From Histomonas meleagridis 2922-C6/04-290x (taxonomy: Eukaryota; Protista; Parabasalia): a DNA stretch of 64,000 bases. The stretch lies in the NCBI GenBank assembly GCA_020184695.1, contig JAANOX010000216.1, positions 1-64,000 of the forward strand, in the 5' to 3' direction. The position numbers and the translations under genes are program-made. The notes under the pieces were generated by a model, which was not told where the DNA came from, made no database searches, and saw only the letters and a program-made list of their open reading frames with translations. How positions within the stretch are numbered: the first letter of the stretch is position 1; each line of letters begins with the position of its first letter. Positions 1 through 64,000 of this stretch are shown piece by piece.

Positions 1-1372
1 AATAAGTGCTGTTCTAAATAATTTAAATAATTTCCAAATATTATTTTGAAATATAAAATTATTAAAATAAATTTTAAATAAAACAGATAAATATCTTTAG
101 CATTAATATCAATTCCTTCTTGTTCAAGAAGTAATTTAACTATTTTTGTGTGACCATTTTCAGATGCAAATATAAGTGCTGTTTGAAATAATTTAAATAA
201 TTTCCAAATATTATTTTGAAATATAAAATTATTAAAATAAATTTTAAATAAAACAGATAAATATCTTTAGCATTAATATCAATTCCTTCTTGTTCAAGAA
301 GTAATTTAACTATTTTTGTGTGACCATTTTCAGATGCATTAATAAGTGCTGTATCAAATTCTTTAAATAATTTCCAAATATTATTTTGAAATATAAAATT
401 ATTAAAATAAATTTTAAATAAAACAGATAAATATCTTTAGCATTAATATCAATTCCTTCTTGTTCAAGAAGTAATTTAACTATTTTTATATGTCCATTTT
501 CAGATGCAAATATAAGTGCTGTTTGAAATAATTTAAATAATTTCCAAATATTATTTTGAAATATAAAATTATTAAAATAAATTTTAAATAAAACAGATAA
601 ATATCTTTAGCATTAATATCAATTCCTTCTTGTTCAAGAAGTAATTTAACTATTTTTGTGTGACCATTTTCAGATGCAAATATAAGTGCTGTTTGAAATA
701 ATTTAAATAATTTCCAAATATTATTTTGAAATATAAAATTATTAAAATAAATTTTAAATAAAACAGATAAATATCTGTAGCATTAATATCAATTCCTTCT
801 TGTTCAAGAAGTAATTTAACTATTTTTATGTGACCATTTTCAGATGCAATAATAAGTGCTGTATGAAATTCTTTAAATAATTTCCAAATATTATTTTGAA
901 ATATAAAATTATTAAAATAAATTTTAAATAAAACAGATAAATATCTTTAGCATTAATATCAATTCCTTCTTGTTCAAGAAGTAATTTAACTATTTTTATA
1001 TGTCCATTTTCAGATGCAAATATAAGTGCTGTTTGAAATAATTTAAATAATTTCCAAATATTATTTTGAAATATAAAATTATTAAAATAAATTTTAAATA
1101 AAACAGATAAATATCTTTAGCATTAATATCAATTCCTTCTTGTTCAAGAAGTAATTTAACTATTTTTGTGTGACCATTTTCAGATGCATTAATAAGTGCT
1201 GTTTGAAATAATTTAAATAATTTCCAAATATTATTTTGAAATATAAAATTATTAAAATAAATTTTAAATAAAACAGATAAATATCTTTAGCATTAATATC
1301 AATTCCTTCTTGTTCAAGAAGTAATTTAACTATTTTTGTATGACCATTTTCAGATGCAAATATAAGTGCTGT
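1..1372 (-). repeat. Near-perfect 170-bp tandem array (90-nt ankyrin segment + 80-nt spacer)
   Basis: Thr codons (ACA on the minus strand) start at 12, 182, 352, 522, 692, 862, 1032, 1202 and 1372, an exact 170-nt period. Confidence 0.95.
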
Positions 1373-2693
1373 GTAAGCATTAATTTTGATTTTATTTTGC
1401 TTGAATAAGAACTTATACATTTCTGTAGAACTAAAATTAAAATTATTTATAATTTGTTAAAACTATAAATAAATTAATTAAATATCATCATTACTTTTAA
1501 TCAATATAAATTTATTTTTAAGAATATCTTTAAAAAGTTCTTTATTTCTTGCAATTAAAATTAAACTTAAAACATTTTTAGGGATTTTATCTATATTATT
1601 ATTTACAAAATATTTAAATAAAAATATATTTCCAGTTTTAATCGAAGTTTTTGATAAGTTCCTCAAAATTTTTATTTTCTTTATCAATTAGAAATGAAAG
1701 TATTTCAAAATTATAATAAAAAACACATTCAATTAATAAATCAGTATGCATAATATTTTCTGATTTATTTTCATAGATGTATTTAAAAATATCATTTCGA
1801 TGAAATATAATTGCTGCTTCATATGCACCTTCAAATGTTGAATGATTTTGTTCACATAAATGAATGATTTCTTCATTCCCACTTGCAACTGCATATTTAC
1901 CTGTATTTTCTACATTAGCACCATTCATAAGTAAATATTTAAAACATTGAACTGAAGAAAAAAATGCTGCATAATCAATTAATGTAACATTTTTGTTCAT
2001 TTATAAATGAACAACTTTCATAAAGTGATGGTTCAATTTTTTGATTAAAATCAAAATTTATTTGTGATGATATTTCTTGAAGTTTTTCTACTTCATCATT
2101 TCGAATTGTTTTTGCTATTTCTTTTGGATTATGTACTTCTTTAATTAATTTCTTATGAAGTTCAAAATCATTCTTTGAAAGCTCTTTGTAATTATCTAAA
2201 ATTGATTGTAGAAAATTAGATTTTATATTTTTAATTTCGCTTTTTCTTTTATAGTGAATAAATAACAACGAGTTTATATATCTAATCTTATTTTCTTCAA
2301 TTATTTTATTTTCAATTAATCTTTCGAGAATATAATTCGATTCTTGTGTTTTAAAATTAAAAAGAAAATCTGTAAAAATATTAATGATATTATCTTCTTT
2401 CGTTTCATTATTTGTATCTGATTATATAATTCTTCTTCTTTCATTTTAAATAATTTTATATATTCAAAAATTAATTGAATATTTTCATTTCCCATTAAAA
2501 AATACGAATAAAGTAATTGACAAATTATAAGCTTAAATGAATATGGATATTGATGGATTTTAATAAATAATGTTGATTCAACTGTTTCTGGAATATTATT
2601 TTCGTTCATTTTAAAGATATAATTTTCTATTTGTTGTAACATTCCTATTGAATCTATATTTTCTTCTTTGATTTGCGTTTGACTATTTCCCAT
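1..2693 (-). pseudogene. Locus A: DUF3447 + spacer-interrupted ankyrin-repeat gene, with frameshifts in the 5' part (pseudogene or assembly errors); runs off the left window edge
   Basis: ORF pieces 2316-2693, 1975-2268, 1638-2000 and 1478-1687 join into a DUF3447-type N-terminus (IRNDEVEKLQEISSQ...LIDYAAFFSSVQCFKYLLMN...YAVASGNEEIIHLCEQ...AIIFHRNDIF). TALxxASENGHTKIVKLLLEQEGIDINAKD repeats follow. Confidence 0.75.
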
Positions 2694-3842
2694 TTATCTT
2701 ATAATTGAAACAGGATAAGTGAGAAAATGTTTTTGAAAGACGGCTAGGCCACCCCAAAATTAAACGATAGAAATCTCAGTCTTATCGGATATGTTCAATT
2801 GCAATTGAAGCAAATAATGTCATATAATCTACTTGATTAAATTCTATAGCACTAACTAATTAATTTTTTACATCATAATAATAGATTTCTAATATCTTCG
2901 TCAATATAAAATCTAATATACATGAATCTAAATTATCATGAAAAAATCATAATATCCAGATGATGTCTTACGAACTGACACTAATAGTATCCTATTTAAA
3001 AAAGATTGTAGACGAATGACATTCACAGGACTGAAGACATTTGACTTCTTCACTGGAATTGTCGTGTTCAATGGAATTAACATTCCACCCCCTGTTTCGA
3101 AACCTGGTTTAAAACATCAAGTGTAAAACATCAAAATCAAAGATATGAATATTACGCTCTGAATACAATGAAACAAATTGAAACAAAGAAAAAGAAATTA
3201 AAATGAATAATTATAAATTAATTAATACATGATTTTTTTTATATAATACTGTTTGAATTTTCTTTAAAAATATTTGACTTCTTTTGTGTTTCATTGTGAT
3301 AAATGTTTGTATTTTCTCCACTATTACCAATATATCTAAAAAGACATCTTATTAAGGTGCATAAAGTAAAAAACAGGTTCTAATTATTCAATTTGAACGG
3401 TAGAAACAGTTCAAACATGGAAATCAAGTTTATCTTCTCATAAATAATTTTTTTTAATATTCATTGTTTCGGTACATGCATATGATCGCAAATCCAAAAA
3501 CAAAAATAAAAAGATAAACAATATGCAAAAAAATTTAAGTCATTTAATCCAAATGGGAAATAATACAAAATGGTTCACAAGGAAGAGAAGTTCAATTTTG
3601 GATAACTTTGCATATCGATAACAAAAATTGTGCATGCAATTATAAGAAAATGCTTTTGGGATGTTGCGTTCGTATAGCTTCCCACTGCAAATGGAAAACG
3701 CCCACATTATACGCATCTTTTTTAATAACTCGAACATTTTTAAAATTATCTCAAAGACAATTTGAAAAAAAAAGTATCGTTTTTTTCTTTACAAAATGCA
3801 CTAAATCGCATTCTGTAGTTGAATGCCATGTAACAAACATAT

Positions 3843-5168
3843 TTAACGATTTCCAGTTGAAACACCCTCGAGAATTTGCTTTCGTATATTTTCTTGTTGC
3901 AATTCTTTCTTTCTCTTTTCAACTGTTTCCCTAAACTCGTCGAGGTTCATTACATCTCTAAGGTAATTTGTATTAATTAATTTTGTAACTTCTTGATAAG
4001 CACGATTAAAGATATCACTTGTTGGGTTTTCAAGCCTTGCGGTAATATCGTCGACCATAGCAGCTGGTAAGTTGTTTTGATGTTCAGATCCGGGTTTTAT
4101 ATACATATCATAAATTTCTTTTGCTTTAACTCGGATTTGTTCTTGATCCTCCAACTGCCTGAAGCGTAAGATCTCACGTGCAAATGGTGGCGCTTCTGGC
4201 GCTCGCTTTAACGTCGCAACTTTAAGCAAATGACCATACGCTTCATCGTCATTCAGAATTTGTTCAATGGTTGACAAAACCGTTTGTTTCGTTCCTTCCT
4301 CTGGCGGCTTTTTGAATGAGAGTGAAATCGGGTAAATCACCGATGTGAAGTAACCAGTTGCAAATAAGATAAACATTAAAAGGGCTAAAACAGCATCAAC
4401 TGTTTCAATTAGGCCATCACCTTCATCTGTGAAGTCAATAGAATAAAGAATAAGATATGGTGTCAATATTATTAACCATGAAATAAAGCAGGAAATGAGC
4501 TCACCTTTGACACCATATGGATCTGGAATCTTTCTAATAAGAAATAGACCAATAATAACTATTATAAGACATAAAACTAAAAGAACAATTAAAATGGGAA
4601 CTGTAACTTCATTGAGATCACATCCATAAGAATTTACGCATGTGTTGAGAACTGTGTATTGTAAAATAACAGCAATTGCCATACATAATGAAATGAAAAT
4701 TCCTAATATAGCTGCATATGTTCTTTCTTGGAGAAGAGGACCGTCTCTTACTTCGGAGATTTCGTGGTTTTTCCATTTTTCTAATTGAATCATCGTGTAG
4801 AAATATCGTATAAATCTGAGGATAAATGGAACAATATAAAGTGGTAAGAAGATAAGAATATAAAACAAATCAAGAAAGCAAGGGAAACATTCGGGTGTAA
4901 GTGCTAATTTCCAAATAAAGCATGTTAAACATATCTCTGAACCTATTGCTGAAAGCAATGAAAGAACTGGAGATCGCATTAAAATCATTGTGTCACCTGT
5001 GTGCCATCTAAAACAATATAAAATAAGACCTGCAAGCCACATGATAGACCATGCAACCCAAACATAAAAGAAGAACAAAGAAATTGGTGGCATAAGGAAG
5101 ATGCTTTCCCCAATTGAATTATTTCCTGGAAAGAAGTCCCATTGGTCATCTCCAATGACACTAGGCAT
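3843..5168 (-). CDS. 7TM-RGS protein (multi-pass membrane domain + C-terminal RGS domain)
   Basis: About seven hydrophobic segments, then an RGS-like box (ILNDDEAY...KAKEIYDMYIKPGSEHQNNLP...IFNRAYQEVTKLINTNYL). Start set at MPSV (5168); an upstream ATG at 5213 is possible. Confidence 0.8.
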   Translation of the reverse strand: MPSVIGDDQWDFFPGNNSIGESIFLMPPISLFFFYVWVAWSIMWLAGLILYCFRWHTGDTMILMRSPVLSLLSAIGSEICLTCFIWKLALTPECFPCFLDLFYILIFLPLYIVPFILRFIRYFYTMIQLEKWKNHEISEVRDGPLLQERTYAAILGIFISLCMAIAVILQYTVLNTCVNSYGCDLNEVTVPILIVLLVLCLIIVIIGLFLIRKIPDPYGVKGELISCFISWLIILTPYLILYSIDFTDEGDGLIETVDAVLALLMFILFATGYFTSVIYPISLSFKKPPEEGTKQTVLSTIEQILNDDEAYGHLLKVATLKRAPEAPPFAREILRFRQLEDQEQIRVKAKEIYDMYIKPGSEHQNNLPAAMVDDITARLENPTSDIFNRAYQEVTKLINTNYLRDVMNLDEFRETVEKRKKELQQENIRKQILEGVSTGNR

Positions 5169-5532
5169 TTGAGGCAACCGAAAAGTGCTAATTTGACAAA
5201 AGCTGAACCTCATTTACCTTTGGGAAAAATTGTTTAAATCAATTATATCGAGTTAATTCATTGTTTAAAAGAATATATTATATGGTTTAATGATTTTTTT
5301 TCATGCATTACTTTATATCAAAATTAATATATCGAAATTGCAAATCAAATCTTTTTCAATAAGTTTAAAAAAAATATTAAATAATCTATAGGATAGCATT
5401 AGTGAGAATATTTAATGAGTAAAATTACTTTAAATACTTTAAAAATAATGAACTTGTAATTCATGAATTACAAGCCATTGAAAAGTCAATCTATAAAAGT
5501 GACAATTCTTGACAACTTTATATCAGCTACAA

Positions 5533-8500
5533 ATGGATCTGGTGTCTATAACACCAAATATTCTTGATTTTGGGCTAACATCAGAAAATTACAGGCCTGT
5601 CTCTGTTAATTTTACCATTAGGAACGAAACAAATGATGATCTCCAAATCAACTTCGGAGATATCTCATCAAGTTCAATGTGGTTTACACTCTTCGACCAA
5701 GTAATCGAACAACAACGGAACCTTGGATTTGACATTTTTTATCACTATGAGAAAATCGATAATTTGAAGTTATTTGCTCAAGAAGAACAAATGTTAAGTC
5801 TAGTTATGATTCCAGTATGTTGCGCAATATCATTCAATCCATCATTATCGATTCCAATTATGAAATTTAAGGATGATGAGCTTCAAACAGATGAAAAATT
5901 TTATTATCCTATCAAAGTTCAATCAACAATATCTGATGTCTCTTTCAAGATTTCGCCTCAATATCTATTTCTTAATGAATGCTGTAACTTTCAACCTCAA
6001 ACAAAGTCATTTCAAATCAAAAATACATCAGATCGTGAGTTACCAATTGTAATTTATCCTGATGAATCTATTACAGTTGATACTCCAGAGTATCCCAATT
6101 ATATTTTGCTTAAACCAAAATCTATATCAACATTAACATTACATCATATTCCAACAGAAATTGGTCAATTTGATCATAAGATCATCTTTGAATGTCTTTT
6201 AGATCAACTATCTGACCCTAAAGTTATGCATGTTAATTCGTCAGTATCACCAGCAGAAGTTCCAGATGATTTCCCAACGATCACACCTCAAAATGCCGAA
6301 ATTGATTTCGGAGAAGTTAACGCAGGAATTCCAGTCGAATCTTCATTCACATTAACAAATCACAGTGAAGTCACTTATTCCGTATCGGTTAACGGTGTCC
6401 TTGACACTTTTACAGGCTCTTTACCTTCAAGCGAATCACTTTCAAGTGCTATTTTTATACCACATGCTTCAAGTTCACAACTTTTATTTAAAGGAACTGC
6501 TTCATCTAAATCTGAATCAAAACTTGATATTACTTTAAGATCTCATTCAGCATTAACAATTTATGCAACTTATGTCCCTTCTTTCCATTTATCAGCAGAC
6601 TCGACTTCATTTGAACATCGTACGTTTATGATCACTTTGACATTTGCTGATAAGTCAACTTCAAATGTTTTTTATCGTCGTATCAAATGTAAGTCAGCTG
6701 TATGTCATCCAACAATTTCTATATCCCCATCACTTATAGAGTTTGGAGATACAATAGTTGGGCAAACTGATAAATCTGCTGAAATTATTATTCGAAATCA
6801 TTCACCATTACCAACCACGGTTTCAATTTCTACATCTTCCCGATCCCTTACAGTTCCTTCAATACCTGTAGAAATTGATGGCCATTCCACATATAAGTAT
6901 AAATTCAAATTTTATCCACGTCGAGTTAGTCCTGATTATACAGCGTCCATTAAATTTACCAATAACAATAATATTTCCAATGAAGTTCAATTAAGTATTT
7001 CTGCCATTATTGTTGCAAACTCATCTGAATCAATTCATTCAATGAGTTATAACATATTAAGTGATGGACAACATGTATCATCATTTGATTTCCAAAATTG
7101 TTCTATTAATTATCCATCATTAAAATCATTTGTTATCAAAAACCGTTTAAACACACCGTTAAAGTTACGGTTTTCAGCGTCAACGGATGAAATCAAGTTT
7201 TATCAAGAAGATTCTGTTTATTTATTAAACTCATCATCATTTGGGAATTATTCTAATTCATCAATCGTATCAGTCACTAATCAACCTAATGAACCAACTT
7301 CTACCACATTATTAACACCGACACAAACATATTCATTAAAACAATTAGAACAATCTATGCAAATTAACTCGGAATTCTTTATGAACCAATTCATATTATC
7401 CCAAAAATATAGTGATCAACAAATCATTGAACATTTTGATACTGCATACCAACAAATTAATAAACTTATTGAAAATGGCTCATTAATAAACTTAGAAAAC
7501 TTAACAATCGAAATCCCACCACAATTTAAATTCGAGATTACAATATTATTAAAGCCTCGATCAATCAATGGAGAAGAACCAATGTTTTGGAAACATCGAG
7601 AAGAGAAAATCTTTGTTCATTTAATTGACCAAAATCAAAATATCGAAGCACGTACGATCCCATTAAAGTTTAATGTTGTCCAATCTAAGTCATTTTTATC
7701 CACACGACATTTAAACTTTGGCAATATCTTATGTAATACACGATATCAAAACAAGTTATATATTAGTAATGAATCAGCGTTACCATTTTTATTTGAGTTA
7801 GAATCCAAAAACATAAACTTTGATAATCAATCATATTGCATAGCATTTCCAATTAGTACGTATTCAATTCCATGTCATTTCATTCGTAACATTGACGGGA
7901 AATTCACCGAGGAAGTGATTATAAAAAACGTATTAAATCCTGAAGAAAAACATACGATTATATTTAAAGGTAAAGCTTCTAGAAGAACAAACTCATTCAT
8001 AGATCCATTATTATTAGACTTTGGAGATATTGTTGCATGTTCTTCATCAAAACGATTACGATTATTTATTACAAACACATCAAACGAAGAAATTGAATTC
8101 ACTTTATCACACGTTCAAAAAGAGACGCTGATGTGTAAACCATTGATTACCTATCAATTCAAATATTTGAATAGCCGACGATTGACAGAAAACGTTCAAC
8201 TCCAAATTGAAAAGTTAGGCTGCAAATTGAGATGTTTACAACGAAAGAACAAAATTGAATATGCGCAAAAGATTCAACGATTAATTGATAATTTATCTAA
8301 TACAACAATTGATAATACCAGTACACAATTAAAACAAATGGATGCCAAATATATGGATTGTTTTACATTCCGATGTGCACCATTACAAATGGTGTGTATT
8401 GAATTACAATTAATTCCATCCATTTTATCAGGTAAACGAATTAGTATTAGTATCCCATTAGAAGGCGCGATATTAATATATGAAAACAAAAGAATTGAAA

Positions 8501-10635
8501 CCCAAAAAATTGTACATTATAAAGCGCATTTAATACCAAACACACAACGATTATTAGATAGTGTTGTACAAAAATCATTAATAGTTGAGCCAACATTTAT
8601 CGAAATTAATGATATTTTTGTACATGAAAGTGTTCGTACACATATTAAATTAAAGAACATTTCAAACACATTACAAAACTATTGGATAAGTTCCGACGGT
8701 AATAATAACAATTGTATTATCTCATCACCTAAAAGTGAAGGCTCCATTAAAACTCAAGAATCATTAGAATTAGCAATTGATATCTTTCCATTAAATCCTG
8801 GCAAAATCACCAAAATCATTAACATCACAACACAAACATCAGTTATTAACATAACATTACAAATACATTCCGAGTTCAAACCAGTTTTATCATTTCCTTC
8901 GTTACCTGAAAACAGTACAATTGACTTTGGTTATATACCATTAACATCATTACAAGTGATTGAAGAACGTTCTGCGTTTAATATCTTTAATATCTCCAAC
9001 AACATATTATATTTATCCATTCTAAATGATCATCAAAAAGAAATCATTGTATATGAAAAAGATTCACGTCAACCACAAACTAAAGAATTTATGTTAAATC
9101 CACATCAATTAATACGAATGAACGTGTTATTACAACCAGAAATTGATTTAATACATTATCAAAAATATTTAACAACATTAATCAATGGCAAACTTTTAAT
9201 CAAAGCTTATGAAACTCTTGAAGAAGCTCAACACTCAACAATACAACCAGCAATATTCGAAAAAGAAATCACTGTAAACGCTGCTTTTGGTCGTATTGGA
9301 ATTTCATGTTCTGAACAAAACATTGACTTAGGTACAGTTTCAAAGAAACTAATGAACGCTAAAGTATTCATTAAAAACCGATCAACTCATATACCAATTG
9401 AAATAATTACGACATGTTCACAAGGATTAACTTGTGAACCAACGACGTTTACAATACCTGGAAATAAAGTTAACAAAGAGCCTCAAGAAATCACTTTACA
9501 TTACCAACCAAATTCAATAGGAATTAATGAGGCCAAATTACAATTGAATATCAGTGGGTACCCAAATTATTCGAAAACGATCAAATTGAATTGTTTTGTG
9601 GATCCGTTATATTTAGATACTGATTTACCTAAAGACTCAAAGCAAACAGACTTATTGAATCTGGGACAATTATATGTTATTGATAACAAACCGATACCGA
9701 TCAAAAGTAAAATCAAATTTACTAATAAAACGACAATTAACGTCTCCTTCGAAATATGCGGGAAACGTTTAAACATATCGGCTGGCAGATTCCAGACATT
9801 TCAGTTCACATTTCCCTTACAACCTAATTTTTATGATCCTGAAACACCAAAGTTTTTATATAAAATATATTGCCGAAGTTTAACAACACAACAAATATTG
9901 AAGATCATTAATGTTATTGGGGAATTTGTTGAATCATATTTTGAGATTTCGACAGATGTAATTAATTTAGGAAGTTTTGGAAAAATTAATAATTGGCAAT
10001 ATGAGAACACAGAATTAATAATATATAACAAATCGAATATTAATTTAGATGTAACGATTGAAAACAATTCGAATTTATTACAATTACCAGAAACTATTAA
10101 TAACATATTACCTAATTCGGAATATAAATTAAAGATAATTCCATCGATTAAAGAGCTTGAGAATGTATTAGGTCGACAAAACATTAACATTAAACTCATT
10201 AATCAAAATAATCCAAATAATATCAAAGAGTTAAATGTAATGTTCGATGTCATTGATTCGTTATTAAGTTTCGATCGAATTATTAAAGATGATAACAATA
10301 ATATGTTAATTAAGTTATGTAAATTTAAACAATTGTTACAAGATGATAACAAATTCACTTCTAACGCATGGTTCCAAATCACAAATAAATTGTTGGACGA
10401 GTACAGTATCAACATAACAACAGAGTGTTTGATACCAGAAGTGACTGGAGTAGAAATATTCATGAGAAAAACAGAGATCAAAATTGACTCACTCGACTTA
10501 CAGCCAAATGAAACAGTGGAGGTCAGAATTAAGGTGATGGCCGAAAAGTCTGACGGATGGAGCTCGAGCGTGTTGGCAAGAATACACTTCGTGTCAGATG
10601 GAGAAGAAGTGGCAAAGTTGGATGTGACCGTTTAA
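5533..10635 (+). CDS. Large protein with repeated ASH/MSP-like Ig-fold domains (Hydin/CFAP-like)
   Basis: About 1700-aa uninterrupted ORF with recurring 'i.p..ldFG.......s..f.i.N.s..p' motifs (e.g. ISPSLIEFGDTIVGQTDKSAEIIIRNHSPLP; DPLLLDFGDIVACSSSKRLRLFITNTS). First ATG at 5533; the track start is TTG. Confidence 0.65.
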   Translation: MDLVSITPNILDFGLTSENYRPVSVNFTIRNETNDDLQINFGDISSSSMWFTLFDQVIEQQRNLGFDIFYHYEKIDNLKLFAQEEQMLSLVMIPVCCAISFNPSLSIPIMKFKDDELQTDEKFYYPIKVQSTISDVSFKISPQYLFLNECCNFQPQTKSFQIKNTSDRELPIVIYPDESITVDTPEYPNYILLKPKSISTLTLHHIPTEIGQFDHKIIFECLLDQLSDPKVMHVNSSVSPAEVPDDFPTITPQNAEIDFGEVNAGIPVESSFTLTNHSEVTYSVSVNGVLDTFTGSLPSSESLSSAIFIPHASSSQLLFKGTASSKSESKLDITLRSHSALTIYATYVPSFHLSADSTSFEHRTFMITLTFADKSTSNVFYRRIKCKSAVCHPTISISPSLIEFGDTIVGQTDKSAEIIIRNHSPLPTTVSISTSSRSLTVPSIPVEIDGHSTYKYKFKFYPRRVSPDYTASIKFTNNNNISNEVQLSISAIIVANSSESIHSMSYNILSDGQHVSSFDFQNCSINYPSLKSFVIKNRLNTPLKLRFSASTDEIKFYQEDSVYLLNSSSFGNYSNSSIVSVTNQPNEPTSTTLLTPTQTYSLKQLEQSMQINSEFFMNQFILSQKYSDQQIIEHFDTAYQQINKLIENGSLINLENLTIEIPPQFKFEITILLKPRSINGEEPMFWKHREEKIFVHLIDQNQNIEARTIPLKFNVVQSKSFLSTRHLNFGNILCNTRYQNKLYISNESALPFLFELESKNINFDNQSYCIAFPISTYSIPCHFIRNIDGKFTEEVIIKNVLNPEEKHTIIFKGKASRRTNSFIDPLLLDFGDIVACSSSKRLRLFITNTSNEEIEFTLSHVQKETLMCKPLITYQFKYLNSRRLTENVQLQIEKLGCKLRCLQRKNKIEYAQKIQRLIDNLSNTTIDNTSTQLKQMDAKYMDCFTFRCAPLQMVCIELQLIPSILSGKRISISIPLEGAILIYENKRIETQKIVHYKAHLIPNTQRLLDSVVQKSLIVEPTFIEINDIFVHESVRTHIKLKNISNTLQNYWISSDGNNNNCIISSPKSEGSIKTQESLELAIDIFPLNPGKITKIINITTQTSVINITLQIHSEFKPVLSFPSLPENSTIDFGYIPLTSLQVIEERSAFNIFNISNNILYLSILNDHQKEIIVYEKDSRQPQTKEFMLNPHQLIRMNVLLQPEIDLIHYQKYLTTLINGKLLIKAYETLEEAQHSTIQPAIFEKEITVNAAFGRIGISCSEQNIDLGTVSKKLMNAKVFIKNRSTHIPIEIITTCSQGLTCEPTTFTIPGNKVNKEPQEITLHYQPNSIGINEAKLQLNISGYPNYSKTIKLNCFVDPLYLDTDLPKDSKQTDLLNLGQLYVIDNKPIPIKSKIKFTNKTTINVSFEICGKRLNISAGRFQTFQFTFPLQPNFYDPETPKFLYKIYCRSLTTQQILKIINVIGEFVESYFEISTDVINLGSFGKINNWQYENTELIIYNKSNINLDVTIENNSNLLQLPETINNILPNSEYKLKIIPSIKELENVLGRQNINIKLINQNNPNNIKELNVMFDVIDSLLSFDRIIKDDNNNMLIKLCKFKQLLQDDNKFTSNAWFQITNKLLDEYSINITTECLIPEVTGVEIFMRKTEIKIDSLDLQPNETVEVRIKVMAEKSDGWSSSVLARIHFVSDGEEVAKLDVTV

Positions 10636-11439
10636 TCAATAAAAGTATAATGTACAATTGTGTGGCACTTTTCGTTTTTCACATCACAAAATGAACAAAA
10701 ACAAATCACCGGAAAAGGTGCGGAGCGACTTCAGTGTTCCTTAGGATGATTTGTTGGTTATGAAAGCTAATGATTGGAGAAAGAGAACTTGTGGAATTGT
10801 TTTGAATCGCTGATTAAAAAAAGTTTGGTCGAATTCGTAACCCAATTTGTGACAAAGTGTAGAATTGTTTATGAGAGGATCATGGAATCATTCGAAAAGT
10901 CGACTTTTACAAAAATTTATCAAGTAAATTAATCAAAAAGTCATCGAAAACGTTTATTTTTAATGAAACAGAATTCATATTCTTTTCTCAAATAGTTTAT
11001 TTTTAACATTTATTAATAGTAAATAAATTATGAAATTTTTGATTAAAGAATTGTAATAATAATATGTTCCTCAAAAAAAATGAGTACACTAATTTAGCAC
11101 TATTTCAAATAGACAATATAAGCCCTAGAATATAATCACCATGATTGGATTTAAAAAAAGATATTCATTGATATTTTTGAATTTTTCCAACATGTCCTAT
11201 TTTTAAATATAAAACTTTGTGGGGAAGGTCAAAAATCATTTAACTTCAAATTTTACATTATGAATATTTTCGGTATGAGATTTATCCCTAATAATAAGTT
11301 GATCCATATTTTTTTATTGCTGAAGAGTGGACTTTAAGCATATTGGAATTTCGATTTAGCTTTCAATTTTACTTGGAATTTTAATAGGAAGCCGTTTAAT
11401 CTAAATCGGCTAAAGTAAGCCAATTAAAATCCAAGGAAA

Positions 11440-12855
11440 ATGTCGATGCAATGGCCAGAAACACTAGATGATCTACAATTCTTTGTATCTCGAATGAATA
11501 CTTTACGCCCAAAGTTTGCTGCTAAAATTCTAGCTATTTTGCATTTTACTAAAGATCATCCAGAATATATTCCAAAAGTCGGTGGAGCATGGATGAATGA
11601 TGGACGACATTTTATTATTAATTCAAAAATAGTTGGAAATTTTCTTGATTTAAAAGCAAATTCAGTTAATACTAATTTTCGTGATCACGATTTTAAAATC
11701 TTCAATAGTGAAACAGATAAAATTCGTAAACAATTTCCTGAACTTGTTGACGTTCAACACTGGAAAATGAGAATGCATACCACTGAAAATTTTTCTTCAG
11801 AAACGACACTTCAAGCCGCAAATGATTTACCGTTTGCACAAAGCATTCCTTCTCAGGCAGACTTTTCCGACAAAATCATACCCAAAGAGCTAATGACCAC
11901 ATTTTTAAGACCAGAAATCGATAAGGAAATTATTTATTCATTATATCAGATTTACAATTCGCTAGAACCACAAGATCAACAAGCTAATCTTGATGAGAAA
12001 TGGTATTCCAATCTTCTCTTACACTTATGTCGTGTTTGGAAATCAACAATCTCCCAAACGCCTGAAACAGATTTCGTTACTGCTGTCAATTGCCTTCTTT
12101 CTCTTGACGACAGTCTTATCGAAGAATTCAAGCTCCAACTTGATACCAACCTTACTTTTTTCTTTGAGCAACGAGAAGATTGTTCACAATTATCAGATAC
12201 CTTTTCCTTTGATTCTTTTGTCAAGTACTTCATTCGTTATGGGTGTACCACTGATCTTCTTCAAACCCTTAAAGAAATAACATATTTTGATCAATCTGGT
12301 TTTGAACCATTATACTTTCCATTAACCTCATCTGACATAAAAGCAAAGTTTGTTGGATGGTTTTCTCCATATCATCGGAATGATCATCTCATTCCTAATC
12401 CCGGCGATTGGATTTGCAACCCGTCAAATAAAATAAACGTCTTCTCGCTTCACTGCCGACAAGAAGACGATACGATAATTTCAATACACATTTATCACAA
12501 TCCAACGGAAGACGATCAAAACCGTCGATACTCAGTGAATTTTAAAGATGGTGTTAAAACTAGTCCAACACTTGATATTATGTTTAGAGATATACTATCA
12601 TTAAGGTACACAAACACAAGACCAAACACACACGCAGAGAACTCGCGTGGGTATGAAAAATATGCCGATGTGATTGTGAATAAAAATAAAGAAAATCAAC
12701 AGACAGAACAACAACAAAATGAACATGAAGAAGATAAATTCGCATCGGGCTCACAGATAACAGATTCCCAATTTCTTCCGTTTATGCAATTTAGCGGTAC
12801 ACAGAACTCACAAAATGGTTTTGGGCCATTCGATAGTCAGTCAACGTTTTTCTAG
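11440..12855 (+). CDS. Initiator-binding-domain (IBP39-like, IBD winged-helix) protein
   Basis: The N-terminal KFAAKILAILHFTKDHPEYIPKVGGAWMNDGRHFIINSKIVGNFLDLKANSVNTNFRDHDF matches the parabasalid IBD family pattern. Confidence 0.8.
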   Translation: MSMQWPETLDDLQFFVSRMNTLRPKFAAKILAILHFTKDHPEYIPKVGGAWMNDGRHFIINSKIVGNFLDLKANSVNTNFRDHDFKIFNSETDKIRKQFPELVDVQHWKMRMHTTENFSSETTLQAANDLPFAQSIPSQADFSDKIIPKELMTTFLRPEIDKEIIYSLYQIYNSLEPQDQQANLDEKWYSNLLLHLCRVWKSTISQTPETDFVTAVNCLLSLDDSLIEEFKLQLDTNLTFFFEQREDCSQLSDTFSFDSFVKYFIRYGCTTDLLQTLKEITYFDQSGFEPLYFPLTSSDIKAKFVGWFSPYHRNDHLIPNPGDWICNPSNKINVFSLHCRQEDDTIISIHIYHNPTEDDQNRRYSVNFKDGVKTSPTLDIMFRDILSLRYTNTRPNTHAENSRGYEKYADVIVNKNKENQQTEQQQNEHEEDKFASGSQITDSQFLPFMQFSGTQNSQNGFGPFDSQSTFF

Positions 12856-13361
12856 TTATGAATTTATTAAAAGTCTTTGAAAATAATTTCTCTATGTAAA
12901 AGTTTCGACTTTAGGTATTTATATTAAATAAGTAAATTGTTTTTGATTTTGATTTGATAATATTTTTAGCACATAAATATCATTTCATCAGTTTTATATT
13001 GAATCCGTTTAAGAGGCAGTAGTTAATCGAAATGTTCTCGACTGGTCCAAAATGACTATTTAGCTTTTTTTGCCCCGCCTCAGGGAATACGTTTGGATTA
13101 GATAAATTTGCTTTACAAAAACTGAGTAAAGACTATTTAATTATTTGGAAATGAATACCTGGGAAATACTTTAATTTCATTTGTCTGATTAAAACCGTTG
13201 TCCTGCTATTCAAATTTAGAAATGTTCAATTTCCAAACATTTTGCGTGTTTTACTTAAGTAAACAATTCATTACATTCAAAATTACCCAAAATGTTCGAT
13301 AGATCTTGTGTGCATAAACATTTTCTTATGAGAAAAATTCAAAAATATTCTACCATCCAAA

Positions 13362-15570
13362 TCAGTTGTATTGATATCCTTGAACATCAATTCCTTTTTG
13401 TTCAAGAAGTAATTTAACTATTTCTGTATGACCATAATAAGATGCATACATAAGTGCTGTTATAAATAATTTAAATAATTTCCAAATATTATTTTGAAAT
13501 ATAAAATTATTCAAATAAATTTTAAATAAAACAATTAAATATCTTTATCATTAATATAAATTCTTTCTTGTTCAAGAAGTAATTTAACTATTTCTGTATG
13601 ACCATATAAAGATGCTAAAATAAGTGCTGTTTCAAATAATATAAATAATTTCCATATATTATTTTGAAATATCAAATTATTAAAATAAATTTTAAATAAA
13701 ACGAATGAATAGATGTAAAATTAATATCAATTCCTTCTTGTTCAAGAAGTAATTTAACTATTTCTATGTAACCACATCTAGATGCTACCATAAGTGCTGT
13801 ATCAAATTCTTTAAATAATTTCCAAATATTATTTTGAAATCCAGAATTATTAAAATAAATTTTATATAAAACAAATAAATATTTTTAGCATTAATATCAA
13901 TTCCTTCTTGTTCAAGAAGTAATTTAACTATTTTTATATGTCCATTTTCAGATGCAAATATAAGTGCTGTTCTAAATAATTTCCAAATATTATTTTGAAA
14001 TATAAAATTATTAAAATAAATTTTAAATAAAACAGATAAATATCTTTAGCATTAATATCAATTCCTTCTTGTTCAAGAAGTAATTTAACTATTTTTATAT
14101 GTCCATTTTCAGATGCATTAATAAGTGCTGTTCTAAATAATTTAAATAATTTCCAAATATTATTTTGAAATATAAAATTATTAAAATAAATTTTAAATAA
14201 AACAAATAAATATCTTTAGCATTAATATCAATTCCTTCTTGTTCAAGAAGTAATTTAACTATTTCTATATAACCTTTTGAAGATGCTACCATAAGTGCTG
14301 TGTTAGCATTAATTCCTATTGCTTTTTGCTTGAATAAGAACTTATACATTTCTGTAGAACTAAAATTAAAATTATTTATAATTTGTAAATAAAATAATTA
14401 AATAAAACGTTAATTAAATTTTTGATACATTAAATTTTTGATATAAAACTATAAATAAATTAATTAAATATCATCATTACTTTTAATCAATATAAATTTA
14501 TTTTTAAGAATATCTTTAAAAAGTTCTTTATTTCTTGCAATTAAAATTAAACTTAAAACATTTTTAGGGATTTTATCTATATTATTATTTACAAAATATT
14601 TAAATAAAAATATATTTCCAGTTTTAATCGAAGTTTTGATAAGTTCCTCAAAATTTTTATTTTCTTTATCAATTAGAAATGAAAGTATTTCAAAATTATA
14701 ATAAAAAACACATTCAATTAATAAATCAGTATGCATAATATTTTCTGATTTATTTTCATAGATGTATTTAAAAATATCATTTCGATGAAATATAATTGCT
14801 GCTTCATATGCACCTTCAAATGTTGAATGATTTTTGTTCACATAAATGAATGATTTCTTCATTCCCACTTGCAACTGCATATTTACCTGTATTTTCTACA
14901 TTAGCACCATTCATAAGTAAATATTTAAAACATTGAACTGAAGAAAAAAATGCTGCATAATCAATTAATGTAACATTTTCTTCATTTATAAATGAACAAC
15001 TTTCATAAAGTGATGGTTCAATTTTTTGATTAAAATCAAAATTTATTTGTGATGATATTTCTTGAAGTTTTTCTACTTCATCATTTCGAATTGTTTTTGC
15101 TATTTCTTTTGGATTATGTACTTCTTTAATTAATTTCTTATGAAGTTCAAAATCATTCTTTGAAAGCTCTTTGTAATTATCTAAAATTGATTGTAGAAAA
15201 TTAGATTTTATATTTTTAATTTCGCTTTTTCTTTTATAGTGAATAAATAACAACGAGTTTATATATCTAATCTTATTTTCTTCAATTATTTTATTTTCAA
15301 TTAATCTTTCGAGAATATAATTCGATTCTTGTGTTTTAAAATTAAAAAGAAAATCTGTAAAAATATTAATGATATTATCTTCTTTCGTTTCATTATTTGT
15401 ATCTTTTTTTTGATTATATAATTCTTCTTCTTTCATTTTAAATAATTTTATATATTCAAAAATTAATTGAATATTTTCATTTCCCATTAAAAAATACGAA
15501 TAAAGTAATTGACAAATTATAAGCTTAAATGAATATGGATATTGATGGGTTTTAATAAATAATGTTGATT
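13362..15570 (-). pseudogene. Locus B: near-duplicate of locus A (DUF3447 + interrupted ankyrin repeats), 5'-truncated, one homopolymer frameshift
   Basis: Sequence about 14340-15571 is nearly identical to about 1395-2580 and identity stops abruptly at about 15571. Six TAL repeats follow; the last ends at TGA 13362-13364. Confidence 0.75.
13380..14301 (-). repeat. 170-bp ankyrin/spacer tandem array
   Basis: Thr codons at 13460, 13630, 13800, 13970, 14131 and 14301 (periods 170, 170, 170, 161, 170). Confidence 0.9.
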
Positions 15571-15883
15571 CTTTGAATTTTTCTCCTCAACTTTGTATAC
15601 AAATGACTTACCTTGAAAGAACCATTATTAACAGCAATAATATTTCTTAGGTTGGCAACCTTATGATTTTACGATTGATTTGATATCCATTGAGCAAACG
15701 TTCGTTTTTTAAAATTAACGTACAATTTCCGACCGTTTATTTATTCGGTGTTACCTTTTTTTGAGACATTGGGTGCTTGTGCTTTTGTATTTTTGTATTT
15801 TTAGAAATTGTGTGTGTTATTTTGGTTAGATATCGTCCAAATTTGGGTGTGAGATTCCTCATATGGCTCACGATTTGGTCTGT

Positions 15884-15891
15884 GACCGTTT
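15884..15891 (+). promoter_or_regulatory. M3-type (Myb-like) core promoter motif GACCGTTT
   Basis: Matches the trichomonad M3 consensus DRCSGYTD and lies 39 nt before ATG 15931. Confidence 0.5.
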
Positions 15892-15930
15892 AATTTCTGA
15901 CGAATTTTTTAAAATAGCAATCGGGAGAAC

Positions 15931-18682
15931 ATGCAAAAACGCGAAACAAATTCAAGTAAAAAAGAAAAAATATTTCCCCAAAACAAAGGACTAGAATTGT
16001 TCTCTGAGCTTGAACAAATCATAATGAATCTAACAGAAGAAAATATAAATTTTTCAGCTATCCATACAACAAAATTATTTGATTTTTCTTTACCATATTC
16101 ATTTAATCTTGTTATAAGTCAATTAATTTATTATGCATTTTTATCACAAAGAAATAAGTGTACTACGTATTTTAAATTTTTTGAAATTATTCAAAAGAAA
16201 GAAGAGGAAAAAATTGGTTCTAAATACAATATTATTGAAATATTTCTGAATTATATCATAAAAAATAATTCTCAAGAAGCTCTATATCTAATTGAGCAAA
16301 TGATTAGACAAAATTTAATTGATGCAAATATTACAAAGATAATTCCTTCAAAATATTTTGCTCATTACAAAACTACAACTGAAAACAAAGAATGGATTAA
16401 TGATCGATTTTTTTCTACTTTTATAAAAAATTTTGAAGAATTATCAAAGAATGATTGGGAGCTTCATCAGCAATATGTTAAAGAAGGACATAATCCAAAT
16501 GAAATTGCAAAAATAATTCGAAATGATGAAATAGAAAAACTTCAAGAAATATCATCACAAATAAATTTTGATTTTAATCAAAAAATTGAACCATCACTTT
16601 ATGAAAGTTGTTCATTTATAAATGAAGAAAATGTTACATTAATTGATTATGCAGCATTTTTTTCTTCAGTTCAATGTTTTAAATATTTACTTATGAATGG
16701 TGCTAATGTAGAAAACACAGGTAAATATGCAGTTGCAGGTGGAAATGAAGAAATTATTCATTTATGTGAACAATGTTGTTCATCATTTAAAGGGTCTTAT
16801 GAAATTGCGATTGAATTTCATCGAAATGATATTTTTCGTTATCTTTATGAAAATAAAATGGATAATTTGTATGAGGTACATGATACAGAACCTCATAGAG
16901 ATTTTCTGAAATATGAAGATTTAATAAAATTTTGTGTTATAAGTGGAAATTATGAAATCCTATCATTTTTAGAAGGAGAAGGAACAAAAATCAATGAATC
17001 TATTATCAATGAATCAGCAAAAATTGGTAATGTATATCTACTCATTCATTTTCTTCATAATAATAAGAAAATACCAAAAAATATTTTAAGTTATACTATT
17101 GAATCAGAGAATGTTGAAGTTGTGGAATATATCATTCTTAAACATAGAAAAGAAATCAATTTTAATTCTGTAAATATTTTTTGTAAAATTTCAATGTTTT
17201 CATATCATATTTAATAATGAATTATTAAGTTATTTAAAACACCTTTGTTATATGTTGCTGAAAAAGGTTACACTGAAATAGTTAAATTACTTCTTGAACA
17301 AGAAGGGATCGATATTAATGCTAAAGACATTTATTGGTTTTATTTAGAATTTATTTTAATAATTTTGGGATATTTCAAAATAATATTTGGAAATTATTTA
17401 AATTATTTAGAACAGCACTTATATTAGCATCTGAAAAAGGTCATACAGAAATAGTTAAATTACTTCTTGAACAAGAAGGAATTGATATTAATGCTAAAGG
17501 TATTTATTTGTTTTATTTAATATTTATTTTAATAATTTTCTATTTCAAAATAATATTTGGAAATTATTTATATTATTTGAAACAGCACTTATAAATGCAT
17601 CTAGATATGGTTACATAGAAATAGTTAAATTACTTCTTGAACAAGAAGGGATCGATATTAATGCTAAAGATATTTATTTGTTTTATTTGAAATTTATTTT
17701 AATAATTTTGGTATGTTTCAAAATAATATTTGGAAATTACAAAAAATATTTAAAACAGCACTTATTTTAACATCTAGAGATGGTAATTTAAAAGTAGTTA
17801 AATTACTTTTGGAACATAAAATAATTGATTTAAATGTTAAAGATGATATTTATTTACTATAATCGATATTATATAATGTAACTTTGGTTTTTAAGCCAAA
17901 ATTTGAAATTTTACTGTATAATTTGAAACACCATTAATTTGGGCCTCAAAATATGGACATAAAGAAATAGTTAAAATACTTCTCGAAAAAGAAGGAACTA
18001 ATATTAATGCCAAAAATTTTTATGTATTTTATTTAAGGTTTAAACTAATTAAAATGGATTTCTTAATGATGTTTGGAAAATATTCATATTGTTTCAAACA
18101 GCACTTATAAAGGCATCTTCAAGTGGATACACTGAAATAGCCAAATTACTTTTAGGAAAAAAAGGAATTGATGTTAATGTTCAAGACATTGTTTTTATGT
18201 TTTGTTTAGAATTTATTTATACAATTTGATATTTTAAGTGTGTATTTGGGTTTTATTTAAAATACTTGAAACACCAATTGTGTTTGCAGCTAAAAATGGT
18301 CACACAGAAATAGTTAAATTACTTCTTGAACAAGAAGGAATTGATATTAATGCTAAAGATAAATTTTTGTTAATTTATTTGATAATTATTTTAACGATTT
18401 GATATTTTAAAATAATATTTGGAATTTACTTAAAATATTTTGTACAGCACTCATGAAAGCATCGAGAAATGGTTATGCTGAAATAGTTAAATTACTTCTT
18501 GAACAAAAAGGTATTAATATTAAAGCTAAAACTATTCACTAAATTTATTTAAAATTCAATTAAATGATATAATATTTCAAAACAATATTTGGAAATTATT
18601 GAAATTATTTGAAACAGCACTTGATTTAGCATCTTCAAAAGGTAATCAAAAAATTGTTGCGTTATTTCATGAATTTTTTTAA
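15931..18682 (+). CDS. Locus C: DUF3447 + 9 ankyrin repeats, each preceded by a non-canonical intervening spacer; ends in a C-cap repeat
   Basis: An intact 427-aa first ORF with DUF3447 motifs is followed by open 30-codon repeats starting at 17239, 17412, 17582, 17755, 17928, 18098, 18271 and 18444. The final TALDLASSKGNQKIVALFHEFF* runs 18614-18682. The joined gene model is inferred. Confidence 0.75.
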
Positions 18683-18834
18683 AAAATTTACTGTCAATAA
18701 AAACATTATTGAATAAAATCGTATTTCCATGGCGAAAACGGTCGCAAGAAGGTTTTTTTCCAGAAAAAACGAATCCTAACATCTAACTAAATGTGATTTA
18801 TAGGTAAATTTTAGTCTAAAATATTATATTATAA

Positions 18835-18922
18835 CAATTAAAATTTATATCAATTCCTTTTTATTGAAGAAGTGATTTAACTATTTCTGTGTGCCATTAT
18901 AAGATGCTCTAATAAGTGCTGT
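18835..18922 (-). pseudogene. Single decayed ankyrin repeat unit
   Basis: TALIRASYNG-HTEIVKSLLQ*KGIDIN, with one frameshift and a stop. Confidence 0.7.
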
Positions 18923-19390
18923 ATTTGTTCATCGTTGGTTATTGGGCTATTTTGATGGATAGCTCTGAATGCCTCCTTTGTTGCGTCTGCCTGAAAGAAT
19001 CTGTTGAGCATGTACTTGACGTAGTTATCGAAGTCCAGTGTACTTCTTGATGATTTCCTTGCATTCATCTTCGGTAGAAATCTCACCGAGTGATGTAAGG
19101 CACGAGTTAAGTTCGTATGGCTCGAGCGTCTTGCTCTTGTCCTTGTCGAAGAAGTAGAATGTTTTAAGGAATTCGTTAAGTTGTTCTTCAGAGATTTCGA
19201 TACCTTTAGCATCTGCAATTGCTTTGTCTGCTTCTTGGATTAATGTCTTAATATGTGATAATGTGTTGCCGAATAATTGTGAGATAGCTGATGGTGAGTT
19301 CTCGACTTCAAATTCGAGTGAATCCTTTTCAAGTTCTTCGTATGATGGAAGGATTTCTTCGACTTTGTCCTTTTGCTTCTGGAAGCGACT
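18923..19390 (-). pseudogene. Alpha-actinin C-terminal fragment (spectrin-repeat end + EF-hands)
   Basis: Reads ...KGIEISEEQLNEFLKTFYFFDKDKSKTLEPYELNSCLTSLGEISTEDECKEIIKKYT / LDFDNYVKYMLNRFFQADATKEAFRAIHQNSPITNDEQ. There is no start codon, a frameshift near 19040, and GC-richer codon usage than the flanks. Confidence 0.7.
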
Positions 19391-19476
19391 AATTAATTAA
19401 TTCTTTTCTTTAAGCACTTATCTGTATAATTCATTTAAATCAAAAAATAACTCAAAAAGATAATTGATTGCGTTGT

Positions 19477-21513
19477 TTATGTAAATGCTATGAATACGCA
19501 AACTGCTTTTCCGTTCTCTCTCTTTGCGCACAGTGGATAAGCACCGTCTCCATAACCACTGAATGTAATAGCGCCTCCAGGAACCACTCTCATTAGTGGT
19601 GCGTCTCTATCTTCAAGTAAAGATGTGTATAAAATGGAAAACTCTTGTTTGATTTTTTGATCTTCCTGATTTGCCATAAAAAATCCATCTCTTACCACAT
19701 ATTTTCCGAACCTATTCAATGCCTCCTTATCTTCAGCCATTACAACGTCATTAGTATTAAAGAAATGTGACTGTGTAATTAGCATTGACATTGCAATATC
19801 ACTACCAACCAATCCGGACACTTCAAATCCAGGCATATCATCCACAGGCGTTATCTTGTTTCTCTCAATATTCTCATGATTTCCAACAACTTTCTTATAT
19901 AAGTTTTCATCTGGGATTTCCTTGAGCACTTTTTTGTAATCCTTATGAACTAATATGAGTGAATTCACAACCGAATCTCTGTATTGAATTTTTGCCACCC
20001 ATTTACCCCCTAAACAATTCAGTACTTTAGGCGACTTTTCTTCAGTGGCCCATAAGTCGCCAGGGTCGATTCCAAATATTGTTTCACCATCAACCACGTC
20101 AACCTCATTATAATCCCTTGGAATTTCTTTCTTCCATTTCGTCACGGGGATTTCATCAACATTTTTACGTTTATCTTTATCAATAGCTTCAACAATTCCA
20201 AGCCATAAAAGCTCATCTTTTCGAAGACAAGAACCGCTATGATGTGATGAAGATAACCTCAAACTTGATAAGTCTGACATGTTATCTGGCAGATTTATCA
20301 TTGCTGCATGGATAACATTATTCTCATTAGTGGTGACGAACCTTGTGTTTTGGGACTTATAAAAGATCGGGGCTCCAATTTTGGTTAATATTTCGATCTC
20401 ATCAACTTCTTTGTAATCCTTTGATTTAAATTCTTTTGGTACTTTTCCAAACCCTTTTACGACTTTATAATTACAATACGGCTTTGCTGGGAGATACATA
20501 TCGTATTTATTTTCTTCTTTTTTCATATCAAATGCTTCTGGATATTTCGGAATATATTGAACATAATTAAGTTCTAATGGTGGTTTGTATTTATATTGAT
20601 TACTAAGTTCAAATTGGATGTCATTAACGTTAATAATTTTCCCAAGTTTATAATTATATCCCGAAATAACATGATAATGTTGATGTTGTTCAACAATGGC
20701 TTCTTTAAATACAATTGCAATGCGATCATTGCTAATGATTGAGATACAATACACTTCGGATTTAATGGCAATGTTAGTAATTCCATGAAATAGCTCATGC
20801 GTATTCGGATTATAAAGCGTAAACTCAAGATCGGCATCGGAGTTATGCGGAAACATCATATTGGATGGCCTGTTAATGGAAAGAAGACCTTTTGTTGGTA
20901 ATGAAATTGTTGTGAATCCAAAATATTCTGCTGACTCATCAATATGTTGAATAATCAGTTCGTCTGACTTAGGAACGAAAAGGAAAAGATGGTGGTCATT
21001 AGTAATATAGTATTTACCATCAAATTGTTGAGGAATAATAATTGGAATATTTTCATTGTCATGATTACGAGAAGAGAATTTGGAATTACAGTATATGCGT
21101 TCAGGTGGAATTGGTTTGCCACTGGATGACATGGCTGTGAGATTGATCGGCTTGATTTCGGTTTCGGTTATTAATAAAGTTTGATGTGATTTGGATAAAA
21201 TGTAATAATTGCCTTCGAAGTTGATGAGGGATAAATCGTAATTACTATCAACGTTCTCTTGAAATGTGGATAATATTGTATCAGTATCACGATATAAAAG
21301 AAATGCATTAACTCCGTTACAACGAATCCAAAGAAGGTTTAGGTCTTGAGATAATTGAATTTGCAAATTAGAATATGATTGTTGAAGAAAATCATACTTG
21401 GAAAGTAATGGGGACTGTTGAGCATCGAAGAAAGCAACATTTTTGCTTTTGATGAATTGTACGTCTTCACCATTTTCAATGATTTCGCCAAATGGAGTTG
21501 CGTATTTCTGCAT
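19477..21513 (-). CDS. Hypothetical protein; C-terminal SGYGDGAYP motif reminiscent of DUF4241
   Basis: About 680-aa ORF with first ATG at 21513 (track start is TTG). It ends GGAITFSGYGDGAYPLCAKRENGKAVCVFIAFT. Confidence 0.6.
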   Translation of the reverse strand: MQKYATPFGEIIENGEDVQFIKSKNVAFFDAQQSPLLSKYDFLQQSYSNLQIQLSQDLNLLWIRCNGVNAFLLYRDTDTILSTFQENVDSNYDLSLINFEGNYYILSKSHQTLLITETEIKPINLTAMSSSGKPIPPERIYCNSKFSSRNHDNENIPIIIPQQFDGKYYITNDHHLFLFVPKSDELIIQHIDESAEYFGFTTISLPTKGLLSINRPSNMMFPHNSDADLEFTLYNPNTHELFHGITNIAIKSEVYCISIISNDRIAIVFKEAIVEQHQHYHVISGYNYKLGKIINVNDIQFELSNQYKYKPPLELNYVQYIPKYPEAFDMKKEENKYDMYLPAKPYCNYKVVKGFGKVPKEFKSKDYKEVDEIEILTKIGAPIFYKSQNTRFVTTNENNVIHAAMINLPDNMSDLSSLRLSSSHHSGSCLRKDELLWLGIVEAIDKDKRKNVDEIPVTKWKKEIPRDYNEVDVVDGETIFGIDPGDLWATEEKSPKVLNCLGGKWVAKIQYRDSVVNSLILVHKDYKKVLKEIPDENLYKKVVGNHENIERNKITPVDDMPGFEVSGLVGSDIAMSMLITQSHFFNTNDVVMAEDKEALNRFGKYVVRDGFFMANQEDQKIKQEFSILYTSLLEDRDAPLMRVVPGGAITFSGYGDGAYPLCAKRENGKAVCVFIAFT

Positions 21514-21899
21514 TTGGAAAAGTGAAGTCAGCAAATACAAATTTAAACGGCTGTGAACTCACTTTTGAACGCAATCAGCTGACCAGATATCAATTCAAAA
21601 ATTTACCATCAACGATTTGTACAGTTAAACCCTCTCTATATTTATCATTATTTTAGAAATGTATAAAAGCTTTTGGTAATTGTCTGGGTGGATAAGAAAG
21701 CAGAACTTAAAATATATGGAATAATTATTATTAATTATTAATTTTTATCAAGATCAAAAACTTTGTTAGCTTGAGTGCTAGGCTACATTGGCCTTTTGAA
21801 ATTGGTTGATATTTATTCTATTTTGAATTCTATTTTGACAAATATGTGGATTTGTTCCAAATTATGAAATGTCATGTGAAATAGATATTAGACCAATAA

Positions 21900-23402
21900 A
21901 TGTCTGTTCTTTTAAGCGGGCCACTAATTAAAAGACATTTACCAGAAAATGAAGATCCTCCAACAGAAACAGATCGCGTTACTACAATAAGTTTAGAAGA
22001 GTTTCTTCAAGATAATGGATCTTTTGAATCCGATGAACAAAAAGAACGACGTTCTGAAGTTTTATTCAAGTTAGAAGATTTGGTCAATCAGTTTGTCCGG
22101 GAAGTTTACGTGAAAAATTCTAATGATATTTCTGGAGCACAAAATTATTATGGAAAATTAATTGCTTTTGGTTCTTTTCGATATGACGTATCGAGCCCCG
22201 AATCAGACATTGATTCTTTGTGTATTGTCCCACAATTTGTCAAAAGAACTGATTTCTTTACAATTTTTTACAGACTTTTATCAACAAATCAACTTGTTAA
22301 AAACCTTGTCAAAATCGAAAACGCGTATGTTCCAATCATTACCATGCAATTTCAAGGGATAGATGTTGATATTTCATTTGCACAACTTGCATTACCAAAT
22401 ATTGATCCTGAAATGGACATTAGTCTTCTTGACGATGATAACATTCTTTCTAATGTTGATGCCCAATCTATGCGATCTCTTAATGGTGTTCGTGTTAGTA
22501 ATATGATTGTTCGTCTTGTTGATGATAAGGCAAATTTTGCACTATTTCTTCGATTTATTCGTATGTGGGCCAAAAAGCGTGGTGTATATGGTAATGTTTA
22601 TGGGTATTTAGGTGGAGTTAATTGTGCATTATTATGTGCATTTATATGCCAAAGATATCCAACTGCACTTCCATCTAAACTTGTCCTAATGTTCTTTAAG
22701 GACTTAATGTCATGGAATTGGCCTGATCCAATCTACATAAATACCCCTGCAATCGGACCTTTGCCATCTTGGGATAACAATCAAGGTTCACCGGGGAAGA
22801 ACGATAAGATGCCGATCATAACCCCCGCGTATCCTGCGATGAACTCAATGGCCAAAGCTACCAAGTCCACTCGAGATAGGATGGTACACGAATTTAAGAG
22901 AGGTTATAAGTATACATTAAAAGTATTCCAAGAAGGTGAAGAATGGAAATGTTTAATTCAGCCCACGCACTTTTTCGTAAACTGCAGAAAATATGTACGA
23001 GTTCAAGTTTGGGCTTCAACTGCAGAAGAACTTAATAAATGGGTACAAACGGTAGAGGCGCAGATAAGAAAGCTAACACTAGCATTAGAATCGGTAAGAT
23101 TCATGAATGCTGTTTATGCATATCCGAAACATTTCGATCGACAAGATGATGAAGGTCATGAATTCTCAAGCAATTTCTTCCTTGGATTGGAATATTGTAT
23201 TCCAAAGGAAGAAAGTGTGGAAAGAAGAATTGACATATCGGAATATGCACAAAAGTTCATCGATGATATGTATGACTCGCCAAACAGAACACCACAGATG
23301 GGGCTGTTCATGCATTTGATTGATAGAATGTTGATGGTTCCATATGTGTTTGAAGATGGAAGACCAGTCAAAAAACACAGAAAACAGAAAACTGCACCTT
23401 AA
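21900..23402 (+). CDS. PAP: Canonical poly(A) polymerase
   Basis: FGSFR...SDIDSLC nucleotidyltransferase motif, third Asp in GIDVDISF, YGYLGGVNCA and MPIITPAYPAMNS. Confidence 0.93.
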   Translation: MSVLLSGPLIKRHLPENEDPPTETDRVTTISLEEFLQDNGSFESDEQKERRSEVLFKLEDLVNQFVREVYVKNSNDISGAQNYYGKLIAFGSFRYDVSSPESDIDSLCIVPQFVKRTDFFTIFYRLLSTNQLVKNLVKIENAYVPIITMQFQGIDVDISFAQLALPNIDPEMDISLLDDDNILSNVDAQSMRSLNGVRVSNMIVRLVDDKANFALFLRFIRMWAKKRGVYGNVYGYLGGVNCALLCAFICQRYPTALPSKLVLMFFKDLMSWNWPDPIYINTPAIGPLPSWDNNQGSPGKNDKMPIITPAYPAMNSMAKATKSTRDRMVHEFKRGYKYTLKVFQEGEEWKCLIQPTHFFVNCRKYVRVQVWASTAEELNKWVQTVEAQIRKLTLALESVRFMNAVYAYPKHFDRQDDEGHEFSSNFFLGLEYCIPKEESVERRIDISEYAQKFIDDMYDSPNRTPQMGLFMHLIDRMLMVPYVFEDGRPVKKHRKQKTAP

Positions 23403-24182
23403 ATAAATAATAAATTGTTTCGCTAAATAAATTTCTTTTATTCTTAATTTCATATAAAAATACTTTAAATTAATTGTAAAAATGTTTTGTTCAGTATTTC
23501 TTAATTAATTAAAAAGTATATTTAAATTAAAAATTTTATAATAAATTAATTTTTTATAATATTCTATTAATTATATCCCAGTCGGCTTTCTTGTGAGAAA
23601 ATTAACTTTCATTAAGTATTTGCGATTGGTATTGGATTCAATTCTTTTTTGTTCAATTTGTAAGTGAACTATTTTTATTTACTTTAAAATAGAGAGTTCT
23701 TCACTCAAAACTACTTTCATTTTTTCAACCAACATGTAATGGTGTTAAATGTTCGATATCAACTTTTACTTTTTATCCACATTAAATTCCTCAATAAAAT
23801 ATTTCACTTATGAAATAAAACTTTCAACATGTACATGTGTAATCGCTGCTTCATGGAAAAAAAATCAATTTCTTTATTAGATATTTTTATTATATATTTT
23901 ATGATTAGAATTCATAACATTTTTCACACTTATGACTCATTAAATGGATGTAAAAGAAACCCTCAATGTATAACAACATAGACAATAATCAAAATCAATA
24001 CTTTCCGGTTTACAACAATTAGTTAAAATCCACTCACATATTTAATATCAATGAAATTTTATAGCAATATGTAGAAATTTTTCACATTTTTTTCCCCTGC
24101 GTTTATAAAATATGAATATTTTATTAATTTGGTGATCACCAAAAAAATGTTTATTAAGGAGTTATCCTTTATCACTTAAAAT

Positions 24183-25734
24183 TTAAACCAAAGGGACTCG
24201 GGAAACGCATCTGATTAAATCCATTGTTGTTTGGTCCTTTTTCATTAAGTAATTGTTTTATTTCTCTGAGACCTAACTGTTGAGCAATTTCAATATGAAG
24301 TGCTGTTTCAAGTGATTAAAACATATTCTAAATTATTAAAACATATTATAAATTATTCAAATGAATATCTTTTGCATTCACATCAATTCCTTCTTTATCT
24401 AAAAGTAATTTTACTATTTCTATATTATTATTTCTAACTGCTATATGAAGTGCTGTTTCAAATTATTAAAACATATTCCAAATTATTAAAACATATATCA
24501 AATTATTCAAATGAATATTTTTTGCATTAACATCAATTCCTTCATTATCTAAAAGTAATTTTACTATTTCTATATTTCTTGATTTAACTGAATATGGTAA
24601 AATTGTATTTGGAATTTGTTGACTTTGTATATCACTTTCTATTATGAATGTATTTCCTTTTGATGCTATTTCTTCAATAATTTCATTATTCATTTTCATT
24701 CCTTCTTTTACTAAAAACATTAAGATTTCATAATTATTAAATTCCATACATTTTTTTCCAAGATATATTAAATTTTCTTCACTTAAATTACAATTATCTT
24801 GACTTTCGATATTGGAATTCGATTTTTTAAAAGAAAATGATGAAGATGACTTTTGTTTATCATTGGAAATTTTTCCAATTTTATTTTCATAAAGATACGA
24901 AAAATTTCATTTTGATGAAATTCTATCGCTGTTTCATATGCGTTTTCAAATGATGAATTGTTTTGTTCGCATAAATGAATAATTTCTAAGTTTCCACCTG
25001 CAATTGCATATTTAGGTGTATTTTTGATATTCGAATTATTTAACAACAAATATTTAAAACATTTAATCGAACCAAAAAATGCGCAATAATCAATTAATGA
25101 AACATTTTCAGTATTAACAAATGAGCATCTTTCATAAAGTGATGGTTCAATTCTTTGATTAAAATTAAAACCATTTTGTGATGATATTTCTTGAAGTTTT
25201 TCTAAATCATCATTTCGAAGCACTTTCGCAATTTCTGATGGATTAACTCCTTCTTTTACATATTGAATATGAAGCTTCAAAGCATCTTTTGATAATTTAT
25301 GAGGTTCTGCCCATTTGTTCATTAATTCATTCATTTTTTCTTTTGTTTTAAATTGAGAAAAATATAATTTGCTCATGCTGTTTACGGTAGATGGTTCAGG
25401 TATTTCTTCTTCGATCATCTTTTCAAGAAGGAAATATGATTCTTGATTTTCTATTCCAAGCAAATATTCACAAAATATTTGCACAAGATTAGCTTCAGTT
25501 AAACTTTTGTTTTTTGCTTTTTCTTCTTCTTTTGCTTTTAATGTAAATAAATATTTAACATATATATTTTCATTATTATGTTGAGAAACAAAAGCTGAGT
25601 ATATAAATCTGGAAATAAGATAGTTAAATGTATAAGGTAGATTATCAACAAATAAATTAATTGTTGCTTGAACAGATGTTTCAAAATTTTTTTCGTTGAG
25701 ATTGAAGACAATGGATTCTAATGATTTCGATCAT
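24183..25734 (-). pseudogene. Locus G: DUF3447 + 2 ankyrin units separated by 60-nt spacers of the 20-mer type; frameshifted
   Basis: ORFs 24783-25484 and 24466-24747 are joined by a 1-nt frameshift near 24897. Thr codons are at 24456 and 24306, and the last unit TALHIEIAQQLG...VPLV* ends at 24183. The start position is approximate. Confidence 0.65.
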
Positions 25735-26873
25735 TAACAAAATAATGGTCGAAAAGTTTTTGTAAGACGATAAAAATATCAAATACTTTACAGCATGCTG
25801 AACAACGTTAAAATATTTTGTTTAATGGCCACTTTTTGAATGCGTATCTATCGGTGAAATGGGGTGCCTTTTTCGCTTTTCAAATGTTCCAATAAGATAA
25901 AATTTGTCGTAAACAAGAGCATCCAACCAATATTAAGTTGATGACATGCTTAAACAGATCACAAAATGCTTAGGGCTGGATGAATCAAAATACAGATCTT
26001 CTTGAAAAATCAATACAAGAAATAAAAGAAAGTTTTGAAAAAGAATACCAAAGGATAAATGACTCAAGGAAAAATTCAAGATCGTGTTTTTCATCAATTT
26101 GGTGATCTATTGAAACAATTTGGAAAAGAAATTGAATAAATATTATTAATTCCACCCGAAAGACAGCAACTGCATGCTTCCCTTTCATCAAAAATTCAAA
26201 GGCCTACAAAAATCAATATTTCTAAAACCACAACACCATCTTCAGATTTTAAGAAGATTTCTCTAAAATCATTTCACAAATACAAGCAGGTGGCATAAAC
26301 ACAAATGGAATGACAATGATTGCAGAGAGAGCAATGTTTTATAAAATCATGATCAAGTTTTCTTTAAGCGTTGAAACAAGAATTAAAAATAAATTAAGCG
26401 GAACAATAGGCACAATAGCAAAAGGAGAAGTTGTAACACATTTGCATAAGAAACTTGTTTAGATCAGTAATCGATAAAATACGAAATTAATCTAAGGTAA
26501 AAATCAGGATCGTTTTTGTGTTATCGGGTATGTTGATTTATGATTTGTTCATTGTTTTTTCTCCTATTGAAAACACTAAATAAATAAGTTCGTTTGTTTC
26601 TTTGAAGTATTATTTGTAATCTTCTTGCTGTAAACATCAGAAAAAGTTTGAAGCTTTTCATACAAATCACAAATTAACGTACATTAACGATAACAACCGT
26701 ATAAAACGATTAAAAAAATTTGAAAAAAAGAAGATAATTATCCTCAAATTTACTAAAAACTTGCTAAAGAATACAGAAAAAAGACAAGCTCTTGAATGAA
26801 AAGGAGTTATACATTTTATAAATTTTGTCAATAATTTCAAAATCATTTAAAAGAAAACAACAATTTTTAATAG

Positions 26874-27437
26874 TTAATGAATAAGTGTTATCCAAGAAAT
26901 GACTGTGTACAATAGGCCACATGGAAACAACCCAAGTAATTTTCGATCTTCTGAAATATGTGAAGCAATGAATCTTGAAACAGAATGAATTGACCATACT
27001 AAGGTCAATGGAACCGTAATAACTTTTATAATGGTCCATGACAAAATTGCAGTGATCAATGAACCGCATGCAATTGGGAATAAGCAATAACCTATTGCAC
27101 ATATTGCTTGGAAAAATGAAACTGTGCTCCCAAGAAGCATGAAATTTATTGAAACAATTGCACCACCAATTGTAAGAATAATGAAAACACCAGTAAATAA
27201 TAAAGTAGTTTGTCCTACCGGTGCTGTTATGGCGAGAACTGTTGACAGTATCAAGCAAATAAATAATGGACCCCAAAGATCCCAATTTCTTAAAGCGTTT
27301 TCAGATGATGCCTTTGGATTCAAAACAACCAATGTTTTACTCTTGATTCCGTTAAGATCTTTCATTAAAGTTTCCCAAACAGTTTCTGTTAAGAGTTCTG
27401 AGTCAACATTTTGGTAAACAAGTGGTTCTTGTTCCAT
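26874..27437 (-). CDS. Yip1-domain protein (YIPF6-like)
   Basis: ETVWETLMKDL...VLNPK...LRNWDLWGPLFICLIL followed by several TM helices. Confidence 0.88.
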   Translation of the reverse strand: MEQEPLVYQNVDSELLTETVWETLMKDLNGIKSKTLVVLNPKASSENALRNWDLWGPLFICLILSTVLAITAPVGQTTLLFTGVFIILTIGGAIVSINFMLLGSTVSFFQAICAIGYCLFPIACGSLITAILSWTIIKVITVPLTLVWSIHSVSRFIASHISEDRKLLGLFPCGLLYTVISWITLIH

Positions 27438-27561
27438 TTTTCAATTTTATTTGGCTAAAATAAACCGTTTATGTTCAACACTTTTATTTACATTTTTTTC
27501 TGTGATTTACAACTTATCGTTACCAAGCAATTTGTCACTTTTTGAAATACGTTAGTTCAGC

Positions 27562-30500
27562 ATGTCGGGATATACTGGACTACGTCTTGAACCAGTAACA
27601 GCGCTTGGTATAAATATCCTTGATAACAAAACAATACACTGGAATGGGTCAAGACAATTTTTTTATCCTGTCGGTATTCACATTCAACAATATCAATTAG
27701 AAACTAATCAAACACAATTTTTATTTTCAGAACGATTCGAGCAAAACAGTGCCGAAACAATCAAAATTTGTGATGTATGTATTTTTGGAAATGGTCAATT
27801 CATAGCAATATCAGAAGTATTTCGTCCAAAGCATGGAATTCTTTCAATATATGACACTGAAACTCAAATGCTACACACTCGTTTGAGGCATGACAAAGTG
27901 AATGAATTCGTTTCTCTTACATTCTCATATGAAGATGGAATGATTGCAGCTATCGGAAAAGGAGAAGAAGAAAATAAAGTTTTTGTTTGGAAGATGGGAC
28001 GTCAGGTTGGTCTTGCAGCTACATTTCAAGTTTCTAAGGATATTACATCGATTTGTTTTGATCCTCAAAATTCTTTTCGTCTTCTTCTTTTTAGCAAAGA
28101 ACAAATATTAATTGTTCTCATTGACACACCAGATCGTACACAGACTGTTATTGACACCAATGATATAAGAAATTATAATTGTTATTCATTTGTTCCTTCA
28201 ATTCGTAACCTTTTACTTGTTTCATCTAATAACACGCTCATAACAATTTTAGGTGAAACTGTTGTTGACATGCAAGAACTCATTTCAACAAATATTGATC
28301 AAATCGAATCAGTGAGAAATTTTGTTTTTCTTATCTCAAAAAACGTAATTCACTGTTTTAAAGCATCCCAAAGTTATCCTTACTTAGAGTTTATCGGTCC
28401 TTTAAATCTTCAAGCAGATATAATAAATGAATTTTCCCCATCACCAGATGGAGATTTGGCAATTGTTTTATACAATAACTCATTTACGTATTTACTTGAT
28501 TTTAACATTGCCCAAAAGTACATTCGACAAAGAAATGAAATGAAGAATAAAAATGGAGTATCATTAGATAGCGGCCGTATTTATTCTTTTGATGACTTTT
28601 TGGAAATTAAAACTAAGAATGATAATCAATTTCTTGACATATATGAAATCGAACAATACATTGGTTTATTAACTCCATTACCAATGTGTTTTCAAATGGG
28701 CCCGATTACAGCAATTGCAAAATGTCCAAGAAAGCCATTAATAGCAACATGTGGGAAAGATTTAACATTAATGATTTGGAATTTAGCTAAAAAAACCGTT
28801 CTTTCGACCGTTAGGCTCTCGGAGACCGTTAACAGTTGTAGCTTTCATCCATCAGGAGATTTATTAGCTGTAGGGAAATCGAACAGTTTATCATTATATT
28901 CATTATCATTTAATTCTCTTATACTTAATCATAAATGGGAACCATTATCATGTACATGTGTCAGTTTTTCAAATGGAGGTCATCTTTTAGCAGTTGGTTC
29001 TGTAATGATAAAAGTAATTTCCACTTATACAAATAAAACGGTAGCATCATTACGAGGCCATAATTTATCCATCAAATCTATTGCATGGGCTAATAATGAT
29101 TCATTTTTTATCTCTGCAGGATTAGATGGTAATATATTTAAATGGTCTGCGAAATCATGGGAACGTACATGTGAAATAACGCAGCCATATCAATTTATAA
29201 ATGCTATTTTAACGACACCAAACATACATGAAGAAGAAACGACTTCGAATAATTATAATATTTTAGCATTAACTTCAAACAGTTTAATTTATGATAAAGA
29301 AAACTCAAACGGTCGCAGCCCTAACAAAAAGTGCAAATTAACCGCCATGTGTTTACCTGTCAATTTTTCTATCGTTACTGGTGATCAAAGAGGTAATGTT
29401 CAAGTAATCCCTTATCCATTATTACCATTTGAAAAAGATAATCCATTTCATATTGGTATTGAAGTCTCAGTTCATACATTACCTGTCAATTATATAATGC
29501 ATAATAATGGACAAACATTATATTCAACATCAGAAGATTCATCAATTTTTATATTTAATATAATTCAACCACATCAAATGGTATTAACAGCACCAGTATC
29601 AATAGCATTATCACGAGAAGAACAAAGTTTTTTAGTGGATAAAGAAATATTCACCGAAAAACAAGAAACGATTTTACATTTACGTGAAATGTTAAATTTA
29701 CATCGATCACAATTTAAGACATCGAATAATAAATTAAATGAAGAACAAAATAAAGAAATCGAGAAATATAAAAATAAATGGAAAATGACTTTGTCATCAT
29801 TAAAGAAACAATTGACAGCACTTTCCAATGAGAAAGAAGAACAAGAAAGAAAAGCAACGCAAATAATAATCGAAAGTGAAAATGAACATAATGAAAAGAT
29901 GAAAAAAGTTAAAGAATTATATGAAAAAAAATTGGCAGAACAAACTCAAGCTTCTGCTGAACTAATGAAAGAGAAAATTAGTATTCAAGCTGATTACGAA
30001 GATAAAATACATAAAATGACTGAAGAGTTTAAAGCGAAATTAGTCGAACGGAAAGAATCAGCTAAAAGACAATTAGAAATTCAGGCTTCTGATAATGTAG
30101 AAGCTGAAAAGGAATTTAAGCAAGTAGAAAGATTACAAGTCGAAGAAAAAATTACATTGCAACATGAACATGAATTAGAAATGGAAAATTTTAAACAAAA
30201 ATTCGAACAAGAAATTAATAATTTAAATAACGAAATTGATATCGTACGAACAGACTTAGTCAATCACCAAGATGCTTATGATGGTAACATAGAACAAATT
30301 TCGTCAATGAAATCAAATATTGTTAGTATAACTAATGAAAATAAGTTACTTGAACAAAAGAAAAGAGTTTTGACTGAAAAAACAAATCAAATACAAAACG
30401 ATCTTTTAGGTCGAAATGAACGAGTGACACATCAAACAACAAATTTGCTTGAGCTTAAATCTAAAAATGATGAGTTACAAAAATGGCGTGCAGTTATGGA

Positions 30501-31245
30501 CTTCAGATTATCGGAGCTTAAAACTCAAGTTGAACCAAATTCACAAAATATCGAAAATCTTAGGAAACAAATTTCGGATAATGAAATTCTATTGCGGCAA
30601 ATGAAACAAATCAATACTAAAGACTCACAACAACTCGAGAAAATGGAGAACAAAATCAACGATTTATATAACAACATCATAAAAACCGAAAATCAAATTC
30701 AAAAATTTGAATCGACGATAAATATTTTCAAAAACAAAATTCGTTCTTTATATACTGAAGTTAAACCCGAGAATTGGGTAACAGAAATTGAACAATTTTA
30801 TAAGAACTTCATTTCTAACATCGAAGTCGAAATTAATGATAATGAGATTGAAATCGATGATGATAATAATATGTTAAAAGAAACTATTGACGAGTTTGAT
30901 CGACATAAAGATACTCTCTCCAATAAAATCATCAAGTTAAGGGTTAAAGTTGAGGATAACGTCGAAAATTCGGGATTATCATTCTTGAAGCAAATCGACA
31001 AAAATGAAGAATTGATAAACGAATTGGCGAAGTTAAGAAAAGAAAACAGAAATCTGAAGTCGAACTTGCACTTGGCGCAGACAGAAATTAATACATTGCT
31101 GAGACAATGTTCACATGAATCGAAATCGTTGGAAACTAAGGTGAAGACTTTGTTTAAGTCCTCGAATATAATTCAGCCCGTACCACAAATTCAAAAGAGA
31201 ACAACAAAAACGGGCGTACCTGTTACTGTGGAACATTTTACATAG
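27562..31245 (+). CDS. CFAP57: WD40 + coiled-coil cilia/flagella protein, CFAP57/WDR65-like
   Basis: GPITAIAKCPRKPLIATCGKDLTLMIWN and CSFHPSGDLLAVG WD repeats, followed by a long C-terminal coiled coil. Confidence 0.75.
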   Translation: MSGYTGLRLEPVTALGINILDNKTIHWNGSRQFFYPVGIHIQQYQLETNQTQFLFSERFEQNSAETIKICDVCIFGNGQFIAISEVFRPKHGILSIYDTETQMLHTRLRHDKVNEFVSLTFSYEDGMIAAIGKGEEENKVFVWKMGRQVGLAATFQVSKDITSICFDPQNSFRLLLFSKEQILIVLIDTPDRTQTVIDTNDIRNYNCYSFVPSIRNLLLVSSNNTLITILGETVVDMQELISTNIDQIESVRNFVFLISKNVIHCFKASQSYPYLEFIGPLNLQADIINEFSPSPDGDLAIVLYNNSFTYLLDFNIAQKYIRQRNEMKNKNGVSLDSGRIYSFDDFLEIKTKNDNQFLDIYEIEQYIGLLTPLPMCFQMGPITAIAKCPRKPLIATCGKDLTLMIWNLAKKTVLSTVRLSETVNSCSFHPSGDLLAVGKSNSLSLYSLSFNSLILNHKWEPLSCTCVSFSNGGHLLAVGSVMIKVISTYTNKTVASLRGHNLSIKSIAWANNDSFFISAGLDGNIFKWSAKSWERTCEITQPYQFINAILTTPNIHEEETTSNNYNILALTSNSLIYDKENSNGRSPNKKCKLTAMCLPVNFSIVTGDQRGNVQVIPYPLLPFEKDNPFHIGIEVSVHTLPVNYIMHNNGQTLYSTSEDSSIFIFNIIQPHQMVLTAPVSIALSREEQSFLVDKEIFTEKQETILHLREMLNLHRSQFKTSNNKLNEEQNKEIEKYKNKWKMTLSSLKKQLTALSNEKEEQERKATQIIIESENEHNEKMKKVKELYEKKLAEQTQASAELMKEKISIQADYEDKIHKMTEEFKAKLVERKESAKRQLEIQASDNVEAEKEFKQVERLQVEEKITLQHEHELEMENFKQKFEQEINNLNNEIDIVRTDLVNHQDAYDGNIEQISSMKSNIVSITNENKLLEQKKRVLTEKTNQIQNDLLGRNERVTHQTTNLLELKSKNDELQKWRAVMDFRLSELKTQVEPNSQNIENLRKQISDNEILLRQMKQINTKDSQQLEKMENKINDLYNNIIKTENQIQKFESTINIFKNKIRSLYTEVKPENWVTEIEQFYKNFISNIEVEINDNEIEIDDDNNMLKETIDEFDRHKDTLSNKIIKLRVKVEDNVENSGLSFLKQIDKNEELINELAKLRKENRNLKSNLHLAQTEINTLLRQCSHESKSLETKVKTLFKSSNIIQPVPQIQKRTTKTGVPVTVEHFT

Positions 31246-31692
31246 ATTTGTTTGTATAAAATTTTGTATATTATTTTTTTAATGATAAAATCAAATTGCG
31301 AACATAAGAATTCCATTTAATTTTGTGCTATTTGGAATCTCATGTTATGTATGATTTAAATCAAAACAAAAGTTTTTTTGACGATATGATTAAATGAATG
31401 AAAAAACATCGTATTTCCATTCAAAAACTATAACGGTCGACAAGAATAAAAGCAACCGTTTAATTTCTTATGAATCGTCTCAAAATATATTCGTAAATAT
31501 TTCATATATCTCTGTGTGAATCTGACTTTGCTTTGCTTACGCTTTGAAAAAAATAAAATTGAAAACCATCAAAAAAAAAGTCAATTTTTTTTAACTAAAA
31601 ATCTTATTAAATATATAAAGAAAATATTAGAGAAAAGAAAAAGATGTTATTAATTTCATAACATTTTTATATAATTATCAATAATTTTTTTA

Positions 31693-34600
31693 TTAATAAC
31701 AAATACATTTCGCAGGAGATTTCTTACTAATTAAATCCGCGATGTTGGTATATGAATTTTTTATTGCAAGGGAAAGAGCTGTGTCAAACTATTAAAATGA
31801 ATTCCAAATATCATTTTAAATCATCACGTTACTAAAATTAACATTATCTACAACATTAATATCAATATTTTCTTCATCAAGAAGAATTTCTACGATTTGG
31901 AAAAATCCATTTTCAGATGCCTTCATAAGTGCTGTTTGAAATATTTTAAGTCAATTCCAAATAAAATTTTGATATCCGAAATAAATAAAAAAAATATCAA
32001 AACAAGTAAACAAATATCTTGAGCATTAATATCAATTCCTATTTGATACAGAAGTATTTTAACAACGCCTTTGTTTCCTTTTTCAGATGCTTTTATAAGT
32101 GCTGTTTGAAATATTTTACGTCAATTCCAAATAATATTTTGATATCCAAAATAATTAAAAAGAATATCAAAACAAGTAAACAAATATCTTTAGCATTAAT
32201 ATCAATTCCTTTTTCAAGAAGTAACCGAACAACGCCCATATTTCCTTTACTAGATGCACAAATTAGTGCTGTTTTATAAATTTTTATCAAATTCCAAATA
32301 ATATATTCGAATATAAAATATTTCAAGTTTACAATAATTAAGACAAATTGATATCCCTTACATTTATATCAATATTTTTGTGTTTAAGAAGGAAACCAAC
32401 AATTTCATATTGGCATGCTTCAGCTGCAAATATAATTGCAGTTTCATATCATTTTAATATATTCCATGCAATAATAAGTAATTCCAAATAATTTATATAC
32501 ACTAAAAATAAGCAAATAATACACTTTTCGCATTTATATCAATACTTTCTTGTGCAAGTAGTAATTTAACTACATCAATATTACCCATTAAAGATGCTTT
32601 CATTAATGATGTATAAAATATTTCAAATAAATACAAAATTTAATGACAAAATCAGAAATTATTTAAATAAACATTATAATCAGTAAAGCAAAAATCTTTA
32701 GCATTAATATCAATTCCTTCTTGTTCAAGAAGTAATTTAACTATTTCTATATGACCATTTTTAGATGCTATGATAAGTGCCGAATCAAATAATTGAAACA
32801 ATTACCAAATATTATATAAAAATACCAAATTATTTAAGCAAAAACCAAATAAACTAATTAAATATTTTTAGCATTAATATCAATTCCCTCTTGTTCAAGA
32901 AGGAATTTAACTGTTTCTGTTTTGCCATTTTGCGATGCAATAATAAGTGCAGAGTCAAATAATTAAAACAATTACCAAATATTATATCAAAATACCAAAT
33001 TATTAAAATAAATATTAAATAAACAAATCAAATATTTTTAGCATTGATATCAATTCCTTCTTGTTCAAGAAGTAATTTAACTATTTCTATATAACCATTT
33101 TTAGATGCTAAAATAAGTGCTGAATCAAATAATGTAATTAATTACCAAATATTAGTTTAAAGCAGAAAATTATTTAAACAAAAATCAAATAAACAAATCA
33201 AATATTTTTAGAACTAATATCAATTCCCTCTTGTTCAAGAAGAAACTTAACTGTTTCTAATTTACCATTTTTAGATGCGGAAATAAGTGCTGAATCAAAT
33301 AAAATAAACAATTGCCAAATATAATTTTGAAACAGAAAATTATTTGAATAAATTTTATTTTTATCATTAATATCAATTCCTTCTTGTTCAAGAAGTAATT
33401 TAACTATTTCTATATGACCATTTTTAGATGCCACAATAAGTGCTGAATCAAATAATATAAATAATTACCAAATATTATATAAAAATACCAAATTATTTAA
33501 ACAGAAATCAAATCAAACAAACAAATACCTTTAGCATTGATATCAATTCCTTCTTGTCCAAGAAGAAACTTAACTGTTTCTGTTTTACCATTTTTAGATG
33601 CGGAAATAAGTGCTGAATCAAATAATTTAAACAATTACCAAATATAATTTTGAAACAGAAAATTATTTGAATAAATTTTATTTTTATCATTAATATCAAT
33701 TCCTTCTTGTTCAATAAGAAACTTAACTGTTTCTGTTTTACCATTTTTAGATGCTACAATAAGTGCTGAATCAAATAATATAAATTATTACCAAATATTA
33801 TATAAAAATATCAAATTATTTAAACAGAAATTAAATAAACAAATTAAATATTTTTAGCGTTAATATCAATTCCTTTACTAAGAAGAAATTTAAACATTTC
33901 AATATGGTCATATTTTGACGCCAAAATAAGAACTGTATTAAATAACTTCAATAATTTCCATATGAAATATTGAATTATCAATATATTAGAAGAAAAATCA
34001 AATAGTATATATAAATATCTTTGGTATTAATATTAATCAATCCTTGAGTTAAAAGATTTTGAATTGTTTTAACATTTCCCTTTTCTAATGCTTTATTAAC
34101 TTTCTTGAGAAATATTTTGATGAGATTTTATATTTTATTATTAAACCCAAAATTAACAAAATAAATATTTTTCATACTATTTACGTCAATTCCATTTTGT
34201 TCAAGAAATAGTTGAAATATTTCTCTTCGATTTTTTTTTGCTGCCCAAATAAGTGCTGTTCTAAATATTTAAAACAATTTTCATATGTTATTTTGAGACT
34301 TTAATTTGTTAAAATAAAATTTAAATAGAGCAAATAAATATCTTTAGCATTAATATCAATTCCTTCTTGTTCAAGAAGTAATTTAACTATTTCTATATGA
34401 CCATTTTCAGATGCTAATATAAGTGCTGTATCAAATAATTTAAATAATTTCCAAATCTTATTTTGAAATATAAAACCATTAAAATAAATTTTAAATAAAA
34501 CAGATAAATATCTTTAGCATTAATATCAATTCCTTCTTGTTCAAGAAGTAGTTTAACTATTTCTATTTGACCATTTTCAGATGCTAATATAAATGCTGTT

Positions 34601-37215
34601 TTAAATAATATAAATAATTTTCAAATATTATTTTGAAACCCAAAATTATTAAAATAAATTCTAAATAAAACAAATAAATATCTTTAGCATTAATATCAAT
34701 TCCTTCTTGTTTAAGAAGTAATTCAACAATTTCTGTGTGACCATTTTCAGATGCCAAAATAAGTGCTGTATCAAATAATTTAAATAATTTCCAAATATTA
34801 TTTTGAAATATAAAATTATTAAAATAAATTTCAAATAAAACAAACAAATACTTTTAACATTAATATCAATTCCTTTCTGTTCAAGCAATACTTTCGTTAT
34901 TCCTATTATACCTTCAGAACAAGAAACCATAAGTGGATTTTGTAATATTAAGAATAATTTTTAAATATTATTTAGAAATACTTAATAATGCTTAAAATAC
35001 ATAGGAAATAAATCAAATAAATATTTTTGATATCAATATCAACGTTTTTGTACTTAATGAGTAATTTTAATAGTTCTGACTGATCATTCCACGTTGCCCA
35101 CCAAAGTAACTTTTCAAATTTTATAAATAAATTCCAAAAATCAACAAAAAATCTTATATTAAACAAATTAACACTTTTAGAATCAATATCAAAATTTTTA
35201 TGTTTAAGAAGTAATTTAACTATTTTCATGTTACCTTTTTGAGATGCAATCATAATTGCTGTAAGAAATATTTCAAATAGTTTTTAAATAACTTAATAAA
35301 ATTTTGAATATCAATAACAAATTGCAAATAAAATAATTTGATATTTTGTGCCATTATATCAAGTTCATCTTTTTTAACAAGCAATTTTATAATATCAACA
35401 TGTTGATTTTCGGCTGCCCATATAAGTACTTTCTCAAATATTTTAAATAATTACCAAATATTTCTTTAAAGCATTAAATCATTATGATAAATTTTATATA
35501 AAATAATTATAATATTTCAACATTAGCATCACAATTTTTATGTTCAAGAAGTAATTTAAATATATCAAAATAATTATTTGAAAATGCCTTCATAACTGCT
35601 GTTTCATATATTTTGAATAATTATTAAATATTATATTAAAATATATAATCAATAAGATAAACATAAATTTTAAAATGTAAATATCTTTGGAATTTATGTC
35701 AATATCTTCAAATTCAAGAAGTAATTTAACTATATCAATATGGCCTTTTTCAGATGCATACATAAGTGCTGTTCTAAATAATTTAAATAAATACTAAATA
35801 TTATTTTGATATCAAAAATCATTAAAACAAACAAAAAAAATAAACAATAAAACACCATTAGCATAATTAATATTAATATCTTTATGTTTAAGAAGTAATT
35901 TAACTACTTCTGTATGACCTTTAATAGATGCAATTATTAATGCTGGATAAAATATTTTAAATAATTTTTATAAAATATGTTTAAATATGATGAGAACATT
36001 AAAATAAATATTAAGTAAAACAAATAAATATCAATTGCATTAATATCAATTCCTTCTTGTTCAAGAAGTAATTTAACCATTTCGATATCACCTTTTTCAG
36101 ATGCTTCCATAAGAAATGTATAAAATAATTTAAATAATTTCCAAATATTATTTTGAATCACGGGTTTATGATATTTTGAAATATCAAGACAAATAAATAA
36201 ATAATTCTGCAATTTATATCAATTCCTTTTTGTTTAAGAAGTATTTTGAACATTTCTACTTTACCATTTTTGAATGATTCAATAAGTGCTGTTTGAATTA
36301 TTTTGAATAATTTCCAAATATTATTATGAAATATAAAATTATCAGAAGAAATTTTAAATAAAACAAATAAATACTAAAAGCATCAATATCAATTCCTTCT
36401 CGTTCAAGAAGTAATTTAACAATTTCTGCATAACCTTTTCCAGCAGCAATAATAAGTGCTGTTTCAAATAATTTAAGTAATTTCCAAATATTATTTTTAA
36501 GTATCAAAATATTGTCATAAATTTTAAATAAAACAAATAAATATCTTTAGCATTAACATCAATTCCTTCTTGTTCAAGTAGTAATTTAACCATTTCTACA
36601 TTACCTTTTTTAGATGCCATAATTAATGCTGATTGAAATAATTCGAATAATTTCCAAATATTATTTTGAAATAAAATATTAATCAAATAAAACTGAATTA
36701 AAACAAATAAATATCTTTAGTATTAACATCAACTCCTTCTTTATTAAGTAATAATTTCATTATTTGTGTGTGGCCATTTTGATATGCTTTCATAAATGCT
36801 GTTTCAAATGTTATGAATAAATTCCAAAAATTATTTTAATACATGCAATCATAAGAACAAATACTAAATCAATTAAATAAATATCTTTAGAATTAACATC
36901 AATTCCTTCATGTTCAAGTAATAATTCAACTTTTTCTGTATAGCCTTTTATGCATGCCCATATTAGTGCTGTAAAAAATTATTTTAACAATATCCAAATT
37001 TTATTTGAAAATATAAAATTATTAAATTAATCTGAAAATGAAATTTTGAGATATCTTTAGCATTTACATCAATTCTTTTTTGATCTAGAAATAATTTAAA
37101 GTTTTCTGGAGTCAATCGATTAACAGCCTTTATAATTTTTGGAAAAAATAAATCAAATAATCTCCTAATATGATTTTGAAATATCATCCCCTTTAGACTC
37201 GTTTAGGAACTTCAT
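31693..37215 (-). CDS. Locus D: 33 ankyrin repeats, each separated by a non-canonical spacer; C-terminal ...KKSPAKCICY*
   Basis: First codons of repeats run from 37142 down to 31782 with periods mostly 170 (also 150, 153, 167, 171, 173, 174). All segments translated by hand are open. A putative short first exon MKFLNESKGDD lies at 37215-37183; an alternative ATG is at 37187. The joined model is inferred. Confidence 0.7.
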
Positions 37216-37627
37216 ATAAGAAATTTGATCTTTAAATGGAAATATGTTTTCTTTTTTCATTGATTTGGTGGGGAACAAGACTGCAAAAAATTCAATGATA
37301 CGTCATAAAAATAAACATATCAATTTTCAATCAAACGATCAAGACTCTTTCAAAAATGTTTTATACTCTCAAAAGAGCCCTTATGCAAAAAGTGGCAAAT
37401 TGCGCTATTTCATGAAATAGCAAAAAATGTGGGATATAGAGATAACACTATATGCAATTTCTATTTCAGGGAGTGAAAAAACATAAACCCAGTTTAAAAA
37501 CAAATATCATTTTTATTTAATCTTGATTTTTTTTTTCAAAAATTGATTCAGTATAAATTTCATGAAATAGCAAAAAATGTTTCACAAACAAATAGAGGTA
37601 ATGGAATTCACGTGTAAAACAGAAAAA

Positions 37628-38020
37628 TCAGTTGAAACCTGTGTCAGGATTAATTAAATTTTGTGGTTGCTGATTTTGATGATATAAAAATGGAACACTT
37701 TGAGCTTGCATCATGAGTGAATTCATTTGAGTACCCATAACTGGAGGCATTAAAGTTTGACCATAAATTTGAAGTTGTTGGACTGGTTGATCTTTTTTGT
37801 TTCCACCTGATATTCTTATTTGAGGTGGAAGCTCTTGGAATTGATTGTTGGCCATCATATTTGGTTCAGGATTATATCCATTAAAGCCATTATTTTGCAA
37901 AACAAAAAATCTGTGAAAATTTTTGAGAGCCGCTTCGGCAATTTCGGAATGTATTGGACTTGATTGAGCGAGATCCATTATTTCTTGTCCATATTTTTGT
38001 AAGACTTCTATTCCTTTCAT
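37628..38020 (-). CDS. Small hypothetical Q/N/M-rich protein
   Basis: 130-aa ATG-initiated ORF with no recognised domain. Confidence 0.55.
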   Translation of the reverse strand: MKGIEVLQKYGQEIMDLAQSSPIHSEIAEAALKNFHRFFVLQNNGFNGYNPEPNMMANNQFQELPPQIRISGGNKKDQPVQQLQIYGQTLMPPVMGTQMNSLMMQAQSVPFLYHQNQQPQNLINPDTGFN

Positions 38021-38321
38021 TTTTATTAATTGAATAACTCTGTTTGATTTTGGATCAAAAAAAATATGATTTTCTCAATACAAATTCATTCTTTATTAAT
38101 ATTTAATTTCTAATATTCACGAAGGTTGACATTGCCTTTCGTCAAAAAATTTGAGATCTTATAAATGAAGAATGGAAATTGATTATAAATGGATAATTGC
38201 TATTTTAGCTTCAAACATTGATCAAATTCATTTTTTTTAACTGTAACAATAATTTCATTTATTTTTTTCACCATTTCGAAATAATTTATAAAATCAAAAT
38301 TCGTTATTTACAAAACATTAA

Positions 38322-39275
38322 TTATAAAGATGACATTAAACTTGCAGCATTTGAAAAATGCTGATTTGAATTCTGACTAATTTGTTCTTGATGATTTTCT
38401 TCTTCTTCGTCATCATTAAATTCTATCTCTAACCCAACAGCTTTGCACAAGAAAACAGTCGCATCCATTATAACTTTCGTTGGTCTGTCGTCGTTGTGTT
38501 TCCCAGGCACCAAATGCAGTTCCTTATTTGGCGAATCGATTGCTTCGAATAATCGTTCGCTGTTCGTTTTATCCACGAAATCGTCATCTGTTCCATGTAT
38601 GAAGAAAACTGGCGTCTGTATCATCTGACATGATTCAATCGGATTGACATCAAATATATCAAATTTGGCTGTTTTGAGAATTGCCTTGCGAGCTTTCTTA
38701 ATGGCTTTTTTAGCAACCCATTTGGGCACCTTTTCGTTCTCTGCGATTTGTAAAAAGAGATCTTTTAAAGAACAATATGGAGAATCAACAACAGCGGCTG
38801 AAATAAATCTGTTCTCTGGTATGGTCATAAGTGTTACAGCTGCACCCATTGAACGACCCCAAAGTAAAATCTTTTGTATTTGGAAATCGGTCCGTAATAA
38901 ATCAATAACTGAACGAACATCGTTTTTCTCAAAATATCCTAAGGAAACGTATTTACCAGGAGAACACCCGCATCCTGAAAAATCGAAGCAAAAGACATTA
39001 ATACCAACAGGTACAAATAATGAAACCAAATATCGGCCTTCAAGTTGATTGGATGCATTACCATGAAGATAAATTATACATGTTTTTGGGTTGTATTGTT
39101 CGGGTGCTGCATAATATGATCCATATATCAATGTGCCAAATGAATTTGGAAATGCAATTGATATCCGTTCTACATTTCCAAACCCTTGAACTTCAGCTAT
39201 GTGAGGAATAGAGCTTTCGTCATATTGGGCTCGAGGTGGGCGAATGACAGCGCGTGCTATTTTTTTGGTTATCAT
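38322..39275 (-). CDS. Alpha/beta hydrolase (clan SC, S9-like)
   Basis: IYLHGNAS oxyanion region, LWGRSMGAA nucleophile elbow, FIHGTDDDFV Asp and GKHND His. Confidence 0.88.
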   Translation of the reverse strand: MITKKIARAVIRPPRAQYDESSIPHIAEVQGFGNVERISIAFPNSFGTLIYGSYYAAPEQYNPKTCIIYLHGNASNQLEGRYLVSLFVPVGINVFCFDFSGCGCSPGKYVSLGYFEKNDVRSVIDLLRTDFQIQKILLWGRSMGAAVTLMTIPENRFISAAVVDSPYCSLKDLFLQIAENEKVPKWVAKKAIKKARKAILKTAKFDIFDVNPIESCQMIQTPVFFIHGTDDDFVDKTNSERLFEAIDSPNKELHLVPGKHNDDRPTKVIMDATVFLCKAVGLEIEFNDDEEEENHQEQISQNSNQHFSNAASLMSSL

Positions 39276-40342
39276 TATGTTATTGAGAGAGATTTTTACA
39301 ACAATACAATCAACAAGTTCTTAACAGAAATTTGAATGATTACAAACGTAAACCTATAAAAAGTGTGATATTCTGGAGAATTGGATTTACAAAAAATTAA
39401 CGTTCACATTTTCGGTGACAAATAGACGTTTATAGATGGTTGAAAAGTGGCTGACAGTCGCAATTACGAACGTATAGGAATGAACTTATCGTGATTTGAT
39501 TTTTAACTTTTCATATGGTTTTATTTGCATTCCAATAATGATTTAACTATGTTGAATATGCATCAGTTAATTTGTGAACCACTGGTAGAAAAAGTCAAAT
39601 GACAAAAAAAAAAATGTTACAATTTTATAGAATGGGATTCTGAAAATAAAGGCTAGGATGACTAACTACTAAATGCCAAAAATGTATTTTCTTCATATAG
39701 TTTAAATATATTTACTCGTGGATCCTTTTAAATGTAATGAATTTTTTAAGAATTTTATATTTTACTGATTCATTCAGTTAAGTATTTTAGGTATTGTGTA
39801 TATGTGTTAAGTAACTTTTAGCTTTAATGTTCTTCATTGTTTGGATCTTGTTAGAAATCAAAGAATAAAAAAATAAGTTTTTTGTTAGGAAAACATTTTT
39901 AAATTTAAAAAAAAACAATATTAGATAATATTTCATTCCTTGTTTATTTAACAAGATCAATATAATAAATTTGGCTGATAATAGAAAAAATTTCGTTTAT
40001 TTGCTTAAGAAATACCTAAAAAAGTGATAAAAAATATTTAATTTAACCAAAAGAAGTGCTTTATATTCTTATAAATTTGGTTATTCATACTTTTTCCGAT
40101 ATTAAGAAAAAAATCATATATGGTTCCATATTTAATTAGCTGTTCTTAAAATAGAGCAATGCTACATTAAATTTGATCCTGATTGTGCGAATAAATCAGC
40201 CTCTATTTCGTCATTCCGATTTATTTTTGATATTTCATATGGATGATATCCATCTTTAATTAAAGTTGTTGTCACAAGAAGTTCCATTCATTTTGAAAGT
40301 TCTTCATAATTTCTTATGAATAAAAGTTATATTATTTGATTT

Positions 40343-40687
40343 TTATTTAAAATCAGCTTCAAACAGATGTGTAAAAATATAATTTTGTCTTTGTGAGTAA
40401 AGACATGGTTTTAATGGAACCAAACGAGAATTAGTCTGAAAATTAAAATCAGAACTTTTTGAATTTGGATTTTTTTCTACATGCAAAGATTGCCTGTGTT
40501 GTTGCAAGTGTGTTGCGCTTATAGGTTTTCCACAATCAGGGCAATGTATTATACGAACAGGTGTTTCTGATGGTGCATATCCAAAAAATGGGCTTTCACT
40601 CTCTTGGCTTTGTTGTATGTAATTTACATCATTTATGTCATTGATTGCATAGAGATGTCTTGGAACTTGAATCACCTTCTCCCCCAT
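40343..40687 (-). CDS. Small zinc-finger protein, Sgf73/ataxin-7 N-terminal ZnF-like
   Basis: SPFFGYAPSETPVRIIHCPDCGKPISATHLQQHRQSLH resembles the ATXN7/Sgf73 'PxFGxxP...CxxC...H....H' DUB-module finger. Confidence 0.55.
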   Translation of the reverse strand: MGEKVIQVPRHLYAINDINDVNYIQQSQESESPFFGYAPSETPVRIIHCPDCGKPISATHLQQHRQSLHVEKNPNSKSSDFNFQTNSRLVPLKPCLYSQRQNYIFTHLFEADFK

Positions 40688-41222
40688 TCAAAGAACACGT
40701 TACCACTTGATATTCAAAAAGTGGCCGAAATGAATAAAAGTGACACTGGGCACTTTAACAGGGTTCAAGATTCTTTCTAATTGAAAACATCTCAATTTAT
40801 AATCATTCACTATTCCTTCATGGGTTGCCTAGGATCAACTTGCAAGGTATGATATTATATTCAAATTTAAAGTCTTTTTATTCTCACTTTTTTAGATTAA
40901 ATTCCGGATTTTTGCTAAATCCCCAAAGGACTTTTAAGTTTTTTTAAAAAAAATTATCAGTAGCTTATATGAGCACACGATGTATGTAATTATCGAATAT
41001 ATATATGATGAGAAAAAAATTAAAAGCCTAACACAGGAAAGATCGCAATTGAAATATGATGTCTTATGATCAGAAAAAATTAAGGAATATATGATATTTC
41101 CTATTTTTTTCATAGTCAAATGATTGAAATTTCCATAATCTATCATAAGTTTTTATCTTTTTCTTTATTTATCAAATCTATGACTAATAACAATGTTTTT
41201 TTATGAGAAAAATAATATTACT

Positions 41223-42377
41223 TTATTCATCAGGTTCAGTATCTAATTTTATTTTCGGAAATGGATTATCTTTGCTAAACACAACTTTCTTTTTGTAGTG
41301 ATAAATATAAGCCCTTACGAGGCCATTTCCGATCAAGTTTGCCAAAATCAATTCAACCTCTTCAATCGAAGGGTTATCGAAAAACATCGCAAATGCAGCT
41401 TGGAATACCTCAATATCTATTATATTATTTGCGTATGCGTGGTGTACAATTTCGACTATTCTTCGCTCGACCAAATTTCTGATTTGTGCAATAATTTCCC
41501 AAACGCCAAGTCGAATGAAAACCATCTGATTTTGCTCAAGTGAAGCTTCATACAATGATAGATCGCCGATTTGCATCGCTATGACCAATTCATTGTAAAT
41601 ATTCATTGAATAATTTTCCAATAATTCTTTACTTGGAATTTGCCCAAATAACATGTTCACAGGGATCAAGAAAGAATACACAAGCCTTCTATCCCGTGCG
41701 TTAGAGTTGGGAATATGACTAAGCGCTTTTGTGAGATTTGTTTTTGAATTAGTATATCGACCAAAAATTGCATCAACTTTGCCTAGATTGAAGTAAAAAC
41801 TAGCAACTTCACTCGAAGAAAAAACGTCTTCATTGATTAAATAGAATCCTTTTTTTAATGATTCGAATTGCTGATAAGCAAGATTAAAGTTATTGCGTAT
41901 AAAATAAAAGTTTATGAGTGTGTTAAACGTGGTTAAGAAAGGAGAATCATTCATTGTTTTTTGTTTAGGCTTTGTATCTCGTACTAATTTTTGGAAGTAT
42001 TGCACTGGTTCATCTGAAATTTGTCCAAATTTAAAAAGAGACTTAACTATTGATTTAACTATTTTCGTGTAAATTTCGGGATTTGTTGTAATTGGATGAT
42101 ATTTTAATAATTTTTGAAAAGCTTTTGCATATAAAGAAAGGGATTCTGATGCATCTCCAATGGAAGATTTTAGCAAATTCGAAATTACTTTTTGAAATAA
42201 TCGTTCTGAAATATAAACATGAATTCCTTCTGATAATAATCTTTTACATATTTCTTTATGTGAAAGTAATTGATCAATATCCAACAAATATCCCAAAAAG
42301 GAAAAATCTTGCCTATTGATCATTGAATTTAATTCTGTTCCAGCATTTTGTGCAGAGCTGGAAAGAATGCTCCACAT
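41223..42377 (-). CDS. PCID2: PCI-domain protein, PCID2/Thp1 (TREX-2/CSN12-like)
   Basis: SFYFNLGK...LTKAL...RRLVYSFLIPVNMLFGQIPSKELL...IGDLSLYEASLEQNQMVFIRLGVW and C-terminal LIGNGLVRAYI...VVFSKDNPFP. First ATG at 42377. Confidence 0.75.
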   Translation of the reverse strand: MWSILSSSAQNAGTELNSMINRQDFSFLGYLLDIDQLLSHKEICKRLLSEGIHVYISERLFQKVISNLLKSSIGDASESLSLYAKAFQKLLKYHPITTNPEIYTKIVKSIVKSLFKFGQISDEPVQYFQKLVRDTKPKQKTMNDSPFLTTFNTLINFYFIRNNFNLAYQQFESLKKGFYLINEDVFSSSEVASFYFNLGKVDAIFGRYTNSKTNLTKALSHIPNSNARDRRLVYSFLIPVNMLFGQIPSKELLENYSMNIYNELVIAMQIGDLSLYEASLEQNQMVFIRLGVWEIIAQIRNLVERRIVEIVHHAYANNIIDIEVFQAAFAMFFDNPSIEEVELILANLIGNGLVRAYIYHYKKKVVFSKDNPFPKIKLDTEPDE

Positions 42378-42407
42378 TTCAGTTGCATCGAACAAAGGTA
42401 GTCAAAT

Positions 42408-42415
42408 AAACGGTC
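42408..42415 (-). promoter_or_regulatory. M3-type motif GACCGTTT
   Basis: Lies in the 50-bp gap between divergent genes, about 30 nt before ATG 42377. Confidence 0.45.
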
Positions 42416-42427
42416 TCCCACTACCAT

Positions 42428-43867
42428 ATGATATCATATAAATCAAGTTTTGATAAACGTTTATCAAAATATGAAAAAATGACTTACTTTAAACCATCAA
42501 CAAAAGCAAATAGCAATGATAGTGATGTACAAGATGATTTTGAAGAAGAAGATTCATATCAAGAATTAGAAAAGTCAATTCAATTGTTTTCGCAAATGGG
42601 TGAAGATTGTGACCATGAACAATTAGATCACTGCGTTTGGGAACTATCAAGAAATGCAACTTATTCAGGTGAAGGATTTTTTGGTCATCAATCTTTTTTT
42701 AAAAAAGACACTTACAATCATCTATTATTTATTATTCAAAATGATTTTATTCCTATTAGCCCTCGTATAGCATCAATTTGTTGTCTTACGTTAATACTTA
42801 AATCCTTAAAAGTTGAAGATTGTGAAGACTTCTCAAAGCAAGATGTTATTTCTAAAATCAGTGAATTATTGTCATTATGTGAAACACCAAGCCACGCTAT
42901 CAAAATACTTGATTTTTTTTCTCATCTAGCTTCAATCAGTGAAGAATGTCGAAATTCTGTATTAAATTATTTTGAGCTCCAACAAATATTTGAGCATATA
43001 GCTGACATATCAGATCTATCGAAATCGTATTCGGTACTTCTTCAAATAATTTCCTCCTACCCTTTAAATGACGATGCCATTCAAAACATCGTAAACTTTT
43101 CAATTCACGTTTTTGTGAGCATAAAAGAACCGTTTATTTGGGAACGATTTATTATAATTCTTTTAAATTTCTGTGAACTTGGTTATACAGAATTAGTCTC
43201 TAATGATATATTATTGGAACAAATTCCTCGATTATTACGAAAAGGAAATCACAAAATTATAAAGAATGTAATAAGTTTAATATTTTTGTTGGGCGATAAA
43301 ATTAATTTTTCATATTTCGACTTTAAGCAAATAGTTGAAAAGTTATTAGACGAAAATAAATCTATAGCACGCTATTATGCTAGATTTATTAAATATATTA
43401 TAAGTATAAATGAGGAGTTAGCGATTTTCTTGATTCGAAACGATCTTTTTACTACATTAAAAAAGTTTTTGATGGAAAGTAGCGCGAAAAATAAAACTGT
43501 TGCATTGGACATAATTGTGGAAATTGTTGAGCATTGTGGTGTAAATTTGCTTTCGTTAATTGTGAAATATGGTTTAGTCGAAGAAATGGTTCCGTTGTTT
43601 GAGTTGGATATTTATGAGATTAATATGTCGCTGCTAAAGATATTTTCCAGACTTTTTAATGAGTGTAATGATAATGGAATAGTCATCGCATTAAAACAAA
43701 AGTTTGATGAAAATGATGGTGTAACATTTTTGGAAAATTTGATGCAAAGCGAAAATGACGAAATTGCTACTGGAGCAGAATTACTGTTAAATACTTATAA
43801 TGAAATTAATACAGACGAATTTTCTGATGTTGGAACAATTTTGTTTGACTCTGATGATGATATATAA
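42428..43867 (+). CDS. ARM/HEAT-like helical repeat protein
   Basis: 479-aa Leu/Ile-rich helical ORF with an acidic N-terminal region; family not securely identified. Confidence 0.55.
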   Translation: MISYKSSFDKRLSKYEKMTYFKPSTKANSNDSDVQDDFEEEDSYQELEKSIQLFSQMGEDCDHEQLDHCVWELSRNATYSGEGFFGHQSFFKKDTYNHLLFIIQNDFIPISPRIASICCLTLILKSLKVEDCEDFSKQDVISKISELLSLCETPSHAIKILDFFSHLASISEECRNSVLNYFELQQIFEHIADISDLSKSYSVLLQIISSYPLNDDAIQNIVNFSIHVFVSIKEPFIWERFIIILLNFCELGYTELVSNDILLEQIPRLLRKGNHKIIKNVISLIFLLGDKINFSYFDFKQIVEKLLDENKSIARYYARFIKYIISINEELAIFLIRNDLFTTLKKFLMESSAKNKTVALDIIVEIVEHCGVNLLSLIVKYGLVEEMVPLFELDIYEINMSLLKIFSRLFNECNDNGIVIALKQKFDENDGVTFLENLMQSENDEIATGAELLLNTYNEINTDEFSDVGTILFDSDDDI

Positions 43868-43903
43868 ATAAATAAATAAAATATATTATAATTTAATAAT
43901 ATT

Positions 43904-44309
43904 TCTGTTATATAAAAAAAATATCAATATGAATAAACAATTTATTACAAGAAACATTAATGATTTTCCTTCAAAGCTCATTTTTCTTTGTTTGAATAAT
44001 TATAAAATAATATAAAATAGAAATACAAATACTTTTTACTTATTTAATCAATGTATGTATGAACAAAACATTCGCATTTATAATATTTTTTATTTTCATT
44101 TATGCATGAATATATCTGTTATATAAAAGCATCAATATGAATAAACAATTTATTTAATGAACCATTAATGATTTTCCTTCAAAAGTCTTTTTTGTTTGTT
44201 TTAATAATTATAAAATAATATAAAATAGAAATACAAATACTTTTTATTTATTTAATCAATGTATGTATGAACAAAACATTCGCATTTATAATATTTTTTA
44301 TTTTCATTT
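43904..44309. repeat. About 210-bp diverged tandem duplication
   Basis: The block tctgttatataaaa...ttcgcatttataatattttttattttcattt is present twice (from about 43904 and about 44115). Confidence 0.85.
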
Positions 44310-45650
44310 CCGATTCTTCTCCAAATATTCGTTCATATATTTTATCGAATTTTCCAATTCGTTAACTTCGATTCCGATCGATTTAATGTTATCCAAATTG
44401 CACTTATTTTGCACGTAAATATCATTCGCTAATTGCTCAAAAGCTTTCAGCGCTTTGTCGTCTGTTATATTCTTTGCGTTCGGATTCCCGATTCGCTCCA
44501 ACTCTTTAATTATCATCGACTTTCGCTCTGATTCGAATTGAAGCGATTTTAACTTTTGTTCAATTTGTTGATTCTTTGTTTCGATTTCTTCATTTTCCGA
44601 TATGTAATTATCAATTAAGTTACTTAGCTCAATAACTATGGGCGAATCAATGTCTGTTACTGATCTATTTTTTCGTTCAATAATAATTCGTTTTTCTAAT
44701 TGTTGTATCAATTCAATCTTTTTTTGAGTAGACTTCTTCTTATTAATCTCACTGGCTTGGATTTTACTTTGAAGTTGATTGATTTCGGTCTGTAATTCAT
44801 TAAGTGTATTCTTTTGTCTTTCAATTTGTTCAAGAATTTTCTTGATCTCAGAGTTGTCACTTTTGCTCATTTCATTGGCTTTATTCAATTTTTCATTGAC
44901 TTCTAACAAATGCTCTGAAAGTTCATAACTTAACTTGTGATAAATGTCACTTTTTTGGCTTAGTTCACTTTTCTTTTGAGATATTTGCCATTCGATTTCT
45001 GATAATTCGCTTTCAAGGCTTCGAAGATTGTTTTCTTGTGCATCAGTGACGGTCTTGGTTTGCTTAATCCAATTATTTAAGCGGTTTCTTTTCCCATTTT
45101 GTAGATCTTTAAGATGTTTTAAATCTTCATACTGATAAAGTAAATCTTGGATATATAAACCATGGAAAGAACATGCCTGGATTTGAGGAATAAGAGCTCT
45201 GAATTTAGAAACAATCAATTCGGATTTTTCAAGTTGAAATGTTATTTGTTGTTCTGCTGTAGCTGCATTTGCTAGATTCATTGCGACTTCTGTTTCTTCA
45301 TTTTCAAGTTGCTCTACTTTTTCTAATTCAGCATGTAGTTTTTGTTCTAAAACATGAACTTGGTTATCTTCCGATGATCCAAATAATGAGTTTAAACTTA
45401 ATGATTTCTGTGCAACAGGGTTAGCCAATTGCGCGTTAAGGATTTTTTCTTCTTTTTCATAAGCTTCTCTTTCTATTTCTAGTTGTTTTTGACTTTCTTG
45501 TATTGATTGCTCAAAAATGGGAATTTGTGTTTCATTTGCTTGAAGTTTATCTATTTTGGTCAGTATGTCTTCTTTTTGATTTGTTAGCCTTACCATTTGC
45601 TCTTGGAACACTTCGAACTCTTCGTTGGAGATCATTTGCCACTTTTCCAT
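44304..45650 (-). CDS. Coiled-coil protein
   Basis: 448-aa heptad-rich E/Q/K/L ORF. Confidence 0.65.
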   Translation of the reverse strand: MEKWQMISNEEFEVFQEQMVRLTNQKEDILTKIDKLQANETQIPIFEQSIQESQKQLEIEREAYEKEEKILNAQLANPVAQKSLSLNSLFGSSEDNQVHVLEQKLHAELEKVEQLENEETEVAMNLANAATAEQQITFQLEKSELIVSKFRALIPQIQACSFHGLYIQDLLYQYEDLKHLKDLQNGKRNRLNNWIKQTKTVTDAQENNLRSLESELSEIEWQISQKKSELSQKSDIYHKLSYELSEHLLEVNEKLNKANEMSKSDNSEIKKILEQIERQKNTLNELQTEINQLQSKIQASEINKKKSTQKKIELIQQLEKRIIIERKNRSVTDIDSPIVIELSNLIDNYISENEEIETKNQQIEQKLKSLQFESERKSMIIKELERIGNPNAKNITDDKALKAFEQLANDIYVQNKCNLDNIKSIGIEVNELENSIKYMNEYLEKNRK

Positions 45651-45790
45651 CGTTCATTTTATAAACGAAAGAAGTATTCGTACTAAATGTCATTTCAGAC
45701 ACAATTCCGTCGACAATTTATATCACATTTCATAACAAATTCGTAATTAAAAGTATTTATTTATTTATTAAGAAACTATTTACATTTCAA

Positions 45791-48293
45791 TCAATGTCGT
45801 CTTCTTCCATTTGGATTATGTCGATGCGTTCTCTTGTGCCAACTCATTTGTCTTTCGGCGTTTTCATTTCTTCGCATGAAGTAACCTTTCGACTTAAAAT
45901 TACTTCTTTCTCCTTCTTCACTTTCACTACTGTAATATGATCGATCGCTTTCGTTATCATTTCTCGCTTCGTTTTTGCTTTCGTTTGTTTCGCCCAATAT
46001 GCTTTTGTCTTCATAAATGTCCGAATCGGAGCTGAATCGGTCATCGTCGGGTGTGATCGCCGGCGGCATTTTGATTTCTTTATTCGATTCATTCTTACGT
46101 CGATAATATGTTTCGTCGGTTGAATTACTTTCACTGTCGGATCTTGTTTTCCTTTTGCCGTAATATCGGTCGCTGTATTCGCTTGTTGAATAACTTTCGC
46201 TGTCGGAGCTGTAGTCAGCGTCTCTATGATATCTGCTCCTGCCGTATGAAGTCGTTCGATGACGTTTTCCGTGGTCTTCGGCGCGGTCATATTTGGGCCT
46301 GATGCTGCGCTTTTCATATCGGTCGCTTGGACGCCTATGATATGATCTGCCGTCGTCTGAATCGTCGTTGCGATCATGTGACGGACGGCGGAAAGTTCTA
46401 TCGTTGTCATATGGCTGCACGCGATATCTGTCATATGAATTGCGGTAACTTCTGTCATCATCATAAGTATCGTTGCGATCACGCAATTGCTTGCGATAGC
46501 TTCGATCATCATCATAAGTATCATTGCGATCATTTGATGGCCTACGACGCGATCTGTTTTCGTATGTTTCATTTCTATTGTGTGATGGCTTGCGGTAACT
46601 TCTGTCATCATCATACGTTTCTTCTCTATCATACGATTGTTTGCGGTAACTTCTGTCATCATCATAATCATCATCTCTATCATACGATTGTTTGCGGTAA
46701 CTTTCGTTTCTATCATATTTTGGTTTAAGGTAACTTCTGTCATCATCATAATCATCATCTCTACCATATGTTGGCTTGCGGTAACTTTCGTTTCTGTCAT
46801 ACAATGGTTTGCGATAGTTTTCGTTTCTTTCATACTTTGGCTTGCGATAACTTCGATCATCTTCGTCATATGACTTTCTGCGGTATGCTTTATCTCTGTC
46901 ATAATCAGAGCCGGAGTCGGAGTAATAACCATCTGATTCTGAGTTCGTTTTCCTTCGATATCTTCTATCATATGAATTATCTTTTTCCTTATTTTCGTAT
47001 TCGAATTTTCGTTTCTGTCTTCTTGTGTCCATTTGATCTTTGTCGTACTCAGAAGAACTATCATATTCGTAACCTGTTTTCATTTCGTAATGTTTGTCTT
47101 TATTTTTGGATTCGTATTTTTGATTTTGTTCGCTTACATTTGGTTCATCTTCTTTGTGATTGTAATCAAATTCGAATTTATTTATTTCATTTTCTTCTTC
47201 ATGTTTAACTTCATCTTCGTTATGTTCTGTTTGTATTTCATTTTGTTGAATTATTTCTTTTCTTTCATTAACTTCAATTTGCATTTCGTTTTGTGTTTGA
47301 GGTGTTAATGTGTTTTCATTAACTTGTGGCTTAACTTCAATTTGTATTTCGTTTTGCGTTTGTGGTATTAATGTGTTACTCATTTGCAAATTAGTAATTG
47401 GCAACTCATTTTGTTGCGCTATCTTCTCGGTTCTATGGTGCGCCCTCTTTGACGATTTATGTCTATGCGATTTCGAATGCGGATTTTCGCTTCCGTTATT
47501 TTCTGAATCTGATTTATGCTTTCGTGATTTTTTGTGATGATGTCTATGATGCTTATGACTACTGTGAGGCTTATGATGCTTATGACTACTGTGATGCTTG
47601 TGGTGTCTGTGAGAATGCTTTTCTTGACTTCGATACTGATACCAAACTGGCTGATAATTATTATTATGATTTTCATCAGTTGTTGTAGGCGTGGTTTCTA
47701 TTGGCATGGGAGCTGGCTCTTGTTCTGGTTGTTCGGTTCTCGCAGGTGGAGGCGATGGTATGTTTGGTTGATCGCCTATATCAGAATATGTGGAATAATC
47801 TGTGTCAGATGAAGAGTCACTGGATACTTCATCGAGTTTTGATTTAATGGCTGCAGCTTGACGCATCTTTTCTTGAATGGATCTTTTGGATTCTTCCAAA
47901 ATTCTTGTTGGTATTCCAATTCCATTTGTTTTAGCATCAATAAGCAAATCCCAAAGAGCTGTTACAAATTCAGTAGTATGTTCCTTTAGATCTTCCCGTA
48001 AAGAAAGACCAAATTCTTGTGAATTAATTTCTTTCCCTTGAATGAAACCAAGTACAATTTGTGGGAGAAAATCATCATCAGTATATTTTTGAAGCTCCTT
48101 AGTAATCCAGGGTTCAAAAGCTTCTGCATTTATATTTTCAAGATTTAATGTTTCTGTTACACTTGGAGGATAATCAATGTGATCATCAATGTGAGCGTTT
48201 TTAAAGCGTGGGTCGCGCTGCGCTGTAATTCCGTGATAAAATTTAACTCTTGACAATTTGTTGAAGAAAGAAAGTTTAAAATTTTTTTTTCAT
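45791..48293 (-). CDS. PWI-domain splicing coactivator, SRRM1/SRm160-like
   Basis: FYHGITAQRDPRFKN...FEPWITKEL...FVTALWDLL...GIGIP PWI domain, then His/Lys-rich and R/D/S/Y-rich low-complexity regions. The only nearby ATG (48293) is 1 nt out of frame across a 9-T run. Confidence 0.75.
46380..46860 (-). repeat. Coding imperfect repeats (YDDDRSYRK-type)
   Basis: Recurrent DRNDTYDDDRSYRK / RDDDYDDDRSY motifs within the PWI gene. Confidence 0.7.
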
Positions 48294-48308
48294 ACTTTTT
48301 TCAAAAGA

Positions 48309-48316
48309 AAACGGTC
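48309..48316 (-). promoter_or_regulatory. M3-type motif GACCGTTT
   Basis: Lies 16 nt before ATG 48293 of the PWI gene. Confidence 0.45.
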
Positions 48317-49021
48317 CCCACCATGTAAAAATTGACAGGCAGATTACCTCACTTGTCATTGTAAACCATACATTAGAATAAACGGCCATATACTTATAAA
48401 AAAAATTGATTTTAGAAGCAGATAGAAATGGTATTAATCATAAATAAAATAGAACAAAGATGTGCTTTTTAGTTTTTATTAAAATATTAAACAACATCAA
48501 AGTGTATAACTTTTGGTTTAAATTTTATTTTAAGGATTGAAGAATTGGAGTTCTTATGTTTATCTAGAAAATAGCATTTATATAAACTTGATTAAGTTAT
48601 CAGCTCAAACTTGATGAATATGGATTTTTTAAATCAGTTAGATGTGTAGAAATTAGAAAGGTGAAAAGAAGGTTTGAAGTTGATGAAGTTATCAGATTTT
48701 AGTCATATGTAAAATGGTGATTATTTGGGCATGAAAAAATATAAATATCATTCATTTACATAAATATGGGAAATACAATAATGATGAAAAACTAAAAATT
48801 ATCCAAAAATGTTTTAGTTCATTACTAATGTTCCATGGGTATCATAGGAAAAAAAGCTTATGGGTTATTAAGAAAAACCAAAGAAAACAAAAATACAAGT
48901 AAAAATGATTTGGATATGCACATGTTATAATAAAGAATGAGGTAATTGATGAAAAAAGTGTCTGATCATCACACCACTTTTAATATAAAATATTGAAAAA
49001 CAACAAGTAAAAATTTAACTT

Positions 49022-49612
49022 TTAGCAGCATGCTCCCCCATTTATTTCGTTGCTAGGCTTCACAGTTGTTACATTGTTGTCATTGTTCCTTGAATTTATC
49101 TTCTTCTCTAAAGCAATTTTTGCAAGATACATAAATGCGTCTTCAATTCCCGAATTCTCTTTGGCAGATGTTTGGAAGTATGCAATTCCGTAGCTGTCTG
49201 CTAATTCTTTTGCCTCTTGTGGTGTTACGGCATTTTCAAGATCAGCTTTATTTCCAACCAAAATCATATCTATAGGGTCTGATGAAGCTTCCTTAATTGA
49301 GTCAATCCACATTCTTGTTTGATTGAATGTATCTCTTCTAGACAAATCAAAAACGACAAGAATTCCATGAGCTCCACGATAATAAGCTTTAGTAATTGAC
49401 CTGAATTTTTCTTGTCCTGCTGTATCCCATATCTGGAGTTTTACGTCTTTATCATCAACTTTGATATGTTTTGTTTTAAAATCAACACCTATTGTTGTCA
49501 TGAATGATTCCTGAAATTTTCCATCAGTATACCTAAGGAGCAGGCAGCTTTTCCCGACAGCACTTTCTCCAATTAAGAGGATTTTAAGCAATTGTTCGCT
49601 TGTTGCAGCCAT
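49022..49612 (-). CDS. Rab GTPase (Rab1/Rab8/Sec4 group)
   Basis: GESAVGKS, TIGVDF, WDTAGQEKF, GNKAD, TSAK and a C-terminal CC prenylation motif. Confidence 0.93.
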   Translation of the reverse strand: MAATSEQLLKILLIGESAVGKSCLLLRYTDGKFQESFMTTIGVDFKTKHIKVDDKDVKLQIWDTAGQEKFRSITKAYYRGAHGILVVFDLSRRDTFNQTRMWIDSIKEASSDPIDMILVGNKADLENAVTPQEAKELADSYGIAYFQTSAKENSGIEDAFMYLAKIALEKKINSRNNDNNVTTVKPSNEINGGACC

Positions 49613-49963
49613 AAAAGTGACCCAAAATTCAGTTTTTGAATTAAAATTAAAATAATTGAAAAAGTGTTGTTTCCATTAACGTTCGCCATAAAATCTCAAT
49701 GATTTGATCGAAAAAGGATTATAAATCTTGAACAAATAAATGTAAACGATATTGTATTTTATTTTTCAGTGAAATAGATGTATTTGTTATTAACATTCTT
49801 GATTTTTATTAAAAGGAAAAGTTAAAAACATAATTTTAATGATTTTTCAACAAAAATTAATTGCTGCCCTTTTTTTTAAAAAAAAATTTTACTTAAAAAA
49901 AGTCCGTTTATTTACAACAATATAAAAAATATGTTATTCGTTCGATGAATTTAAAGAAAAAAC

Positions 49964-50626
49964 TTATTTGCTTGAATTAAGAATTTCAATTTCATCTTCA
50001 GCAATCTGTATGTTCTTTTTTAAGGCTTCGATTTTCCCTTGTAATGATTGAACATGAGTTCGTAAGGTGATGATTTGTGGTGCATCTGCTGACTTTTCTT
50101 CTGTTTTTGGTGTGATTGGTTCATCAAGCATTACAAAGAGGTTACTAAGATCGTTATCTATATTTCTATAGTCTTCAAATAACTCCGATTTTTGACGTAT
50201 GTATGCTTCCAAATCTTTTATTTCTTTCTGTTTGATATTGATTTGATTTTGCATTTCTTGAGATTGTTGTTTTGCTCTTTCATTCTCTCTTTCAACTACT
50301 TCTACCTCTGTTTTTAATTCGTCTACTTTTTTTTCGAGGGCCATTAATCGTTGTAATGCTTGAATTTCAGATGGAGAAGTTTCACGTTCTTTTTGAAGAT
50401 CATTCAATGCTTTTTCAACAAGAGATCCAAAAATTTGATCCGAGTCTGCAATTTTTTTTAGCATTTCAATAAAAATATTAATTCTTTCTTCACTTCCCAT
50501 TCTTGAATTCCTTGCTCTTTCACGAAGATTCCTTTCGAGCCATAGCTCTAATTTCACTTGTGGTGCTTTATCCTTTGAATATATATCACGAGAATTTGCA
50601 TTTGTTTTTAAAGCACTCGAATTCAT
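49964..50626 (-). CDS. Coiled-coil protein
   Basis: First ATG at 50626 (track start is GTG); heptad-rich C-terminal half. Confidence 0.55.
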   Translation of the reverse strand: MNSSALKTNANSRDIYSKDKAPQVKLELWLERNLRERARNSRMGSEERINIFIEMLKKIADSDQIFGSLVEKALNDLQKERETSPSEIQALQRLMALEKKVDELKTEVEVVERENERAKQQSQEMQNQINIKQKEIKDLEAYIRQKSELFEDYRNIDNDLSNLFVMLDEPITPKTEEKSADAPQIITLRTHVQSLQGKIEALKKNIQIAEDEIEILNSSK

Positions 50627-51650
50627 GTGGACGTTTACATCGAAAAGTGACAATTTCACGAAAAAAACCCTTAAACTCGGCAGGAGGAGTTTTATGGCAA
50701 AAAAATAGAGAGGTTGCAGAAGGCTATGTTATATATAAAATGGATAAGAAAATTGAATTTTTTTCAAATTTGGGGGTTTTGACTTCATGATATTTGGACA
50801 AATGTTTCTTGAATTCCTAGGTAGCAATATGCTATTAGTGTTTTTTTTTACAAAATTCCTTAAATAATTTTTTATGAAGAATTTTCTTTTTGAAACGAAT
50901 TTTTAATTTTTCTCAAAATTAGTCAAAAGAATTTCTTAGATATCCGAGAGCCTTAGATATTCTCATAACTGTACTCCACAACATGAACCATATAAATTTT
51001 TATTTGTCCAATTTTTTAATCATGGAGCTTTCCTTTGAACCATGTTGGTAAAACGATTAAATTCTTCACAAATGTAAAAATTGTTTTTTTAGGATTCAAA
51101 TGAACTCAACAAATCGATGCAGACTTTTTTTTTTTGAATCTATATCATAAACATTATCAAAAAGATAAGTAGTGTTCATAATATCAATCAAGAAAACAAT
51201 AATTTTCTTCAAAATAACGAGCCGAATTAACGATCAAAAATGATTTAATACCCATAAAAATTAAAATTTAAATTTTTAAAAACTCCACGAACAAATTGTG
51301 CTTATCCTTCAATATAGAAATATAAATGCTGATTTTTTGATTATTTTGATCTTAAAACTTTCTTCACAATTTTTAAATTTTTGATTCCCAAGCACCCAAA
51401 AATCCCCATTTTATGACAACGGTTGTTTATTTTACAACCATTCAATCCATCAAAAGCAAATTTGTGCAAATCGTTCGAAAATTGAGTAAATTGAATTCAT
51501 GTTTTTGAGTTTATTGTTCGTTGGGAATCTGTCAATTTCTGCCGCTAGAAAGTGAAACCAATATTCAAAAAAAAAAGAGCATTTCGATGGAATTTTGAAA
51601 CGATATTTTAGGATTCAATTTATCGTTCTGACTTACCAATTATCATTTTT

Positions 51651-53465
51651 ATGTTTTTGGTGAATCATTTTGTTGCCATCGTTTCTTTTATATATTTCAT
51701 ACATGAATTTAGAGCTTCACATACTAATGTCAGTTCAAACATCAATAAAATCTTATATCTACACACCATTAAAAAAGATTATAATAAAATTGGAAAAGAA
51801 TCACATATTTCAAGATTTCCAACATATGTTGGATGTAGTTCTTATTGTGATTTTTCATTTTGGAAAATGCATTTTTATGATAAATCTTATAATGATTATA
51901 CTTACTTATGTTTTCATACCAATGACATTAATAAATTCAAGAAGAATATAGCAGCAAATAATTATTCTTCCATTATAACATTCATAATCTTAGCATTAGC
52001 TTCAGCAGAAATTTTGTTCGAATCAAAGGAGAAAAAACTCAAAAACTTATTGAATGATTTGAAAATGCCAAATTTATTATTTCACATATTTTTCATAAAT
52101 TCATTTCAAAGTTTTGAATCAGGCACACTCACAATTAATTCTGATGATGATTTCCTCGAAGATTATAGCCAATTTATGTATTCAACATATCATGTTGTTA
52201 TCGGAAATGGAGTAACACAAATTCCAGATGCAGAATTCGCAAATTGGAATATAAACACAGCTTATATTGGTGATTCAGTTACGAGAATTGGTGTTATTGC
52301 TTTTCAATCATGCAGTTATCTGCATTCAATATACATCGGGAAGAGTGTTACAAAAATTTATGCAGCATCCTTTTCGGGTGTTTCAAATCTAAAATGCATA
52401 TTTTTTAGTGGTGTGAAAGAGCCAACAATATCGCAATATCGGTGGTTCACAACTGCTTTTGATGATTATTTAGAAATGATAGTAATGGTTCCTTCAAATT
52501 ATGAAGGAAATAGTTTTGATATTTTTGATGTTACCAAAGGAATAATTCTTGATGAGTGTCGCGATTTGGGATGGGAAATTCCAACTGTTACTCCAACAAA
52601 TACGTTTACCAAATCAAATGCATTTACCAAGTCAAATACTTTCACTAAATCAAATTCATTTAGTATATCAAATACATTCACTAAATCAAATTCATTTACT
52701 AAGTCAAATACATTCACTAAATCAAATTCATTTACCAAGTCAAATACATTCACTAAATCAAGTGCATTTACCAAATCAAATACATTCACTAAATCAAATG
52801 CATTTACTAAATCAAATACATTCACTAAATCAAATGCATTTACTAAATCAAATGCATTTACTAAATCAAATACTTTTACCAAGTCAAATACATTCACTAA
52901 ATCAAGTTCATTCACTAAATCAAGTTCATTCACTAAGTCAAATGCATTCACTAAGTCGAATACTTTTTTTCAGTCAAATGCAATTTCAGATTTCACTTTC
53001 ACATTTTCATATATTTTAACTCATTCACTACGAATTACAGAAACATTTTCATTCACATTAATCATTTCGAATTCATTTGTAGTTACGATGTACAATTCGA
53101 GTTATTTCTATACATTAACCAAATTTTTAAATTACAATTATACAATAATTAAATATTCTCAATACTTAACTATTATTTCCAATTACTTTACTATTTATCA
53201 ACAAAATTACAAAACAAATAATCAGAAAAATGACACAATAATCATTGTAATTGTTGTAATAATAATTGTTGTAATTATTTTGGTTATAATTTCAATTTTC
53301 TTGATAAGGAGAATAAAAATCACAAAACAAATAACATCAGAAGTTATTACCGAAGAAGAAAATAATTCAACAAATGAAATCACAACAATTATGTCAATGG
53401 ACAATACCGAAATTGATCCATTTGCAAAAGATTTCGCTGAAGATAATCGACTAAATCACTTATAG
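51651..53465 (+). CDS. BspA-like (TpLRR/LRR_5) type-I surface protein with repeat stalk, TM helix and DPF-containing tail
   Basis: VVIGNGVTQIP..., YIGDSVTRIGVIAFQSCSYLHSIYIGKSVTKI TpLRR units, an (FTKSN[T/A/S])n stalk, an IIIVIVVIIIVVIILVIISIFLI TM helix, and the tail IDPFAKDFAED. Confidence 0.8.
   Translation: MFLVNHFVAIVSFIYFIHEFRASHTNVSSNINKILYLHTIKKDYNKIGKESHISRFPTYVGCSSYCDFSFWKMHFYDKSYNDYTYLCFHTNDINKFKKNIAANNYSSIITFIILALASAEILFESKEKKLKNLLNDLKMPNLLFHIFFINSFQSFESGTLTINSDDDFLEDYSQFMYSTYHVVIGNGVTQIPDAEFANWNINTAYIGDSVTRIGVIAFQSCSYLHSIYIGKSVTKIYAASFSGVSNLKCIFFSGVKEPTISQYRWFTTAFDDYLEMIVMVPSNYEGNSFDIFDVTKGIILDECRDLGWEIPTVTPTNTFTKSNAFTKSNTFTKSNSFSISNTFTKSNSFTKSNTFTKSNSFTKSNTFTKSSAFTKSNTFTKSNAFTKSNTFTKSNAFTKSNAFTKSNTFTKSNTFTKSSSFTKSSSFTKSNAFTKSNTFFQSNAISDFTFTFSYILTHSLRITETFSFTLIISNSFVVTMYNSSYFYTLTKFLNYNYTIIKYSQYLTIISNYFTIYQQNYKTNNQKNDTIIIVIVVIIIVVIILVIISIFLIRRIKITKQITSEVITEEENNSTNEITTIMSMDNTEIDPFAKDFAEDNRLNHL
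52603..52975 (+). repeat. 18-bp coding minisatellite (FTKSNx, about 20 copies)
   Basis: Repeated TT(T/C)AC(T/C)AA(A/G)TCAA(A/G)T(A/G/T)CA. Confidence 0.92.
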
Positions 53466-53471
53466 AATAGA

Positions 53472-53659
53472 ACTGTTATAACTTTACGCAGTTACATATT
53501 TATGTGAATACGTTTATACACAAAAAAATTATTCATAAAATGTTTACATATTATTATGCTAAAACTGTTATAACTTTACGCAGTTACATATGAATGTGAA
53601 TACGTTTATAACCAAAAAAATTATTCATAAAATGTTTACATATTATTATGCTAAAACTG
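53472..53659. repeat. 92-bp tandem duplication
   Basis: actgttataactttacgcagttacata...attattatgctaaa occurs at 53472 and 53564. Confidence 0.9.
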
Positions 53660-54886
53660 CTGGTATGGCATTAACGTTGCCATCAACTTATTTAATTCCT
53701 TATTTCTCTTCGGAGAAATTGCAGCGTCGAACATGCTCGCGAATTCTCCTTTTTCTTTTTCGGAGAATGGAACCGAAGAATAAAATTCAGTTGTTTGTGT
53801 CTTCAGACAAAATGTTAAATCGTTTGAATTTTGCATTATAATTTCATTTACGTTTTGCCCACTTTCGAATATGTCGTGCGCAAATATGATATTACTTTCC
53901 ATTGATGATGACATATATTTTTCATTTGACCTTAAATAACATAAAGCGTTATCATAGATTGCTGTGTTCGCTTCAAGTGATGGCTCTGGATATTGTTGGA
54001 ATTGTTGATTCATGTTCTCAAATGATGGACGTAACGCTTCTTTAATTTTCTTCTTTTCTTCTTTCGTTAAGTCAGGTGAAGTTAACACATAAAAAGTGAC
54101 ATCGGGCCCTTCAAATTTTAAGAGTAAAGTTTTGATAATTTCATCGTTTGGAATATTTGAATTGCATTTGGGAAAATTACAAATGGCACTTTTTTGCTTG
54201 GGATTCATGTAAACGATAGCGCGGTTTTTGACAAATGGAGCAAAAACAAAAAAGGAAGCAAACTCAGGGGAAATGTGTGAGATAAATAACTTGTTTTGAA
54301 CATGGCAGGAGATGCCCCATATGTTTGGATTTGAGTTTATAATTGTGAATTCGGTAATGGCTGTCATGACTATTGAACGATTCCAATTACCACTGAGAAT
54401 TTGTGGGAAGGTAAAGTTAATAGGGGTTAAGCAAAAAATTTGATCACATAATTTTTTGCCTTTATCCTTTAAATAGTTTTCGAGTTGTTCACTACATTGG
54501 ATTCCTGGGCCAAGTGAAAAAAGTGAAATATCGACAATCCTATCAAGAGCTCTTAAAACAGCAGCTCCAGTATAACTTGCTGGCATTCTTAATACGAAAA
54601 ATAAAAGGTTTTCTCCATTGAACGGTATTGTTCTGATGGCAGCATTTGTCTGTTTGTATGCAATTACATTTACTCCATCACCTTCAAATGTTACTGTCAT
54701 AAATGTGTAAAGAGAAACAACTGAACTGAGAAAATTTTCTGTGGTTTCATCTGAAATATTCGGAGGATAACGATATTTTACGGAGTCCAATAGGTTGCCT
54801 TCTTCTTCTCCTTTCGCACCTTTTTTTGCTGGCTTATGAATGAAAACATAAAAAGAGCAACTTTGGTTTGCCCCGGAAAATAGCAT
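53651..54886 (-). CDS. Longin-domain protein, CCZ1/HPS4/INTU-like
   Basis: SFYVFIHKP...EEEGNLLDSVKYRYPPNISDETTENFLSSVVSLYTFMTVTF resembles the first CCZ1 longin domain. First ATG at 54886. Confidence 0.5.
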   Translation of the reverse strand: MLFSGANQSCSFYVFIHKPAKKGAKGEEEGNLLDSVKYRYPPNISDETTENFLSSVVSLYTFMTVTFEGDGVNVIAYKQTNAAIRTIPFNGENLLFFVLRMPASYTGAAVLRALDRIVDISLFSLGPGIQCSEQLENYLKDKGKKLCDQIFCLTPINFTFPQILSGNWNRSIVMTAITEFTIINSNPNIWGISCHVQNKLFISHISPEFASFFVFAPFVKNRAIVYMNPKQKSAICNFPKCNSNIPNDEIIKTLLLKFEGPDVTFYVLTSPDLTKEEKKKIKEALRPSFENMNQQFQQYPEPSLEANTAIYDNALCYLRSNEKYMSSSMESNIIFAHDIFESGQNVNEIIMQNSNDLTFCLKTQTTEFYSSVPFSEKEKGEFASMFDAAISPKRNKELNKLMATLMPYQQF

Positions 54887-55041
54887 TTTACAAACGATAA
54901 GAAATTCCAATGCATTTTGATCGTCACTGAACCACCTTTCCCTAGGGTACCCCAAATGTGTTGAACACTTTTTGCTTGGAATACTTGTGTCACTTTTGGA
55001 TCAGCCTGCCCCAGAAACATTCAAAACTTTACATTCATTAA

Positions 55042-56706
55042 ATGGGGGTACCAGGACTATGGAGAATACTCGACATGGCTTCCCAACCCTTTAATTTCGA
55101 ACAACATTCTGGAATACGAATTGCCGTAGATATATATCCTTATTTAAACAGATTACTTCATAGTTCAAATTCATCAAAATGGCTTTTTTATTTAATGAAA
55201 AGCATTTTCAAAATATGTCATTTCAATATTAAACTCATCATAGTGTTCCAAGGTAAAAAGCCAGCCGAAAAGATGTACAGTACTTCTCTTGGTACCGAAT
55301 CAGATTTATTAGATTACACTCGAGTTCGATCTGCTCTACTTCGGTCTAAGCCACAAAACACAGACGTTGTAGAACCAAAGAAAACGAATGAACAAATATC
55401 ACTTTTACCAATACCAAATCAATTTTCATCAAATTCACCATCGAAAATCATCCAAATCCAAAATCCAGATGACCCATTGCTATTCTCAATGGAGCAACTT
55501 CAAAATATGTCTAAAACAAAATTAATTGTCAGTAAAACCCCAAATATTATACATTCAAATGCAACAAATCCTATTTTTTTCCACGAAAATCCAAAGCCGC
55601 CGTCCACCAATTCCTCTCCAAACAAGAAGAAGTCCGAAATTAAGTTAGCTCAACCTGTTGAACAAGATTTCGAATATCATTCCAAAATTCTCGAGGGAAT
55701 CGATGATATCATCAACGAAGACGACATTGATCCTGACGAAGAACCCGGAAGCAGTCATTCCCATATACCAATATCACTTTTACCTGCCGATAATCCTTTT
55801 TTACCACCAATTGAAAATTATGTTACCGCAGATCATGTTCGAATGTCAATACATCTCTTTGAATTGCTTAACATTCCTTATGTTATGGCACCAGAAGAAG
55901 CATGCGCTGAATGTGTCCGATTAGAAATGGAAAATATTGTCGACGCTGTTGGTAGTGATGATAATAATTCTGTTTTGTTTGGTTCTAAATGGTTAATTCG
56001 AGGTCTATTTACAAGTCCTCAATCGATTACGTTAAAATCTTTGGATGATATTGGATTGACTCGGGAAAGATTATTAAATTTGGCCATGATGATTGATGGC
56101 GATTATAACTATGACATTAGAAGAAGATTGTTTACTGTTGGCCCTGTTCGTGGTATTGAAATTTTATCCCAATTTCCAAATAAGGAAAAAGGTTTAATTG
56201 AATTTAAAGAATGGTGGCTAAGAATAATAAAATACAAAGGACAAGAAGAAGATGATGATAAGAAAAAGCTGGCCAAGAAAAAATGGATTCGAAGGCTCGC
56301 AATGCCAACCGATTTTCCCCCTTCAAATTTGATGCAAGCATTCAAAAAGCCGGTCGTTGGCACTGAAAAAGTGGCGACAACAAAGTTGACCGTTAAGAAG
56401 GATGAATTGATTAAATATGTAAGTCAAAACTCAATGACATCGCCAAATACAATAGAAGAATATGTTAACGCTTTCATAAAAAGAATTGGAAGCTTTGATG
56501 GGAATGCTAAATTGATTGGATTCTCAAAAAATAGTTTGGCGATTCCAGAAAAGTTTGAAGTGTTTTTGGATAAAATCAAAGAATACGACAAAGAAAATAA
56601 AACTGTTGATAGCAGTAATGGTCAGGAGTTTTTGGATGATGATGATTCAAGTACATTGTCAACGGAAGAAGAATCCGAAAAAGATTCAATTGAAGAATCA
56701 CAATAA
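55042..56706 (+). CDS. XPG/Rad2 (FEN1 superfamily) nuclease-like protein with substituted active-site residues
   Basis: MGVPGLW, RIAVDIY, LIIVFQG (N domain); IPYVMAPEEACAEC, VGSDDNNSVLFG, IDGDY, VGPVRGIEIL (I domain and H3TH). Confidence 0.85.
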   Translation: MGVPGLWRILDMASQPFNFEQHSGIRIAVDIYPYLNRLLHSSNSSKWLFYLMKSIFKICHFNIKLIIVFQGKKPAEKMYSTSLGTESDLLDYTRVRSALLRSKPQNTDVVEPKKTNEQISLLPIPNQFSSNSPSKIIQIQNPDDPLLFSMEQLQNMSKTKLIVSKTPNIIHSNATNPIFFHENPKPPSTNSSPNKKKSEIKLAQPVEQDFEYHSKILEGIDDIINEDDIDPDEEPGSSHSHIPISLLPADNPFLPPIENYVTADHVRMSIHLFELLNIPYVMAPEEACAECVRLEMENIVDAVGSDDNNSVLFGSKWLIRGLFTSPQSITLKSLDDIGLTRERLLNLAMMIDGDYNYDIRRRLFTVGPVRGIEILSQFPNKEKGLIEFKEWWLRIIKYKGQEEDDDKKKLAKKKWIRRLAMPTDFPPSNLMQAFKKPVVGTEKVATTKLTVKKDELIKYVSQNSMTSPNTIEEYVNAFIKRIGSFDGNAKLIGFSKNSLAIPEKFEVFLDKIKEYDKENKTVDSSNGQEFLDDDDSSTLSTEEESEKDSIEESQ

Positions 56707-57058
56707 ATAAAATGTATGTATAAGCATTAATGGTCATGTCGAACAATTTTAACTTTTGTTAGATTTGTAGAAAGAATCGAATTGTGAATGTTGTATGAAA
56801 ACATGAAAAGGAAATTCTTTTGTTTTAAATTTCCAAAAGTGAATTTTTCTTACCAACATATGAATGTGGGCTAACATAGATAAGAAGGGAAGGTTTTAAA
56901 TATGCTTTTTAATAATGAGTTCAATCGATTCTGAATAATTTCTCATAAAATTCATAAATTAACTTTTATATACAATTGGGGCATTTTTTTGTCACTCGTT
57001 CTCTTTTTTTGTGATTCTTTCTAATCGTTTGGAGCACCCTGCACATTTTGTTTGACAA

Positions 57059-60000
57059 ATGACGAACAATGTTACTAATGATGATACTAATGTCTTAAAC
57101 ACAGGAAATAAAAATTTAAATTATTTATCAATCTGCTTGAAATTCCTAAATGAGCTTGAGAAAACTATATTCAGTTTAACATAAGAAAACTTTCAGACGT
57201 ACTTTACAAAAGTATTGGGATTTTTTGATTCAAATTATCCCTATACATTTAATACGATTAATATATATTATTACCATTATAAGTAATATAGTTTTTAATG
57301 CATTTTCATCACGAAAACAAGTATTTGATATTTACATAAATTTTTTAAAAGAACTTCAAATGAAAGAAGAAGAAATTAATCAAAATATCGTTAAATTAAT
57401 ATCAATTTTTATCAAACGTATATCTACAACGAACACACAAGAATCATATTATTTAATAGAACAAATGATTGAACAAAATTTAATTGATAAAAATATCACC
57501 AAAAATATTAATTCAAAATATTTTGCACATTATAAACCAAAAGAAGAAAATCAAATCCAAATGACATTTGGATCTAATAGAAATGATCCGATAGAAAAAT
57601 ACTTTTTGGATAATCATTTATAATATGTTTTAATAATTTGGAATATGTTTTAATAATTTAAAATATGTTTTAATAATTTAAAATATGTTTTAATAATTTG
57701 AAATATGTTTTAATAATTTAAAATATGTTTTAATAATTTAAAATATGTTTTAATAATTTGAAATATGTTTTAATAATTTAAAATATGTTTTAATAATTTG
57801 AAATATGTTTTAATAATTTAAAATATGTTTTAATAATTTGAAACAGCACTTCATATAGCAGTTAGAAATAATAATATAGAAATAGTAAAATTTACTTTTA
57901 GATAAAGGAATTGATGTTAATGCAAAAACTATTCATTTGAATAATTTGGAATATGTTTTAATAATTTGAAATATGTTTTAATAATTTAAAATATGTTTTA
58001 ATAATTTGACACAGCACTTCATATAGCAGTTAGAAATAATAATATAGAAATAGTAAAATTACTTTTAGATAAAGGAATTGATGTTAATGCAAAAAACATT
58101 CATTTGAATAATTTGGAATATGTTTTAATAATTTGGAATATGTTTTAATAATTTGGAATATGTTTTAATAATTTGACACAGCACTTCATATAGCAGTTAG
58201 AAATAATAATATAGAAATAGTAAAATTACTCTTAGATAAAGGAATTGATGTTAATGCAAAACTATTTATTTGAATAATTTGGAATATGTTTTAATAATTT
58301 GAAATATGTTTTAATAATTTGGAATATGTTTTAATAATTCGGAATATGTTTTAATAATTTGGAATATGTTTTAATAATTTGGAATATGTTTCAATAATTT
58401 GGAATATGTTTTAATAATTTGACACAGCACTTCATATAGCAGTTAGAAATAATAATATAGAAATAGTAAAATTACTTTTAGATAAAGGAATTGATGTTAA
58501 TGACATTCATTTGAATCATTTATAATATGTTTTAATAATTTGGAATATGTTTTAATAATTTGGAATATGTTTTAATAATTTGACACAGCACTTCATATAG
58601 CAGTTAGAAATAATAATATAGAAATAGTAAAATTACTTTTAGATAAAGGAATTGATGTTAATGCAAAAAACATTCATTTGAATCATTTATAATATGTTTT
58701 AAAAATTTTGGAATATGTTTTTAATAATTTGGTTTATGTTTTAATAATTTGAAACAGCACTTCATATAGCAGTTAGAAATAATAATATAGAAATAGTAAA
58801 ATTACTTTTAGATAAAGGAATTGATGTTAATGCAAAAAAAAAAAAAAAAATAATTTTAATAATTTTGGATTTATTTTAATAATTTGGAATATGTTTTAAT
58901 AATTTGGAATATGTTTTTTATAATTTGGAATATGTTTTAATAATTTGGAATATGTTTTAATAATTTGACACAGCACTTCATATAGCAGTTAGAAATAATA
59001 ATATAGAAATAGTAAAATTACTTTTAGATAAAGGAATTGATGTTAATGCAAAAAACATTCATTTGAATAATTTGGAATATGTTTTAATAATTTAAAATAT
59101 GTTTTAATAATTTAAAATATGTTTTAATAATTTAAAATATGTTTTAATAATTTAAAATATGTTTTAATAATTTGGAATATGTTTTAATAATTTAAAATAT
59201 GTTTTAATAATTTGAAATATGTTTTAATAATTTAAAATATGTTTTAATAATTTAAAATATGTTTTAATAATTTGAAATATGTTTTAATAATTTAAAATAT
59301 GTTTTAATAATTTGAAACAGCACTTCATATAGCAGTTAGAAATAATAATATAGAAATAGTAAAATTACTTTTAGATAAAGGAATTGATGTTAATGCAAAA
59401 ACTATTCATTTGAATAATTTGGAATATGTTTTAATAATTTGAAATATGTTTTAATAATTTAAAATATGTTTTAATAATTTGACACAGCACTTCATATAGC
59501 AGTTAGAAATAATAATATAGAAATAGTAAAATTACTTTTAGATAAAGGAATTGATGTTAATGCAAAAAACATTCATTTGAATAATTTGGAATATGTTTTA
59601 ATAATTTGGAATATGTTTTAATAATTTGGAATATGTTTTAATAATTTGACACAGCACTTCATATAGCAGTTAGAAATAATAATATAGAAATAGTAAAATC
59701 ACTTTTTAGATAAAGGGAATTGATGTTAATGCACATTCATTTGAATAATTTGGAATATGTTTTAATAATTTGGAATATGTTTTAATAATTTGGAATATGT
59801 TTTAATAATTTGGAATATGTTTTAATAATTTGGAATATGTTTTAATAATTTGGAATATGTTTCAATAATTTGGAATATGTTTTAATAATTTGGAATATGT
59901 TTTAATAATTTGACACAGCACTTCATATAGCAGTTAGAAATAATAATATAGAAATAGTAAAATTACTTTTAGATAAAGGAATTGATGTTAATGCAATTCA

Positions 60001-61358
60001 TTTGAATCATTTTATAATATGTTTTAATAATTTGGAATATGTTTTAATAATTTGGAATATGTTTTAATAATTTGAAACAGCACTTCATATAGCAGTTAGA
60101 AATAATAATATAGAAATAGTAAAATTACTTTTAGATAAAGGAATTGATGTTAATGCAAAAAACATTCATTTGAATAATTTGGAATATGTTTTAATAATTT
60201 GGAATATGTTTTAATAATTTGGAATATGTTTTAATAATTTGGAATATGTTTTAATAATTTGGAATATGTTTTAATAATTTGGAATATGTTTTAATAATTT
60301 GGAATATGTTTTAATAATTTGGAATATGTTTTAATAATTTGGAATATGTTTTAATAATTTGACACAGCACTTCATATAGCAGTTAGAAATAATAATATAG
60401 AAATAGTAAAATTTACTTTTAGATAAAAGGAATTGATGTTAATGCAAAAAACATTCATTTGAATCATTTATAATATGTTTTAATAATTTGGAATATGTTT
60501 TAATAATTTGGAATATGTTTTAATAATTTGAAACAGCACTTCATATAGCAGTTAGAAATAATAATATAGAAATAGTAAAATTACTTTTAGATAAAGGAAT
60601 TGATGTTAATGCAAAAAACATTCATTTGAATCATTTATAATATGTTTTAATAATTTGGAATATGTTTTAATAATTTGGAATATGTTTTAATAATTTGAAA
60701 CAGCACTTCATATAGCAGTTAGAAATAATAATATAGAAATAGTAAAATTACTTTTAGATAAAGGAATTGATGTTAATGCAAAAAACATTCATTTGAATCA
60801 TTTATAATATGTTTTAATAATTTGGAATATGTTTTAATAATTTGACACAGCACTTCATATAGCAGTTAGAAATAATAATATAGAAATAGTAAAATTACTT
60901 TTAGATAAAGGAATTGATGTTAATGCAAAAACTATTCATTTGAATAATTTGGAATATGTTTTAATAATTTGAAATATGTTTTAATAATTTAGAATATGTT
61001 TTAATAATTTGAAACAGCACTTGAAATAGCACAACATTTTGGTTACACAGAAATCATAAATTTACTCCTTGAAAAAAGTACAAACGAAAATTCTAATTCA
61101 GATTCCTCTTCTACAAATATCAAATCTTCATTTTCAATCAGAAATAGAAATGAAGCATATATTGCTAATAATCAAAATCAACTCAAAGATCGAATGTATG
61201 CAGAAAACAATCGAAATAATTGTATCAAAACAAAAGTTGATATAAACACACAAACATATGAAAATCATCGAAATTGCAATATACAACATAACAAATATCA
61301 CCACAAAGCAAAATATTTTATAATAATCGCTTTGGGTTCAAATGAATCGAAATTTTGA
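57059..61358 (+). pseudogene. Locus E: paralog of locus F with premature stop and DUF3447 deleted, followed by 16 near-identical ankyrin units and a C-cap/tail ORF
   Basis: The 5' part aligns to 62651 onward, with TAA at 57182 where F has GAA. It jumps from EKYFLDN (57619) into spacer sequence. The final segment TALEIAQHFGYTEIINLLLEK... is open from 61014 to TGA 61356-61358. Confidence 0.75.
57620..61013 (+). repeat. Nested array: about 87-nt ankyrin unit alternating with variable-copy 20-nt repeat TAATAATTTGGAATATGTTT
   Basis: ACAGCACTTCATATAGCAGTTAG starts at 57843, 58011, 58178, 58424, 58585, 58754, 58970, 59317, 59484, 59651, 59915, 60077, 60364, 60533, 60700 and 60847. Confidence 0.93.
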
Positions 61359-62619
61359 TATCTGCAAATGTTCTCAAGGTATTTAATAATAATTTCATTG
61401 TTTGCATCATCGTTTAGAAAATGAAACAGTTTAATTTCCATATTACAAAAGTTACACACATAAACAAATGACTTTTTGAAATTGACATGCTTGGAAACAC
61501 ATTAAATAAATATACAATTAGAATTTACCAAAGTAAATATGAATTTTTTTTTGATAATGATTTTATATATTTTTTGTTTAAAGACTACTTTTTTGAGATT
61601 ATATTCTTAGAAATTATATTATTAAATCACAGAAAAAATAAAACCAAGATAATGAATTTTAAAATATATTTTTTTGAGAAACCAAAAAACCACATGAAAT
61701 GTTTTGAAAATGTTTGAAAATAATGAACAAAATATATCTTTAATTTGTACATCATAAAAATTTTATTGCAATAAAAACAAAATCAAATGGTTTTAACGCA
61801 CTAACATAAATAATCACCACACAAACACATAAAAAATTCAATATTATAATTGTTCGTTTTATGAAACAATTAATACGAGTAAGCCGGAGAAATCGACTCT
61901 ATATGTTAATTTTATAATTATATGCCAAACTGATCAGTTTTGTGAACAATTTTCCTGATTCATGATTTTCATTTCGTGAAAAAGACATAATGGAAACACT
62001 ATTACTATCACTTCTTGTTTTCAAAAGAGATAAATGTGCTAACGCAATAAAAACCATGGAGAAATAGGTATTTCCCATTGATGAAAATTTTGATTATTTC
62101 AAAAAGTTCAAAAAATTAACAGTTATGATTCAAAAATTGAAAAAAATGAGCGTAACAATTGAGAATATTTCGTCAAATCGCAATTTTTAACACAATAAAT
62201 TGAACGTTAAACAAATCAATTTCGTTGTCTTAAAAGTTCGAGCAACTCTATCTATTTGTATACATATGGATTTGTCACTTTTATTTTGGAATAAATTCTC
62301 TTTAAAATTTTTCTCGAAGTCGCTCCATACCTATCAAATATACCAGCACTCCGGGTCATTTGTTTTAGTTTTTGATATATATAATTTGTTCATTTGTTAT
62401 TTTGGAATTTTTATCTCCCCATTAAGTTTGTTTCAACGTCACTTTCCTGTAAAGTAACAAATGAAATTATATACATTACTTGATTTTAGCTCGATATAGG
62501 ACGTTAAAAACAATGACAGTAACCTCAAAATATTTTGGGGGGTGCCGAGCGTGGCATTCTTTTTTCCCAATATTTTGACGTATTCAACTTTTTGAATTAA
62601 TAAAGTTTTGAAAACCAGT

Positions 62620-62627
62620 GACCGTTT
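62620..62627 (+). promoter_or_regulatory. M3-type motif GACCGTTT
   Basis: Lies 23 nt before ATG 62651, in the same GTGACCGTTTA context as at locus C. Confidence 0.5.
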
Positions 62628-62650
62628 ATTGACAATTATTTTGCTAAAGC

Positions 62651-64000
62651 ATGCCTAATGATGATACTGCCAAAAACACAGGGGACAAACAGTTGGGTGA
62701 TCTGTCAACCTGCTTGAAATTCCTAATTGAGCTTGAGAAAACTATTTTCAGTTTAACAGAAGAAAACTTTCAGATGTACTTTACAAAAGTATTGGAATTA
62801 TTCGATTCAAATTATCCCTGTACATTTAATATTATTATAAGTAACATCGTTTATAATGCATTTTCATCACAAAAACATGAATTTGATATTTACTTAAATT
62901 TTTTAAAAGCACTTCAAACTAAAGAAGAAGAAATTAATCAAAACACAGTTAAACTAATATCAATTTTTATCAAACGTATATCTACATTCAGCACACAAGA
63001 ATCATATTATTTAATAGAACAAATGATTGAACAAAATTTGGTTGATAAAAATATAACTAAAAACATTAAATCAAAATATTTTGCTCATTATAAAACAGAA
63101 AAAGAAAATCATTTTTCATTTGGGTCTAATAGATATGATCCAATAGAAAAATACTTTTTGGATAATTATGAAGAACTTTCAAAGAATGATTGGGAACTTC
63201 ATAAGAAGTATATTAAAGAAGGAAATAATCCAACTGAAATTGCGAAAATAATTCGAAAAGATAAAATCGAAAAACTTCAAGAAATATCATCACAAAGTAA
63301 TTTTGATTTTAATCAAACAATTGAGCCATCACTTTATGAAAGATGTTCATTTATTAATCATAAAAATGTTACATTAATTGATTATGCAGCATTTTTTGGA
63401 TCAGTTAAATGTTTTAAATATTTACTTATGAATGGCTTTAACATAAATAATACAGGTAAATATGCTGTTGCAGGTGGAAATCTTGAAATTATTCATTTAT
63501 GTGAACAGAATCATTCATCATTTGAAGGTTCATATGAAACAGCAATTAAATTCCATCAAAATGATATCTTTAAATATGTTTATGAGAATAAATTAGAAAA
63601 AATACGATCAACACCGAAAATGTCTGAAGATAAAACTAATGATTTAATCAGCTTCTGTATTTTAAATGATAATTATGAAATTTTAGCATTTTTGGAAGAA
63701 AAAGGAAATAATATTAATGCGGGTGATATAAATGAATCAGCAAGAAATGGGAATTTATATCTCGCTAAACATTTCCTTCAAAAAAATCAAATTCCAAAAG
63801 ATATTTTATTATTTGCTTCAGAATCAGGAAATATTGAACTTGTGAAATATGTTTTGGAACAAAAAGGAATTGATGTTAATGCAAAATATATTCATTTGAA
63901 TAATTTTATATATGTTTTAATAATTTGGAATATGTTTTAATAATTTGGAATATGTTTTAATAATTTATAATATGTTTTAATAATTTTATATATGTTTTAA
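62651..64000 (+). CDS. Locus F: DUF3447 + ankyrin gene; first spacer (20-mer type) begins at 63890 and the gene continues past the window edge
   Basis: Intact 429-aa ORF with DUF3447 motifs ending ...KGIDVNAKY-IHLNNFIYVLIIWNMF*, followed by further 20-mers. Confidence 0.8.

Follow-up and report, generated by a model that had tools for sequence, protein, structure and literature searches.

Locus C of Histomonas meleagridis occupies positions 15931 to 18682 on the + strand of contig JAANOX010000216.1, within a 64-kb stretch of DNA (the window) which contains seven ankyrin genes of similar build (loci A-G). Public annotation has no gene at locus C, and none of these genes is called in the examined 12.9-32.4 kb stretch. 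The locus begins with an ORF (15931-17214) of 427 aa which matches the Pfam families DUF3447 (E 2.6e-8) and Ank_2 (1e-6) and further Ank families. Eight open ankyrin segments of 30 codons follow, starting at 17239, 17412, 17582, 17755, 17928, 18098, 18271 and 18444; a C-terminal cap at 18614-18682 ends in ...KIVALFHEFF and a stop codon. The nine spacers, each counted from the D-like codon up to the T codon, are 63, 83, 80, 83, 83, 80, 83, 83 and 80 nt long. TRF describes the array as 8 copies of a 173-nt period with 71% matches, and also finds 20-nt periods within spacers. The first-pass annotation had listed the ORF, the segments, the cap and the nine spacer lengths, all of which were reproduced in the sequence, and the stops it had reported in both the upstream and the downstream frames of spacers 17845-17927 and 18188-18270 are present. 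Neither read-through nor a single frameshift can work.

That annotation had also treated each spacer as a single intervening sequence, which does not hold. Each spacer is a tandem of three to four modules; a module is 20 nt long and consists of a 17-nt T-rich insert and one codon. Inserts and micro-exons alternate because the codons of the hairpin loop (D-x-x-G-x-T) are set apart by the inserts. The micro-exons between inserts are 3 nt, at times 6 nt, long and encode the four to five hairpin residues; variation within the spacer is greatest at the x codons. The spacers do lie between the D-like codon and T, as had been noted, but the F/L read ahead of x-T-A/P-L is no codon: it stems from the TTT with which the last insert ends. 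The parts of the locus are as follows, junction 0 being the 63-nt first spacer minus its last codon.

15931..17175, + strand: exon 1, DUF3447 and ankyrin-like repeats, 415 codons to ...S-V-N (ORF, Pfam, RNA contig record 15)
17176..17235, + strand: junction 0, inserts 17176-17192, 17196-17212 and 17219-17235; micro-exons AAT 17193-17195 and AATAAT 17213-17218
17236..17328, + strand: exon 2, AAA and 30 ankyrin codons (K-TPLLYVAEKG...NAKD; sequence parse)
17329..17408, + strand: junction 1, inserts 17329-45, 17349-65, 17372-88 and 17392-408 (PWM parse); micro-exons AGA 17346-48, TGGGAT 17366-71 and GGA 17389-91; loop R-W-D-G-R
17409..17501, + strand: exon 3, AGA and 30 codons (sequence parse)
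17502..17578, + strand: junction 2, inserts 17502-18, 17522-38, 17542-58 and 17562-78; micro-exons AAT, TCT and GGA; loop N-S-G-E
17579..17671, + strand: exon 4, GAA and 30 codons (sequence parse)
17672..17751, + strand: junction 3, inserts 17672-88, 17692-708, 17715-31 and 17735-51; micro-exons GAA, TGGTAT and GGA; loop E-W-Y-G-K
17752..17847, + strand: exon 5, AAA, 30 codons and GAT (RNA record 7)
17848..17924, + strand: junction 4, inserts 17848-64, 17868-84, 17888-904 and 17908-24; micro-exons GAT, TGG and GAA; loop D-D-W-E-E
17925..18017, + strand: exon 6, GAA and 30 codons (sequence parse)
18018..18094, + strand: junction 5, inserts 18018-34, 18038-54, 18058-74 and 18078-94; micro-exons AAG, TGG and GGA; loop K-W-G-Q
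18095..18190, + strand: exon 7, CAA, 30 codons and ATT (sequence parse)
18191..18267, + strand: junction 6, inserts 18191-207, 18211-27, 18231-47 and 18251-67; micro-exons AGA, GAT and GGG; loop I-R-D-G-E
18268..18363, + strand: exon 8, GAA, 30 codons and AAA (sequence parse)
18364..18440, + strand: junction 7, inserts 18364-80, 18384-400, 18404-20 and 18424-40; micro-exons GAT, GAT and GGA; loop K-D-D-G-C
18441..18533, + strand: exon 9, TGT and 30 codons (sequence parse)
18534..18610, + strand: junction 8, inserts 18534-50, 18554-70, 18574-90 and 18594-610; micro-exons AAA, AAT and GGA; loop K-N-G-E
18611..18682, + strand: exon 10, C-terminal capping repeat and stop codon (ORF; RNA records 8 and 24)

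The insert consensus is ATTTnTTTnnATTATTT (A-T-T-T-n-T-T-T-n-n-A-T-T-A-T-T-T). The first base is A in 120 of 140 inserts, G in 11 and T in 9, so that A or G opens 94% of them, most often as ATTT, AATT or ATAT. The last base is T in 135/140 (96%), and the last three are TTT in 120/140. Conservation is 0.86 at A1, 0.94 at A14 and 0.92-0.96 at T15-17, and C content is at most 6% at every position except position 5 (15%). Inserts contain 4% G and 58% T, whereas micro-exon triplets contain 31% G. In junction 4, inserts 1-3 have diverged, leaving the fourth as the one above the PWM threshold; this is also the sole loop without Gly among junctions 1-8. The PWM alone cannot define an insert, because an insert-like 17-mer lies in frame within exon 1 at 16342 and evidently stays.

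The coding register was analysed in 35 distinct 80-nt spacers, with triplets at positions 18-20, 38-40, 58-60 and 78-80. None of the 140 codons in the micro-exon register is a stop, compared with 63/140 one base upstream, and this register has the highest G+C (0.35). It should be noted that several other micro-exon registers in locus C are also stop-free when shifted, so a stop-free register is not discriminating by itself. The successive triplets encode K/G/D/N, Y/G/W/D, G (29/35) and D/E/Q, and the kept codons are predicted to give the canonical ankyrin hairpin (K-Y-G-x, N-S-G-E, I-R-D-G-E). Without its 35 inserts, each exactly 17 nt, locus C is a 2157-nt ORF of 718 aa with no internal stops and the same stop codon. 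The hairpin Gly is then found at 7/8 four-insert junctions (1-8) and is absent from the three-insert junction 0 (N-N-N-K). The protein has the features of DUF3447-family ankyrin proteins: Pfam DUF3447 and Ank domains, repeats of 33-34 residues, the D-x-x-G-x-T hairpin and a capping repeat. Among named proteins, it is closest to the 'cask-interacting protein' paralogues of H. meleagridis. There is no match on record to the exact 427-aa product, and no spliced full-length protein was found in the protein collection, where the matches are genomic or metagenomic ORFs ending at the first insert. Locus C is best explained as a single protein-coding gene of ~718 aa, with a DUF3447/ankyrin N-terminal domain and then nine ankyrin repeats.

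The whole 63-83-nt spacer could instead be one non-canonical intron which leaves 0-2 residues between D and T, the triplets being relics or binding sites. Fixed offsets of (3,3) or (0,3) would keep the reading frame. However, the Gly at the third triplet, the absence of stops and the purine-rich variable triplets in a T-rich background would then be unexplained, and the structurally required hairpin glycine would be lost from every repeat. A search for one intron per spacer with fixed offsets was rejected: stops cap coding at no more than 5 nt at the 5' end and 8 nt at the 3' end, there is no consistent signal, and the loop glycine is lost. Two other coding readings also failed. The 3' half of the spacer ('NNIWKLFKLF') has TGG-TAA in many copies, and an exonic 'ATT TAT' between 51-nt and 17-nt introns is ATT-TGA or ATT-TAA in several copies.

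As had been noted for loci A-G, the spacer architecture recurs across the window; this is far beyond chance, with 74 ankyrin segments present and a length of exactly 80 nt in 42 of the 65 spacers measured. Spacer length fits 17k+3m in 56/65. Among the nine which do not fit there are at least four true breaks (71, 81, 81 and 82 nt); the remaining off-form spacers all belong to locus F, in which some of the segment ends assigned by HMM are offset. Modules of 17+3 nt are also found in L002, an array from the same species with N-terminal domains only ~50% identical, and in L001, a gut-metagenome scaffold. All ten arrays of the subfamily seen in DNA (window loci A-G, L001, L002) carry inserts. The loops of locus F have 2 to 9 glycines between near-identical cassettes; under the insert model these become odd poly-Gly loops. 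Inserts were also sought in two other places and rejected: the N-terminal domains of paralogues lose frame through 1-nt changes in runs of A, and the annotated intron of a neighbouring gene (789 aa over 2489 nt, an implied gap of 119 nt, or 7x17) has no insert modules on inspection.

If nothing is removed, translation would stop at 17214, and what follows would be a pseudogene or satellite, a tandem array which goes back to an ankyrin gene and is decaying or does not code. This is very unlikely. It would account for the lack of an annotated gene at locus C and for paralogues cut at the first spacer, and there are 1-nt frameshifts in the N-terminal parts of genes A and B and three frameshifted segments in locus F. 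pN/pS between repeats is also high, at 0.67-0.89, although dN/dS between repeats is uninformative. However, 70/74 segments are open (the fourth frameshifted one is the isolated fragment 18839-18922) and keep their structural residues at ~30% nucleotide divergence, and the arrays close with a proper capping repeat and stop. In locus E (33 units) every segment is open and only lengths of 87, 90 or 93 nt occur, while the spacers have stops in every frame; that segment lengths shift solely in multiples of 3 counts in favour of selection on the coding segments. RNA contigs, moreover, depart from the genome at insert edges.

The RNA evidence consists of assembler contigs, not reads, from four runs labelled 'RNA?', a label which is itself a guess. 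Contigs of these runs break at nine predicted insert edges, and those with zero mismatches depart from the genome exactly at the predicted edges 17176, 17212, 17752 and 17847. Record 15 matches 17115-17176 (62 nt) exactly and then leaves the genome; the match reaches 17176 because this base equals the first A of the next micro-exon. Record 7 (run X1, 168 nt) covers 17752-17847 with 0 mismatches from the start of exon 5, and its other 72 letters are off the contiguous genome. In record 20 the match begins at 17212 after 29 foreign letters, with the third insert of junction 0 still present; it looks like a partly processed form. Record 22 may perhaps be another: its match begins at 18035, right after the first insert of junction 5, and the other three inserts are kept, with only 4 letters preceding the match. 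Records 8 and 24 run from 18611/18629 onward into the 3' flank. Abundant paralogue contigs read ...NAKD-K-Y-G-K-TAL..., with the codons AAA TAT GGA of the genomic micro-exons. Together, the contig break points and the sequence statistics suggest that micro-exons are retained in RNA.

Two joints, as judged from the two sides of each, lie exactly on predicted outer edges. Joint 17502->17579 occurs in runs X2 and X3, and joint 18190->18268 in 4/4 runs, with a shorter side of 37-55 letters. Both would also fit a single intron per spacer if nothing lies between. Such an intron nevertheless predicts a left end of 17501 where 17502 is observed; the insert parse fits because AAT begins with the letter found at 17502. 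Removal of the whole spacer is disfavoured because the conserved loop glycine would be lost and because contig boundaries inside spacers (17212, 18035) are unexplained, and we consider it quite unlikely. A third joint, 17677->17752, was rejected as a clean splice, as it is better explained by a paralogue with an I-Y-G-K loop.

Joined contigs could also stem from DNA which lacks inserts. This may be ankyrin paralogues or retro-copies whose loops are continuous, or the DNA of cells which had eliminated the inserts in the manner of IESs. The runs contain thousands of paralogue contigs with continuous canonical loops. Contigs with and without inserts are both present, the insert-bearing ones at similar depth, and record 9 covers 15542-15930, about 390 nt upstream of the ATG; DNA carry-over in these runs, which are guessed to be RNA, is therefore likely. 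However, the exons matched by the zero-mismatch contigs are unique (17752-17847, 96 nt; 17115-17176, 62 nt), so that these contigs cannot be diverged paralogues, and record 20 joins foreign letters to a stretch which still holds an insert, unlike a clean insert-free copy. Inserts are present in every array of the subfamily seen in DNA, and the share of the array's words present is 0.63-0.64 in the 2021 DNA runs versus 0.27-0.41 in the RNA runs. An origin from insert-free DNA is thus unlikely. Paramecium IESs are TA-bounded, at least 26 nt long and removed from DNA in a separate somatic nucleus. Ciliate IESs resemble the inserts in being short, AT-rich and length-constrained and in interrupting coding sequence, from which they are precisely excised, as the inserts would be. 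They differ in their boundaries, which in the inserts are A/G...T and not TA...TA, and the partly processed contigs point to RNA. To our knowledge Histomonas has no nuclear dualism, and we know of no DNA elimination in parabasalids.

Another possibility is that the inserts stay in the mRNA and that the ribosome hops each of them or shifts frame. In known examples of bypass, such as the 50-nt gap of T4 gene 60 and the 'byps' of Magnusiomyces mitochondria, take-off and landing codons are matched and the gap stays in the mRNA. Like these elements, the inserts are short non-coding stretches within ORFs which conventional gene callers cannot cross; they also share a fixed length and are rich in U, the genome has few introns otherwise, and in some upstream frames a stop comes directly behind the take-off position (I-stop), which is also the case in T4 gene 60. 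Unlike bypass elements, they have no matching take-off and landing pair: the codons before an insert (GAT, AAA, TAT, GGA and others) and after it differ at most junctions. There is no conserved hairpin, 35 successive hops one codon apart would be very inefficient, and contigs of the RNA runs break at insert edges and already lack inserts there. Bypass or recoding is very unlikely.

Among known RNA-level systems, the trichomonad introns come from the same phylum. The 63 validated introns of Trichomonas vaginalis all have GT/AG ends, an extended 5' motif (GYAYGY/GTWYWD) and a 12-nt 3' motif of the ACTAACACACAG type; they fall into types A and B, type B being 23-25 nt long, and no transcript has multiple introns (PMC12316389). 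The inserts resemble them in being very short in an otherwise intron-poor genome and would, like them, be precisely removed, and a few trichomonad introns are in ankyrin-repeat genes. However, the Histomonas inserts start with A (86%), end with T (96%) and number 35 per gene, 3 nt apart. The 140 inserts have neither the 5' GT motif nor a 3' AG fused to ACTAAC, and ACTAAC is absent from both strands of 17100-18700, in agreement with the earlier statement that the parabasalid 3' motif is missing. U12-type AT-AC signals (5' ATATCCTT, branch site TCCTTAAC, 3' AC) are not found in the insert consensus, and the last base is T.

Ultra-short spliceosomal introns are found in Stentor and other heterotrich ciliates (~15-16 nt) and in chlorarachniophyte nucleomorphs (18-21 nt). 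These share with the inserts a tiny, near-invariant length, AT-richness and high number, but they keep GT-AG ends and ordinary flanking exons; we know of no tandem arrays of ultra-short introns with single-codon exons. In animals and plants, 3-nt microexons are included by the spliceosome and recursive splicing can remove introns stepwise. Such microexons are rare, need enhancers, have long GT-AG flanking introns and do not form tandem 20-nt modules. Euglenid nonconventional introns, also from an excavate protist lineage, lack GT-AG borders and are removed independently of canonical signals, but they vary in length, unlike the fixed 17-nt inserts, and their ends are juxtaposed by base pairing. 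Conserved end-pairing of the euglenid or BHB tRNA-endonuclease type was not found in 26 aligned spacers (RNAalifold, 0 pairs, 0 kcal/mol); spacers folded singly give z-scores between -0.02 and -2.0 and dissimilar structures. No description of these 17-nt inserts was found in the literature, and we know of no mechanism by which 17-nt sequences bounded by A/G...T, or tandem 3-nt exons, could be handled.

The claim of the first-pass annotation that this is one gene from which sequence lacking GT-AG or AT-AC ends has to be removed is therefore supported. As to the three mechanisms it had offered, RNA removal is favoured over ribosomal bypass by the contigs of the RNA runs, and excision at the DNA level is an unlikely reading which finds no support. 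We propose that the 17-nt inserts are probably micro-introns, excised stepwise from RNA by undescribed or highly derived machinery. They would leave the transcript singly, with those upstream apparently going first, to give an mRNA encoding a normal ankyrin loop. Because the inserts lack trichomonad splice signals, this machinery may be a strongly derived spliceosomal reaction or some other cut-and-join system. The former would handle 17-nt introns and 3-nt exons recursively; the latter would recognise the insert itself. A more tentative suggestion is that RNA excision without GT-AG ends is carried out in Histomonas by a dedicated system, either non-spliceosomal or built on a radically re-tooled spliceosome, in which the 17-nt U-rich element is read as a unit and many tandem copies can be removed one codon apart, generating binding-surface diversity in a large gene family still absent from annotation. 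Since each 20-nt module would be exactly one codon after processing, module slippage would lengthen or shorten ankyrin hairpin loops without a frameshift; the glycine loops of locus F would exemplify such change.

Standard annotation fails on these genes, as predicted: paralogue P0009 is annotated solely up to the first spacer, and no gene is called at locus C. For an important poultry pathogen, public annotation and the proteomics databases built on it thus lack or truncate a large family of ankyrin genes. The T. vaginalis pipeline drops junctions without canonical motifs (PMC12316389), and pipelines of this kind would never detect 17-nt inserts. If excised from RNA, the inserts would rank with the shortest known intervening sequences and would provide the first case of fixed A/G...T ends as well as of tandem arrays around single-codon exons. 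They would challenge what the splicing machinery is held to need for exon and intron definition, in a lineage whose introns are thought to number only a few dozen and to keep rigidly to GT-AG. As a possible drug target, an RNA-processing step peculiar to the parasite would also be of interest.

The window is AT-rich (27.5% G+C) and poor in introns; unbroken ORFs reach 1708 aa. Its poly(A) polymerase protein has an exact match on H. meleagridis contig JAANOX010000216.1 (GCA_020184695.1) at identical coordinates; judging by the two-strain design of the genome paper (PMC8529796), the strain is probably the attenuated one. Locus C has the architecture described in the first-pass annotation: a 427-aa ORF with Pfam matches to DUF3447 and ankyrin (15931-17214), eight 30-codon ankyrin segments, all open in an nhmmer profile search, and a capping repeat with its stop at 18682. 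TRF finds a tandem unit of 173 nt 3' of the ORF. The spacers measure 63, 83, 80, 83, 83, 80, 83, 83 and 80 nt in order, the lengths claimed, and two have stops in both flanking frames, again as claimed. The architecture does recur: seven genes in the window carry 74 ankyrin segments, and of the 65 spacers that could be measured 42 are exactly 80 nt long. Just past the gene C stop codon, the opposite strand has a lone, frameshifted ankyrin segment (18839-18922, -).

A single intron per spacer fits poorly because the 80-nt length is constant even among copies differing at about 30% of positions, TRF detects 20-nt periods within spacers, locus F spacers vary by whole 20-nt units (60, 80, 200 nt), and TTTGG, the sole G-rich spot of the spacer, keeps an invariant spacing to the repeat that follows. 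Paralogues on another H. meleagridis contig (L002), and others on a scaffold from a gut metagenome (L001), share the 80-nt length. An 80-nt spacer is 4 x (17 + 3): T-rich 17-nt inserts alternate with single codons (micro-exons). The consensus is D / ATTTATTTGTTTTATTT / AAA / ATTTATTTTAATAATTT / TAT / ATTTCAAAATAATATTT / GGA / AATTATTTAAATTATTT / GAA-ACA. Its codons give a loop K-Y-G-E between D and T; this predicted loop is the textbook ankyrin hairpin D-x-x-G-x-T.

The register was examined in 35 distinct 80-nt spacers (140 triplets). There are no stops among the 140 codons in the model register, as against 63 one base upstream, and G+C peaks in the model register relative to all others. The first residue is K/G/D/N and the second Y/G/W/D; the third is Gly in 29/35 spacers and the fourth D/E/Q. 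G makes up 31% of triplets versus 4% of inserts, which are 58% T. Inserts are conserved at their ends (A1, T2-4, A14, T15-17); variation within the spacer is greatest at the x codons. Spacers of 63 nt contain three inserts and four codons, and those of 83 nt have one additional codon, placed as follows.

Additional codons of 83-nt spacers
17845-47 (+): GAT, joined to the upstream exon
18188-90 (+): ATT, joined to the upstream exon
18361-63 (+): AAA, joined to the upstream exon
TGGGAT and TGGTAT: 6-nt micro-exons containing the additional codon

Locus C thus parsed has 35 inserts, every one 17 nt, and 26 micro-exons. Deleting the inserts yields a 2157-nt ORF (718 aa) with no internal stops and the same stop codon as in the first-pass annotation. 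High-scoring insert-like 17-mers are concentrated in the arrays (212/223), and the long ORFs of the window's other genes are uninterrupted. An in-frame insert-like 17-mer, ATTCCTTCAAAATATTT, is present inside exon 1 (16342-16358; insert weight matrix score 11.2) and belongs to the conserved protein; therefore sequence alone does not flag an insert for removal.

Truncation by ORF callers had been predicted and is seen in the annotated paralogue P0009, which is annotated only as far as its first insert. No gene is called on this contig at 12.9-19.0 kb in the public annotation, and the deposited annotation of GCA_020184695.1 has four genes only at 12900-32402 (19.5 kb), with ankyrin genes B, C and D all missing. 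Several other features of the window were noted.

Odd junctions, paralogues and repeats
57611-61014 (+): locus F, near-identical ankyrin cassettes; between them lie 3, 4 or 10 units of a 20-nt module, ATATGTTTTAATAATTT + GGA (GGA sometimes GAA, AAA or AGA); predicted loops after insert removal run from G-D up to nine glycines + D
57843, 59651, 60364 (+): frameshifts of 1-2 nt in three locus F cassettes
About 1993 (-) and about 14830 (-): genes A and B, N-terminal domain frame shifts at runs of five A's
13971-14041 (-): 71-nt spacer, fourth insert shortened to 8 nt; the junction would leave the frame unrestored
33937-34169 and 34940-35172 (-): 233-nt spacers of locus E, each hiding a divergent ankyrin segment (e.g. 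...KALEKGNVKTIQNLLTQGLININTKD) missed by the nhmmer profile; each is really two junctions
52597-52967: 18/36-nt tandem repeat, unit CAAATACATTTACTAAAT, about 20 copies, within ORF 51651-53465; a closely similar K-S-N-x-F-x repeat occurs at about 2700-3500 of L002, in a gene between its two ankyrin genes

Inserts were rejected as the cause of the N-terminal frame breaks in the paralogues, which are 1-nt changes in A-runs; those in genes A and B reflect either pseudogenes or homopolymer errors of long-read assembly.

Sequences matching locus C were sought in four 2023 runs labelled 'RNA?'. These are assembled Logan contigs rather than reads, and their depths are useless because conserved helices draw thousands of paralogue contigs. 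Zero-mismatch contigs on unique sequence (records 15, 20 and 7) depart from the genome exactly at model insert edges.

Contig edges and joints at locus C (+)
Record 15: matches as far as 17176, one base beyond exon 1 (end 17175); the following micro-exon begins with the same A
Record 20: 29 foreign letters, then a match from 17212; micro-exon AATAAT runs from 17213, and T is the last base of the micro-exon before it
17502->17579: joint on predicted outer edges, seen as break points; letters between the sides not read
Record 7: match 17752-17847, exactly exon 5; 72 further letters elsewhere
Record 22: match from 18035, directly past the first insert of junction 5
18190->18268: joint on predicted outer edges in all four runs, 37-55 letters on the shorter side; letters between the sides not read

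In records 20 and 22 the inserts farther downstream in the same junction are still present; the two look like partly processed RNA from which upstream inserts have gone first. Paralogue contigs read ...GAT AAA TAT GGA AAA ACA GCA CTT..., with codons identical to genomic micro-exons. Contigs still bearing inserts occur at similar depth. Record 9 (run X2, depth 31, zero mismatches) spans 15542-15930, 390 nt upstream of the ATG, which suggests either DNA carry-over in these runs or a leader of unusual length. By word share, array words are recovered at 0.63-0.64 in DNA runs versus 0.27-0.41 in RNA runs.

Among validated trichomonad introns (PMC12316389), the GT/AG rule is strict, the 5' motif is extended and the end is of ACTAACACACAG type; multiple introns per transcript are absent. 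According to the H. meleagridis genome paper (PMC8529796), introns are scarce and number no more than one in any gene; the paper says nothing of ankyrin genes. In contrast, locus C has 35 inserts, and GT-AG, AT-AC and the ACTAAC motif were each looked for in the inserts and not found. Conserved secondary structure was likewise not detected (0 pairs among 26 aligned spacers; single folds inconsistent). Ribosomal bypass, an earlier candidate, is disfavoured: no matched codons for hopping were found at the inserts. In end motifs, base pairing or flanking codons the inserts depart from each known family considered (U2- and U12-type spliceosomal introns, BHB introns and euglenid nonconventional introns, IESs and bypass elements), and literature searches found no description of such inserts.

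The analysis supports the first-pass proposal of an uncharacterised removal step, but the unit of removal is the 17-nt insert rather than the entire spacer, with the canonical loop restored by the micro-exons. Most probably the 17-nt units are excised from the transcript step by step, whether by a derived spliceosome or by some other cut-and-join activity. The mature message very probably consists of the large exons and micro-exons; the complete model, in which excision is stepwise, non-canonical and at the RNA level, is favoured with somewhat less assurance. The [insert + codon] module is likely to have multiplied by tandem duplication, which would account for both the 20-nt period and the consistent restoration of the frame on processing.
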